A stretch of 55,670 nt of DNA, from the NCBI GenBank assembly GCA_964389675.1, contig CAYMEV010000006.1, positions 91,217 through 146,886 on the forward strand, in the 5' to 3' direction. Below, one piece after another: positions 1 to 55,670 of the stretch. Every line of letters starts with the position of its first letter. Positions within the stretch are counted from its first letter, which is position 1. Source of the DNA: an uncultured Candidatus Sumerlaeota bacterium (GTDB lineage: Bacteria > CAYMEV01). A program made the position numbers and the translations under genes. Below the pieces are notes generated by a model. The model had not been told where the DNA came from and did not search any database. It saw only the letters and a program-made list of their open reading frames with translations.

Positions 1-462
1 CCTGCATCAGGAAGGACCAGGCAGATAAGGGGACACATGCTCAGACAGGGCATGATGGGTTCAGATTTTTCCTATGAGGACATATCAGAGGATGTTTCAA
101 TAATTGATAATTACACATATTCGCTTATCGAGGAAACAAAATATGAAGAAAGAATGGTATATAAGATTGCCCTTGATGCAAAAGAGAATGTGGATGTTGC
201 CTACCAGAAAATGATAATCTGGGTTGATACCGAATGGTATGTCCCCTTAAAGGAAGAACTGTATGCAAGAAGTGGAATACTGCTTAAAGAATTCTTCCTG
301 TCGGATATTAAGCTCATCGATGAAAAGCCATATCCAATGTATATGAAAATGATAAACAAACTCAGTAATGACTCTTATACAGAGATAAAAATCAAGGACA
401 TACAAATAGGCATAAAGCTTGATGAGAGCATTTTCTCTCTTTCAAACCTTACAAAGCCATGA
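1..462 (+). CDS. Outer-membrane lipoprotein-sorting protein (LolA-like), 5'-truncated by the window edge
   Basis: The frame is open from base 1 (PASGRTRQIRGHMLRQGMMGSDFSYED). The GSDFSYED motif and the C-terminal 'ESIFSLSNL' are typical of LolA-like sorting proteins. Confidence 0.75.
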   Translation, partial: PASGRTRQIRGHMLRQGMMGSDFSYEDISEDVSIIDNYTYSLIEETKYEERMVYKIALDAKENVDVAYQKMIIWVDTEWYVPLKEELYARSGILLKEFFLSDIKLIDEKPYPMYMKMINKLSNDSYTEIKIKDIQIGIKLDESIFSLSNLTKP

Positions 463-1613
463 AAATAATTGCAGCGGTTTCATTAATTATTATTTTTGCC
501 ATTCCAGCAAAAGCTGTCAGTTTGCCAGATAATCTCATCTTCAGCGGCTATTTTGAAAATCAGCTTACATCCTGTTATGCTGGAGATACATTTAAGTCAA
601 TGGATTATAATAAACTCAGGCTCACACTGACCTATAAACCTTCAAGATCACTGTATTTCAGGGTAGACTATGCATTATGCACATACCACGGGCATAGAAA
701 AATTAATATATCAGACTATTTCCCTGAATATATAGATAGCTCTGTTATAGAATCCTATCCTGTCCAGGATATTGAACTGGATGAAACTTACGACCTTCAG
801 AATGCCTATTTTACATACTCTTTCGGGAGGTCATCCCTTACAATCGGCAAACAACAGCTCCAGTGGGGTACCGGGTACACATGGAACCCTACAGACATAC
901 TGCATGAAAAGATGGAGACCGAACCTACCTATACTGTTTCAGGAGTCGATGCAGTAAAATATGAAATACCCATTGGGATAAATGGTATTTTCAATCTGAT
1001 CACTGCCTATGCAAATGGTACAGAGGATCCCTCATTTGTAATAAGGGCCAGAAAAACATTCTTTAATTTTGATTTCTCTCTGGGGTTTCAGCATATAAAC
1101 AGCCTTGATTATGATATTGAGACCAATAGCTGTTTCAATATCCGGAATAATTATATATCCTTTGATTTTACCGGTGAGATAGGTAATATAGGAATCTGGA
1201 ACGAGACACTTATTGATCTGGAGGATTCTGAAAATAACAAATATCTTTTGGGCTCAGACCATACCTTCTTAAACGGCTTTTATATTATTGCAGAATACAT
1301 ATTTATAAAGAATGGCAGTGATGATATTACCCCTGATGATTATTTCCTCAGGTTTATTGGCAAAAAACAGCATATTAACAGAAATTACCTGATGATAGGC
1401 TGCAAATACTCCTTTACGGAACTTATCCAGATAATATACAGCGGTATAATCAACCTTGATGACAGCAGTTTCATATCCATTCCCTGGGTAAGCATCGACC
1501 TTCATCCAAATCTAAGCATTGATATTGCCCTAAACATATTCTCCGGCAGGGATAAAAGCGAGTACGGCCCTCTTCCGGACAGCGCATTTATCCGTGCATC
1601 CCTTTATTTTTAG
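459..1613 (+). CDS. Putative outer-membrane beta-barrel protein
   Basis: N-terminal signal peptide, 'IGKQQLQWGTGYTWNPTD' motif, terminal Phe (…ASLYF); ATGA overlap with the LolA-like gene. Confidence 0.65.
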   Translation: MKIIAAVSLIIIFAIPAKAVSLPDNLIFSGYFENQLTSCYAGDTFKSMDYNKLRLTLTYKPSRSLYFRVDYALCTYHGHRKINISDYFPEYIDSSVIESYPVQDIELDETYDLQNAYFTYSFGRSSLTIGKQQLQWGTGYTWNPTDILHEKMETEPTYTVSGVDAVKYEIPIGINGIFNLITAYANGTEDPSFVIRARKTFFNFDFSLGFQHINSLDYDIETNSCFNIRNNYISFDFTGEIGNIGIWNETLIDLEDSENNKYLLGSDHTFLNGFYIIAEYIFIKNGSDDITPDDYFLRFIGKKQHINRNYLMIGCKYSFTELIQIIYSGIINLDDSSFISIPWVSIDLHPNLSIDIALNIFSGRDKSEYGPLPDSAFIRASLYF

Positions 1614-1856
1614 TTATCTGGAAAAAGCAGGTATTGTTCAGCTTTATGCCACAAACAGATCATAAAAAGGCATTTATCATATTCATCCCCGATCAGGGTT
1701 GAAAATCGCATATATGGACAGGCCTTTTACCCTCATAAGCTTTTGACAGTGGCCTTTGTTTTTATGTTTACAGCTGCTGTATGACGGGCAGATAATAATT
1801 TATATTAAGGATCCCGGCAGAAGAACCGGATTATATCTGTCAATCCGTTGAGATAG

Positions 1857-1888
1857 GTGAAGCAAAAGGGTCTCCCCTTCTGCTTCAC
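1857..1888 (-). terminator. Hairpin just downstream of the C25 protease stop codon (probable terminator or stabilising stem)
   Basis: Minus strand reads GTGAAGCAGAAGGG-GAGA-CCCTTTTGCTTCAC: a 14-bp stem with one G.U pair and a GNRA loop. No clear U-tract. Confidence 0.5.
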
Positions 1889-1895
1889 TCATAAT

Positions 1896-4800
1896 TTATC
1901 TGGTATAAGGAAAAACATAGAATGGGATACCTTCATAAGTCCACTGGGGAAGCTGCATCACTGCATCCCTTTCCGTCTCGCTGACAGTATATAAATGGCC
2001 TCCGCGGACATGGTTGAAAAAACGGTAAACAGGTATTGTATTTTCAGCATGGTTTTCATGGACATAAAATTTAATACCCTCATAGTTCCACTGGGGAAGC
2101 TCCATTATAGCATCCCTCTCCGTCTCGCTTATGGTATAGATATGAATGCCTGTTCTTGTATTAAAGAAACGGTATGCTGCTGTACTGCCAGAGGCCTGGT
2201 TTTCATATACAGCAAATTTTATGCCCTCATATGTCCACTGCGGAAGGTTCTCAATTATATAATCCCTCTCAGTTTCACTGATCGTGTAGAGGTGCCCGCC
2301 TCGTGCAGTGTTGAAAAACCGGAATACAGGAACTGCTGGTTCGGGAATATCTTCAGTAAAGACAGCTGTTAAGGATACATTCCTCGCCGGCATGGTAAAA
2401 TTTGCAGAAGCTGAAGAAGGATCATCCAGAAGATCCACATCCGCTGTTGAACCTGTCCACTCCACAAAAGAGTAGCTCGAATGGCTGGCACCTATGGAAA
2501 CATTTGCACCGGCTGAGTAGTTTCCTGCACCTGTCAGCACAACCCCTATATCATCAGGGTCTGCATAAAGTGAGACAGTATATGATACCTCTTCAAAAAC
2601 AGCTGTCAGGGATACATTCCTTTCCGGCATGGTAAAGCTTGCAGCAGATGAATAGGGATCATTCAGAAGAGCCACATCCGCTGATGAGCCTGTCCACTCC
2701 ACAAAAGAGTAGCTTGAATGGCTTGCACCTATGGAAACATTTGAACCGGCTGCATAGTTCCCTGCACCTGTCAGCACAACCCCTATATCATCAGGGTCTG
2801 CATAAAGAGAAACTGAATATAGATCACCGTTCAAGTCTCCATCTATTAAGACATCATCAACACACCAGTAATATGCCCAGTTCCCTGTATAATGCCATTT
2901 GAACCTGACCAGTGGCTGGCCGGCGACCTCCGCTATTACCTGGCTGAAAGAGACAGGATTGGATGTAGTGGCTGTCCAGGACTGCACATCAGTCCAGTTT
3001 GCCCCGTTATCCGTGCTGTAGGCAAAGGTAGCGGTTGATGCTGATGAGTATTGCCTGAAATAGTGTGTAAAGGATATCTCAACATTTATATAATTGGTAA
3101 GGTCCAGGACAGGCGTAATAAGGTCCGTATCCTGGGAACCGTTATAGCCGTAGCCGTCACTGTCCAGATATGCATAATTTCCGGTGGTACCGCTAAGCCC
3201 ATCGTTTATGACACCGAACTGCCATACCTGCCCGTTGCCCTCATAGTCAATAATCTCCCAGCAGAGAGGAAGCTCTGTTGAATCATTGAAATCCTGAGAG
3301 TATGGAAGCGTATTTATGACATCGCAGAATGTGGCAGCATTAGTATTGCGCCCTGCAGAGTATTCAGAGAGCATATTGTAGGAAAATGCCCTGTAATAAT
3401 ATATCGTGCTTGACATCAGGCCGGTATGGCTGCAGGTTGTTGAACTTCCTTTATACAGCACTGTTCCGCCTCCGGGCACAGTATTACCCTCATTATAAGA
3501 TGTACCGTTTACAGGGGTTCCGAAAACTCCATCCAGGGACCATAGCAGCATTACATCATTATTTTCATCATTCTTCTGCCAGCTTAAATCTATCTGGGAG
3601 GTTGAAACGCCTTCAGCTGAAAAATTGGATGGAGGGCTTACATTTCCTTCAACCTCTTTATATGCAATCAATGATGGGTCGCCCATAAAGTTTAGGGCAA
3701 AATGAACCCACCGGAAGACCCCTTCTGAGTTAGCTGTACCGACCATATCTATCTTTGCTTGTGTAAATGCGCTTCCTATATAATGATCGAATGTATCCTG
3801 AAGTATATGCTTGAATATATGGTCATTATACTGGAAGGAAGAACCATGGTCATTCATAGTACCGATACCGAACCCGTATCGTGAAGCCCCTATATATACG
3901 ACAGAACCACCGTCAGGATTCCTGGCAAAGGCCTCCCCGAGGCATGGATCGGATGCCCCGCTGACCTCAGGGTCAAAAGCATTTGTAATACAGGCAATAG
4001 TAACTACTGTCCCGGGAATATTGGTAAGTGCAAGTGCATCACCTGAATCAAAGTCAGCTCCTGATTCCATCCCCCATATAGTAACATTGCCGTGGGTTGC
4101 CATATGAAAGAAATTCATGCTGTTATTAAGCATATCAGACAGTGTTGCAACTGTAACAGAGCCAACAGAGTCATAAAGGGTATATTTCTGATGATAATCC
4201 CAGTAGGGTGCAATATACTCATCATACATCTTCTCGCTTTTTGCTTCAGCATCCCCGTAGTTCCACAGCGTCACCCCGGATAGGAGCAGGCTTTCAAGAA
4301 AAGACGGATTATCAGAAGCTGCTATATAGGTCCCAACCTTGTTCATATAATCAGTGATCTGCTGGGCTGTCCTTACTGCCAGCCTCCCTATGAGTACATC
4401 AGGCGATATATCAGCATTATCTACGCTCATTTCTCCGATCTTTGTATCTCCGTCTGCATTCCAGTCGAACTGATTGTCAAAACAGCTGTAGAATATATCA
4501 CCCGGTATTGTATTATCTATATAATAACCATCTACATTACCATAAACATTCTGATCAGGAACGCTGTAGGATGAATCAGAACCTCCGTCGCCTATAAGGA
4601 AGGCATAGGTGATATTGCTGTTCTGAACATAATCGTAAATGCAGTTCTTTATCTTAAGCTGTGTAGTAGCACCTGTATATTCCGATTCAATCTCCGATAC
4701 TGTCTTTATTACGGATATTATGCCTGCTTCAGTCTGCCTGTAGCTTGCATAGCTCTGAGCAGCTGTTTTTAGTGTATCTGTGGTGATTATGAGCATATCA

Positions 4801-5465
4801 TAATCAGTGGCCCTGCGCACAGTATCATATTTTGAGGAATAGAAACACATGAAATCATCAGGATTAACTACAGAGCTTTTAATTATTTCATTAAATATTT
4901 TATTTGGTCTGTATTCAATGCTGCTGTCATCCTTTTTCAGTGCATATTCTATCTCGAATCCCGCATAATCATAGAAAGTAAGCTCGCCTGAAGCTGTATC
5001 ATATTCAAAGGGAACCCATGAGAAACTAAGGATATGAAATCCCCTGGTCTTACTTATTGAATGCATGATAATATTTTCTGACGGGAATACCAGACCGCTT
5101 GTGTATACCTCTTTATCAGGAGGATAGAACTCCGGAGCAGGCAGTGAAACAGGATGCTGGCCCTGATACGGGTAAGGAGCAACCCTGCCAAGGTTGGTTT
5201 TCTTTTGTTTGGTGATCCTGACATCTGTAATTATGCAATCAGCAGGGACAAGAACCCTTACAATATATGCTGGGATATCCGGCTCTCCAGGCTTTGCAAA
5301 GGAGTAAGCATCAGCATCCCTGTATCTGATTATATCATAATTATCACTGGATTCAATCGATACGCTGTCTGCATCAAGATCTACACTAAAACTTATTTCA
5401 TCACCCAGAATAATTCCTGAGAATGCCAATAAAACAATCAAAAAAAACAATTTTACTCTTAGCAT
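1896..5465 (-). CDS. Secreted C25 (gingipain-like) cysteine peptidase: propeptide, catalytic domain, Fn3-like domain, adhesin-like domain, 2 InlB-B-like repeats, C-terminal DUF5648-like repeats
   Basis: Start revised to ATG 5465 (AGGGGG RBS, signal peptide MLRVKLFFLIVLLAFSG). C25 motifs 'FLIGD', 'PDVLIGRL', 'ATHGN' (His) and 'IACITNAFD' (Cys). C-terminal triple 'RFFNT..G.HLYT.SETERD...LPQW.YEGI' repeats. Confidence 0.85.
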   Translation of the reverse strand: MLRVKLFFLIVLLAFSGIILGDEISFSVDLDADSVSIESSDNYDIIRYRDADAYSFAKPGEPDIPAYIVRVLVPADCIITDVRITKQKKTNLGRVAPYPYQGQHPVSLPAPEFYPPDKEVYTSGLVFPSENIIMHSISKTRGFHILSFSWVPFEYDTASGELTFYDYAGFEIEYALKKDDSSIEYRPNKIFNEIIKSSVVNPDDFMCFYSSKYDTVRRATDYDMLIITTDTLKTAAQSYASYRQTEAGIISVIKTVSEIESEYTGATTQLKIKNCIYDYVQNSNITYAFLIGDGGSDSSYSVPDQNVYGNVDGYYIDNTIPGDIFYSCFDNQFDWNADGDTKIGEMSVDNADISPDVLIGRLAVRTAQQITDYMNKVGTYIAASDNPSFLESLLLSGVTLWNYGDAEAKSEKMYDEYIAPYWDYHQKYTLYDSVGSVTVATLSDMLNNSMNFFHMATHGNVTIWGMESGADFDSGDALALTNIPGTVVTIACITNAFDPEVSGASDPCLGEAFARNPDGGSVVYIGASRYGFGIGTMNDHGSSFQYNDHIFKHILQDTFDHYIGSAFTQAKIDMVGTANSEGVFRWVHFALNFMGDPSLIAYKEVEGNVSPPSNFSAEGVSTSQIDLSWQKNDENNDVMLLWSLDGVFGTPVNGTSYNEGNTVPGGGTVLYKGSSTTCSHTGLMSSTIYYYRAFSYNMLSEYSAGRNTNAATFCDVINTLPYSQDFNDSTELPLCWEIIDYEGNGQVWQFGVINDGLSGTTGNYAYLDSDGYGYNGSQDTDLITPVLDLTNYINVEISFTHYFRQYSSASTATFAYSTDNGANWTDVQSWTATTSNPVSFSQVIAEVAGQPLVRFKWHYTGNWAYYWCVDDVLIDGDLNGDLYSVSLYADPDDIGVVLTGAGNYAAGSNVSIGASHSSYSFVEWTGSSADVALLNDPYSSAASFTMPERNVSLTAVFEEVSYTVSLYADPDDIGVVLTGAGNYSAGANVSIGASHSSYSFVEWTGSTADVDLLDDPSSASANFTMPARNVSLTAVFTEDIPEPAVPVFRFFNTARGGHLYTISETERDYIIENLPQWTYEGIKFAVYENQASGSTAAYRFFNTRTGIHIYTISETERDAIMELPQWNYEGIKFYVHENHAENTIPVYRFFNHVRGGHLYTVSETERDAVMQLPQWTYEGIPFYVFPYTR
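2351..2820 (-). repeat. Intragenic tandem duplication, 2 x 237 bp (79 aa, InlB-B-like repeat)
   Basis: YSVSLYADPDDIGVVLTGAGNY...SHSSYSFVEWTGS...FTMP.RNVSLTAVF occurs twice, with long identical DNA stretches 237 bp apart (e.g. cctgtccactccacaaaagagtagct). Confidence 0.9.
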
Positions 5466-5720
5466 AAAATAACCCCCTAAAAAATAGCTTTCTTTATATA
5501 ATATTACACCATCAGCTGAATAAAACAACAAATATTAAAACCATCACTGCCTTTATCAGCCCTGCAGGGAAATGGCATCTTTCAGAAAACAGGGTACCAG
5601 GAATAACAGCGTTAACTCCATCAAATATTTCCCTTTACCCAAAAATTGTATTTAATGCTTCCATGTATCCTGGCCAGTGCTGAAGATATATCAATTTTAT
5701 CATATTATGCGCCAAACAGA

Positions 5721-6350
5721 TTATCTTCTGACCTCATCCAGTAATTGTTTTACAGCCATTTCAACATTGTCAGCAAGGCTGATTGCTGAGATCACAGCTA
5801 CTCCGGAAGCTCCGGCTTTTATGCAGTCATATGCATTTGACCTGTTTATTCCTCCTATTGCAATTACAGGCATAGCACTCTTTTTGCAGAATTTCTCCAG
5901 GCCTTCAATACCGACATTTTTCTCCCTTGTGTCTGTCTTTGACGCAGTTGAAAATATTGCACCATAACCCGAATAATCAGCACCATCAGAATATGCCCTT
6001 TCAAGTTCTCCAGTATTATCCGTTGTTATGCCTATAATCCTGTCTGGGCCAAGGATCCTCCTCGCTTCCCTGCACGGGATATCACTCTGTCCAAGATGGA
6101 CTCCATCTGCATATACAGCAAGGGCTATGTCAATCCTGTCATTTACTACAAATGGAATCCCAAATATATCGGATAGCCTTTTAAGCTTCAGGGCAAGGGT
6201 ATAAAGATCATGCCCGCCAAGTTTCTTTGCTCTGAGCTGCAGCATATTTACCCCTGTTTTGAGTGCTGTTTCAGTAATTTCGATAATATCCCGGTTATTT
6301 GTAATCTCAGGATCCGCAATAAAATATAGCCTGTAATCCGGATTTTTCAT
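5721..6350 (-). CDS. thiE: Thiamine-phosphate synthase
   Basis: Motifs QLRAK, VNDRIDIA, DGVHLGQSD, STASK, IAIGGI, GVAVISAI. Confidence 0.95.
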   Translation of the reverse strand: MKNPDYRLYFIADPEITNNRDIIEITETALKTGVNMLQLRAKKLGGHDLYTLALKLKRLSDIFGIPFVVNDRIDIALAVYADGVHLGQSDIPCREARRILGPDRIIGITTDNTGELERAYSDGADYSGYGAIFSTASKTDTREKNVGIEGLEKFCKKSAMPVIAIGGINRSNAYDCIKAGASGVAVISAISLADNVEMAVKQLLDEVRR

Positions 6351-7156
6351 ATCTCAAGCTTTTCAATCCTGATATTCCTGACAATATCATCGGGGCTGAG
6401 ATTATAAGCTGTATCCATGAATCTCATCCTGAATTCTGCCGGCCCTTTTACCCCTGACCTTTCAGCCATCTCTCCTGCCATACTGTATATACCCAGGCCG
6501 CAGGCTGTTGCAAGTGCATAATCCTTTTCAACAGCCAGGAATGCTGCAATTATAGATCCAGCCATACATCCGCTGCCTGTGATCCTGGGAAGGTATTCTG
6601 AATCATTTTTAATTATATATATTTCCTTTCCATTACTGACATAATCATTTTTCCCTGTAACAGCTGTTATGGTTTTATACCTGCTGAATGACTCTTTTAC
6701 CACATCCGCCGGTTCTCCTCCCCCTAATGAATCAACACCCGATACAATACCTCCAAGGCCTGTAAGGCTGGATATTTCACCCAGATTTCCTTTTAATACA
6801 GATATCTTATGCCTGCTAAGCATATTTTTCGAAACCTCTGTCCTGTAAAGAGTAGCTCCGGCACCTACTGGATCAAGAAGAACAGGTACTCCTTTTTTGT
6901 TTGCATGCTCAGCTGCAATATTCATCGAGTCAACCCATTCAGTTCCAAGCGTGCCTATGTTTATGACCAATGCACCTGAAATACTGGTCAGGTCATCCAG
7001 TTCATTGCATGAATGTGCCATTATTGGCGAGGCACCTATTGCAAGGGTAAAATTTGCTGTATCATTCATTACTACAAAATTTGTTATATGATGGACAAGA
7101 GGCCTTTTTCCCCTCATCCTTTCAAAGATTTCAGCAGAGATATTTTCTAATTTCAT
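6347..7156 (-). CDS. thiM: Hydroxyethylthiazole kinase
   Basis: Motifs PLVHHITNFV, GASPIMA, LDPVGAGAT, KGNLGEI, TGSGCM; overlaps the thiE start. Confidence 0.95.
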   Translation of the reverse strand: MKLENISAEIFERMRGKRPLVHHITNFVVMNDTANFTLAIGASPIMAHSCNELDDLTSISGALVINIGTLGTEWVDSMNIAAEHANKKGVPVLLDPVGAGATLYRTEVSKNMLSRHKISVLKGNLGEISSLTGLGGIVSGVDSLGGGEPADVVKESFSRYKTITAVTGKNDYVSNGKEIYIIKNDSEYLPRITGSGCMAGSIIAAFLAVEKDYALATACGLGIYSMAGEMAERSGVKGPAEFRMRFMDTAYNLSPDDIVRNIRIEKLEI

Positions 7157-7367
7157 TGGACCCTCCTTCTCATAATACTAAATTTTTTTTTAATTCCATG
7201 CCAGATTAAATAGTTTTGCCTGGTTTTGGTATGCAATAAATAATTAATTCATTTCCCTGATATAATAAAAAAATTTATCACAATTAAAATAAAAAAATTG
7301 AATATCCCAGGATTATGATCTTCAGGCAATATGCTTAGAACTATATCTAAAACACCCTGCCTGAAGC

Positions 7368-7829
7368 CTATTCCTCGTCCGACTTCTCAACTGGTATATA
7401 GATATAAACCTTCTGGCCATCGCAGAAATGCTCTGGATAATATTCAAATGATGGCCCGGAAACAATCTTAAACTCATTTTGTTTCCTGAATTCCTCGTAG
7501 ATATTATTGTAGCACGAAAGCATTTCTGGCAGAGTCGTCTTGAAAACTGCATAACTCTGTTCAGGAATATTTTTTAAGGACATTTTCTCAGGGATTTCCG
7601 AAACACAGCTTACTTCTCTTCCTGCAATATATTCGAACTCCCCTGTTTCACAATTATAATTATCGCACACACCATAATAGATTCCATGATCTGCAGTATT
7701 CTTAAGGCTGTTAATATCCTTAAAGAACTGTTCGTTCCACAGCTTTGTTATTTCCTGGTTCTCATTTTTCCCCCTGTAAAGCACACCTGCAACAGTAAAG
7801 GCTCTCCTTCTTTTAATTTCAAAATTCAT
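7368..7829 (-). CDS. Stand-alone GyrI-like / AraC effector-binding domain protein
   Basis: Start revised to ATG 7829 (GGAGG upstream). Pattern 'ITKLW..F...YGVC....FEYIAG...YAVF...GPSFEYY...IYIPV'. Confidence 0.85.
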   Translation of the reverse strand: MNFEIKRRRAFTVAGVLYRGKNENQEITKLWNEQFFKDINSLKNTADHGIYYGVCDNYNCETGEFEYIAGREVSCVSEIPEKMSLKNIPEQSYAVFKTTLPEMLSCYNNIYEEFRKQNEFKIVSGPSFEYYPEHFCDGQKVYIYIPVEKSDEE

Positions 7830-8062
7830 TCCTTCCCTCCTTTTAAGCATCTTTTACTATGAATTATAGTAAAATAAATAATCCTAAAAAATAAAATTTA
7901 TATATTTATATTCCGGTATGTATTAATGTTCCTGGTCATCTGTTATTTTTCATAAAGACCTGAAAAACTGGAGGATTTAATTTAACTGCTCATTTGTATT
8001 TTGCTGTAAAACGGCATTAACCTGACAATAGCCTTTTTATTGTTATCCAGTTATTCATCTAT

Positions 8063-9283
8063 TCAGGAACCAGGGAAAAAAATATCTTTTTGCAGCTTTT
8101 CAAGAGCAGGCCTGGCAAAAAGAAAACCCTGAAAATATTCTATGCCCTGGTTTTTTAACCAGGCATATTCTTCAGGTGTTTCAACCCCCTCAGCTATAAT
8201 ATCGATCCCGAGTCCTGTGCATGTTCTGATAATACCATGTATGATTGCCTGCCTTGGCCCGCTTTTTTCAATATTCCTTATCAGCATTATATCAAGCTTT
8301 ACAAAATCAGGCTGATATTCTGCAAGAAGGTTCAGCCCTGCATACCCGGCACCAAAATCATCGAGTGCAAAAGCCATCCCGGATCGGCGATAGTCAATAA
8401 TATTTTCCCTGAACTGCTCATAATCCTTGATTATTTCGCTTTCCAGTATCTCGAGGATAATATCTGAAGGCTTGATAATGTTTTGTTCTGCAGCTTTCAG
8501 TATGGATGTAATGGCAGTGGGTGAACTATTAATGTTTGAAGGGGGAAAATTTATGTTGAGCCTGGTCCTGATACCCAGCCTCCTTGCCATGGAAACAGCA
8601 TCAATGCGGCATTGCTCATGGAATTCAACCCTTTTTTCAGCAGGTACCTTTTCCAGTACAGATCCTGCAGGCTGATTCTCCCTGCCTCTGAGTAATGCCT
8701 CATAGCTGTAGATAGTATTTGAAGGAGTATGCACTATCGGCTGAAAGGCAAAAGAATAGAAATTATCACTAAGAACAGCCCGGGATTTTGAGATCTCCTG
8801 GGCAGGGACAGCAGGAGAAGGGCCTGTTATAGATGAACGCCAGTAGCCGTCCATGAAGGCTGAGAGTATTTTGCGGGCTCGTCCTGGGCTGATATTTATA
8901 AATGTTTCCCTGCGGGCAAAATAATCATTTATACCGACTATTTGATCCAGCTGTTCAGGTGAGACATCGGCATATCCCATGGTCCAGTCACCGAAGGAGC
9001 GTTCTGCGATGGGTTCCCGTATTATCAGGGTTATGCTGTCATGGCGTTTATCATTTGAAATTTCCCTAAAAAGCCTGTCAACTTTTGATGCATCACCCTC
9101 AAGGACCTGCAGGAAGCTACCTTCTACATAAAGAAGAATACCTGTTATATTATTTTCTGAATTATGCTTTCTTGCATTTTTAAGAAGGATGCCAAGATCT
9201 TCACTGTCCATGGGCCTTATTGCTGCAGAGCAGTATATTAAATGAATAAGACTGTGTTCTTTCGGAATATCCGGCTTTTCCAA
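8063..9283 (-). CDS. BLUF-EAL blue-light-regulated c-di-GMP phosphodiesterase (BlrP1/BluF-like)
   Basis: BLUF residues: LIYCS (Tyr), HN..NNITGIL, FLQVLEG (Gln), RH, WTM. EAL motifs: FQPIV, YEALLR, LDDFGAGY, VKLD, AEGVET, QGFLFARP. Confidence 0.92.
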   Translation of the reverse strand: MEKPDIPKEHSLIHLIYCSAAIRPMDSEDLGILLKNARKHNSENNITGILLYVEGSFLQVLEGDASKVDRLFREISNDKRHDSITLIIREPIAERSFGDWTMGYADVSPEQLDQIVGINDYFARRETFINISPGRARKILSAFMDGYWRSSITGPSPAVPAQEISKSRAVLSDNFYSFAFQPIVHTPSNTIYSYEALLRGRENQPAGSVLEKVPAEKRVEFHEQCRIDAVSMARRLGIRTRLNINFPPSNINSSPTAITSILKAAEQNIIKPSDIILEILESEIIKDYEQFRENIIDYRRSGMAFALDDFGAGYAGLNLLAEYQPDFVKLDIMLIRNIEKSGPRQAIIHGIIRTCTGLGIDIIAEGVETPEEYAWLKNQGIEYFQGFLFARPALEKLQKDIFFPGS

Positions 9284-9427
9284 TGTTTCTAACCATCCCT
9301 GCCAATATTTATATAAAGAATAATAGCATTATAATCATATAAATCAATATTGCAGTTATATTTTTTATTGTCTGTACATGCAAGCAGGAAGCAGGAACAA
9401 TAAAATTCAATTTCATGCTCAATAATA

Positions 9428-10324
9428 CTAAAGGAACATGAACACAACCCCCATTACAGCAATAAAGGTTCCTGTTATTTCAGGCATATTGACCTTTTCA
9501 TTAAAAAGGATCACAGCAGGCGGTATGATGAGGATTGGAACCACCGAATTCAATGTAGCAGTTACTCCGGCTGTAGTATAATGAAGTGCCAGGAGCCCTA
9601 ATGATACTCCCAGAAAAGGCCCGAAAAAGGCGCCGGTGGAGATCCGAAGCATTGCTGTGGCCTGTTTAACAGCATACTTTACCCGATGCCAGCGTTTGCC
9701 TGTACTCAAAATAATTATAAAGCTGAAAATCCCTGCAATTATTCTGACCTGGGTACTTGCAAAGGCATCAAATGTGCGCATGCCAAGCTTGCTGAAGATG
9801 AGCCCCGTTGACTGTCCGAGAACACCTCCAAATGCAAACAGGCATCCTTTAAGAAGGCTTGATTTTTTTATATCCCCGTCACTGCTTTTTTTGCGGAATA
9901 ATATCACCATGACCACACCTGATATGGTAAAAAACATTCCGATCCACTGAGAGAGCGCAAGCATCTCTCCTAAGGCAAAAATCCCAATTACTGTGGTCAC
10001 AAGAGGGACAAGGCTCATTATCAGCATTGACAGCCTTGCGCCTATCTCAATAAAAGCCTGAAACAAAAACAGGTCACCAAGAGCAAACCCTATAACACCG
10101 CTTATACCAAGATATACCCATGCTTTGCTGTCAAGGCCTGAAGGAATAAAAGCCATTCCTCTTAATAAATTAAGAAAACCTATAAAGAAGAAGGCCATAA
10201 CAAGCCTTATAAAGTTTACGCTCAGGGAACCTACCCTTTTCCCTGCTGACTCAAAGGAGAGAGCTGTTATAGACCAGCAGAAGGCGGTGGATAATGCAAG
10301 TATTTCTCCTGTGTACTGGCTCAA
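9428..10324 (-). CDS. DMT/EamA family transporter
   Basis: About 10 hydrophobic segments in two repeats; motifs GVIGFALGDLF, LGE and FNEKV. Confidence 0.88.
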   Translation of the reverse strand: MSQYTGEILALSTAFCWSITALSFESAGKRVGSLSVNFIRLVMAFFFIGFLNLLRGMAFIPSGLDSKAWVYLGISGVIGFALGDLFLFQAFIEIGARLSMLIMSLVPLVTTVIGIFALGEMLALSQWIGMFFTISGVVMVILFRKKSSDGDIKKSSLLKGCLFAFGGVLGQSTGLIFSKLGMRTFDAFASTQVRIIAGIFSFIIILSTGKRWHRVKYAVKQATAMLRISTGAFFGPFLGVSLGLLALHYTTAGVTATLNSVVPILIIPPAVILFNEKVNMPEITGTFIAVMGVVFMFL

Positions 10325-10386
10325 GTATAATTTCCCTTATTGAATTTCATATTTGTACGTTAATTTATACTGCAGGGTTTCCTGTT

Positions 10387-10416
10387 TTGCAATATTGAAT
10401 TTCAATATGGTATAAT
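10387..10416 (+). promoter_or_regulatory. Sigma70-like promoter with a palindrome in the spacer
   Basis: TTGCAA-18 nt-TATAAT with an extended TGn; perfect inverted repeat ATATTGAA-T-TTCAATAT at 10392-10408. Confidence 0.45.
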
Positions 10417-10635
10417 ACGGAAGCCAGTCTTGTTTCCCCAGGTTTTTCAAGCAGTCTATTTGTAACCTTCGGCAGAAATTTTTTTACAGGGGATACCAGT
10501 AGAAGTACATGCTGACAATAAATGAATATATAAAAGCGCTTTAGATCAGATATAAACAGATCCGTTATTTTTGTACAAATTATGAATTAATGATTTATAT
10601 TATTTTATATCAAGACCATGATGATGGAGATTTAA

Positions 10636-10989
10636 ATGGCAAATATTGATATAGACTGTAATCCCGATATAAAGCCGGATGATATAATTAAAATATTAAA
10701 TAAAAAGTACGGGGAAAAATATAAGATATACCCTTCAAAATTAATTGGCCTGGATATTGTTGTAAGAAAATCAGCCTATATAGGAACCGGGATAAGATTA
10801 ATAAAAAGGGGAAAAAGCATTCAGCTGAAGATTCTGCAGATTTCCCCCGATGCTTTTGCCAGGGTTCTGTCTGCCAGCCTTATAGGCTTTTTCATGTTTA
10901 GAAAACCAATGCGGGATCTGGAAAATGAGATTACAGCTTATATGCTTGAATGCCCGGAGCTAAAAAAGCATAATACTTCTATAATTTAA
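10636..10989 (+). CDS. Hypothetical protein (117 aa, one hydrophobic segment)
   Basis: GGAG RBS and ATG start; no competing ORF. Confidence 0.7.
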   Translation: MANIDIDCNPDIKPDDIIKILNKKYGEKYKIYPSKLIGLDIVVRKSAYIGTGIRLIKRGKSIQLKILQISPDAFARVLSASLIGFFMFRKPMRDLENEITAYMLECPELKKHNTSII

Positions 10990-11111
10990 ATTTGCGAATG
11001 AAGGTCCATTTATTAGAATATAATCATAAACAGGAAAGGAAAATCAGGTTCTGATGATTTTTGGAAGATATGAAGATATTTACTGTTTCTTAGATATATG
11101 GTGCTTTTGAT

Positions 11112-11903
11112 ATGCCTTATAAAGAAACAAACAGGCGTCTGCACGGGTTGCCTCCATACAGGGTTGCAGTTGTCCATGGAGGCCCGGGAGCAACAGGAAG
11201 CGTTGCTGACCTTGCTTCAGAGCTCGGCAGGTACTTTGGCACAATTGAGCCTTTTCAGACCAGGGAAAGCATAGACGAGCTTGTATCAGAACTGCGTGAT
11301 CTGCTCCCTGACAGCCCGGTGGTACTTATAGGGCATTCCTGGGGTGCATGGCTGTCTATAATATTTGCTTCGGCTTACCCTGATATTGTTAAAAAGCTGA
11401 TACTGGTATCAAGCGGGCCATTTAATGAAGGATATGTTCCCTGTATCGAGAGAAAGAGGCTCGATAAACTGGATAAATATGGTAAAAAGGCCTATTTTGA
11501 CCTGATGGTTAAAATAGCTGAAACACCTGATGATAATTCATATCTGTTGAAATTTGCCAGGCTTATTTCTGAAGCAGATAATTACAGCATACTGCCGGAA
11601 AGCAGCGAAAATCCCCTGAAGATTGATATAAGACTATACAGGTCGATATGGTCGGAAGCCTTACTGCTTAGAAGATCAGGCAGTCTGCTAAATCTTGCAG
11701 GCAAGGTTGATGCAAAAATAGTAGTAATACATGGCAAAGACGACCCGCATCCTTATAAAGGCGTTGAAAAGCCTCTCAGAGAAGCAAATATTGATATCGG
11801 TTTTCATCTGCTTTTCAGGTGCGGCCATTATCCATGGCGTGAAATTCATGCCAGGGAAGAATTTTTAAATATTTTGATATCTGAGATAGAAAATGCATTT
11901 TGA
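11112..11903 (+). CDS. Alpha/beta fold hydrolase
   Basis: Motifs HGGPG, nucleophile elbow GHSWG, HGKDD and CGHYPW. Confidence 0.9.
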   Translation: MPYKETNRRLHGLPPYRVAVVHGGPGATGSVADLASELGRYFGTIEPFQTRESIDELVSELRDLLPDSPVVLIGHSWGAWLSIIFASAYPDIVKKLILVSSGPFNEGYVPCIERKRLDKLDKYGKKAYFDLMVKIAETPDDNSYLLKFARLISEADNYSILPESSENPLKIDIRLYRSIWSEALLLRRSGSLLNLAGKVDAKIVVIHGKDDPHPYKGVEKPLREANIDIGFHLLFRCGHYPWREIHAREEFLNILISEIENAF

Positions 11904-11975
11904 CAGATTTAGTAAAAATATATAGAAATATATATATGATTATAGATTATGAAAAAGCAATATTGAGGTGATAGA

Positions 11976-14018
11976 ATGGATTATGCAAAAAAACCCCCCA
12001 ATGCCAGGAAAGAGACAAAAATACTTGAATTGCACGGTGACAAAAGAGCAGATCCCTATTTCTGGATGAATGACAGAGACAATCAGGAGGTAATAAACCA
12101 TCTTAAGGAAGAAAATGCCTACAGAAAAGCTGTTATGAAGGATATAATGCCCCTGGCTGATAAACTCTACAGGGAAATAAAATCGAGGATACAGGAAGAT
12201 GACAAATCTGTTCCATTCAAGAAAGGGGATTACTTCTATTATGAAAAGCATGAAAAGGGGAAGGAGTATCCCATATTCTGCCGAAGGGAAAAATCCCTGG
12301 ACAGCCCGGAGGAAATATTCTGCGACATGAATGAATATGCAGAGCCTCATAGTTATTTTACAGGCGAAGCAGTAACATCTCATGATAATAAATGGTTTGC
12401 ACTGATAACAGACAGGATTGGCAGATTTTTATATACTGCAGTAATAAAAAAGTTTAAAACAGAGGAGCAGATAAAGGTAAACCTTGAAAATCTTTCCGGC
12501 TCAATAGCCTGGTCATCGGATAACCTCAGAATAATAGCTGTGCAGAAGGACCCTGTCACGCTTAGGGCATGCAGGGTTCTTTCCTATAACATACATACAG
12601 CTGATAGCTCCATTATTTATGAAGAGAATGACCCGGCTTTCTCTGTCTATCTAAAAGAATCTGCAGATAAAAAGTATATTTTTATTATCAGCACATCAAC
12701 ACTCTCTACTGAAATCCATTATTTATATTCTGATAATCCGGAGCAGGCATATCTTTTTTCAAAGAGAGAACTGAACCTTCTATATGAAGTTAACAGCATA
12801 AATGATAGATTCTTCATTTTAGCAAGCTTTAACAAAAGGAATTTTGAATTGCTGACAGCAGACTCTGATGATACAGAAAAAGCATTCTGGAGATCAGTGA
12901 TCCCTTCAAGGAAAGATGTTGAAATTGATGATATTGCATTTTTCTCTGATTATATGGTCCTTTCAGAAAGAGAGAATGCTCTCACAAACATAAGGATACT
13001 AAGCTATGATCTAAAAACAGATTTTAGGATTGATTTCGGCCTTGAAGCATATTATGCCTATGTAATTGATATTAATGAAGCAGAATCCAATCTTTTAAGG
13101 TACTCTGTTCAAAGCATCAATACTCCTCCTGAAATCTATGAATATGACCTTGTAAAAAACAGCAGGACCCTTATGAAAAGAAAGAAGGTAAAAGGAGGTT
13201 TCCAGCCATCGGATTACCAGGTTAAAAGGCTGTTTCTTAAAGCAAGGGATAATACCATGATCCCCGTTTCTTTGGCATACAGAAAAAACCTTTTCCGCAA
13301 GGGCAATAACCCTCTTTTAATAAAAGGCTACGGATCATATGGCTATCCTAATGATCCAGTTTTTGATAACAGCACAATAAGCCTTCTTGACAGGGGATTT
13401 CTGCTTGCAATAGCACATGTCAGGGGCGGTGGAGAGCTGGGAAGGGCATGGTATGAGAACGGAAAACTCCATAAAAAGAAAAACACATTCTATGATTTTA
13501 TAGACTCTACCATAAACCTTCTGCAGATTGGCTACGGAGATAAGGAAAGGGTATTCGGGATGGGTGGAAGCGCAGGAGGCTTGCTTATAGGTGCAGTAGC
13601 AAATATGAGGGGAGACCTGTACAAGGCTCTGGTTCCAACCGTACCATTTGTAGATGTGGTAACTACAATGCTGGACGAATCAATCCCTCTGACAACATTT
13701 GAGTACAATGAATGGGGAAATCCGAAGGATAAAAAAGACTATGATTATATGCTCAGCTATTCGCCATATGACAATGTAAAGAGAAAGCCATATCCCCATA
13801 TGTATATTCTTTCAGGGTTTCATGATTCCCAGGTCCAATACTGGGAGCCGGCAAAATGGGCAGCCAAACTGAGAGAGAATAAGACCAATGACAGCCTGAT
13901 ACTGTTTGAATGCGATATGTCCAGCGGGCATGGAGGCCCAAGCGGCAGGTTCAAAGGTATAAGGAGAACTGCTGGCATATGGGCTTTCTTGCTGGATCTT
14001 GCAGAATTAAGGGAATAA
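11976..14018 (+). CDS. ptrB: Oligopeptidase B (S9A)
   Basis: Motifs DPYFWM, GYGSYG, HVRGGGELG, GGSAGG (Ser), VPFVDV, HDSQVQYWEPAKW and GHGG. Confidence 0.95.
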   Translation: MDYAKKPPNARKETKILELHGDKRADPYFWMNDRDNQEVINHLKEENAYRKAVMKDIMPLADKLYREIKSRIQEDDKSVPFKKGDYFYYEKHEKGKEYPIFCRREKSLDSPEEIFCDMNEYAEPHSYFTGEAVTSHDNKWFALITDRIGRFLYTAVIKKFKTEEQIKVNLENLSGSIAWSSDNLRIIAVQKDPVTLRACRVLSYNIHTADSSIIYEENDPAFSVYLKESADKKYIFIISTSTLSTEIHYLYSDNPEQAYLFSKRELNLLYEVNSINDRFFILASFNKRNFELLTADSDDTEKAFWRSVIPSRKDVEIDDIAFFSDYMVLSERENALTNIRILSYDLKTDFRIDFGLEAYYAYVIDINEAESNLLRYSVQSINTPPEIYEYDLVKNSRTLMKRKKVKGGFQPSDYQVKRLFLKARDNTMIPVSLAYRKNLFRKGNNPLLIKGYGSYGYPNDPVFDNSTISLLDRGFLLAIAHVRGGGELGRAWYENGKLHKKKNTFYDFIDSTINLLQIGYGDKERVFGMGGSAGGLLIGAVANMRGDLYKALVPTVPFVDVVTTMLDESIPLTTFEYNEWGNPKDKKDYDYMLSYSPYDNVKRKPYPHMYILSGFHDSQVQYWEPAKWAAKLRENKTNDSLILFECDMSSGHGGPSGRFKGIRRTAGIWAFLLDLAELRE

Positions 14019-14113
14019 TGCATTTATCAGCAGATTAAAATAGGATACATTTAATCATCGGAAATTAACCTTGGGTCAATTCCTGTGCTTTTTCTTTACA
14101 GCATAAATCAGCC

Positions 14114-14623
14114 TCAAAAGATGAACCCGAAAGGGAATCTTTCACAGGAAAGAAGGTTTATATCAAAACCTGGGCTAAGGCTGATGCCCATTACTGTATT
14201 ATCCTCTTTCAGCAGTTCTTCATTGCAGATGTGAAGTGAACAGTCAGATATCCTGACATACCCCAGGCCTTTATAGAATCCAGCAATATCCGGGCTGCAG
14301 CCTAAAACTGCAAAAGGCAGCTCCTGCAGAAAAAGGTCTTCATGAACATTCTGCATCAGCAGGGTGCCGATCCCCTTTCGCTGAAAGGAAGGCTCTACAC
14401 AGACACCTCCTATATACCATCCCTCGAAATAGCGATGCTTGATAATAAACCACCGCCTCTGCACCGAAACATGAGCCAAAAGCCGATCACCGGACATCAG
14501 AAGCCAGCGCTGATTGGCAGGCCATAAAGGTGAATCATCTCCTCCAAGTGCGCCTTTGAGGAGATGAAGGATAGAGGCAGTGTCCATGCCAATATCATCA
14601 TGGATATGCTCAATTTTCATCAC
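14114..14623 (-). CDS. GNAT family N-acetyltransferase
   Basis: Acetyl-CoA motif A 'GGVCVEPSFQRKGIGTLLM' and 'FYKGLGY'. Confidence 0.85.
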   Translation of the reverse strand: MMKIEHIHDDIGMDTASILHLLKGALGGDDSPLWPANQRWLLMSGDRLLAHVSVQRRWFIIKHRYFEGWYIGGVCVEPSFQRKGIGTLLMQNVHEDLFLQELPFAVLGCSPDIAGFYKGLGYVRISDCSLHICNEELLKEDNTVMGISLSPGFDINLLSCERFPFGFIF

Positions 14624-14674
14624 TTACGGTACTCCATATGAAAATGTCTTAGTACCTGGCATGTAAATTGTCCC

Positions 14675-15907
14675 TTATCGGGAAGCATTCCCAAAGACAG
14701 ACATCAGCCAGTCATAGGCTACGGCAGCTGAAAAGCTTAAATTTCCGACCTGACAATGTGAATCAGCTCCCTCTGACTGGGAAAAACTATATTCAGTGAC
14801 ACTGCCGGATACTTTTTCGCAAAACTCCCTGAACTGCACCGCAGGCTCCCCGCCTTCTCCTTCCCCTACGAGTGCCAGGCATGGACAATGAATATTATGC
14901 AGGTATTCGCTGTTGGCAAAACGCTTCAGATAGATAAAAACATCACGGAAAGAATCCTGCTTAAACCGTCTTATAAGGTTTGCGCTCATTTCTTTAGCCT
15001 GCACAGGTAAAATGCTGTCCGGAATATCAGGAATATCACTTAGCCTGAAATTTTCTTCATCTTTCATATCTGCAGAGTCCTCCCCTACAAAGGCAACCAT
15101 ATAAGCATGAAGATCCGTAATGGGAGAATTGGCAATTAGAGCTTTTATCCTGCCATCAAATGCAGCAGCTCTCACTGCAAAATATCCCCCAAAGCTGATT
15201 CCCATCATACAAATTTTATCCTTTCTGACATCCTGCCTTCCCCAGCACCAATCCAGGACAGCCTTGGCAGGGTTTTCATAATCCGGCTCAAATCCTGAAT
15301 CCGGAGAAAATCGAAGTGTATCCATCTGCCCGGGGCCTGAGAAAAGAACTATATTAAACCCTCTCTCCAGTCCTGCCCTTCCCCTTGCAATATACTCCTC
15401 TTCCCTGGTACCGTCAAAACCGCTTAATATTATCAGTGTAGGCCTTTCTATATCATTCTCATCAGGCTTCATAAAATAGACAGGCAGGACAATGTCCTTA
15501 TAGGGAAGCATAATCTCCTCAAATGTATGTGCTGAACATTTCATTGCTTCAAGAAAACATTCTCTGGATCTTAAGCCCAGTGCCCTGTGCTTTTCAGCAT
15601 GGCACGGGGAATAATACTCCGCAGCCCTGTAGCTGTTGCAGGCTTTCAGATACTGATCCCTTGCACTTATGACAAAGCCTTTTTTCAGCCTTTCTGCTGC
15701 ATCTGTTTCCTCTTTTTCTGCTAATTTTTCATACTGCATAACCCAGCTTTCAGGGATCCCATCTTCTATTCGCGATGCTGCGTAAAAGCACTCCCCAGAT
15801 GATGCTCCGCCATACACTACTGAACCAAGCTGTCTTAAAAGCTGGAAATCCATCTCTGAATCATTGAATCCCTTGACCCTGGTCTTGCTTCTTTTCAATC
15901 CGGCCAA
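14675..15907 (-). CDS. Alpha/beta hydrolase (FrsA / dihydroxypseudooxynicotine hydrolase-like)
   Basis: Motifs YRAAEYY, SGFDGTREE, GPGQ, GISFGG (Ser) and GADSHCQ (His). Confidence 0.8.
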   Translation of the reverse strand: MAGLKRSKTRVKGFNDSEMDFQLLRQLGSVVYGGASSGECFYAASRIEDGIPESWVMQYEKLAEKEETDAAERLKKGFVISARDQYLKACNSYRAAEYYSPCHAEKHRALGLRSRECFLEAMKCSAHTFEEIMLPYKDIVLPVYFMKPDENDIERPTLIILSGFDGTREEEYIARGRAGLERGFNIVLFSGPGQMDTLRFSPDSGFEPDYENPAKAVLDWCWGRQDVRKDKICMMGISFGGYFAVRAAAFDGRIKALIANSPITDLHAYMVAFVGEDSADMKDEENFRLSDIPDIPDSILPVQAKEMSANLIRRFKQDSFRDVFIYLKRFANSEYLHNIHCPCLALVGEGEGGEPAVQFREFCEKVSGSVTEYSFSQSEGADSHCQVGNLSFSAAVAYDWLMSVFGNASR

Positions 15908-15962
15908 AACTGTACCCCCTTTTTGTATATTTTGAAACTGTCTACAGATCAGTATTAATTAA

Positions 15963-17627
15963 TCAAAAGTGATCAGAGATAGTAAGATCCGTATATAAGA
16001 TATATGCATATGCTCTGTCAGGTACTGATGATCCAAGCCTTCGCAGAGGATTGTAGGGCGTGTCTTTTATTTTAATGTATATGACAGCCATAGTGAATAT
16101 CATTGCAAGGACAATTATAAGGAAAAGTATCAGGCAACCGCGGTTTTTCTTTCCTTTTTCCTGTTTCGGCTTCTTCCTGGGAACTGTTTCTCTGACAGGC
16201 TTTTTTTCCTGTGCTGAGTCTATCGGCCTTGTAGATACAATCTCTTCGCTGTCTGGTTTATCATCCTGCTTCTCAGCAGGAATGATATCCTCTTTAATTT
16301 CCCTGAGCTCCTCAGGCTGATAGATCTGGTCTTCAGTAGGTTCATCACTGACAAGGGTTTTAGTGTATTTAATGACTGAAGAACCCAGAATAATCCTGTC
16401 ATCAGGATGCAGATATGCTTCTGTCACAGGCCTGTCATTTATAAAAACCCCATTGGCACTTTCTGTATCCCTTATCAGTGCTTTCCCTTCAATAAGCTCG
16501 AGTACTGCATGGCTTCCTGATACCATCGGGTCATTAATGATTATATCAGTGTTCTTCCTGCCGACAGATGTTGGAGATTTAGTAATTGTAAAGCTTTTAC
16601 CCCTGTCTTCTCCTGATAAGACCAGGAGAATATGATCAGGAAATTCCTGCTTCAATCTGGTTTCTTCATCATCTTTAGAAATATTCTCCTTTTCATCCTT
16701 AAAGTCATCTAAAAGATAATGCCCGCACTTTGCACAGAATTTATCATCAGGATCTGCATTATTGCCGCATTTGGAACAGGTTCTTGTATTCAAAGCGCTT
16801 TCTGATACTGTACTGTCAATATCAGGCCCCTCTGAATCCAGCCCCGAAGAGGCAATTTTATAGAGCAGTTCTGTTGAGCCAATAGTGATCATGTCCCCTG
16901 GAGATATCCTGCATTCACCTATTTTAACCCCATCCAGAAATACCCCGTTAACACTTTCAAGATCCCTTAAAACTACATTTTCCTCATTTATCTCAATGCT
17001 TGCATGCTTTGCTGATACTTTAGGATCATTAATATTAATATCCGCCTTCTTTCTGCCTAAAATGTTAATCTTCTTATTCAGCGCTATGACAGTTCCCCTG
17101 TTCTTCCCGGAGACTATTTCCAGCAGGTTGACTGTTTTAGCTTCATTCCCCCCTGAATCAATTAGGCTGTTCTCCATCACAGTATTTTCAGGCTCCTCCC
17201 CGGTGATCACATCCTCTTCTTTCTTATACTCCAGGATCGTCTCACCGAGCCTGATCTTGTCCTGATCTGATAATACAGCCTCCATAACCCTCTTCCCATT
17301 ATGGAAGGTACCGTTTGAGCTTCCAAGATCCTTAATTATTGCTTTATCGCCGGAGATCTCAAGACTTGCATGCTTTCCGGATATTTTTGAATCATTTATA
17401 ATTATGTCAGCATCCTTTCTTCCTATAATAATCCTGGGTTTCTCCAATTTAAAAATTTTTCCATGCTCTTCTCTGTTCATAATTTTTAGAGAATGAAGAA
17501 ATACAGTCTGTCTGGCCTTACCTTCAGGTTCAGCATTTGCTGCATCCCAGCCGCATTTTGAACAGAATCTGTTCCCCTTTTCAATGATATTGCCGCAATT
17601 TCCGCAAATATTATTTTCCATAACCAT
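15963..17627 (-). CDS. Membrane-anchored protein with 3 FHA domains and 2 zinc ribbons
   Basis: Three 'GR...I.D..(I/V)S..HA...D..S.NG' FHA motifs; two CxxC-x10-CxxC ribbons; Lys-rich linker then a TM segment near the C-terminus. Confidence 0.9.
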   Translation of the reverse strand: MVMENNICGNCGNIIEKGNRFCSKCGWDAANAEPEGKARQTVFLHSLKIMNREEHGKIFKLEKPRIIIGRKDADIIINDSKISGKHASLEISGDKAIIKDLGSSNGTFHNGKRVMEAVLSDQDKIRLGETILEYKKEEDVITGEEPENTVMENSLIDSGGNEAKTVNLLEIVSGKNRGTVIALNKKINILGRKKADININDPKVSAKHASIEINEENVVLRDLESVNGVFLDGVKIGECRISPGDMITIGSTELLYKIASSGLDSEGPDIDSTVSESALNTRTCSKCGNNADPDDKFCAKCGHYLLDDFKDEKENISKDDEETRLKQEFPDHILLVLSGEDRGKSFTITKSPTSVGRKNTDIIINDPMVSGSHAVLELIEGKALIRDTESANGVFINDRPVTEAYLHPDDRIILGSSVIKYTKTLVSDEPTEDQIYQPEELREIKEDIIPAEKQDDKPDSEEIVSTRPIDSAQEKKPVRETVPRKKPKQEKGKKNRGCLILFLIIVLAMIFTMAVIYIKIKDTPYNPLRRLGSSVPDRAYAYILYTDLTISDHF

Positions 17628-17813
17628 TCTCCTTTCAGCCTCTAATTATCGGACTGCCTTTCATAAAGATACTGTCACGTTCTCTTATACAATCTCTAAT
17701 TTATTATACAGCATTTGCTGAAAAAAATTAAATCTTTTATACTGTATGCTGATGGATACTTTTGCAGCCTTTTAACTAAATCTATAATATAATATGCTCA
17801 GAAGAAATTATTT

Positions 17814-18114
17814 TTAAACTTTTTTTGTTTAACAGACATAATGTTAAACTTTTTTTGTTTAACAGACATAATGTTNNNNNNNNNNNNNNNNNNNNNNNNN
17901 NNNNNNNNNNNNNNNNNNNNNNNNNNNNNNNNNNNNNNNNNNNNNNNNNNNNNNNNNNNNNNNNNNNNNNNNNNNAACAGACATAATGTTAAACTTTTTT
18001 TGTTTAACAGACATAATGTTAAACTTTTTTTGTTTAACAGTACTAAATGTTAAACTTTTTTGTTTAACAGTACTAAATGTTAAACTTTTTTGTTTAACAG
18101 TACTAAATGTTAAA
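17814..18114. repeat. 30-bp tandem repeat array (two variants), interrupted by the assembly gap
   Basis: Unit A is AACAGACATAATGTTAAACTTTTTTTGTTT and unit B is AACAGTACTAAATGTTAAACTTTTTTGTTT. About 2 copies lie left and about 4.6 copies right of the Ns; there are no unique spacers. Confidence 0.92.
17876..17975. other. Assembly/scaffold gap (100 N)
   Basis: Run of exactly 100 N inside the tandem repeat. Confidence 0.99.
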
Positions 18115-18165
18115 TATAATATATTTTACTATTTATATCAAATTTTAATCCCGAGGAGAATAAAA

Positions 18166-19386
18166 ATGCCTCCAATACTTACAATGGCAATTATAATAAT
18201 GTCAGGATTCATATTTGGTGAGATAACTAAAAAGATTGGCCTTCCCAAGATAACCGGATATATATTGGCCGGAATCGCATTAAATCCTGAAATTACATCC
18301 TTCCTTCCAACCGATTTTATAAACCATACCAGGATACTGACAAATATTGCACTTGCATTCATTACCTTTTCAGTTGGCGGAACACTGTACATTAAAAAGA
18401 TAAAATCTCTTGGTAAGGGCATAATAAATATTACCTTTTTTGAAGCAGAAATGGCCCTTCTGCTCGTATTTACAGGGTTTTTATTAATCTCCCCGCTCTT
18501 TCTGAAACAGGAAAATGCGACCTTTTTCACTCTTTACCTCCCTTTAAGCCTTCTGGTCGCTGCTCTGGCCTCTCCAACCGATCCATCAGCGGTTCTTGCG
18601 GTCGTTCATGAATATAAATGCGAAGGAGAGGTTACTTCGACAATAATGGGAGTATCTGCACTGGATGATGTGCTCGGGATCATCAATTACAGCTTCTGTA
18701 TAGTCCTTGCATCGGCTTTTGTCCTTCATCAGAGGTTCAGTCTTGAAAAATCAATAATTGACCCCGTAATCCAGATATTGATGACTGTAGCACTTGGTAT
18801 TCTTTTTGGTTTTTTATTAAACCTTATTACCATAATTATCCGGAGTGAAACAGAAGGAACTCTGATTGTGGTTATTTTCGGAATGCTGATGCTCTGCTAC
18901 GGGATAGCAACAGTCCTTGACATTGACCAGCTTCTTGCAACAATGACAATGGGTGCGGTTGTAGTGAATTTTAACATATATAAGGAAAAGATCTTTAAAA
19001 TGACAGAAAGATATACTGAAACCATGATATTTGTTATATTTTTCACAATAAGCGGCATGCAGCTTGATTTTACCTATATGAGGGAATCCCTTGGCTTAAT
19101 ATTTCTATTTTTTGTATTCAGGACTCTTGGCAAATTCATAGGCACTTTTATAGGGGCAAAGCTTTCAAGATCATCCAGCAATATTTCAAGATATACCATA
19201 GGAGGCCTCATACCTACAGGGGGTATTGTAATAGGACTGGCTCTCCTTATAAGGGATGATCCGGATTTTTCAGGTTTCTCCCAGATAATTTTGAGTTTTA
19301 TGCTTGGAGCAGTTGTAATACATGAGCTTTTCGGGCCAATTGTCTCAAAATATGCATTAAGAAAATCTGGTGAGATAAAAACCTGA
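18166..19386 (+). CDS. Cation:proton antiporter (CPA family)
   Basis: Start revised to ATG 18166 (GAGGAG RBS). Motifs LPKITGYILAG, SPTDP, ALDD, FFTISG and IHELFGP; polytopic. Confidence 0.9.
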   Translation: MPPILTMAIIIMSGFIFGEITKKIGLPKITGYILAGIALNPEITSFLPTDFINHTRILTNIALAFITFSVGGTLYIKKIKSLGKGIINITFFEAEMALLLVFTGFLLISPLFLKQENATFFTLYLPLSLLVAALASPTDPSAVLAVVHEYKCEGEVTSTIMGVSALDDVLGIINYSFCIVLASAFVLHQRFSLEKSIIDPVIQILMTVALGILFGFLLNLITIIIRSETEGTLIVVIFGMLMLCYGIATVLDIDQLLATMTMGAVVVNFNIYKEKIFKMTERYTETMIFVIFFTISGMQLDFTYMRESLGLIFLFFVFRTLGKFIGTFIGAKLSRSSSNISRYTIGGLIPTGGIVIGLALLIRDDPDFSGFSQIILSFMLGAVVIHELFGPIVSKYALRKSGEIKT

Positions 19387-19498
19387 TATTATTATCCTGT
19401 TAATTTTTTATACCGGGAATGTTAAATGTTGAATTACAGATGCATTATACAGAAAAGTGCCTTATTCAGGCTGCAGTGGCCTTATCAGGGAAAGCCCG

Positions 19499-20233
19499 TT
19501 ATTCTGCGTTTCTTGCAACTCGAAAGCCGATACTGTTCTTGTAATTATCAGGGTCATAAACATGCAGGAAGGAAACTGCACATTGAGATGCATAATAATC
19601 CCAGCTGCCCCCCCTTATGATGCGGCCACCCTGTCTTTCAGTATCAGTCCATTCAAATACATTTCCGCTCATATCATAGATCCCAAGTTCATTGGGTTCC
19701 TTTTTGCCTACCTCATTTGTTTTTTCCTTTGAATTCCCATAGAACCATGCTGAATCCGAAACACTGTCACTGCCGGCATATTCCGTGGCATTACCGCTTC
19801 TTCCCCCTCTTGCTGCATATTCCCATTCCTCACTTGTTGGAAGCCTGTAACCGTCCCCACCTTTCACATTGACATCTGCATTTACAATGTTTTTGCCCCT
19901 GCGTCTCACTCTTGTAATACCGTAATATGCCTTCAGCTTTTCCCTTTTGCTTCTTTCGTTACAGTATGCTACAGCATCATACCATGTCACAGATTCAACA
20001 GGAAGGCTGTCTCCAATAAAAAAAGACGGATTATTCTTCATTACCTCTTCATATTCTGCCTGTGTAATCTCAAATCTGCCTATATAAAAATCATGATCAA
20101 TGCTGATGCTGTTATTTTTTTCTGATGTAGTACCCTTTACTGCAAGTATAAGGTCCTGTTCCGTAGCTGATGAATTACCTGCAAAAATAACAGCCAAAAA
20201 GATCAATGCAGCCCAAAAAAAAGATTTCCGCAT
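19499..20233 (-). CDS. Secreted FGE-sulfatase / SUMF1-like domain protein
   Basis: Signal peptide; motifs EITQAEY, PVESVTWYDA, RLPTSEEWEYAARG, NELGIYDMSGNVFEW, RGGSW and GFRVAR. Confidence 0.9.
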   Translation of the reverse strand: MRKSFFWAALIFLAVIFAGNSSATEQDLILAVKGTTSEKNNSISIDHDFYIGRFEITQAEYEEVMKNNPSFFIGDSLPVESVTWYDAVAYCNERSKREKLKAYYGITRVRRRGKNIVNADVNVKGGDGYRLPTSEEWEYAARGGRSGNATEYAGSDSVSDSAWFYGNSKEKTNEVGKKEPNELGIYDMSGNVFEWTDTERQGGRIIRGGSWDYYASQCAVSFLHVYDPDNYKNSIGFRVARNAE

Positions 20234-20390
20234 AAAAGATCCCCTTTCATTCTCAGTTTGATATAAGATAGATTTGCAGTAATATCAATATTATAAAACA
20301 ATATTTGATAAATATCAATATTGTCTTATAAGAAAATAAATTATTTTTGTTTTTTGCCTGAAAATTAAGCCCCTGCTGGTAGAAGCAAGT

Positions 20391-20771
20391 TCAGTTAATC
20401 CAGAATTTCCATTTTATCTGGCGTGATATACCTTCTGTTTCTAGTCTTAAAAGTATATTATCCTCCCCGGGAGTATATTCCCAGGAAACTGTTTCCCCTG
20501 ATTTTGCGGATGGAAATACACTGAATTCCACATAATCTTCAGAATGTTTCTCGCTCTTGAAATAAAGTTTGAAGGTCGGCATAGAAGGCTGTGATTCCTT
20601 ATCTGTCCTTTTAGCATTAACTTCATAAGATTTACCGGCTTTCAGTTTTGTCTTTTTCTTAAAACAGTACTCATCCTTAGACCATGAAAAGTTTATCTTC
20701 TTTGTCCCGGCCTCAATCAGAAAGGGTGACAGGAGACAAAACACGAGCAATAAGGATATGGCATTTTTCAT
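20391..20771 (-). CDS. Hypothetical secreted protein
   Basis: GGAGG RBS, signal-peptide-like N-terminus, 126 aa. Confidence 0.7.
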   Translation of the reverse strand: MKNAISLLLVFCLLSPFLIEAGTKKINFSWSKDEYCFKKKTKLKAGKSYEVNAKRTDKESQPSMPTFKLYFKSEKHSEDYVEFSVFPSAKSGETVSWEYTPGEDNILLRLETEGISRQIKWKFWIN

Positions 20772-20825
20772 TGAATAACCTCCCTCGGTATTATTATAAT
20801 AAAAATCCTTTTTTCCCGATTCTCT

Positions 20826-22415
20826 TTATTCTATCTCCAGCAATGGGGCTTCAGATGCCCATAGATCGTGAATAAAACCATAGAGATTCTCAGTGACTGA
20901 TATTTTGTAGGGTGTAGGGTTCAGAGCCCTTATGTGATCCTTTCTTATTTCATTAAGCTGAGATGATACAAAATCCCTTATCTCAGAGGGAGACCTTCTT
21001 TTTCTAATTCTGTTCCCGTCCCAGTACTGCTTTGTGAGAGGAAGGATTTTGTAAGGGATGACAACCGCCTTTTTTATCTCATTGAATGGATGCCTGCAGA
21101 GGACTTTCTCTCCGGCATCTGGAGGTTTATCACCAACAGGGACCATCAGGTCAAGGATAGGATAGCCTTCCCTGCCAAAAAGCCTGTAGACATTCTTTCT
21201 GCCTGGAATAGTGATTTTTCCCAGGTCCTGAGATATCTTTATCCTTGGAAGGCCATCAGCTTCAACAAGCTTGTAAACACCTCCCAGGGCTGGCTGTGCC
21301 TGGCAGGTAACAAGATGAGTGCCTATTCCAAATATATCTATCTCATGCCCCTGTGCATTAAGTGAATAAAGGACCTCTTCATTTATATTATTGCTTGCAA
21401 CAATCCTGAAGAAAGAAAGGTCCATATCATAAAAAAGGCTGGTATCCACAAATATCTTCCTGGCTGTTTTTGAAAGGTGTGCAAGATCTCCCGAATCAAT
21501 CCTTATTCCTATCGGTTTATAACCAAGCTTTATAAGTGCCAGAGCAACGCATAAAAAGTTCGGTATCCCTGATTTCAGGGTATCATATGTATCAACAAGA
21601 GCAAGAAAGCTTTCAGGATACGCCAGCGCATAGGATATAAAAGAGGCAAGCTCGCCATTATTAGTATGAGTATAATGAAGCTCCCTTCTTATATCAAGTG
21701 TCAGATCCAGAAGGTCATATTCCTCATTGCCGGCAATATCTCTTATAACTGTTCTGCCAAGGTCTGAAAGATCCCTGAAAGATTGAACATATGAGTGAGC
21801 ATGGGTACCTGCAACTGGTATATCATAAAGCATTCCGGCCAGGACATTGCTGGTCGATTCAAATCCTCCGATATAGGAATATCTTGATGCTGATACCGCA
21901 CCGTCTATTCCCTGGGCTCTCCTCAGGCCAAATTCAATTAGAGTCTTTTCCTGTCCGGCAGCAATTCGGAATCTTGACGCATTAGTTGCAATAAGGGATG
22001 GAAAATTTACAAGGTTAAGGAGAGGTGTTTCAAGCAGCTGAGCGATGGCCAGAGGCCCCTCTACCCGGATCAGGGGTATATTGGGAAATGCCACCGTGCC
22101 TTCATCAAGGGCATAAAGCCTTATTTTTGACATGTCAATACTGCTGAGCCATTCAAAAAATGCTTCGTCTTTTATATTCATTGTTTTTTTCAGGTATTCT
22201 ATATGCTCTTCTTCAAAACTATATCTCTCGAGATATGAAAGAACCTCTTCCAGCCCTGCAAAAACTGCAAATTCACCCAGGAATGGGTTCTCTCTGAAGT
22301 AAAGATCGAATGCAGCGTCTTTATTATGGATACCATTTTTCCAGTAGGCGTATGCCATTGTAAGTTGATAAAAATCCGTCAGCATTGCTGAGGCAAAACT
22401 ATTATATCTGAGCAT
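20826..22415 (-). CDS. pncB: Nicotinate phosphoribosyltransferase
   Basis: Start revised to ATG 22415 (GGAGGA RBS). Motifs LTDFYQLTM, EFGLRRAQG, GTHAHS, LVDTYD, RIDSGDL and GGVYKLVE. Confidence 0.95.
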   Translation of the reverse strand: MLRYNSFASAMLTDFYQLTMAYAYWKNGIHNKDAAFDLYFRENPFLGEFAVFAGLEEVLSYLERYSFEEEHIEYLKKTMNIKDEAFFEWLSSIDMSKIRLYALDEGTVAFPNIPLIRVEGPLAIAQLLETPLLNLVNFPSLIATNASRFRIAAGQEKTLIEFGLRRAQGIDGAVSASRYSYIGGFESTSNVLAGMLYDIPVAGTHAHSYVQSFRDLSDLGRTVIRDIAGNEEYDLLDLTLDIRRELHYTHTNNGELASFISYALAYPESFLALVDTYDTLKSGIPNFLCVALALIKLGYKPIGIRIDSGDLAHLSKTARKIFVDTSLFYDMDLSFFRIVASNNINEEVLYSLNAQGHEIDIFGIGTHLVTCQAQPALGGVYKLVEADGLPRIKISQDLGKITIPGRKNVYRLFGREGYPILDLMVPVGDKPPDAGEKVLCRHPFNEIKKAVVIPYKILPLTKQYWDGNRIRKRRSPSEIRDFVSSQLNEIRKDHIRALNPTPYKISVTENLYGFIHDLWASEAPLLEIE

Positions 22416-22432
22416 CTGCTTCCTCCACTTTT

Positions 22433-23449
22433 TCAGCTCCATTCACTGATCAGAGCATCTGATTCAACTATATTAAAGCCAAAATCTCTGAATTCGTCAA
22501 AAAGCCTTTCCGATATCTCCGTAAAGTCAATAATGCCGGGAATTACCACCGGAGATGTACAATCCGCAAGGATATAGATCTTATTGGCTAGGCTTATATC
22601 TCTTTTGATTATATATTCCTTGAGGTCTCCAAGAGTCCAGGCAAGGCAATGGCTTTTCGCCTGCCCGGCAAAAATTATCCTGTCATAGCCTAGTAGTTTT
22701 TCTATTAGAGAATTATCGGGTTTTAAGGGCTTTCTGTCAATATCAGCAAGCACCTCCGGGCTGAATATTGAATAGTTTTCACTCAGCGGGTTGGAGCCTT
22801 TTACCTCAAAATGAGACTGGCTGTACCTTGAAATATTATGGAAGAATATAGCCTCTTCCACTATCGATACAAGGCTGTGGCCGATTCCGCCGAGTATTGC
22901 ATGAAAAGGCCATATGATCAGGTCATATTTGCCGCTTGCCCTGAGGCTTTCAACATAGTAAAGCATATACTCCTGCAGCTTTTCATAATCCTTATAACCC
23001 AGGCTTTTTACGACCTCCGGATTGACCATATATCTCTTTTCCCTTATATCACTGTCTGTAATTATGGTCATGGGTGATGGGTGCTTTCCTTTTTCATCGA
23101 TAAAGAATATCTGGTGGAAAACCTGCATTGCATGATGTGTATCCATGGTCGGGACTATGCAGGTAATCCGGTCAAGGTTTGTGTAAATAAACCTGCAGAG
23201 CCTCTGATTATCCTCTACAGCGGCCATCCCGCTTCTTCCCGCCACAAAAAGCTCAAATCCAGGAATGCAGAATGTATTCTGGACATCGACGAGTACGAGG
23301 CAGACTTTCTCAGCATCAAGGGAAGATGGACTGATATCATATCTGTTCTTGTATTCAATTGCGCTCTGGAAAAGATTCTGGTAGTCAACTCTGTATATCC
23401 TGTCAGCCTTTGATTCGTCAAAATGTACCGGTATATCGATTCTGCGCAT
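22433..23449 (-). CDS. Isochorismatase-family cysteine hydrolase, probable nicotinamidase (long type)
   Basis: Motifs VDVQNTFC (Asp), TMDTH, IWPFH, KG and GQAKSHC (Cys); lies directly upstream of pncB. Confidence 0.8.
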   Translation of the reverse strand: MRRIDIPVHFDESKADRIYRVDYQNLFQSAIEYKNRYDISPSSLDAEKVCLVLVDVQNTFCIPGFELFVAGRSGMAAVEDNQRLCRFIYTNLDRITCIVPTMDTHHAMQVFHQIFFIDEKGKHPSPMTIITDSDIREKRYMVNPEVVKSLGYKDYEKLQEYMLYYVESLRASGKYDLIIWPFHAILGGIGHSLVSIVEEAIFFHNISRYSQSHFEVKGSNPLSENYSIFSPEVLADIDRKPLKPDNSLIEKLLGYDRIIFAGQAKSHCLAWTLGDLKEYIIKRDISLANKIYILADCTSPVVIPGIIDFTEISERLFDEFRDFGFNIVESDALISEWS

Positions 23450-23461
23450 AGTATCTCCTTT

Positions 23462-24529
23462 TTAAATATCCAGATTAAATCCTATGCCTGGTTTATTTGT
23501 AGGGTATAGAATTCCCTTTTTAATTAATACTGCTCCTGAGGAGGGATCCCCAATAAGTGAAAGATGGCTGTCAAGATCTGCATAAACGACATTTGGCCTT
23601 GCCAGGGCAAAATGCAGGCCAGCTGCTATGGAATATGCAGATTCATCCATGCATCCGACCATAGTTTCGAGTTTTGCTGATGCTGCAACAGCGTTAATCA
23701 TAACAGCTTCGCTTATCCCTCCAACCTTTACCAGTTTTATATTTATCATGTCCACCAGTGATCTTCTTGCAAGCCTGAATGCATCCCTGAGGGTAACCAG
23801 GCTTTCATCAGCCATTACAGGAATGGATACGCTTTTAGTCACTTTTCTTAAAAGATCATATTCTGTCTTCGGGGTGGGCTGTTCAATCAGTTCTATCTTT
23901 TCCTTCTTGGTCTCTTTAACAAATTTTATAGCATCCTCAACTGAGTATCCCTGGTTTGCGTCAAATCTAAGTTCTATACCCCTGCTCAAAGCCTCTCTTA
24001 TTTTTCTAATCTTTTCAATATCTTCATTAACATCCAGCCCACCCTTTATCTTTATAGACTTAAAACCCTGTCCGGCATACTCCTCAGCCTTTTTTACTGT
24101 TGTATCGATATCCATTATCCCTATTGTTATGCTGGTCTTCATCCTGTCCCTGAAGCCTCCAAGAAGCTTCCAGAGAGGCATGCCAGCAGCTTTTCCCAGT
24201 ATATCATGAAGCACCATATCAACTCCTGCCAGCACTGAAGGCTCTTTTGGTATCCTTTCTTTCAGGTTGAAGAGGACTTTTGCCATCCTCAAAGGATCTG
24301 ACGCCAGCAGTACTGGTGAAACAATACTGTTAAATGTATCAGTAACACTATCCGGTGTTTCCCCGGTTATGGCAAAATCAGGAGCACAGCAGCCGAACCC
24401 TGTTATATTGCTGTCTGTATCCGCCTTTATAAATATGTTCACTGCCGTATCTATGGTCTCATATGCTATCCTGTAAGGCTCAGACAGCTTCATCTCTACT
24501 CTTGTCAGCTTAATATCTGTAATCTTCAT
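23462..24529 (-). CDS. Dipeptide epimerase (L-Ala-D/L-Glu epimerase-like, enolase superfamily)
   Basis: KIK catalytic Lys, metal ligands in DANQGY/EQP/ADES, NIKLVK, GCMDES and the DLD substrate motif. Confidence 0.88.
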   Translation of the reverse strand: MKITDIKLTRVEMKLSEPYRIAYETIDTAVNIFIKADTDSNITGFGCCAPDFAITGETPDSVTDTFNSIVSPVLLASDPLRMAKVLFNLKERIPKEPSVLAGVDMVLHDILGKAAGMPLWKLLGGFRDRMKTSITIGIMDIDTTVKKAEEYAGQGFKSIKIKGGLDVNEDIEKIRKIREALSRGIELRFDANQGYSVEDAIKFVKETKKEKIELIEQPTPKTEYDLLRKVTKSVSIPVMADESLVTLRDAFRLARRSLVDMINIKLVKVGGISEAVMINAVAASAKLETMVGCMDESAYSIAAGLHFALARPNVVYADLDSHLSLIGDPSSGAVLIKKGILYPTNKPGIGFNLDI

Positions 24530-24534
24530 ATTAT

Positions 24535-26856
24535 TTAATACTTTCTCTGGTAAATTTCATCCAGCGTAAGGTCTTTGAGATCTTCAATGAACCTTACCAG
24601 GTTTTGTATTATAAGCTCCCAGATCTTCCTTCCTTTTTCAAGGCTGGCTTTGGTAGGGTCTCCCAGAACACCGCTTTTGGATATCTTTGCTGTCCTTGTA
24701 TACCAGTCTATGCTCCTCTTCTGTGTAAAATTCAGGTATTTATTGGAAAAACTGGGGACAAAGGAACTAGCTTTGCCTATATCGACAAGCTCACCCCTGT
24801 TTGCCATTGATGTGCTTGTTTCAATCTCTCCTGCATGAACATCATTGGGTGTATCAATAAGCTTCGAGACATCTATATCGCTTGATTCACCACTGTCAAC
24901 ACAGGTAAATATATGTGCATCCCTGTTTATCTTCTGTGCAGCAATATTTAGTGCAGGGCTGTTCCCTCCGTGCCCGTTAATTATAATAAGCTTTGTTACT
25001 CCGTTTTTGGCACAATTCATTCCAATATCATATACCAGATTTGAAAGTGTATCAGGCCCGATGCTCAATGTTCCCGAAAAATCCTCATGGTGATAAGAGA
25101 CTCCGTATGGGATAAGGGGCAGCACCAGTGGCCTGGGGTTTCGGCAGCGCTCTGCCACCTTTCTGCAGAGGTATTCTGCATCAAAAGCATCTGTATCAAG
25201 CGGGAGATGGGGGCCATGCTGCTCGATTGAGCCGACCGGCAGAAGGGCAATATCAACTATCTTCAGGTATTCCTCTGCTTCGGTCCATTTGAGCTTGCCC
25301 CACTCAAAAGGAAGCCTGCTCAATTTTTCAACATTCCTCCTCCTCTTATCCTGAATATCAAAGGGGTAGGGTTTCTTCATCATGGGTTCACTCAAAAGGT
25401 CAAACTCAATCCAGACCCTGCCCACCTTTTTTACTGACCTTGGGCAGTATTTGCGAAATATCTCAAATAAAGGCATCCTTAAATCCATCGGCATTGTATC
25501 AAAGGGGGATTTTTCACCGTCAAACCTTAGATCTGTGACCTCATGCCTTGGCTTTACAGGCGCTTTGTTTCCGGCCCTGCTCCTGTGTCCCATGCTGTTC
25601 AAAAGGTATATTGCATGCTGGGTACATGCCAGCTCCTGGTGGAGGCTCTTTGTCATGAATTCCTCAAGGCATCGTTTTATCTGCTCATCGTTGTATCCGC
25701 ATCTATGGGGGTCACCGCCCAGAGAACTCAGCATACCTACTATTCTCCTGCATTTCTCGCACTGTCCGCATGGTTTTGCTTTATCTTCCTTTAATTTGGC
25801 TGAATGGCAGGATACCTGATGCTTTTGAATATCAGGGTACCTCCTGTAAAGTATATGCTGAATCATCAACTCCGAAAGGTTTCGCAGAAGTGAAAACTGG
25901 ATTATATTATAGTTCTTGTTCTTATAATACCTGGTCAATGCATTGTCAAAGTACCTGCTCTGGTCATAAAGCCCGTTATAGTGAGTGATACCCTTATATG
26001 TCAGCCTGTATGTAGTATCATATTCATCACCTATAATGATCCTGCCTATGCCCCTTTTTCTTACTACCGGCAGCACCCCGAAAAGAAATACGGCTACAGT
26101 CCAGAGCCTTATCGGGTAATCATCAGAAGGCAGTTTCTGGTAATTTTTTTTAATAAAGGAGAAATTCCTCAGGAAAAAATTGAATACCCTGTCTGAATTT
26201 GTCCATACCCTGGATGTATTTTCAATATTACCCTTAAAGTACCTGTATGCATTCAGGCTCGTAAACCAGTGCCTTCCGGATTCATTTACGAATACGGGAT
26301 GAACCTCCTTTTTAAGCTCCTTAAGCAATGCAAAGCTTAGAAGGCTGTCCTTGCCACCGCTTGAAAGGACAGCATAAGATTCCTGGTCAGCCGGCCATTG
26401 CCTGAAAATCTCTTCAGGCATCTTCTTACCATTGGAATTGAATTCAATAATTGCCCTTTTATGCACATTTCCATATCCCTTAAGCCTTTCAGCAAAAGAG
26501 CTGTGTATATATATATTAGGCCTGAGCATCTTTTTTGCAAGTATCTCCCTGGATGTAAGATCAACCATTTCCCTTATAAATTTTCGGTCATTTTCTGTAA
26601 ATATGCCATTAAACCGGATCTTTTTGCAGAACAGGCCATAATTGAATGCCAGCTGTGAACCGATAACAGATGCCAGGTTCATGTCTTCCAATGATTGAAC
26701 AAAAACATCCTCAGGGTATTTATATATAAGGTCTGCTGATTCTGAATTTCCATTTTTTTCTATCCTGTAGGGCATGCTGATTCTATTTTTGTCAACCCTT
26801 GCAGGGCCAACTTCAAGGATTTCTATCTCATTCAACAGATCAGGTTCAACTTCCAT
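24535..26856 (-). CDS. Fusion of an N-terminal PP-loop/Cys-cluster domain (QueC/MurL-like) and a C-terminal creatininase-family amidohydrolase
   Basis: N-terminal part: LSSGGKDSLLS and SCHS...PCGQCEKCRR. C-terminal part (from about aa 517): PVGSIEQHGPHLPLDTD, YGVSYHH, NGHGGN, HAGEIETS and GVLGDP. Confidence 0.85.
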   Translation of the reverse strand: MEVEPDLLNEIEILEVGPARVDKNRISMPYRIEKNGNSESADLIYKYPEDVFVQSLEDMNLASVIGSQLAFNYGLFCKKIRFNGIFTENDRKFIREMVDLTSREILAKKMLRPNIYIHSSFAERLKGYGNVHKRAIIEFNSNGKKMPEEIFRQWPADQESYAVLSSGGKDSLLSFALLKELKKEVHPVFVNESGRHWFTSLNAYRYFKGNIENTSRVWTNSDRVFNFFLRNFSFIKKNYQKLPSDDYPIRLWTVAVFLFGVLPVVRKRGIGRIIIGDEYDTTYRLTYKGITHYNGLYDQSRYFDNALTRYYKNKNYNIIQFSLLRNLSELMIQHILYRRYPDIQKHQVSCHSAKLKEDKAKPCGQCEKCRRIVGMLSSLGGDPHRCGYNDEQIKRCLEEFMTKSLHQELACTQHAIYLLNSMGHRSRAGNKAPVKPRHEVTDLRFDGEKSPFDTMPMDLRMPLFEIFRKYCPRSVKKVGRVWIEFDLLSEPMMKKPYPFDIQDKRRRNVEKLSRLPFEWGKLKWTEAEEYLKIVDIALLPVGSIEQHGPHLPLDTDAFDAEYLCRKVAERCRNPRPLVLPLIPYGVSYHHEDFSGTLSIGPDTLSNLVYDIGMNCAKNGVTKLIIINGHGGNSPALNIAAQKINRDAHIFTCVDSGESSDIDVSKLIDTPNDVHAGEIETSTSMANRGELVDIGKASSFVPSFSNKYLNFTQKRSIDWYTRTAKISKSGVLGDPTKASLEKGRKIWELIIQNLVRFIEDLKDLTLDEIYQRKY

Positions 26857-27940
26857 CCTGCAAATACTCTCCTTTTTTTAAATGGCTGATGGCAAGCTCA
26901 ATAAGCCTTTCGATATCCTCACTGAAAGGGTCGATGCAGGGGATACCGATCTCCCTCTCAAGCTCCCTGCATACTGAAGGTATGTCTTCTTTCCTTATAT
27001 TTTCATGATTAACAGTCACCGCAATAACAGGTTTTGCTGAAAGCACTCTTATAAGCTCCAGCTGTCTTTCCAGTGGATGCAGAGGGTAATTTGGAAATCC
27101 ATCATAAAACCTTCTCATAGGTGCATGCTGAAGAATTATCAGGTCCGGCCTCCCGGCTGCAAGTATCTCAAACCCTCCTGGATAAGCCGGGTTCATCAGG
27201 CTTCCCTGGCCCTCTATCACTATAATATCAGGATTTTTTTCCAAATATGCCCTGTATACGGCATTCTCAATTTCACCTGATACAAAATCATTAATTATAG
27301 AATCCATGACTATGCTGTATTCAGCACCCTGAAGCCAGGCAGTCTGCCCGGTCCCTATCATCTCAGCCCTGATCCCTTTTCTATTAAGCCCTTCAACAAT
27401 CAGCCAGGCAGTAGTTCTCTTGCCAATGGCTGAATCTGTGCCAAGTATTGCAATTTTCAGGCTCTTGACCTTTTCAATATTCCCTGAAAAGAAGTGCAGG
27501 TCATTTACCGGCGGGGGTTTGCGTATATCCCTTAATACCACTTTATACTGCTTCGCAAGGGAAACCAGCTCAATGTCATCAATAAGATAGTCATGAAGGC
27601 CTGAATCAACATTAAGCCCCAATCTTACTGCATTGATTACGGATTCTCTGTCGCTTTTCGACAGCCTCCCTCCATCAGGTGCAATACCAATTACAAGCTG
27701 ATCTGGCTTCATTCCCTTCTCAATGGAATGCCTGTAAGCGCTTTCAATATCCCTGTATATCTTTATTCCATTTTCTTTGCCGTCAAGCACTGCCCCTGCA
27801 TCCATTCCCACATACCTTGAGTCAATTACTGATAATACCCTGTATCTTCGCGTAAACCTTACAAGACCGTGAGCAGTCTTTCCGTTTGGTGTGTTGAAAG
27901 CCCCTTCGCAGTAGACTATTGCATTCAACAGTGTATCCAT
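26846..27940 (-). CDS. DUF1611 family P-loop protein (DgcN-like)
   Basis: Motifs GKTAHGLVR, GIAPDGG, SGLH, GTDSAIGKRTT, GTGQT, DFVSGEIE, EGQGSL and QHAP. Confidence 0.88.
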   Translation of the reverse strand: MDTLLNAIVYCEGAFNTPNGKTAHGLVRFTRRYRVLSVIDSRYVGMDAGAVLDGKENGIKIYRDIESAYRHSIEKGMKPDQLVIGIAPDGGRLSKSDRESVINAVRLGLNVDSGLHDYLIDDIELVSLAKQYKVVLRDIRKPPPVNDLHFFSGNIEKVKSLKIAILGTDSAIGKRTTAWLIVEGLNRKGIRAEMIGTGQTAWLQGAEYSIVMDSIINDFVSGEIENAVYRAYLEKNPDIIVIEGQGSLMNPAYPGGFEILAAGRPDLIILQHAPMRRFYDGFPNYPLHPLERQLELIRVLSAKPVIAVTVNHENIRKEDIPSVCRELEREIGIPCIDPFSEDIERLIELAISHLKKGEYLQDGS

Positions 27941-29091
27941 CAGCTTTTTCTCCCGGTAAGCAGAACAACATACTTATCGCCGGCAAGGGATTCCTTTTTA
28001 TGCATCTCCAGGAGCACTACCAGCCCTGCTGTGCTTGCAGGAAGCACATGAAGCCCCTCCAGGTCCCTTATCATCTTTGAGTAATTCAGCATATTCTTGT
28101 CACTGGCATAGGATGCATATCCATTGGTTGCCCTGATATACTCAAGAGCCAGATCGCCATCTATTGAATGCCAGTTGATGAGGGGTTCATTTACAGGTGT
28201 TTCTTTTATCTTTTCCGGCTTAAGGTCCACACAATGCTCAAGATTCTTTTTATAAGCCTGAATTATGGGATTCTTGCCATGAGAAGACCCTGCAATAAAC
28301 CTTGGTATCCTTGAAGTCTTGCCTCTCCTGTAAAGGCTTACAAATCCCTTATAGACTCCTGCAAGCGTTGTGCCGTTTGATACAGGAACTGCTAAAAAAG
28401 ACGGGGCATCTCTCAGTTCATCATAAATCTCATAGGCAATGGCTCCGTATGCTTTCAGCTGAATGGCAGTATTTGACCCTCCCGGATTTGCGTCGTATAT
28501 CTCGTCTTTTTCAGCAAGCATCCTTGACAGGTTGACAGCCTCTTCATAGTCGCCCTTTATTTTGATAATATTTGCATTATATTTCTCAATTTCCTGAATC
28601 CTTCTTGTATGATAGTTCTCAGGAATATATATATAGCATGTAAGTCCTGCCAGTTGCGCTGCAAGAGCAATTGCAACACCATAATTCCCGCATGTTGCAA
28701 CAGTTATTGCATCATATCCCCTTCTTAAGGCATCCATGGACTGTTCGAATGCAATCCTGTCCTTTTGTGTGCCTGTTGGATTTCCTCCCTCAAACTTAAG
28801 GTAGATCTGTCTTAGATTGAACTCCCTCTCAAGGTTTTTCGCCCTGTTCATATTGGTATCGCCTATCTCGGAATCAACTATATCCTCATAGGCTTCCAGC
28901 CTCTCTTCCATAGGGAGGTTCCTGTCGCTTGCAGCAATAACCTGGGGTTTCATCTCAGGGGCTATTGCAGGGGCTTGCGATGTCGCCCCGTCTAATAAAA
29001 GAAAATCACTGGTTTTTTCATAATTCCCGGCTTTGCCGGATTCTGAATGATCATCAGTTTTTGACCTTTTATCATTTATCCCGGGCATCAT
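27940..29091 (-). CDS. PLP-dependent fold-type II enzyme (threonine synthase-like, atypical)
   Basis: KFEGGNPTGTQKDRIA (PLP Lys), ATCGNYG, PVSNGTTLAG and LLTGR; AGGAGG RBS; its stop overlaps the DUF1611 start (TGATG). Confidence 0.85.
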   Translation of the reverse strand: MMPGINDKRSKTDDHSESGKAGNYEKTSDFLLLDGATSQAPAIAPEMKPQVIAASDRNLPMEERLEAYEDIVDSEIGDTNMNRAKNLEREFNLRQIYLKFEGGNPTGTQKDRIAFEQSMDALRRGYDAITVATCGNYGVAIALAAQLAGLTCYIYIPENYHTRRIQEIEKYNANIIKIKGDYEEAVNLSRMLAEKDEIYDANPGGSNTAIQLKAYGAIAYEIYDELRDAPSFLAVPVSNGTTLAGVYKGFVSLYRRGKTSRIPRFIAGSSHGKNPIIQAYKKNLEHCVDLKPEKIKETPVNEPLINWHSIDGDLALEYIRATNGYASYASDKNMLNYSKMIRDLEGLHVLPASTAGLVVLLEMHKKESLAGDKYVVLLTGRKS

Positions 29092-29152
29092 CCCAGCCTC
29101 CTGTATGAAACTGAAAAGATAAAGACATATAAGGGATAAGAATCTTTTTCAT
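29072..29152 (-). CDS. Putative 26-aa leader peptide MKKILIPYMSLSFQFHTGGWDDARDK
   Basis: ATG at 29152 with GGAGG 7 nt upstream (29160-29164); TGA at 29074-29072; overlaps the RBS and start of the PLP gene out of frame. Confidence 0.3.
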   Translation of the reverse strand: MKKILIPYMSLSFQFHTGGWDDARDK

Positions 29153-29368
29153 GCAAAATCCTCCGCCAACTTATCATTTCCTGTTTTTTATGCTAACACG
29201 GAAATAAAAAAAATCAAGAATTTAGATATCAGCTGATAGCATAAAAATCTGCAAAATACATATAATAAAATGATTTAGCTTTTTGAATACTCTGAAAAAT
29301 ATTTTTTTTATTTATTTTTGAAAAGTCCTGTATAAAACTATTTCATACACTGAAAGGTTATAAAAGGT

Positions 29369-30850
29369 ATGAATATGAATTGGATACCCCTGGCTATAAT
29401 TCTGGCATATTTTTTCCTGCTAATAACAATTGGCTATCTTGCAAAAAGGCTTTCAAAAACAAGCACAGATTTTTTCATAGCGGGAAGGAATATGGGAATA
29501 ACTCTTGTCACTGTTTCTATAGTGGGAGAATGGCTCGGCGGAATGAGTACTATCGGGACATCTGAAATGGCTTATCAGCATGGGTTTTTCCCTTTATGGT
29601 ATAATGTTTCAACTGCAATCGGGATGTTCTTGTTCGGCCTTACAATGGCCCAGTACTACAGGAGAAACAATGCACATACAGTAGGCGAGATGCTTGAAAA
29701 CCTGTACAGCAAGCATACACGTGTTTTTTCCTCAATAGCGTTTGTAATTGCTTTTATAATACTCTCATTTCTGCAGTTAAAGGCCATAGGAAGTGTAATG
29801 TCCCTTTTGTTCAATATTTCCTTCTCAGCCGCTGTCATAGTATCAGGGATTATCATATTTCTTTATGTCTTTAAGGGAGGGATGTTTTCAATAGCATTTA
29901 CCAACCTGATCCATATAATCCTTTTATACTCTTCAATACTGATAGTCTTTTTCATTGTCTATACCAGGATAGGCGGCTATGAAGGACTATTCTCAAGCCT
30001 TTTCAATCAGTTCATCAAAGAGGGAATCCAGCCGGAACATGCATCTTTGATGGTATCCAGCTATAAAAACCCTTTTTCTCTTGGGATAAGCAGGGTCATA
30101 GCCTGGCTTCTCGGCGGGATATTATCCGGATTTGCATCACAGGCCTGCATTCAGCCGGTATTTTCAGCAAAAAATATAAAAACTGCAAAATACAGCTCAA
30201 TATTGAGCGCTTTCCTCATTGCTCCGCTTGGAATTATTATATCAACGCTTGGAATTGCAGTCAGGACAGGATATTTTGGAAATATAAACGACCTTGAACC
30301 AAAGAATGCTCTGCCCTTTCTACTCCTTGACAATGATCTGCTTTCCCCTGTGCTTTCAGGCCTGGCATCAGCAGGTATAATAGCAGCAATCCTTTCAACT
30401 GTCGCACCCGTAATGTTTGCCATAAGCACTATTCTGGTCAAGGATTTCTATCACAGGATAATAAACGAGAATGCAGAGGAAAAGACTCTTCTGATGGTCT
30501 CCAGGTATTCAGTTCTTTTTGTCTGCCTTCTCACCATCCCCCTTGCAATATTTCTCAAGGGAGGCATCCTCGAGGCTGCCTATATAACATATGGCATAAG
30601 GGCTTCTGCAGCGCTGGTGGTAATAATGGGAATACTATTCCTCAATAAGCGTACTAGAAAATCCCGTATCCCTGAAAAGGCTGCTTCCTATTCAATACTG
30701 GCATCAACAGCAGGAATAATCATATTTGTAATGCTGAAAGGCAGAATTGACAGTATCATCGGGATAGATATCGACAAAGTCTATATATCTCTGATACTAA
30801 GCATCCTGTCATTAATCCTGCTCTCAAAATTCCTTTCCGCGAAAAGGTAA
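29369..30850 (+). CDS. Sodium:solute symporter family protein
   Basis: Motifs DFFIAGRNMG, EWLGGMSTIG, TVGEMLE, GGMFSIAFT and AAILST; about 13 TM segments. Confidence 0.92.
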   Translation: MNMNWIPLAIILAYFFLLITIGYLAKRLSKTSTDFFIAGRNMGITLVTVSIVGEWLGGMSTIGTSEMAYQHGFFPLWYNVSTAIGMFLFGLTMAQYYRRNNAHTVGEMLENLYSKHTRVFSSIAFVIAFIILSFLQLKAIGSVMSLLFNISFSAAVIVSGIIIFLYVFKGGMFSIAFTNLIHIILLYSSILIVFFIVYTRIGGYEGLFSSLFNQFIKEGIQPEHASLMVSSYKNPFSLGISRVIAWLLGGILSGFASQACIQPVFSAKNIKTAKYSSILSAFLIAPLGIIISTLGIAVRTGYFGNINDLEPKNALPFLLLDNDLLSPVLSGLASAGIIAAILSTVAPVMFAISTILVKDFYHRIINENAEEKTLLMVSRYSVLFVCLLTIPLAIFLKGGILEAAYITYGIRASAALVVIMGILFLNKRTRKSRIPEKAASYSILASTAGIIIFVMLKGRIDSIIGIDIDKVYISLILSILSLILLSKFLSAKR

Positions 30851-30879
30851 TTATCATATAATCTATGAATAAAATGATT

Positions 30880-30909
30880 TTGACATGGAGATATATTCGA
30901 TGCTATCAT
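30880..30909 (+). promoter_or_regulatory. Sigma70-like promoter for the ferritin-like gene
   Basis: TTGACA-18 nt-TATCAT with an extended TGn, about 30 nt before the ATG. Confidence 0.5.
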
Positions 30910-30938
30910 AATAAATCAAAATATAACTGGAGCATGCC

Positions 30939-31409
30939 ATGGAAAATATATACACTGTATTAAGGTTGCTGGAGGATCTGGAAGACAGCATATCCATGCT
31001 TTATCAGCGTTTCAGCGATGATTATGCAATCGATGAGGCAACCTCTTTCTTTTTTTACAAACTAAGCCTTGATGAGATCGCACACCGGGACCTCGTCAGG
31101 TACCAGCTGAAGCTTTTAAGAAATGCCCGGCCCGATGCTTATAATGATGTGGACATAGACATTAATATTATCAGGGAACTCATAGATAATATAGAAAAGA
31201 AGCTCAATTCTGATGAAAAATACCCGATAAATCGAGCTGTTGACATTGCCCTTGAGATTGAATCAAATGCTGCGGAACATCATTACAAGGGAGCCATGAA
31301 GCAGGCCATGCCTGAAATGGCAAGGCTTCTTGACAGCCTTGGCAAGGCAGATAAAGAGCATATGCAGCTTATAAGGAATTTTATTAAAAACCATGAGCTG
31401 GGAATATAG
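30939..31409 (+). CDS. Ferritin-like / rubrerythrin-family protein
   Basis: Paired di-iron-type motifs E..(Y), DEIAH, E..A...Y and DKEH; GGAG RBS. Confidence 0.75.
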   Translation: MENIYTVLRLLEDLEDSISMLYQRFSDDYAIDEATSFFFYKLSLDEIAHRDLVRYQLKLLRNARPDAYNDVDIDINIIRELIDNIEKKLNSDEKYPINRAVDIALEIESNAAEHHYKGAMKQAMPEMARLLDSLGKADKEHMQLIRNFIKNHELGI

Positions 31410-31419
31410 CAGGATACCC

Positions 31420-33564
31420 TTATCCTGCCTGATCTTCCCTGTTTATCCTGAACCTTGATATAGCTTCATTAAGGAGGCCAGATTCCCGCCTGAGCCCGGA
31501 AAGTGAATCTGTCATGTTTTTGATGCTCTGAAGGTTTTCTTCAGTGCTTTTTTTCAGTAATTCCGTAATTCTTTTTATCTCGGTGCTTTTTTCGTTTTGC
31601 TCCTGTGAAGCCTTCTTGATGTTGAAGACCATGTCTGATACATTCTTCATTGCTTCTGAAAGCTGTAAGGCTTCATTTGACTGGGAGGCCATTGCATGCT
31701 TTGATTCTTTTGAGCTGTTTTTTATCTCCTCCACAGCCTTTGAAATCTCCTCTGAAATAACAGCCAGATCCTCCAGAGTCTGAGTCATCTCCTTTATCAT
31801 AAAAGTCTCGTCATTTACGTCTTTGGTGATAAGTTTTGAACTTTCAGCCTGCTCTTTGGTATTTCTTACTATCTCCCTTGAAATGGAGCTGGATTTTTGA
31901 GCAGATCCAAGTATTCTCTGGAGGGCGTTTCCTGTCTCCTGGCTTTGCGTAGATCCCTGTTCTACAAGCTCTGATGTTTTTTTCATCGAACTTACAGATT
32001 TTTTTATCCCGTTTTGCAGGCCCTTGATAAGCTCATCAATCTCTCTGGTTGAGACCTTTGTCCTCTCAGACAGGTTCCTGATCTCATCAGCCACAACTGA
32101 AAAACCCTTTCCGTGCTCTCCTGAATGAGCTGCTATAATTGCAGCATTCAGTGAAAGAAGGTTGGTCTGCTCAGTAATATCATTTATTACTATCAGGATG
32201 CTGCCGATTTCCTTTGATCCGATCCTTAAGCCCTCTATATCATCAACTGTATTGTAGACTGTATCGCGTATATGATTCATCAGGTTAATATTCCTCTGTA
32301 CAATATCAATACTTTCCTTTGAGTAGTTTGATACCTCTTCTGACAGTTTCATCGATTCATTGGAAATAGACTCAATCTGTTTTGTTGATTGCTCCATTTC
32401 AATCATGGATGCTGAGATATTCTCGGCAAACCTGTTGAGCTGGTTTGCATTTATTGATGTCTTTTTGATATTTGCTGCAAGTTTTTCAGATGATTCAGCT
32501 GTCTTGACCGTTATATGGTCAAGATTTTCTATGCTTGCAAGGTTGCCTGATATGGAATCTGACATCCTCTGCACGGAAAGGGAAGTATTTTCTGAATTCT
32601 TATACAGTACATTAATATTATTTGATATATGCTGTACGGAAACAAGGACATCCTTCAGGTAATCAGAAATATTATTCAGATTCAGGCTCTGTTTCTCGAC
32701 CACACCGACAAAATTCTTAATGCTGTTTTCAAGCTCCGTATTTCTCTGTTTCATTTTTGTATAACTGTCCTGTATTGCCGATACAGTAGCTATGAGCTGC
32801 TGGGTCATCCTGTTGAAACGATTGCTGAGGTCACCCAGTTCATCATTAGAATGAACGGGAATTTCTATGCTCAGATTGCCCATTGCGATCTGGTCGCTGG
32901 AATGGAGAATACTGCTTACTGGCTTTAAGAGTATTATTTTTATAGCAAATATCCCCATAAACAGAGAGATTATTAAAACAGCATAAAAGATCACTCTGTT
33001 GACGGACTGCATATCCTTTATATCCTGTGATATGACTGCCATCTGCTGGGCAAGATAGCTTGAATGGATCCTTGAAAGCTGTCCAAGCCTTTCTTTTATA
33101 TCCTCTGTTCTTTCATTCAGGCCCTTTGCAGATTCTAATATTTCATCGCTCATAACGCCATTTGCCAGCTGTGTATAGGTTAAGACAGCCTCATCGTTAA
33201 ATATACCTATGAGGCTGGATATTTGCGATACATCTTCCTTTATCCTGTCAGGAACACCATTATAGGCCTGTATTGCAGAAAGACTGCCCACAATCTCATT
33301 GTACTGGGCTTCCGCATCTTCAATAAGCTTCAGCTCGCCTGTAAGAACACTGTCATTATAGTATTTTATAAGGTTATCAAAGCTGACAGCAGCACCTGTT
33401 GTAAGTTTTTCGACAGGAAGATGGACATCGGAGATGATATTCAGCTTGTTTTCAATTCCCTGCCTTGTATTATCAAGCAGGATCATCGAGATTATATAGC
33501 CTATTATAAGAAAGGAAAATGCCAGTAAAATTCGGTAAAGAATTGAAAATCTTATCTTTTTCAT
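31420..33564 (-). CDS. Methyl-accepting chemotaxis protein
   Basis: Two TM segments, HAMP domain ([14 protein letters not shown]), signalling hairpin [37 protein letters not shown]. Confidence 0.95.
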
Positions 33565-33601
33565 ATTATTATCTTGCCTTAAGTATTATTTAAATAAATG
33601 A

Positions 33602-34357
33602 CTAGCCGCACAGTACATTACCGCCATTTACGCTAAGGACCTCACCTGAAACAGCGCTTGCATAATCAGAAAGCAGAAATATGATAGGGTGGGCTATCTC
33701 TATAGGCTCAGGAATCCTTTTTATCGGTATTGTATCAGCAATCTTCTGCTTTCCGCCGCCACTGAATATCTCTTTGTTCATTTCTGTGTCAACCCATCCA
33801 GGAGCAACACAGTTAACTATAATGCCCTTTGAAGATATTTCAGTACAAAGGGATTTTGTATAGGCAATTATCGCAGCCTTCGTAGCTGCATAATGTGCAT
33901 GGCAACCCTCACCTCTAATACCGGCTGTTGAGGCAACATTTACTATTCTCCCCTTATGCATGGACTTAAGCCATTTTTTTATCAGATAATCAGTCAGCAG
34001 ATAAACTGATCTCAGATTATTCTTTATGACATAATCCCATTGTGGAACATCAAAACTTCCTGCAATAAGGGGGGTCCATACACCCGCGCAGTTTACAAGG
34101 TAATCGACTCTGCCAAATTTATCATATGCAAAATCAATAAGGCGGACAGCTGTAGGTTCATCGCTTATATCTCCCTCGAACAGGGTTATCTCCCTGTTTT
34201 CCATCTTAAATTTCTCCGCATTTTCCCGATTGCTTTTATATGAGGAGATGACCTTCGAGCCGTATTTATCCAACAGAATTGCAGTTTCCCTGCCTATCCC
34301 GCGCGTTCCTCCTGTAACAATGCTTATCCTGCCTGTAAAATCATACATAATCTGCAA
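33602..34357 (-). CDS. SDR family oxidoreductase (FabG-like)
   Basis: Motifs TGGTRGIG, VNCAG, YAATK and VNCVAPG. Confidence 0.92.
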   Translation of the reverse strand: MQIMYDFTGRISIVTGGTRGIGRETAILLDKYGSKVISSYKSNRENAEKFKMENREITLFEGDISDEPTAVRLIDFAYDKFGRVDYLVNCAGVWTPLIAGSFDVPQWDYVIKNNLRSVYLLTDYLIKKWLKSMHKGRIVNVASTAGIRGEGCHAHYAATKAAIIAYTKSLCTEISSKGIIVNCVAPGWVDTEMNKEIFSGGGKQKIADTIPIKRIPEPIEIAHPIIFLLSDYASAVSGEVLSVNGGNVLCG

Positions 34358-34693
34358 ACCCCCAATGCTTTATAATTATACTATAAGAAATATCATATTA
34401 TTCAAAAGAATTTTTTTCATGCCCTGTGCCATATTAGGTAAGACTTCAGCTAAACCATGAGAAAAAGAAAACTCTGAACAGATATACCTGCATGCTTTTC
34501 CCAGGCCTCGTTTCTAATGGACACTGGACACAATTCTTAATAACTGCAAAGCAATCAGTATTATTATATTGCATCAAACGGGCCTTCTTATGAGCTATTT
34601 GCTGTCAGAAGCTCTAAATAACAATATTTCCAGATTTGCATTGGCATCAATTTTGTTTGCAGACGTCCTGACATGCTATTATAATATTATTTT

Positions 34694-36655
34694 ATGGAAA
34701 GGATTGGGATAGATACAGGCGGTACATTTACAGATATAGTCATATATGATGAGAACAGGCTTGTTATAAAAAAGGTGCTTTCTGACAGGACAAGCCCCAA
34801 AAAAAGCCTTTCAGAAGGATTAAAAAGGCTTATGGATACTGATTTCAGGCTCACATACGGCACTACCATAGCAGTTAATGCATTTCTTGAAAAAAAGGGG
34901 GGTAAAACAGCTTTGCTTGCTACTTCGGGTTTTGAGCATGTTCTCCACATACAAAGGCAGAAAAGGATAAATCTCTTTTCACTGTTTCCAGAAAAAGCCG
35001 ATTCCCTTATTCCTCTTGAGCTGTGTTTCGGCATTGACGAAAGAATCCTGTATGATGGCAAAGTGGAGAAAGAGATTGATTTGAACCAGCTTAAGAAAAT
35101 TTCCCAGATACTTAAAAAAAGAAATGTTATATCAGTAACCATAGCATTTCTACATTCATATAAAAATGATATAAATGAAAGGAAAGCTGAAAAATTCTTT
35201 AAAGAAGAAGGCTTTTTTGTATCAGCTTCCTTTAGAATCCTGCCTGAGCAGAGAGAGTACGAAAGGGCTGTCATCTCTGCCCTCAATGCTTATATAATGC
35301 CTCCTTTTCATGATCATATTGAAGACATAAAGGGGCTGATAAGAAAGCCCTTTTATATAATGCAGTCAGTAGGCGGGTTTCTTTCACCTGAATCAGCGCA
35401 GGAAATCCCCGTAAAAACAATGCTTTCAGGGCCTGTGGGCGGTGTAATAGCTGCACATTACTATCAGGAGGGTAACAGGCTGATAACGCTGGACATGGGA
35501 GGCACGTCGACGGATATTTCACTTATAGACAGGGAGATAGCAGTTACACAGGACAGTGAGCTCGAGAACCTTCCGATAAGGATACCCACCGTATTCATCC
35601 AGACCATAGGAGCCGGCGGAGGGTCCATCGCCTGGTTTGATAAAGTCGGCGTTTTAAAGCTGGGGCCTATGAGCGCAGGCTCTGACCCCGGCCCTGCATG
35701 CTATGGGAAATCTGATATATGCACTCTTACAGATGCTTATGTTTTTTTGGGATATATCATGCCAGATGCTTTTCTTGGGGGCGAAATGAGAATATACCCT
35801 GAACGGAGCATCAAGGCCATAGGACAGATCGCTAAAAGGCTTGGAAAAACTCCTGAAGAAACGGCGGAAGGCATAATAGACCTCTCTATTGTGCTTATGG
35901 AGAAGGCCTTAAGGAACATATCCCTCCAGAAGGGATATGACCCTTCAGAATTTGAGCTGATGCCCTTCGGCGGTGCAGGAGGGCTCGCTGCTGTTGAACT
36001 TGCTGAAAAAATCGGCATAAAAAGGGTTATAATACCTCCATACCAGGGAGTTCTTTCAGCAGTGGGAATGCTGATTGCAAAATCAGCGAGGGAATCATCC
36101 ATATCCGTTCTGAAAACCCTTTCCAAAATAGATCCCCTTGAACTTGAGGCTCATTATGATGACCTGGAAGAAGGGATATCGGCTGAAATAAAAAAGGATT
36201 TTTATAAAAAGACCAGGATACGCTTTCATAGAAGCCTTGACATGAGATATAAAGGCCAGACCTATTATATCAATATCCCCTATATCAAAAACTTCAGCAG
36301 ATTATATCGCGCATTTAGCAGAATACACAAGAGGATATACTCACATTGCTTTGAAAATAAGGAGATTGAGGTTGTGAATATTAGAGTAAAGGGTTTCTCA
36401 GCTGAGAAAACCCTGGAGCTTCCCCATGAGGGGACAATCCTAAACGAGGAAGCCTGCCCCGCTGTCAGGCAAATATTCTATAAAAAAAGGATTATTGAAG
36501 CTGCATTCCATATTAAAGAAAGTATCAGGGAAGATGATGTGATTACAGGGCCTGCAATCCTGTCATCAAAGCATTCGACAGTTTTCATTCCTCCATACTA
36601 CAGGGGGAAGAAATCTGTGAAAGGAAATATAATAATTGAAAAAATTCCAGTATGA
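34694..36655 (+). CDS. Hydantoinase/oxoprolinase subunit A (ATP-binding)
   Basis: Motifs IDTGGTFTD, GTTIAVNA, LSGPVGG, DMGGTSTD, IGAGGGS, SAGSDPGPACYG and FGGAGG. Confidence 0.93.
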   Translation: MERIGIDTGGTFTDIVIYDENRLVIKKVLSDRTSPKKSLSEGLKRLMDTDFRLTYGTTIAVNAFLEKKGGKTALLATSGFEHVLHIQRQKRINLFSLFPEKADSLIPLELCFGIDERILYDGKVEKEIDLNQLKKISQILKKRNVISVTIAFLHSYKNDINERKAEKFFKEEGFFVSASFRILPEQREYERAVISALNAYIMPPFHDHIEDIKGLIRKPFYIMQSVGGFLSPESAQEIPVKTMLSGPVGGVIAAHYYQEGNRLITLDMGGTSTDISLIDREIAVTQDSELENLPIRIPTVFIQTIGAGGGSIAWFDKVGVLKLGPMSAGSDPGPACYGKSDICTLTDAYVFLGYIMPDAFLGGEMRIYPERSIKAIGQIAKRLGKTPEETAEGIIDLSIVLMEKALRNISLQKGYDPSEFELMPFGGAGGLAAVELAEKIGIKRVIIPPYQGVLSAVGMLIAKSARESSISVLKTLSKIDPLELEAHYDDLEEGISAEIKKDFYKKTRIRFHRSLDMRYKGQTYYINIPYIKNFSRLYRAFSRIHKRIYSHCFENKEIEVVNIRVKGFSAEKTLELPHEGTILNEEACPAVRQIFYKKRIIEAAFHIKESIREDDVITGPAILSSKHSTVFIPPYYRGKKSVKGNIIIEKIPV

Positions 36656-38225
36656 CAGCATAAAACTGGAGGTCTTCAGGAATATCTTCCAGTCTGTCTG
36701 TGATGAAATGGGAAATGTTATCAGGCTCTCTGCATTCAGCCCAAATATCAAGGAGAGGAATGATTTCTCGTGTGCACTGTTTTTAAAAAACGGCGAGAGC
36801 TTTGCCTTCGGGTCCCATATTCCTGTTCACCTTGGCTCCATGCCGCTTTCTGTTAAAAATGCAATCGAAAACTATGAATTTTCTGAGGGTGATGTTATAA
36901 TACTTAATGATCCATTTTCAGGGGGCACCCACCTGCCTGATATTACAATGGTTTCCCCATTCTTTTATAAAAACAGTATGCAGTTCTTCGTCTCCTGCAG
37001 GGCGCATCACAGTGATATAGGCGGGTCTCAGCCAGGATCCATGCCCCTCGCATCCGATATCTATCAGGAAGGTCTGATAATACCGCCAGTAAAACTGTAC
37101 AGAAAGGGCAGATTAAACAGGGATATCCTGAATATTATACTTGCCAATACCAGAACCCCTCTGGAAAGGGAAGGGGATATCAATGCACAGATCGCCGCAA
37201 TAAACAGGGGCAAACAAAGGCTGAAAAGCATCATGGATTATTACGGTGCTGATGCGATAAACTGGTATGCAAATGGAGTCATTGAATATTCCGAAGAGAT
37301 ATTCAACGCAATAATAAAGGATATACCAGACGGAATTTACAGCTTTACGGATTATATGGATGATGACGGCTTCTCATCAAGAAATATAAAAATATCATTA
37401 GACATAAAAATAGTGGGTTTTAATATCCTTTTTGATTTTTCCAAAAGCAGCCCTTCAGTACAGGGCGGCATAAATGCAAATGAGGCGATAGTCTATTCAA
37501 GCGTGATGTTCTGCCTTATATCTGCTTTTAAGGAACAGATACCAATAAACAGCGGTATAATGCGATCTGTCAGAATAAGTCTAAGCCCTGACAGCATTGT
37601 TAATGCAAAAAAGCCCGCTGCAGTCGCTGGAGGAAATGTAGAAACATCGCAGAGGATTGTTGATGTCATTCTGGGAGCCTTGAGCAGCTGCAGAAGCCTT
37701 GAGATTCCATCTGCTTCCCAGGGGACCATGAACAATATAACCTTTGGAGGATCGGACAGCAGCGGAAGTTTCTTTACATATTACGAAACCATCGGGGGAG
37801 GCTGCGGAGCATTTACACTTTATAACGGAGCATCAGGCGTCCATTCTCATATGACTAACTCTCTAAATACCCCTGTTGAAGTACTTGAATCAAATATCCC
37901 GGTCAGGATTACCAGATATCTGCTGAGGAAGAATTCCGGCGGAAAAGGGAAGTACATTGGAGGCGACGGCATCATCAGGGAATATCAATGCCTTAAGGAC
38001 ATAAGCGTCAGCATTCTATCCGATAGAAGAGAGCTGCCTCCATATGGCCTTAAGGGTGGAGGCCCGGGCCAAAAAGGGGCAAATTATCTAAAGCGTGATA
38101 AAAAAATTATCCCTCTCAGGTCAAAGATCAACTTCAGGGCATTAAAGTCAGATAATATTATTATAGAGACACCAGGAGGGGGAGGGTACGGAATCAAGAA
38201 AAAAGGAGGCAGAAAAAAGAAATGA
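36636..38225 (+). CDS. Hydantoinase B/oxoprolinase subunit
   Basis: Motifs SPNIKERNDFSCA, HIPVHLGSM, NDPFSGGTHLPD, RAHHSDIGG, SQGTMNN, HMTNS and TPGGGGYG. Confidence 0.93.
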   Translation: MKKFQYDSIKLEVFRNIFQSVCDEMGNVIRLSAFSPNIKERNDFSCALFLKNGESFAFGSHIPVHLGSMPLSVKNAIENYEFSEGDVIILNDPFSGGTHLPDITMVSPFFYKNSMQFFVSCRAHHSDIGGSQPGSMPLASDIYQEGLIIPPVKLYRKGRLNRDILNIILANTRTPLEREGDINAQIAAINRGKQRLKSIMDYYGADAINWYANGVIEYSEEIFNAIIKDIPDGIYSFTDYMDDDGFSSRNIKISLDIKIVGFNILFDFSKSSPSVQGGINANEAIVYSSVMFCLISAFKEQIPINSGIMRSVRISLSPDSIVNAKKPAAVAGGNVETSQRIVDVILGALSSCRSLEIPSASQGTMNNITFGGSDSSGSFFTYYETIGGGCGAFTLYNGASGVHSHMTNSLNTPVEVLESNIPVRITRYLLRKNSGGKGKYIGGDGIIREYQCLKDISVSILSDRRELPPYGLKGGGPGQKGANYLKRDKKIIPLRSKINFRALKSDNIIIETPGGGGYGIKKKGGRKKK

Positions 38226-40576
38226 AGATAATATTATGTTTTTGCCTTATAATTACCTTTTTTTCCGGTTTTGGCTTTGCTGAAACCAGGTATGTATCTC
38301 CATCAGGCGACGACAGCAACCCTGGGACATATTCAGAACCATGGGCCACTCCGGGTTATGGATCAAAAGCCATGCAGTCAGGTGATACCCTTATAATAAT
38401 GGGAGGAACCTACACCCTGTCAGTATACTGGGATGATATAATAACCCCCCCCAGCGGAAGTTCCGGCCAGTATACCATTATAAAGGGGCAAAACGGAAAG
38501 AGGCCTGTCTTACAGGGAACAGATGATCTTTACTCTGCAATCGAGCTTTCAGGAAAAAGCTATATACGGATAAGCAATCTGGATATTACAAGTATTGTAT
38601 CTCCAGGTTCTCCAGGGCTAAGAGTGGGAATATCAGGCACTGATTCGCCGGTATCAGATATAATTATTCAGGGAGTAAAGATCTATAATGTTGATGAATT
38701 CGGGATTGACCTTAAGGACATCAATAATATGAAGATACTGAACTCCGGCATTGATTATTGTGGTTTCGGCTCCATGGGAGGCCCTTCAGCAGGTTCAGGG
38801 GGCGGATGGAAGAACATTCTTATTGATGGCTGTTCTCTCTCCTTTGGCGGGCATTATTACCAGGGGGCCTTCTATCAGGGAAGCGATGTTTCTCCGTACA
38901 ACAGGCCTGACGGCTTTGGCATAGAAGCATCTGAAGGGCCAATAGAGATAAGGAACTGTACTGCTGAAAGAAATCTGGGAGACGGGCTTGATTCTAAAGC
39001 TAAAAACACGCATATATCAAACTGCATCGTCAAAAAGAATAACTGCGACGGGATAAAGCTATGGTCAGGCGACAGCAGCATAAAAAACTGTCTTATCTAC
39101 GGAATCGGTTATGATGATCCTGACAGGTGGCCATGGGCCTGCAGCATTGTCATAGGAGAGTATCTTGACGATAACAGCAGTTTCCTGATAGAGAATGTAA
39201 CACTGGAGGACAACCCATTCCGAGCAAGGCACTACATAATGTATGTCGATACAGACAGCACCGAGATATCATCATTTAATGTAACGATGAGAAATTCAAT
39301 AATAGCTAACGGGTATGCCGTTGCATTTTTCGGTGACAGGGTAAATGCTGTAATTGAACACAATCTGTTTTTTATACATGACCAGCCTGAGCAGGTATAT
39401 GCCAACGGCCAGTCTTATACAGCTTCGGAGATAAATAACGGCAATCTTCAGACAGGCAATATATCCTATGACCCTCAGTTTATTGATCCTTACTGGCATG
39501 GAGGATGGGGCAGCTACCGCCTCTCAGATTCAAGCCCGGCAATAAATGCAGGTACTGACAATGGGCCGGGGCATGATCTCAATTATAATCCCAGGCCATA
39601 TGGCCCAAATTATGATATTGGGTGCTATGAAGAATCGGATCATGCATCAATAAGCATTAATGGTCCGGCTTTCAGGGGATTATTTCTACTGAACTGTCAG
39701 GACCCTTCAGATAGTGTATGGAATCAGCTCCTTAAGGGAGTATCAGCAAAGTTCATGCTGGCAGGTGACATAACAGGCAATATGATATCTGAGATCGTTG
39801 TCAGCATAGATGGATACGGTATATATTATTATGATCGTGTATACAAGACCTGGAACAGGCTTCTTTCCTTACCTGCAGATGCATTGACACTCTCCAGGGC
39901 AGATCCGGGCAAACCGGTGCAAATCATAGCTTCTTTCAGTTCTTACGGCATTTACAGGTATAATATGGCCTTATCATCCTGGGTAAAGATCCTTGATTAT
40001 CCTGCTGTTTCTCTCTGCTCCGGCAATATTGACAGTGATAGCGAAAATATTGATGAACTGATAATCTCTTTTACAGATTATGAAGGATTATTTTTCTATG
40101 ATTTCAGGTCATGTTCTCTTATGCAGATCATCAATGAAACACCCGCTCAGTTCACTGCAGTGGATATCCATAAGGACGGATCTGACTCTGTAATATTTGC
40201 CACAGAGGCCTCCGGGCTGTATTACTGCTCATACTCATCCATTTATAAGGGTTTTAAGTTCAAGAAAATATCAAATTCCGTTCCTGATACCGGTCATTTT
40301 CTGGGTTTTGGGGATATTGAAGGAGATGAAGACCTTGAGCTGATCATGGCAAATAGCGGCAAAACATACTATTACAATTTCGAACTTCAGTCTTGGCACC
40401 TTTTGATTCAGGCACCCTTTTCGAGGATAATATCCGGAAGCTGTACAGGTGCTCAGAAGGATGACCTGCTAATGCTGGAATCTTCAAGCCAGAATCTTTA
40501 TATCCGAAACGGGTCTGACCAGGCATATAATATTATTCTGTCAGGTGCATTTTCAGATATTATGACAGCTCTGTAA
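38222..40576 (+). CDS. Secreted right-handed parallel beta-helix protein with C-terminal FG-GAP-like repeats
   Basis: Signal peptide; YVSPSGDDSNPGTYSEPW start motif; PbH1-like repeats (NLGDGLDSK, NNCDGIKLW); LSDSSPAINAG...YDIGCYE; C-terminal 'AGDITG..ISEIVV' and 'GNIDSD..IDELII' repeats. Confidence 0.8.
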   Translation: MKIILCFCLIITFFSGFGFAETRYVSPSGDDSNPGTYSEPWATPGYGSKAMQSGDTLIIMGGTYTLSVYWDDIITPPSGSSGQYTIIKGQNGKRPVLQGTDDLYSAIELSGKSYIRISNLDITSIVSPGSPGLRVGISGTDSPVSDIIIQGVKIYNVDEFGIDLKDINNMKILNSGIDYCGFGSMGGPSAGSGGGWKNILIDGCSLSFGGHYYQGAFYQGSDVSPYNRPDGFGIEASEGPIEIRNCTAERNLGDGLDSKAKNTHISNCIVKKNNCDGIKLWSGDSSIKNCLIYGIGYDDPDRWPWACSIVIGEYLDDNSSFLIENVTLEDNPFRARHYIMYVDTDSTEISSFNVTMRNSIIANGYAVAFFGDRVNAVIEHNLFFIHDQPEQVYANGQSYTASEINNGNLQTGNISYDPQFIDPYWHGGWGSYRLSDSSPAINAGTDNGPGHDLNYNPRPYGPNYDIGCYEESDHASISINGPAFRGLFLLNCQDPSDSVWNQLLKGVSAKFMLAGDITGNMISEIVVSIDGYGIYYYDRVYKTWNRLLSLPADALTLSRADPGKPVQIIASFSSYGIYRYNMALSSWVKILDYPAVSLCSGNIDSDSENIDELIISFTDYEGLFFYDFRSCSLMQIINETPAQFTAVDIHKDGSDSVIFATEASGLYYCSYSSIYKGFKFKKISNSVPDTGHFLGFGDIEGDEDLELIMANSGKTYYYNFELQSWHLLIQAPFSRIISGSCTGAQKDDLLMLESSSQNLYIRNGSDQAYNIILSGAFSDIMTAL

Positions 40577-40622
40577 AATAAAAATTATTGACATTCAGAT
40601 TCTATCTATTAAAAATTTGTTT

Positions 40623-41504
40623 ATGAAAAATTTTAATATCTTTATCTTACTGGCAATACTGTTTTTAATTCTGATATCCTGCAGCAGAACTGAATCGGTT
40701 GAGGATACAGGAATTAACCTGGAAATAGTCTTTGATGAACCACTCTATGAGAAATCCTTCCTGAACATAGGCTATAATTGGTCATTTCCCAGCCCTTCAA
40801 TAGAATTTAACGAGAATATGCGTGTTTTTGTACATTTCTGGAATCTTGACCAGGACAGGATGATCCTTCAGGACGATCATGACCTCCCTTTTTCAGGCAA
40901 GAGCTGGAATGAAGGAGAGGATATCAGCTACAGCCACAAAATATTCATCCCGGATTTTATAAAATACCTGGATAAAGAAGGTTTCGGCAAGGAAAATATA
41001 AGAATAAACGCGGGGCTTTATAACCCTTCTGACAGCAGTTTTAATGTCCTTTTATATACCGGTAAATACACCGCCTCAACACTTCCTTATAAATATCCGC
41101 GAGTAATATTCCATGATGGCTGGCATATGGAAGAAAAAACTGCGGAAAACAGGGATGAGACATTCAGGTGGACAAAGGATAAAGCAGACATGCTGGTTGA
41201 CAGCCTTGGCATGGATATGGAATTTCACATCAAGGGCACAGTTTTTAAGCATATTCTTCCTGATCAGAGAATACAGATATTTGTAAATGATACACTTCTT
41301 GAAGAATTTATCCCCGAAGAAAACACCTTTTATAAGGTTTATACAATACCAGAGGAAATGATTCAGGACAGCAGGACTTTCTTTATACACATAAAAACTG
41401 ACAGGACGTTCATCCCAAAGGAAACAGGACTCAATGACAATGATTACAGGGAACTCGGCTTAATGATCAACTGGATCTTTTTCCAGGGCCTGGGGAATAA
41501 ATAA
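40623..41504 (+). CDS. Hypothetical lipoprotein
   Basis: Lipobox LISC after a hydrophobic signal; ATG at 40623; motifs VFVHF..DDH, FRWT and RELG. Confidence 0.7.
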   Translation: MKNFNIFILLAILFLILISCSRTESVEDTGINLEIVFDEPLYEKSFLNIGYNWSFPSPSIEFNENMRVFVHFWNLDQDRMILQDDHDLPFSGKSWNEGEDISYSHKIFIPDFIKYLDKEGFGKENIRINAGLYNPSDSSFNVLLYTGKYTASTLPYKYPRVIFHDGWHMEEKTAENRDETFRWTKDKADMLVDSLGMDMEFHIKGTVFKHILPDQRIQIFVNDTLLEEFIPEENTFYKVYTIPEEMIQDSRTFFIHIKTDRTFIPKETGLNDNDYRELGLMINWIFFQGLGNK

Positions 41505-41752
41505 AGCACCGGATTAGCATTCATCATAAAGAATTATAAGATTAATATATACTCTCAGGATGCATATCAGGATTTTTTTTATTCCAGCATAAAGAAAGGC
41601 CTATTTTTAAAACCCTGATTTTAATAAAGGCTTAATACATGGTTGAAAATAATAAAGAAGCTGTTCAGGGGCAATAATATTTGATATATTGCCTGCATCA
41701 TTCATTATCATTTAGGAATTTCCTTTCTGAAGCATTTGCTGACAATTAAGAA

Positions 41753-42934
41753 TTAAAAGGTTTCTTTCTTAAGCCTTGTGAAGCTGGCTTTAAGCAGAAA
41801 TGGCGTAATCAATGCACTTGCAAGGATCAATAAAATTGTTGCAGACATGGTATCCTTGTCCACAATATTCCTTGACAGACCCATCAATGCCATGATCAGT
41901 GCTACCTCTCCCCTTGGTATCATTCCAACTCCCACTCTCAGTGATCGGATACCGTCAAATTTTGTAAGGCGGGCACCAATATAACTGCCAAGAAATTTGC
42001 ATACGATTGCAAGTACAACAAAAACAGTTACAAACCACAGGTTAATATCCAGGTCCAGAATATTATGGCCGAGCCCGATGCTTACAAAAAAGACATCTGT
42101 AAAAAAGGATTTTGAGACTGTTGATGTCCCCTCATTGATAGCCTCCCTGTATTCAGTCTGCCCGAGGAAAAGGCCAGCCATGTATGCCCCTGTAATGGCT
42201 GCTATCCCTGAAATTTCAGCTATATAGGCATAAAAGAAGATGAACATCATTGCAATTGGGATAATTGGGTTCTTAGGAAGGATCCTCCTAATATTAGCAA
42301 AGAGGGGCTTTATTATAAACAAGCCTATAAGGACAGAAAAGATAAAGAACAAAAATATTTTGCCAAGCGAGAATACAATACTTGCATCAAGGCCGCTTGC
42401 CTCATCCTTAACAGCAAGTCCGAAAATAAATGTTATAATAAGGATGCCAATTACATCATCGATTATGGCTGCGTTTATGATGCACCTTCCCTCCAGCCCC
42501 TTTAGCCTGTTCAGCTCCAGGAGGGTCATAACGGTTACGCTTACACTTGTGGCGGTAAATATGGCACCTATGAATATACTGTGATTGAAATCATAACCAT
42601 AGAGATAGGCAAATAATGTTCCCATTAAAAGGGGAAGGAGCACGCCCCCTAATGCAGGCATAAATGCCTGTTTTGAATCGTGCTTGATCTGCTTTATATT
42701 AGTCCCGAGGCCAGCTTCAAACAATAAAAGCAGTACGCCAACCTTGGCAATCCATTCAATTACATGATTTGCCTCAATAAGGTCAAATATGCTTGGGCCC
42801 AGGAATATTCCAAGGATGATGAGGCCGATAACGGGGGGGAGCTTGGCCTTCAGGAAAAAGGCTTTAAGGATAGCTGCAAAGAAAAGTATTATCGTAATAT
42901 CAAATATGATCTTTATACTGTAATCCAGATGCAT
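41753..42934 (-). CDS. Cation:proton antiporter (CPA2/NapA-like)
   Basis: Motifs LPPVIGLIILG, ATSVSVT, AAIIDD, GAYMAG, FFVSIG and GMIPRGEV. Confidence 0.92.
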   Translation of the reverse strand: MHLDYSIKIIFDITIILFFAAILKAFFLKAKLPPVIGLIILGIFLGPSIFDLIEANHVIEWIAKVGVLLLLFEAGLGTNIKQIKHDSKQAFMPALGGVLLPLLMGTLFAYLYGYDFNHSIFIGAIFTATSVSVTVMTLLELNRLKGLEGRCIINAAIIDDVIGILIITFIFGLAVKDEASGLDASIVFSLGKIFLFFIFSVLIGLFIIKPLFANIRRILPKNPIIPIAMMFIFFYAYIAEISGIAAITGAYMAGLFLGQTEYREAINEGTSTVSKSFFTDVFFVSIGLGHNILDLDINLWFVTVFVVLAIVCKFLGSYIGARLTKFDGIRSLRVGVGMIPRGEVALIMALMGLSRNIVDKDTMSATILLILASALITPFLLKASFTRLKKETF

Positions 42935-43002
42935 ATAATTTATCCTGCTTTAACCTTGGAAATTATCCAGTTTATTTAGGCAAATCTCAGAAAGCACCGG
43001 GC

Positions 43003-43854
43003 TCAGAGCTTAATGTCCTCATCAATGACGCCTATAACCTCATCAACCTTGATCAGCTGTATATTGCCGGTGCCTGGCTTTGCAAAATCAATACCATAGT
43101 GCAGAAGTATCTCAGTCAGTCTTTCGACAAGGCTTCTGTCCGGTATATTACACATTACAACAGATGATTCCTTATCCTTACCGAATCTCATATAGCTCAG
43201 TCCAGCAAAAATGGGCATGTCATATGAGATCTTTTTGGCAACCGATGTACCTTCAATTATTGTCCCGTTTGTGATGCCGAGCTCTACAATTGAGGTCAGC
43301 AGATTTGAAAGCTCAGCATTATTGTTTAGGGTAATTATTGCAAGGTAATTGCTTTCATCCTCTCCTGTCTCAACTTCCTTGTCGTATTCTTTGAGAATAC
43401 TAAATATGTCGTCTGCAGTACCTGCTTCTATAATTTTATCGCAGAATTCCTTTATCTGGAGGAGCCTTGATGCCTTTGCAAGCAGTTTGAGATACTCCTT
43501 GTTCTGTTTATCTGATGTTCCAAAGAAGAGGATGATATTAGCAGGGCCCATCTCTTTGTTTTCATAATCTATTCCCTCTTTGCTGACAACAATACTGACA
43601 AAAACCCTGTCAACACTGTCACTGCAAGCATGGGGAAGAGCAATACCCGGCATCAGCTCTGTATTTGCCATATTCTCCCTTTTTTTAAGAGCCTGATAGA
43701 ATTCATCCCTGTTAACAACAATATCAAGGTTATAGAGGTGATTAACCATTTTTTCGAAGAGTTCTTCCTTGGATTTGATCTTCGGATTCAGGATAATAAG
43801 GTCTTTTGTCAGGTATTTGGAAAAAGATCTGTATGTTTTGCTGTTCCCTTCCAT
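43003..43854 (-). CDS. PTS EIIA (Ntr/Fru-type) domain fused to a putative PII-like C-terminal domain
   Basis: EIIA motif KRE..NT....GIALPHA (phospho-His). C-terminal 'ITLNN...LGITNGTIIEG...PIFAGL...PGTG' resembles PII-like proteins (inference). Confidence 0.75.
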   Translation of the reverse strand: MEGNSKTYRSFSKYLTKDLIILNPKIKSKEELFEKMVNHLYNLDIVVNRDEFYQALKKRENMANTELMPGIALPHACSDSVDRVFVSIVVSKEGIDYENKEMGPANIILFFGTSDKQNKEYLKLLAKASRLLQIKEFCDKIIEAGTADDIFSILKEYDKEVETGEDESNYLAIITLNNNAELSNLLTSIVELGITNGTIIEGTSVAKKISYDMPIFAGLSYMRFGKDKESSVVMCNIPDRSLVERLTEILLHYGIDFAKPGTGNIQLIKVDEVIGVIDEDIKL

Positions 43855-43914
43855 AACGCTATGTTCATTTTTTTTTATTAAAAGTCAATATATTTTGTAT
43901 TTGTAAATTTTTAT

Positions 43915-43965
43915 TTGACAATTTTACAGAACAACCTATATTAATTGTTAGGAGTCCGAACTATT
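43915..43965 (+). promoter_or_regulatory. Promoter plus palindromic operator for the MarR-hcp operon
   Basis: TTGACA(43915)-16 nt-TATATT(43937); imperfect palindrome AATTGTTAGGA-G-TCCGAACTATT (43943-43965) overlaps the RBS. Confidence 0.6.
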
Positions 43966-44559
43966 ATGGAAAGAAATATCAATTCTAACATAATCAGCGG
44001 TATTGAGAAGATAATGCAGATTATGAAGACACTCTTATGGGATATTGCAAAAAAAAAGGGCATCAGCCCTTTGCAGGTACAGATGATGGAGCACATAAAT
44101 CAACAGAAGAATGGAATATCTACTATCACAGGCATAAGCAGGGAATTTGGTCTGAAGAAGAGCACTGTAAGTGAATCGGTCAAAAACCTTGAGGCAAAAG
44201 GCTTTATCGGCAGAAAGCAATCTGACAGAGATGCCAGGATATTTTATATCATGCTCACTGCAGAAGGGGAAAATATCATAAGAAGTTTCAGCAGCTGCTT
44301 TTCTGTATTTGAGGATGAACTAAGCAGGATCGATATTGATAAAAGGAAAATTGTCTCGCTGTTTTTAATGGAGCTTGTAAGGCTTTTTCATAAGCATGGA
44401 TTCATTCAGACTGCAAAGATGTGCAGCAATTGTTCAAATTTTCAGCCTAACTGCAGGAAATCATCAGAAAAGCCTCATTTCTGCAGTTATGCAAAGATAT
44501 ATATGGGGGATGAGGAATTGCACTTCAACTGCGAACACTTTTCAGAAAATAAAAATTAA
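43966..44559 (+). CDS. MarR-family regulator with a C-terminal Cys cluster
   Basis: Start revised to ATG 43966. wHTH 'KSTVSESVKNLEAKGFI.R...DAR...LT..G'; C-terminal CSNCSNF...HFC...NCEHF. Confidence 0.88.
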   Translation: MERNINSNIISGIEKIMQIMKTLLWDIAKKKGISPLQVQMMEHINQQKNGISTITGISREFGLKKSTVSESVKNLEAKGFIGRKQSDRDARIFYIMLTAEGENIIRSFSSCFSVFEDELSRIDIDKRKIVSLFLMELVRLFHKHGFIQTAKMCSNCSNFQPNCRKSSEKPHFCSYAKIYMGDEELHFNCEHFSENKN

Positions 44560-44580
44560 AAATAAAAGGAGGACTTATCT

Positions 44581-46242
44581 ATGTTCTGCAATCAATGTGA
44601 ACAGACACTGCATCAAAAAGGATGCACTTCCATAGGGGTATGCGGCAAGAGCAACAATGCTGCGATACTACAGGACCTGCTTCTCTATGGGCTTAAGGGT
44701 CTGGCTGTCTATGGGGAAAAAGCGAGAGAGGCTGGAATTATAGACAAGGAAACAGATGCTTTCATCTTCCAGGGCTTATTCACAACAATAACAAATGTAA
44801 ATTTTGATGAATCAAGGCTGGTTGAACTGGTCTATAAAACCTACGAGTACAAGCAGAAGATCAGGAGACTTTGCGAAAAGAAATCTTATAGGATCTTTCA
44901 GGAAGATACGCCGAAAATACTGGTTGACATTGCGGAATGGAAACCTGAACCTGATTTTGATGAACTTCTTAAAAAGGGAGAAAGTGTCGGTGTAATAGAT
45001 CCTGACCTGGCTGAAGACATTAACAGCCTCAAGGAAATAATAACCTACGGATTAAAAGGGATGGCCGCTTATGCAGACCATGCATTTATCCTTGGAGGTT
45101 ATGATGAAGATATTGCTTCATTCTTTTATAAAGCTTTATCTGATCTGGCAGACCCTGATAAGTCGCAGGATGAACTTATAACCCTGACAATGAAGGTAGG
45201 AGAGATAAATCTTAAATGTATGGAACTTCTGGACAGGGCCCATACCGGCAGGTTTGGCCACCCTGTACCTACAAAGGTAAATACAGGCTTAAAGAAGGGG
45301 CCTGCCATACTTATTTCCGGGCATGACCTGCTTGATCTGGAGGAACTGCTGATACAGACAGAAAAAAAAGGCATCAGCGTTTACACCCATGGTGAAATGC
45401 TTCCAGCGCACGGATATCCGGGATTAAATAAATACAGGCATCTTGCGGGTAATTATGGGTCAGCATGGCAGAAGCAGAGATCTGAATTCGATGATTTCCA
45501 GGGCCCGATACTAATGACTACAAACTGTATCCAAAAACCTAAGCCATCCTATATTGACAGGATTTTTACAACTGGCCTGGTCGCTTTTGAAGGTGTGAAA
45601 CATATACCTGACAGGAAACCGGGAAAGCAGAAGGATTTTTCAGAAATCATAGACATTGCCATGAAAATGGGAGGCTATGAGAATGATATTCCGGAAAAGG
45701 AGATTTTAGTCGGGTTTGGGCATAATGCAGTCCTTGGGGTTGCAGATAAGGTTACAGATATGATAAGGAATAAAAAGATCAGGCATATTTTCCTTGTGGG
45801 CGGATGCGACGGAGCTAAACCAGGCAGAAACTACTATACTGAATTTACCGGGATGGTACCGGAAGACTGCATTATCCTGACCCTGGCCTGCGGAAAATAC
45901 AGATTTAACAAACTTGATTTCGGTGATATCGAGGGCATACCAAGGCTGCTTGACATGGGCCAGTGCAATGATGCATATTCTGCAATCACCGTGGCATCTG
46001 CACTTTCTAAGGCATTTGACCTTAGCCTGAACGACCTTCCCCTTTCCCTGATTCTTTCATGGTATGAACAAAAGGCAGTTGTTATACTTCTTACTCTCCT
46101 GCATCTTGGAATAAAGAATATTAAACTCGGGCCGACACTTCCGGCTTTTGTCTCTGAGAATGTCCTCAAGTTCCTTGTCGATAATTTCAGCATAGCCCCT
46201 ATAACAACGCCTGAAAAGGATCTGAAGGAAATACTTGGATAG
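44581..46242 (+). CDS. hcp: Hybrid cluster protein (hydroxylamine reductase)
   Basis: Motifs MFCNQCEQT..GC...GVCGK, SGHDL, YTHGEMLPAH, GGCDG, LACGKYRF, GQCND and SWYEQKA. Confidence 0.97.
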   Translation: MFCNQCEQTLHQKGCTSIGVCGKSNNAAILQDLLLYGLKGLAVYGEKAREAGIIDKETDAFIFQGLFTTITNVNFDESRLVELVYKTYEYKQKIRRLCEKKSYRIFQEDTPKILVDIAEWKPEPDFDELLKKGESVGVIDPDLAEDINSLKEIITYGLKGMAAYADHAFILGGYDEDIASFFYKALSDLADPDKSQDELITLTMKVGEINLKCMELLDRAHTGRFGHPVPTKVNTGLKKGPAILISGHDLLDLEELLIQTEKKGISVYTHGEMLPAHGYPGLNKYRHLAGNYGSAWQKQRSEFDDFQGPILMTTNCIQKPKPSYIDRIFTTGLVAFEGVKHIPDRKPGKQKDFSEIIDIAMKMGGYENDIPEKEILVGFGHNAVLGVADKVTDMIRNKKIRHIFLVGGCDGAKPGRNYYTEFTGMVPEDCIILTLACGKYRFNKLDFGDIEGIPRLLDMGQCNDAYSAITVASALSKAFDLSLNDLPLSLILSWYEQKAVVILLTLLHLGIKNIKLGPTLPAFVSENVLKFLVDNFSIAPITTPEKDLKEILG

Positions 46243-46245
46243 ATC

Positions 46246-46269
46246 AAGAGGGGAGGGATCTCCCCTCTT
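46246..46269 (+). terminator. Intergenic hairpin between hcp and the Fe-S protein gene
   Basis: AAGAGGGGAG-GGAT-CTCCCCTCTT is a perfect 10-bp stem with only a short U-tract; partial terminator or stability element. Confidence 0.5.
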
Positions 46270-46290
46270 ATTAATAAAAGGGGGGTAATA

Positions 46291-47133
46291 ATGAAGAGAA
46301 AAATTATATGTATTGATGAAGAAAAGTGTGATGGATGCGGCGCATGCATACCCTCATGTGCTGAAGGTGCTCTCCAGATTATCAATGGCAAAGCCCGCCT
46401 TATAAGCGACCTGTTCTGTGACGGACTTGGCGCATGTATAGGCGACTGCCCCCGGGGTGCCATAGAGGTCGAAGAGAGAGAGGCTGAGCCATACAATGAA
46501 GAAATCGTGATGGAAACAATAGTAAAGGGAGGAGCCCCGGTAATAGAGGCACATCTTAAACATCTTAGAGAACACAATGAAACGGCTTATCTCAGGACAG
46601 CCCTCAATTACCTGAAAAGCAAAAACATTGCAGGTCCGCTTATCAACGAGGGTGCAAAAGGCCATATTTCTCATCATACGGGATGCCCTGGAGCAAAAAG
46701 CATGAATTTCCAGAGCAGGAAAACAAACCAGGAACAGACAGAAGAACTGAACTCTGCACTTACTCAGTGGCCTGTTCAGATGCATCTTATCCAGCCTTCC
46801 TCCGTCATTTTCAAAAATGCAGACCTTCTTCTGGTAGCAGACTGCTGTGCTTATTCCTATGGCAATTTCCACAATGAATTCATGTCAGGCAGAAGCCTCG
46901 TTATTGCATGCCCAAAACTTGATTCAGGGCTTGATATTTACCTGAAAAAGCTGGTATCCCTGATTGAAGAAGCAAATATCAACACACTTACAGTCATCAT
47001 TATGGAGGTACCGTGTTGCAGAGGGCTCCTTGCCCTTGCACAAAAAGCCCTGGAAACTGCAGCCAGAAAAGTGCCCCTGAAGCTTATTGTCATTGGCATA
47101 AAAGGTGAGAAAATAAAGGATGAGTGGATATAG
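46291..47133 (+). CDS. 4Fe-4S ferredoxin-domain protein (hcp-associated type)
   Basis: CDGCGACIPSC and CDGLGACIGDCP; C-terminal GCPG, QWPVQ, ADC, ACPKLD and MEVPCC. Confidence 0.88.
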   Translation: MKRKIICIDEEKCDGCGACIPSCAEGALQIINGKARLISDLFCDGLGACIGDCPRGAIEVEEREAEPYNEEIVMETIVKGGAPVIEAHLKHLREHNETAYLRTALNYLKSKNIAGPLINEGAKGHISHHTGCPGAKSMNFQSRKTNQEQTEELNSALTQWPVQMHLIQPSSVIFKNADLLLVADCCAYSYGNFHNEFMSGRSLVIACPKLDSGLDIYLKKLVSLIEEANINTLTVIIMEVPCCRGLLALAQKALETAARKVPLKLIVIGIKGEKIKDEWI

Positions 47134-47147
47134 GCAATCAGATACCA

Positions 47148-48134
47148 TCAGCCTCTGGTATAGATCCTGTTTATAAGCATAAGGTCAGCAAGTACTATTG
47201 CGGCTGCGGCTTCGATTACTGCTGGAAGGCGCAGGCAGAAACAGGAATCATGCCTGCCTTCAAGCCTTATCTTTACGGATCTTCCTGTTTTTAAATCTAT
47301 TGTACTCTGCTCTTTATATATGCTTGGTGTGGGGCGTACAGCTACCCTGAACAGCAAATCATTGCCATTAGTGATGCCTCCGTTTATACCGCCGGAATTG
47401 TTTGTCTCTGTCCTGCCATCGATATCTCTAATAGCATCATTATACTCGCTCCCTTTCATAGCGGAGCATTCAAACCCTGTGCCGAACTCAATAGCCTTGA
47501 TCCCCGGCACGGAAAAGGCCATATGGCTTATCAGGGATTCCGCTGAATCAAAAAAGGGTTCACCAAGTCCGCATGGCACATTCTCAGCCCTGCATTCAAT
47601 TATGCCACCCAGGCTGTCACCATCAGTCCGCGCCCTTTCGATCAAATCTGAATAATCTTTCTCTCCTCCGATTTCCACTATATATGCCTTTATCTTTATG
47701 GGTTCAATCAGCTTTTTTGCTATGACACCCGCCGCAACCAGGCCTATGGTCAGCCTGCCCGAAGAATGGCCACCTCCCCTGTAGTCATTATATCCCCTGT
47801 ATTTTTTGTATGCTGCAAAATCAGAATGGCCGGGCCGTGGAGTATATCTTATCTTTTCATAGGCTTCCGGTATGGTATCTCTGTTTTCAAAATAAATCTC
47901 TATAGGGCTTCCTGTTGTTTTTTTATTAAAAATACCGCTTTGTATGATCGGTATGTCCTTTTCTGATCTTTGGGTAGTCCCCTTAAGCCCTGCTTTTCTC
48001 CTTCTGATATCATCTGTGAAATCACTTTCTTCAACAGAGATGCCTGGAGGGCAGCCATCTATGATAATCCCCACCGATCTATTATGTGATTCACCAAAGA
48101 TTTCCACCTGGAATATTCTGCCAAATCTGTTCAT
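47148..48134 (-). CDS. aroC: Chorismate synthase
   Basis: Motifs FGESH, PRPGHSD, RGGGHSSGR, DSLGG, NNSGGINGG and GRHD. Confidence 0.95.
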   Translation of the reverse strand: MNRFGRIFQVEIFGESHNRSVGIIIDGCPPGISVEESDFTDDIRRRKAGLKGTTQRSEKDIPIIQSGIFNKKTTGSPIEIYFENRDTIPEAYEKIRYTPRPGHSDFAAYKKYRGYNDYRGGGHSSGRLTIGLVAAGVIAKKLIEPIKIKAYIVEIGGEKDYSDLIERARTDGDSLGGIIECRAENVPCGLGEPFFDSAESLISHMAFSVPGIKAIEFGTGFECSAMKGSEYNDAIRDIDGRTETNNSGGINGGITNGNDLLFRVAVRPTPSIYKEQSTIDLKTGRSVKIRLEGRHDSCFCLRLPAVIEAAAAIVLADLMLINRIYTRG

Positions 48135-49384
48135 ATCTTCTCCTTATAAACCTTTTTAAGAAGCCGGAAAAAATCTCTGAAGGATTTTGATACAACATGG
48201 TGATTGTCTATCCTTACTCCCTCTTTACTGTTTAAGCCTGCAACTGCAAGGGACATGGCTATCCTGTGATCCCCGTAGCTGTGAGATACTCCCCCTTGTA
48301 TAATGCCGCCCTTTATCTCAAGGCACTCCCCCTTTTCTTCTATAGATGCCCCTATATTCCTAAATGCATCTACCAATGTCCTTGCCCTGTTCGATTCCTT
48401 ATGTATAAGCCTTTTTATTCCATGGATTTTTGAAATACCAGTACAGCTTAAGGCAAGGGCTGTTAACGGGGGAAAAAGGTCCGGGCAGTCGGAAGCATTA
48501 AATTCAAATGATCTTAAGACAGATTTCTCTACAGTAATAGCCTCTTCAGACACAGAGACCAGAGCCCCGGCATTCCTTAAAACATCAAGTATTGCTTTAT
48601 CTCCCTGTTTGGACTCCATATTGATATTATCCACCCTTACGATTCCTGATACTGCTCCTGCAACCAGAAAAAAGCTAATTGAAGACCAATCCCCCTCTAT
48701 TTCCTTTACTCTGAAAACAGGCCTGAATTTCTGATTACCCTTTACCTTAAAATAAGAATAATCCTTCTCATAGTCAAGAACGATCCCAAATTCCTCCAGT
48801 ATTGAAACAGTAAGGCTTATATAGGGCCTGCTGTTCAGCTTTTTAACATATATCTCAGAATCATAGGGACAGCAGGGCAGTGCAATAAGCAGGCCGGTAA
48901 GGAACTGGGAAGTAATACTTCCATCTATCATTACAGAGCCCCCCCTGATAGGCCCGCATATCTTAAGGGGCGGATAGCCGTTATCGGTCAGAACCTTAGC
49001 ACCAAGCTTCTTTAATGGTGACTCAATAAAATGCACAGGCCTTTTCAGCAAACTGCCCTTTGCATGCAAAAGATAGCAATTTGCAAATAATGACACCACA
49101 GGGGCAAACATTCTCAGGCACAGACCTGATTCATTGCACTGCAATGAGGTATTGTGCTCAGCGCTCCTGGGATAGACCGCTATATCATTATTATCTTTTT
49201 CCAGCCTGCAGCCCAGGTCAGCAATAACCTGAACGGCTGTATCAATATCATCGCACCCGGAGCTGTACCTGAGCGTAAGGGAATAATCACTTAGACAGGA
49301 TGCTGCCAGATATCTCTGCATGGCACTCTTGGATGATGGCGCAGTGATACGGCCTTCAATATTCCCCGGCTTAATATATATCAT
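48131..49384 (-). CDS. aroA: 3-phosphoshikimate 1-carboxyvinyltransferase (EPSP synthase)
   Basis: Motifs PSSKS, ESG..LR, SQFLTG, SRPY, CPDL, HKESNR and DHRIAM. Confidence 0.95.
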   Translation of the reverse strand: MIYIKPGNIEGRITAPSSKSAMQRYLAASCLSDYSLTLRYSSGCDDIDTAVQVIADLGCRLEKDNNDIAVYPRSAEHNTSLQCNESGLCLRMFAPVVSLFANCYLLHAKGSLLKRPVHFIESPLKKLGAKVLTDNGYPPLKICGPIRGGSVMIDGSITSQFLTGLLIALPCCPYDSEIYVKKLNSRPYISLTVSILEEFGIVLDYEKDYSYFKVKGNQKFRPVFRVKEIEGDWSSISFFLVAGAVSGIVRVDNINMESKQGDKAILDVLRNAGALVSVSEEAITVEKSVLRSFEFNASDCPDLFPPLTALALSCTGISKIHGIKRLIHKESNRARTLVDAFRNIGASIEEKGECLEIKGGIIQGGVSHSYGDHRIAMSLAVAGLNSKEGVRIDNHHVVSKSFRDFFRLLKKVYKEKI

Positions 49385-49576
49385 AAATTGTCCCTTCAGG
49401 CTTTTTATCAGTTTTTACCATATAAATTTCAAGGATTGCGGGTTTAAGCATTATGACTTATTTGTTGATTTTATATTATTTTATCATATGCTATGCTTAA
49501 TACAACAGAAATTTCAGAAACAAGGCTTGATTTTCCCCATCTTTTATAATTGATCAGCATATTACAGGAGATAAAA

Positions 49577-49861
49577 ATGGACCAAAAAGATTTTGAGAAT
49601 AATATGATCCTTAGGGACTACCTGGCCCGTGATCGTACATTCCTGGCAAATGAAAGGACAATGCTTGCCTACTTCAGGACAGCGATAATGGTATTTGCTT
49701 CCGGCATTACACTTATTAAGCTGTTCTTCAATGATTTCATCTTAAGGCTGCTGGGCATAATACTTCTTCCGTGTGCTTTCCTGATTATTTTGCTGGGAAT
49801 TTACAGATATGTAAAAACAAAGAATAAGATAAATAAAGCCTATCGGGATGTTAGAAAGTAG
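49577..49861 (+). CDS. DUF202/YidH-like small membrane protein
   Basis: Start revised to ATG 49577 (AGGAG RBS); LRDYLARDRTFLANERTMLAYFRT followed by 2 TM segments. Confidence 0.88.
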   Translation: MDQKDFENNMILRDYLARDRTFLANERTMLAYFRTAIMVFASGITLIKLFFNDFILRLLGIILLPCAFLIILLGIYRYVKTKNKINKAYRDVRK

Positions 49862-49880
49862 ATGTCTTTGATTTATACGG

Positions 49881-51170
49881 TCAGTCTCGGAATGCTATAT
49901 TCTCAACTATCCTTTCAGAAATGTGGCCGATATCTGTCTCATTCAGCATGAGGAAATCAGCACTTTTTAAATAAGATGCCAGCCTTGAAGACAAAAGGTC
50001 CTTAAGGCCAGCCACAGGATCTTTTATTTCAAAAAGAGGCCTTGAGCTGTTTTTTATCCTGTTTATAACTGTTTTCATTAATGACCAGAGGAGAACGATA
50101 TTGCAGTTTGATCTTATCAGTTCGCTGTTTGCGCTGTTCTGGACAGACCCGCCCCCAAAGCTGTAAACGGTATCATTGCTGAAGCTGATATCTGAAATCA
50201 CACTGGATTCCAGATCCCTGAAGGCTTTCTCCCCTTTTTCACTGAATATTTTCTCAATCTTCATGCCAGAAAGCCTTTCAATTTCACGGTCTGTATCAAA
50301 AACTTCAAGGCCCCTTTTCTCTGCTATGCACTGAGCTGTAAGAGTCTTGCCGGTTCCCATAAATCCTATTATGCCAAGGGGTTTCTTATCACATAAAGAT
50401 CCTGCTGGAAAACCTGGATAAGCTTCATCAACCTTTAAGCCAAAAAGAAGCTCAAAGCTCTTTATGAACTGGAAATAAAGCCATTTATAGCCTTCAATTA
50501 TACTGCATCCCATTTTCCGTGCATTATTGACAAGCTGTGATCTATAGTAGTTTGCATCAAAAACAATAAGATCGCTTCTTAGATACTCCACAGGGACAAT
50601 GTTTATACCTGAAGGCAGGCAGTTGATCAGGAGGTCTGAACTATCAAGGGCATCTCTCAGGCATTTTAGGCCCAGCACATTGCATCCGTATAACCTTACC
50701 AGGTCCTTTATCTTTTCTGCAGACCTGCATAATATTGTTACATCTCCTGCCCCGGCAGAACAGATGGCATGGCAGGCTGCCCTGGATGCCCCTCCAGAGC
50801 CTATGATAATAACCCTTCTTCTGCTTAATGAAATTCCCTTTAATGATTCAATCACACCCAGATAATCAGTATTAAACCCTGTAAGTCGGTTATCCTCAAC
50901 TTTAACAAGATTGACCGCATTTATCCTGGTTGCGGGTTCATCCAGCCTGTCAAGGAATGGAATGACTGATATCTTCAGCGGCGCTGTAATATTAAAGCCC
51001 TTCAGCCCAAGTTCCTTTACAAAAACCATAATATCCTCCGGCTTTACAGCATCGATCCTGAGATAATCCGCATCCAGATGATACTTTCTGAAATACCTGC
51101 AGAATAATTCAGGGCTCCTTGAGTGCAAAACAGGATGCCCGAATATTCCATATAAATCTCTAATGGGCAT
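49881..51170 (-). CDS. aroE: Shikimate dehydrogenase-shikimate kinase fusion (AroE-AroK)
   Basis: Start probably ATG 51170 (AGGAG RBS). AroE motifs: HSRSP, NITAPLK, AVN, NTD, GSGG. AroK motifs: GFMGTGKT, DTD, GEKAFRDLE, GGG, RPL. Confidence 0.92.
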   Translation of the reverse strand: MPIRDLYGIFGHPVLHSRSPELFCRYFRKYHLDADYLRIDAVKPEDIMVFVKELGLKGFNITAPLKISVIPFLDRLDEPATRINAVNLVKVEDNRLTGFNTDYLGVIESLKGISLSRRRVIIIGSGGASRAACHAICSAGAGDVTILCRSAEKIKDLVRLYGCNVLGLKCLRDALDSSDLLINCLPSGINIVPVEYLRSDLIVFDANYYRSQLVNNARKMGCSIIEGYKWLYFQFIKSFELLFGLKVDEAYPGFPAGSLCDKKPLGIIGFMGTGKTLTAQCIAEKRGLEVFDTDREIERLSGMKIEKIFSEKGEKAFRDLESSVISDISFSNDTVYSFGGGSVQNSANSELIRSNCNIVLLWSLMKTVINRIKNSSRPLFEIKDPVAGLKDLLSSRLASYLKSADFLMLNETDIGHISERIVENIAFRD

Positions 51171-51302
51171 TACTCCTGGCATATTTAATATAATAAGAGA
51201 ATTTATAGGAATTGAAAGCTTTTTATAAAATATTGCTTTAATTATTATCCTTATTGATTATATTAGGAGATAATAATCAAAACTAAGAACGAGGGTGATA
51301 AT

Positions 51303-52280
51303 ATGTTTCTTTATGACAAGGACTGCAGTCTGGATTACCTTTCTGGAAAAAGGATTGCCATGATCGGATATGGCGCACAGGGGCAGGCACAGGCATGCAA
51401 CCTCAGGGACTCGGGGCAGGATATTGTGGTTGGCCTTTATGACGGCAGCAGAAGCTGGAAAAAGGCAGAAGACGACGGGTTTTCAGTATATCTTACAGGC
51501 AGGGCTGTCCAGCTGTCGGATATAATAATGATCATGACAAATGATGAGAAACAGCCTGAAGTTTTTAAAAACGATATAAAGCCATTCTTAAGCAAAGGAA
51601 AATATATCGGCTTCTCCCATGGGTTTAATATCCACTTCTCTCAGATCATACCCTCAGATGATTTAAATGTATTCATGGTTGCACCGAAGGGGCCTGGTGC
51701 AGCTCTTAGAAGCAGATACCTTGCCAGTGGCGGCCTTCCATGCCTTATAGCTGTTTTTCAGGACCCGGGCGGAGATACAAGGGAAACAGCACTGGCGTAT
51801 GCTTCAGCCATTGGAGGAGGAAGGGCAGGAATTATTGAATCCAGTTTCGGGGAGGAAACTGAAACAGACCTTTTCGGAGAGCAGTCTGTTATCTGCGGTG
51901 GGATATCTGAGCTTATATCAGCCGGTTTTGATACCCTTATTGAAGCAGGATATAACCCGTATGTAGCCTATATTGAATGCCTTTTTGAAACAAAGGCCAT
52001 TGTTGACCTCATTATTGAAGGCGGAATCTCATATATGAGGCAAAGGATAAGCAATACTGCAGAATTCGGGGATTATGTATCAGGAAAGGCAGTGATCTCA
52101 GATGATGTCAGGAAGGAGATGAAAAGAATACTCGGGGATATACAGGCAGGGGAGTTTGCCAGGAAATGGAAGGAAGAAAACCAGTCAGGCCTGGCTTATA
52201 TGAAAGAGAGAAGGAAGATTCAGGAGGATAGCTTAATAGAACGGATAGGCCATAATTTCAGGAAAAACATAAAGACCTGA
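51303..52280 (+). CDS. ilvC: Ketol-acid reductoisomerase
   Basis: Motifs IGYGAQG, NLRDSG, FSHGFNIH, MVAPKGPG, ETETDLFGEQ and ISNTAEFG. Confidence 0.96.
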   Translation: MFLYDKDCSLDYLSGKRIAMIGYGAQGQAQACNLRDSGQDIVVGLYDGSRSWKKAEDDGFSVYLTGRAVQLSDIIMIMTNDEKQPEVFKNDIKPFLSKGKYIGFSHGFNIHFSQIIPSDDLNVFMVAPKGPGAALRSRYLASGGLPCLIAVFQDPGGDTRETALAYASAIGGGRAGIIESSFGEETETDLFGEQSVICGGISELISAGFDTLIEAGYNPYVAYIECLFETKAIVDLIIEGGISYMRQRISNTAEFGDYVSGKAVISDDVRKEMKRILGDIQAGEFARKWKEENQSGLAYMKERRKIQEDSLIERIGHNFRKNIKT

Positions 52281-52292
52281 CAGAAAATATAA

Positions 52293-52784
52293 TTAATTAT
52301 CCTCAATAGTATCAGATTTTTCAGGGCCTTCATCCGGTAAATCATTGTTCTCAGATACCAGAACGGCTAAAACTGCATCCAGCTGGTATTTCTGCAAAGC
52401 AAGGCCTCCAACCCCAAATGCAGTGATAGCAAAGCCCTGTGCATAATCCTTCACCATAAAGGTAAAGAATAATCCCAGAATTAATGAAAATACAAAACCG
52501 CCAATTCCCAGTATAAACCTCAGGTACTGCCATTCCCTGTTTTTTATGATTTTCCTTTTCTCCTTATCGGTCATGGAGTCAATATCGCCCATGCTTGCAA
52601 ATGCCATGACAAACCCCATAAAGAGCAAAGCCAGGCTCAGGTCTCTTATTCTGTTCTCCGGAGAGGAAAAAAAGAAAAACATTATTAGATATACAAGCCC
52701 CGCAATTAAGAAAGGATATCCAAGAAAGGATATCAGATGCATTGCCTTCTTTATTCCCATCAATCTCTCTTCTGTGTTTTTCAT
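52293..52784 (-). CDS. Hypothetical 4-TM membrane protein
   Basis: Four hydrophobic segments; AGGAG/AGGT upstream; follows aroB. Confidence 0.7.
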   Translation of the reverse strand: MKNTEERLMGIKKAMHLISFLGYPFLIAGLVYLIMFFFFSSPENRIRDLSLALLFMGFVMAFASMGDIDSMTDKEKRKIIKNREWQYLRFILGIGGFVFSLILGLFFTFMVKDYAQGFAITAFGVGGLALQKYQLDAVLAVLVSENNDLPDEGPEKSDTIEDN

Positions 52785-52816
52785 TACCTGTCTCTCCTTT
52801 TATGTAATATTGCTAA

Positions 52817-53860
52817 TCAGAGGCATAAATAGAGCTCTTCAAGCTCTTTCAGCCTTATCTTTTCAAGGGCAGGACTTGAGATATCCCTGAGGAAAACAAA
52901 ATGCATAAATTTATCTTCCTTTTTCTTATCCCGTTCAATGGATCTGATTATTTTCATTTTATCGACAGAAATATCCGTCTGTATATTATATTTCCCAAAC
53001 AGTTTTATGATCCTGTCATAGAGCCCGGCATTCATATATCCTTTTTTAACGGACATTTTCAGTGAGATTACCATTCCCAGCGCTACAGCTTCTCCATGGC
53101 TGAGGCCATACTCCATTTCAATTGCATGCCCGAAGGTATGCCCGAAATTGAGAATCCTCCTGATGCCTGTCTCCTTCTCGTCCTTTTCAACCACATCGAT
53201 CTTGACAGCTGAGGATCTATCTATAAGGCTTCTAATGGTGTCATCATCCATGCCTTTTATCCCTTCATATTCCTTTTCCATCAGAGCTAAAAGCTCTGGA
53301 CTGCCGATCAGACTGTGCTTGATTGACTCAGCGATTCCGCATAAAATTTGCTTTTTATCAAGTGTTCTAAGGTATTTTGTATCAAAAAGGATAAATTCCG
53401 GCTGGTAGAATGTACCGATATAGTTCTTTTGCCTTTCAAAGTTTACACCGTTTTTCCCTCCTATGCTTGCATCTACCTGTGCAAGAAGGGTTGTAGGCAC
53501 AAAACCGAGCCTAAGGCCTCTCTGGAATGTGGACGCTGCAAAGCCTGCAATATCACATACTATTCCGCCCCCTATCCCTATTATATAGCTGAACCTGTCG
53601 GCCTGGTAATCCAGAAGCCTGCTGTAAATGGCCTTCACCGTTGCAAGGTTCTTGACATCCTCTCCTGTGCCAATGACAATGACCTTAGATGGCCAGTACC
53701 TGCTTCTGTATGTACTGGATACATTCTCATCGGTTATCACAATGATATTTCCTGCTTTTATGCTGCTGATATAATCCTCAAAAACCCTGCCATATATCAG
53801 CTTTGTTTTTTTGGCTGCAAAGCTGATATTCCTGACTTCAGCATCCATTGGCCAGCTCAT
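52817..53860 (-). CDS. aroB: 3-dehydroquinate synthase
   Basis: Motifs [47 protein letters not shown] and DKK. Confidence 0.95.
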
Positions 53861-55353
53861 TCTCCTTCATGGTAATCATTTTCTGTATTTATTTCCCATA
53901 TATTAGTTTTATCATACCTGTTTTTTATAATATTATCAACAGCTGTCATAGCAGTTAGAGATGAATGGTCTGAGTTGTTATACCTGTGCATTCCGTTCCT
54001 CCCGATAAGATACAGATTCCTGATCCTGCCGGTGAATTCAATTATCTCATTAAACCTGCCGTATGTCCCCAGGTATGCCGGATATGCCTTCGGCATCCTT
54101 ACAACTATGGAATCAGCCAAATCCCCCGGGGAGGCAAATCCCATCACTGCAAGCTCCTCCAAAGCAAACCTGACAAAATCCTTATCACTCATCCGCCAGT
54201 ATTCATCACCCTCGTTGACAAAATATTCCATCCCAACAAGCATCTTTTGCGGATCCCTGACCATGCAGGGGCTCCAGTTATTATAAATCTGCAGTCTCCC
54301 GGCCTTGATGTCCCTTTCCTGTATGTAGATCCAGTTATCTTTCAGGGGCCCTCCTTCCTTATCACTGGCATTTATGCCGGTTAAAAGGAGCCCTGCTGTC
54401 ATGAAATCCCTGTATATCAAACCCTGTGATACCTGGATAACAGTTTCCGGAATATTTCCCTCCATGGTATCAATAAGCTCTCTTACCGGCATGGATGAAA
54501 ATACATAATCAGCCATAACTTCTTCGACCAAACCGGTTCTTGTGTTTAGGACACTGACACCAGCTATCATGTCATCTTTAAGTCTTGTCTGGACAACCCT
54601 GCAGTTCTTGATTATACTGCCGCCTTTTCTCTTTATTATCTCAGATACTTCCTCCCAGAATTGCCCCGGGCCGTATCTGGGATAGAGAAACCTCTCGATC
54701 AGGCTTGTTTCAATCCCCTTCTGCGAAATTGAATTATCCCTGGATTTTGGCCTTATTGCCTGAAGGATTGCCTTTGTCACTGATAATCCCTTCACCCTCT
54801 GGGCACCCCAGTCAGAAGGCAGTTCACTGCAGGGAACCCCCCAGACCTTTTGCGTATAATCCCTGAAAAATACCCTGTAAAGCTCTTTTCCAAAGCGGTT
54901 GATAAAGAAATCCTCCAGGCTTTCCTCATTCCTTACTGGAAATAACCTTGCCTTAAGATAGCTTAGGCCAATCCTGCCTATCCGCGTTAGCCCAAGCTTT
55001 TTGAGGGTATCAAGATCAAGCCTTACAGGGTAATTAAACAATTTTCCTGAGAAAAGGATCCTGGAAAGCCTGTTCCGTATAAGAAAGCCCTTTTCAATTT
55101 TTTCCTGTTTAAACTCACCTGGATTCTCAACAGGGAGTACTTCCCTCCAGAATTCCATTACCCTGTCTGATTTGGAAAAAAACCTGTGCCCTCCCAGGTC
55201 TATCCTGTTGCCGTTGAACTTGACTGTCTGGGATATGCCCCCTGTTGCATCAGTTGCTTCATAAACAACAGGCTTTATATCTGTCTTTTTCAGCAGTTCA
55301 TAGGCTGCAGTCAAACCTGCAGGGCCTGCACCGATAATAATGGCTTTTTTCAT
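53857..55353 (-). CDS. FAD/NAD(P)-dependent oxidoreductase (protoporphyrinogen oxidase / UDP-galactopyranose mutase-like family)
   Basis: Motifs [45 protein letters not shown] and [14 protein letters not shown]. Confidence 0.85.
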
Positions 55354-55670
55354 GATTCTACCCGGTATGTTTTTTCAACAGAACACAGCTAAGATAGTAC
55401 AGATTTATGATTGGATAGGCAATAAATTTTAGATGAATGGCAAATTATCAAATAATTCAATTATATTAAAAAAGCTAATTCTCTCGTGATTCTGGATTAT
55501 ATGATATTAAAATAAGAATAATGTGTCTGGCGACAAATATTCCTACTCACCGTATTGCCTCATTCAAAAATGTTACCATAAAAATTAAATTTATAATAGC
55601 AATTTTAACATTAATTTTCCTTTTTTAAGTATTGCAGCTCAGACAAGAGTAAACTAAGCTTTTTGCCATT

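Follow-up and report, generated by a model that had tools for sequence, protein, structure and literature searches.

An uncharacterised bacterial accessory operon with a DUF1611 protein and a MurL-like PP-loop enzyme at its core

The DNA analysed here is a stretch of 55,670 nucleotides (the window) from the genome of an uncultured Candidatus Sumerlaeota bacterium. Its minus strand carries four tightly packed enzyme genes, encoding in order a ThrC-like PLP enzyme, a DUF1611 protein, a fusion of a PP-loop domain to a creatininase-family hydrolase, and an enolase-type dipeptide epimerase (Table 1). What computation shows, as described below, is the order of the genes, their conservation, the identity of their domains, the homology to MurL and the retention of catalytic residues. 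When the junctions were re-read from the sequence, they agreed with those of the first-pass annotation, with TGATG common to the PLP stop and the DUF1611 start, an 11 bp overlap (ATGGAAGTTGA) between the DUF1611 and fusion genes, and a spacing of 5 bp (ATAAT) between the fusion and the epimerase. That annotation had ended the packed group at the epimerase, but the packing runs on into a nicotinamidase-like ORF and a nicotinate phosphoribosyltransferase (NAPRTase) gene, and the first terminator-like hairpin on the minus strand outside a coding frame lies at 20389-20369. Domains of the window ORFs were assigned with Pfam and NCBIfam models, scores being compared with equivalog cut-offs; the Pfam domains found were PALP, DUF1611_N with DUF1611_C, Creatininase (fusion residues 521-757), MR_MLE_N with MR_MLE_C, and the SSF domain of a divergent symporter.

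Table 1. Genes, domains and motifs in and around the four-gene cassette (positions in the window).
Feature	Positions (strand)	Size or residues	Remarks
ThrC-like fold-type-II PLP enzyme	27940..29091 (-)	383 aa	First cassette gene; PALP E 1.4e-54
DUF1611 protein	26846..27940 (-)	364 aa	Rossmann-like N domain, P-loop C domain (LGTDSAIGKRTTAW)
PP-loop::creatininase-family fusion	24535..26856 (-)	773 aa	
MurL-like domain of the fusion	25327..26856 (-)	Residues 1-510	N-terminal subdomain, QueC-like PP-loop core, helical tail
PP-loop motif SSGGKDS	26344..26364 (-)	Residues 165-171	Read from translation
Cys4 cluster, C350 ... C363-G-x-C366-E-K-C369	25750..25809 (-)		QueC-type metal site, predicted
Creatininase-family binuclear-metal amidohydrolase domain of the fusion	24535..25326 (-)	Residues 511-773	PF02633 E 1.2e-67
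Enolase-superfamily epimerase, dipeptide-epimerase group	23462..24529 (-)	355 aa	MR_MLE_N/C
Nicotinamidase-like ORF	22433..23449 (-)	338 aa	12 bp after epimerase, AGGAG present; lineage-specific, outside conserved cassette
Nicotinate phosphoribosyltransferase (NAPRTase)	20826..22442 (-)	538 aa	10 bp overlap with nicotinamidase-like ORF; lineage-specific
Sodium:solute symporter	29369..30850 (+)	493 aa	Divergent, 277 bp from PLP gene start; PF00474; lineage-specific

The same four genes recur together and in the same order in other genomes, meaning that their grouping is more than chance and that they form one conserved unit. In a survey of 80 loci from many phyla, with upstream and downstream denominators limited to loci with enough room, 67 of 70 loci have the PLP and DUF1611 genes upstream and 59 of 71 have the epimerase downstream, order and strand being identical; the counts are not independent, many loci belonging to related Desulfobacterota-type genomes. 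Taken singly, the PLP gene is found upstream in 69/70 loci and a DUF1611 gene adjoins the fusion in 67/70, while the N-terminal domain of the fusion (N-domain) is joined to the creatininase-family hydrolase in 66/80. Co-occurrence elsewhere, on which the first-pass annotation had staked its grouping, is thus what was found. A strong N-domain match occurs in 12 genomes of a diverse sample of 401 (about 3% carry the cassette), all 12 with the PLP gene above the curated cut-off of NCBIfam NF004996; conversely, 12 of the 13 genomes in which this cut-off is passed have a strong N-domain match, so that the model marks the cassette. With at least 570 cassette matches among one-per-species genomes, and at least 2943 matching protein clusters, the cassette is present in hundreds of bacteria from sediment and other sources. 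Two harmless species in culture carry it (Desulfosarcina variabilis and Flexithrix dorotheae), which makes bench work feasible. Seven loci have a PLP-DUF1611-N-domain variant lacking hydrolase and epimerase, and one genome (G344) has a DUF1611-N-domain-GNAT variant in which the MurL-like gene is stand-alone; across all variants seen, the DUF1611 and MurL-like proteins are the two that are always retained. The literature search turned up no publication on the cassette, in line with the earlier opinion that the pathway is uncharacterised.

The PLP enzyme, which in the window's genome has an N-terminal extension of about 70 aa, scores 438.7 bits against NF004996 ('PRK06381 threonine synthase', cut-off 266), and this model would label it threonine synthase. 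Its nearest solved relative is also a ThrC (2zsj, 110 bits), and the enzyme retains the lysine motif NPTGxxKDR. The window's own genome (93.8% completeness) yielded no other ThrC over the TIGR00260 cut-off, as would be expected if the cassette were a mere co-location of unrelated housekeeping enzymes (a true ThrC, a creatininase and an Ala-Glu epimerase). However, the PLP enzyme itself reaches only 106 bits against TIGR00260 (thrC, cut-off 167), and 5 of 5 other cassette genomes tested have a separate ThrC above that cut-off, their cassette copies scoring 84-111 bits. Housekeeping ThrC was rejected on these grounds, and the enzyme is atypical, as had been proposed. The co-location explanation is further opposed by order and strand being conserved across phyla, by the 12/13 co-occurrence, and by the other cassette enzymes, which miss all specific equivalog cut-offs and in one case have Gly for the Glu of the creatininase HYEN motif; given the conserved synteny it is practically refuted, and we consider its probability minimal.

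The first 510 residues of the fusion gave no Pfam match at E <= 0.001, yet they are a remote homologue of MurL, an identification that is new here. When 79 N-domains were aligned by hhalign with eight MurL-family proteins from genomes with adjoining MurD-like genes, the profiles matched over 299 columns (probability 99.3%, E 7.1e-21), and 28 of 30 named Atlas matches are MurL clusters. Identity to MurL is about 18%, the NCBIfam MurL model NF041275 gives a weak match (E 2.9e-4, 19.4 bits, cut-off 700), and 54 of the 79 N-domain members match DUF6395 weakly; in genome G000 there was no NF041275 match at E <= 1e-5. The two families are of similar size (about 450-510 aa) and share several aligned blocks besides the PP-loop, where the GGGKDS of MurL relatives aligns with the cassette SSGGKDS, and the Cys4 cluster, which aligns with their SC...WCxxCxKC (SC...C-x2-C-x-K-C in common). 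S166 to S171 of the PP-loop (S166, G167, G168, K169, D170, S171) are invariant in 72 homologues, and C350, C363, C366 and C369 in 72 and in 79. In both families a neighbouring gene product would make an N-acylated C-terminal residue: MurD-like beside MurL relatives, DUF1611 here. In contrast, the cassette is without a MurD-like neighbour, having DUF1611 and the enolase-type epimerase instead, and its domain is mostly fused to a hydrolase. Two MurL papers describe an ATP/Mg-dependent, AMP-forming enzyme that acts on the C-terminal Glu of a peptide and only from L to D (PMC5808125, PMC8788868). By this homology the operon would contain, besides the enolase-type enzyme, a second epimerase-type activity that is driven by ATP, although the domain could catalyse a different adenylation-dependent reaction. 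The PP-loop and Cys cluster noted in the first-pass annotation are real, but it had foreseen neither the MurL relationship nor this second epimerase-type activity. Supply of D-Glu for the cell wall is not the general role of the cassette, since MurI is present in 4/4 cassette genomes tested; no Mur-ligase cluster was seen among the 30 largest neighbour clusters.

At the level of structure, the domain (AF2 model, pLDDT 88) has the SGGxDS motif, the PP-loop fold and the Cys4 site of QueC-like PP-loop ATP pyrophosphatases. In VIA comparisons, residues 158-381 superpose on Cap9 (9nto_B, Z 12.8) and QueC (3bl5, Z 12.6), both PP-loop core and Cys4 site included, with rmsd 2.6-3.1 over 177-189 residues, Z scores to TilS, TtuA, NcsA and LarE being 8-9; Foldseek also returns QueC, Cap9 and QatC, and Pfam QueC matches the Cys4 stretch weakly in 63/79 members. 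QueC, Cap9 and QatC form amide bonds from adenylated carboxylates, and a second biosynthetic possibility gives the domain the role of a ligase or cyclase instead of that of an epimerase. An amine would then attack the adenylated carboxylate to give an N-acyl dipeptide or a ring, the hydrolase would deprotect it and the enolase-type enzyme would epimerise the free dipeptide, yielding a small peptide-like solute or antimetabolite. Gene order would equal reaction order, the three-gene variant would stop at the N-acyl product, and the epimerase retains the DxD motif, which presumably binds the free N-terminus of a dipeptide; the stress or osmotic flavour of the neighbouring genes would also fit. 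The nearest sequence family is nevertheless MurL (E 7e-21) and not QueC, whose similarity is marginal (best E 1.4e-3); the cassette domain moreover has some 150 extra residues before the core and 130 after it, and no queuosine or defence genes lie near the cassette. Ligation or cyclisation is accordingly a quite unlikely role for the domain.

The hydrolase half of the fusion belongs to the creatininase family (PF02633, 228 bits), sharing its fold (Foldseek E 1e-9) and its metal and catalytic residues: in alignment with creatininase 1q3k, EQHGxH, D, NGH and H..ETS are kept. It falls under all equivalog cut-offs of that family, however, and the Glu of HYEN is Gly (GHGGN for GHYEN), as in 3no4. 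A true creatininase was rejected on its score (TIGR04448, 99 bits, cut-off 235) and this replacement. Among the named families closest to this domain are a peptidase, MftE, and a deformylase, ArfB; the top NCBIfam match is MftE (TIGR03964), whose 141 bits fall short of the cut-off of 172. This match raises the idea that the C-terminus of a ribosomal scaffold peptide is modified and released, the MurL-like domain activating the terminal carboxylate and the MftE-like domain cutting off the modified end; MurL does act on a peptide C-terminus (PMC5808125). Such a scheme is very improbable: small ORFs up to 700 bp from the cassette are shared by at most 5/80 loci, and the recurrent ones look like antisense artefacts. 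RiPP genes, radical-SAM genes included, do not recur beside the cassette, the scan of 14 neighbourhoods having shown a single radical-SAM gene, of the lysine-aminomutase-like kind.

The DUF1611 protein (PF07755 213 bits, PF17396 79 bits; PDB matches 2g0t at 143 bits and 7xrj at 117 bits) has a P-loop stretch that is at least 95% conserved across 76 sequences. The first-pass annotation had equated it and the epimerase with DgcN and DgcA, the N-acetyltransferase and N-acetyl-D-Glu racemase of D-glutamate catabolism, which likewise combine a DUF1611 protein and an enolase-superfamily racemase/epimerase in one operon. This identity had to be abandoned, and orthology was rejected, as both proteins score far below the NCBIfam cut-offs (157.2 bits against 480 for NF041892, DgcN; 147.6 against 400 for NF042940, DgcA). 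In addition, the fusion gene separates the two cassette genes, the epimerase groups with dipeptide epimerases, and the cassette adds the PLP enzyme, MurL-like domain and hydrolase. DgcN is the only characterised DUF1611 protein named by NCBIfam, and its pathway is catabolic, from D to L, a precedent that runs against a biosynthetic role. The GNAT gene beside DUF1611 in the G344 variant casts doubt on DUF1611 as the acyltransferase.

As to the epimerase, its top six PDB matches are all dipeptide epimerases, with full-length scores of 223-230 bits for the best (YkfB 1jpm, 230, with 1tkk also YkfB; 3rit, 225; 3jva, 223). It has the KxK motif, the three metal-binding carboxylates (D, E, D), the second catalytic Lys, a second-shell Lys (IKLVKVGG) and DxD; of 63 sequences, 60-63 retain K160/K162, D190, E, D, K268 and D318-x-D320. 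What differs is the pocket, which is acidic (E24, D51, E57 and D295-E296 conserved): E24, kept in 59/63 sequences, replaces the Arg24 of Bacillus subtilis YkfB, which we take to bind the Glu side chain of the substrate. D-Glu or Ala-Glu is for this reason an unlikely substrate. CMDES is common to the cassette enzyme and 3rit, the latter presumably a binder of cationic dipeptides. The L-Ala-D/L-Glu epimerase models score below their cut-offs (NF041118, A_G_epim_Thtga, 254 bits against 500; NF011708, 76 against 343), and an Ala-Glu epimerase was rejected on these scores and on Glu24. Residue numbering (K162/K268/K271) follows bioRxiv 10.1101/2022.03.03.481873.

The genes flanking the cassette belong to the lineage. 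The nicotinamidase-like ORF (no Pfam, NCBIfam or PDB sequence match; Atlas look-alikes named nicotinamidase/isochorismatase, 0.95-0.98), the NAPRTase gene (TIGR01513, 509 bits, cut-off 297) and the symporter, which scores below every NCBIfam equivalog cut-off, are shared with only one genome, of the same genus (G001); the first two occur in 0/80 other loci, and symporter matches in 2/80 are weak (42-46 bits) and non-adjacent. The divergent symporter of the first-pass annotation is thus a real ORF lying outside the conserved unit. Its adjacency in this genus alone would fit uptake. Since no transporter family occurs in more than 9/80 loci, the import step once assigned to the pathway has no transporter in the conserved unit, which weakens both that step and a catabolic interpretation. 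Recurrent neighbours are instead stress or ion-homeostasis genes (YitT/DUF2179 in 9+4 loci, CorA 9, MscS 9, GroEL 7, DHH 5, DAC 4, Usp 4), soft evidence for a role in stress. Regulation offers no clue to function, as a sigma-54 motif was not enriched and no riboswitch was found.

The catabolic interpretation, which framed the first-pass annotation, would see in the cassette a catabolic or salvage route for a D-amino acid or a D-residue peptide. The D-amino acid would be N-acylated by DUF1611 and turned into its L-form by the epimerases, irreversibly in the MurL-like step; after deacylation by the hydrolase, the product would be broken down or converted by the PLP enzyme. This interpretation draws on the symporter, on the DgcN/DgcA layout (NCBIfam names; PMC10845958) and on dipeptide epimerases being known from murein-peptide recycling (PMC3605383). 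We regard it as rather unlikely: no transporter is conserved, the DgcN/DgcA cut-offs are far off, Glu24 stands where YkfB has its presumed substrate-binding Arg, ThrC-type enzymes are synthases and the neighbours are not catabolic. The direction of MurL, L to D only (PMC5808125, PMC8788868), is also opposite.

In the model that we tentatively favour, with somewhat less than even confidence, DUF1611 would produce an amino acid or peptide bearing an N-acyl group, whose carboxylate the MurL-like domain would adenylate before inverting the alpha-carbon, and the fused hydrolase would deacylate the product; chemical steps, substrate and direction are all drawn by analogy. For an enzyme of the ThrC type, supplying an amino acid is more natural than elimination, and the PLP enzyme would use a phosphorylated precursor to make such an amino acid, which is probably non-standard or basic. 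DUF1611 would add an acyl or aminoacyl group to its alpha-amine, as DgcN does with acetyl-CoA, after which the MurL-like domain, with ATP, would adenylate the free alpha-carboxylate of the N-acylated residue and invert the alpha-carbon one way, as MurL does. The hydrolase would then remove the acyl group, or open the activated intermediate, and the free dipeptide or amino compound so formed would be the substrate of the enolase-type epimerase. Overall, a residue would undergo irreversible stereo-inversion at the cost of ATP and an acyl donor. This would serve endogenous metabolism, by furnishing a small molecule or building block with a D-residue, and not growth on an imported nutrient. The role of the enolase-type epimerase is the weakest link, as two epimerase-type enzymes are not obviously needed by the scheme. 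The acylate, epimerise and deacylate logic of the first-pass annotation remains a reasonable frame, shorn of the DgcN/DgcA identity and with its import step weakened. A comparable logic is found in the N-succinyl-amino-acid racemase pathway (acylate, racemise, deacylate), reportedly established by the Gerlt laboratory, which shares acyl transfer, inversion of the alpha-carbon on an N-acyl compound, deacylation and an enolase-superfamily racemase, but uses other acyltransferase and hydrolase families; the cassette has, in addition, a PLP enzyme and a MurL-like step that depends on ATP.

In summary, the cassette is an uncharacterised accessory operon whose core is a DUF1611 protein and a MurL-like PP-loop enzyme, and the current labels "threonine synthase" and "creatininase family protein" are probably wrong for its members. 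Through the MurL link, this large uncharacterised family gains a chemical hypothesis that is concrete and can be tested, and the link suggests a wider role of ATP-dependent stereo-inversion in bacterial metabolism. It is conceivable, though doubtful, that MurL-type one-way inversion reaches beyond the Xanthomonas-style cell wall and lies at the heart of a widespread, horizontally shared cassette that builds a D-residue small molecule in many sediment bacteria; if so, its product may be, for instance, a solute that protects against stress or a component of the envelope.

The cassette occupies four minus-strand reading frames at the position given by the first-pass annotation, and its junctions are those described there, with a TGATG common to the PLP enzyme and DUF1611 genes, an 11-bp overlap between the DUF1611 and fusion genes, and a 5-bp gap before the epimerase gene. 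The divergent plus-strand frame does encode a sodium:solute symporter. The extent assigned to the operon stood in part: the close packing of the four genes is real, but it runs on past the epimerase, where the operon had been said to end. Sequence searches of Pfam, NCBIfam and the PDB gave no match for the 338-aa ORF lying there, and its language-model look-alikes in the protein atlas are named nicotinamidase. The ORF and the NAPRTase gene beside it have the appearance of an NAD-salvage pair that, in this genus alone, is probably transcribed together with the cassette. Neither gene found a match in the 80 loci holding the best matches, outside the window, to residues 1-510 of the fusion (the N-domain), and the same-genus genome G001 retains the whole local layout, including the symporter, the nicotinamidase-like gene and the NAPRTase. 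In the NAPRTase the match to its models falls into two separate stretches, as if a segment had been inserted.

Features of the cassette and of the genes next to it (window coordinates)
Feature	Position	Strand	Basis or remark
PALP enzyme (PLP enzyme)	27940-29091	-	Pfam/NCBIfam
DUF1611 protein, N and C domains	26846-27940	-	Pfam/NCBIfam
773-aa fusion	24535-26856	-	creatininase-family domain, residues 521-757 (Pfam/NCBIfam)
MR/MLE enolase-superfamily enzyme (epimerase)	23462-24529	-	Pfam/NCBIfam
Nicotinamidase-like ORF, 338 aa	within 20826-23449	-	12 bp past epimerase, behind AGGAG
NAPRTase, 538 aa	within 20826-23449	-	10-bp overlap with 338-aa ORF
Sodium:solute symporter	29369-30850	+	divergent from the cassette; Pfam/NCBIfam

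The regions further out (19499-20771 and 30939-33564) encode an FGE-sulfatase-domain protein of 244 aa, a methyl-accepting chemotaxis protein of 714 aa, and two ORFs of 126 and 156 aa without family match, both kept in the same-genus genome. A sigma-70 promoter and terminator scan gave no excess over shuffled expectation, and no Rfam riboswitch or leader RNA reached the gathering score in the window and six loci. Regarding sigma-54, the 71 regions upstream of the PLP gene scored no better than the opposite strand; good matches were seen in a few loci (L041, L021 and L084) and none upstream of the PLP gene of the window. A neighbour cluster first taken for sigma-54 activators in 26 loci proved to be a mixed receiver-domain cluster, and Pfam bore out such activators in L029, L060 and L087 alone. 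The window DNA is present in marine-sediment and sediment metagenome runs, and the listed runs include no RNA run.

The fusion gene is single-copy in the window's genome (3.57 Mb, 93.8% complete; the window is part of contig 6). Among 40 relatives the full-length fusion was found only in one same-genus genome, the rest having merely the same domain, and therefore the lineage is isolated. Homologues of the N-domain nevertheless form at least 2943 protein clusters; among the 120 listed, 116 are of 770-812 aa with the creatininase domain and four of 524-549 aa without it. Scanning one genome per species yielded at least 570 confirmed matches, the best 80 of which carry Desulfobacterota-type, Bacteroidota, Ignavibacteriota, Calditrichota, Acidobacteriota/Aminicenantes, Gemmatimonadota, Zixiibacteriota, Latescibacterota, Krumholzibacteriota, Planctomycetota and Deferribacterota labels, together with several doubtful MAG labels, and include the cultured species Desulfosarcina variabilis and Flexithrix dorotheae. 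These 80 loci were searched with the window's proteins, and the upstream and downstream tallies were limited to loci with room on the side concerned. The claim that the four genes belong together was borne out: adjacent DUF1611 and PLP genes precede the fusion in 67 of 70 loci and the epimerase follows it in 59 of 71, always in the same order and strand. Among 401 sampled genomes, a strong N-domain match (E < 1e-200) occurs in 12, all of them among the 13 with a PLP gene above the PRK06381 cut-off; the two genes lie about 2-3 kb apart in all nine genomes that have both on one contig, and the thirteenth PLP genome (G204) carries an orphan PLP gene. That these would be housekeeping genes clustered by chance is scarcely credible. 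A quick tree of 79 N-domains showed shallow grouping by taxon, an unresolved backbone, several mixed placements, and the window's N-domain on a long branch.

The composition of the cassette varies around a fixed core. Of the 80 loci, 66 have the hydrolase domain fused and 10 lack it; in three a contig end interrupts it, and in one it is split. In seven loci (L090 and six of a single Lewinellaceae-type clade) the cassette consists of the PLP, DUF1611 and N-domain genes alone; three have an N-domain without hydrolase and retain the epimerase, and four have the fused form without an adjacent epimerase. A further arrangement is that of the 1.4-Mb genome G344 (L104, G344:C1:175000-189500, 5813-8903, minus strand), where DUF1611, a 482-aa MurL-like protein and a GNAT acetyltransferase follow one another with overlapping junctions, and no PLP enzyme, hydrolase or epimerase was found near the pair; this stand-alone protein is 33% identical to the window's N-domain (E 1e-84). 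Since all variants retain DUF1611 and the MurL-like domain, these two constitute the constant pair. Apparent triple fusions of DUF1611, MurL-like domain and hydrolase in G370 and G080 were rejected, the long frames being GC-rich artefacts with DUF1611 in another frame. A single 1026-aa ORF at L072:2193-5273 joins the first ~200 DUF1611 residues in frame to the whole fusion protein, possibly because sequence was deleted in that MAG or misassembled. A NIF3-like protein (neighbour cluster 10) was dropped as a stand-in for the missing hydrolase because it is also found in fused-form loci.

The N-domain itself matches no Pfam model at E <= 0.001. It carries an SSGGKDS motif and four cysteines that are invariant across 72 homologues, and NCBIfam gives a weak MurL match (E 2.9e-4). 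MurL clusters account for 28 of the 30 named matches in the protein atlas, and of 79 N-domains scanned singly, 54 weakly match DUF6395, which co-occurs with MurL domains in the Atlas, and 63 weakly match QueC. MurL-family genes were taken from the sampled genomes, where the five strong ones adjoin MurD-like genes, and aligned; comparison of their profile with that of the N-domain gave a probability of 99.3% (E 7.1e-21) over 299 columns covering N-domain residues 57-402, with SGGKDS/GGGKDS and the cysteine cluster among the blocks that align. AF2 modelled the N-domain with confidence (pLDDT 88). In the fold search, which barely covered the N-terminal subdomain (residues 1-150), residues 158-381 superposed best on Cap9 (Z 12.8) and QueC (Z 12.6), with other PP-loop enzymes at Z 8-9; the structure libraries searched held no MurL structure. 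When the fusion profile was searched against PDB sequences, only creatininases and a marginal TtuA match (E 0.67) came up. A role of the PP-loop domain as a ligase or cyclase that builds an N-acyl dipeptide or a ring seems unlikely. For MurL, the reviews PMC5808125 and PMC8788868 report a requirement for ATP and Mg, the release of AMP, and a protein described at that time as without known domains, and present alpha-carboxylate adenylation as a hypothesis of its authors.

Among the other cassette enzymes, the epimerase has dipeptide epimerases as its best PDB matches (YkfB, 230 bits; 3rit, 225; 3jva, 223), and its catalytic and metal residues, second-shell Lys and DxD motif are retained in 60-63 of 63 cassette orthologues. 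The DxD motif presumably binds the ammonium group of the dipeptide. At the position of YkfB Arg24, a residue that binds the Glu side chain of the substrate, 59 of 63 cassette epimerases have Glu; several further acidic pocket residues are conserved, and the CMDES stretch is shared with 3rit, which binds cationic dipeptides. The lysine numbering agrees with a preprint used as a check (bioRxiv 10.1101/2022.03.03.481873). The epimerase falls short of the NCBIfam cut-offs for DgcA and for Ala-Glu epimerase, and the DUF1611 protein, whose P-loop is conserved, reaches 157 bits against the DgcN model (cut-off 480). The hydrolase domain aligns with the creatininase motifs EQHGxH, D, NGH and H..ETS and has, like the Nostoc protein 3no4, Gly in place of the creatininase HYEN Glu; its best named model is MftE, with a score below the cut-off. 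The PLP enzyme retains the ThrC-type lysine motif, fails the thrC model and passes NF004996 (PRK06381), which names threonine synthase and in practice is a marker of the cassette. That name is probably a long-standing mis-annotation; a separate ThrC above cut-off is present in five of five other cassette genomes.

Amino acid supply in the host lineage was also inspected. No ThrC above the TIGR00260 cut-off was found in the window's genome (93.8% complete), and no match to glutamate racemase (MurI, TIGR00067) in that genome or in G001 (91%); the two genomes carry a single class IV aminotransferase apiece. The idea of the cassette as a general MurI substitute and D-Glu source was dropped because MurI is present in four of four other cassette genomes. 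Elsewhere in the window's genome, one strand of L112 (G000:C15:36104-40111) encodes, in this order, a glutamine synthetase, a MurD-like ligase (175 bits against a cut-off of 212) and a 359-aa weakly ThrC-like PLP protein. Distant MurL-like relatives occur in L106 (G113:C30:4000-16000, 2144-6513; 450 aa, after class IV aminotransferase and M23 peptidase genes) and in L105 (G295; 552 aa, among ORFs without Pfam match).

Recurrent neighbours were sought by clustering the proteins around the 80 loci and scanning one representative per cluster on Pfam. The symporter, counted as part of the unit in the first-pass annotation, does not belong to it, having two weak, non-adjacent matches in 80 loci; transporter families recur in at most nine of them, MFS proteins occurring in five and four. 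The catabolic D-to-L scheme built there on the operon and the symporter, in which import would lead through acylation or adenylation, epimerisation and deacylation to elimination, appears rather doubtful. No conserved small ORF that might be a precursor peptide occurs in more than five of the 80 loci, and a pathway acting on a scaffold peptide is very improbable. YitT/DUF2179 membrane proteins, often directly 3' of the epimerase, occur in nine loci, and the shorter DUF5698/DUF2179 type in four more; CorA and MscS are found in nine loci each, GroEL in seven, DHH phosphoesterase in five, and diadenylate cyclase and Usp in four each. Polyamine genes, TrkA potassium-channel genes and a lysine-aminomutase/ATP-grasp set appear once each in 14 neighbourhoods annotated gene by gene. 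This stress and ion-homeostasis flavour is a hint only, because many loci come from related genomes. Several Desulfobacterota-type loci have divergent genes beside the cassette (L064:861-6124, L089:777-2927, L043:14628-16738) for a lysine-2,3-aminomutase-like radical SAM protein, two D-Ala-D-Ala-ligase-like ATP-grasp proteins and a histone-deacetylase-like enzyme.

The scheme that we tentatively favour, as a possibility drawn by analogy in every chemical step, starts with an amino acid, which the PLP enzyme may supply and whose alpha-amine DUF1611 converts to an amide. The MurL-like domain would adenylate the carboxylate of the N-acylated residue and invert its alpha-carbon in one direction; by our own chemical reasoning, a MurL-type inversion requires an N-acyl neighbour. 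The fused hydrolase would then remove the acyl group, and the enolase-type enzyme would act on a dipeptide in free form that probably bears a basic side chain. No paper on the cassette was found in the searchable literature, which omits most subscription-journal papers. Judged by sequence, the cassette lies outside the specific families compared, each equivalog test having failed, and its proteins are members of the wider MurL, DUF1611, creatininase and dipeptide-epimerase families. By analogy, it would combine the workings of two known systems: the MurD2/MurL pair, in which a peptide bond is made and the new C-terminal residue is then inverted with ATP, and the pathways that acylate, racemise and deacylate, as in the DgcN/DgcA and N-succinyl amino-acid racemase routes.
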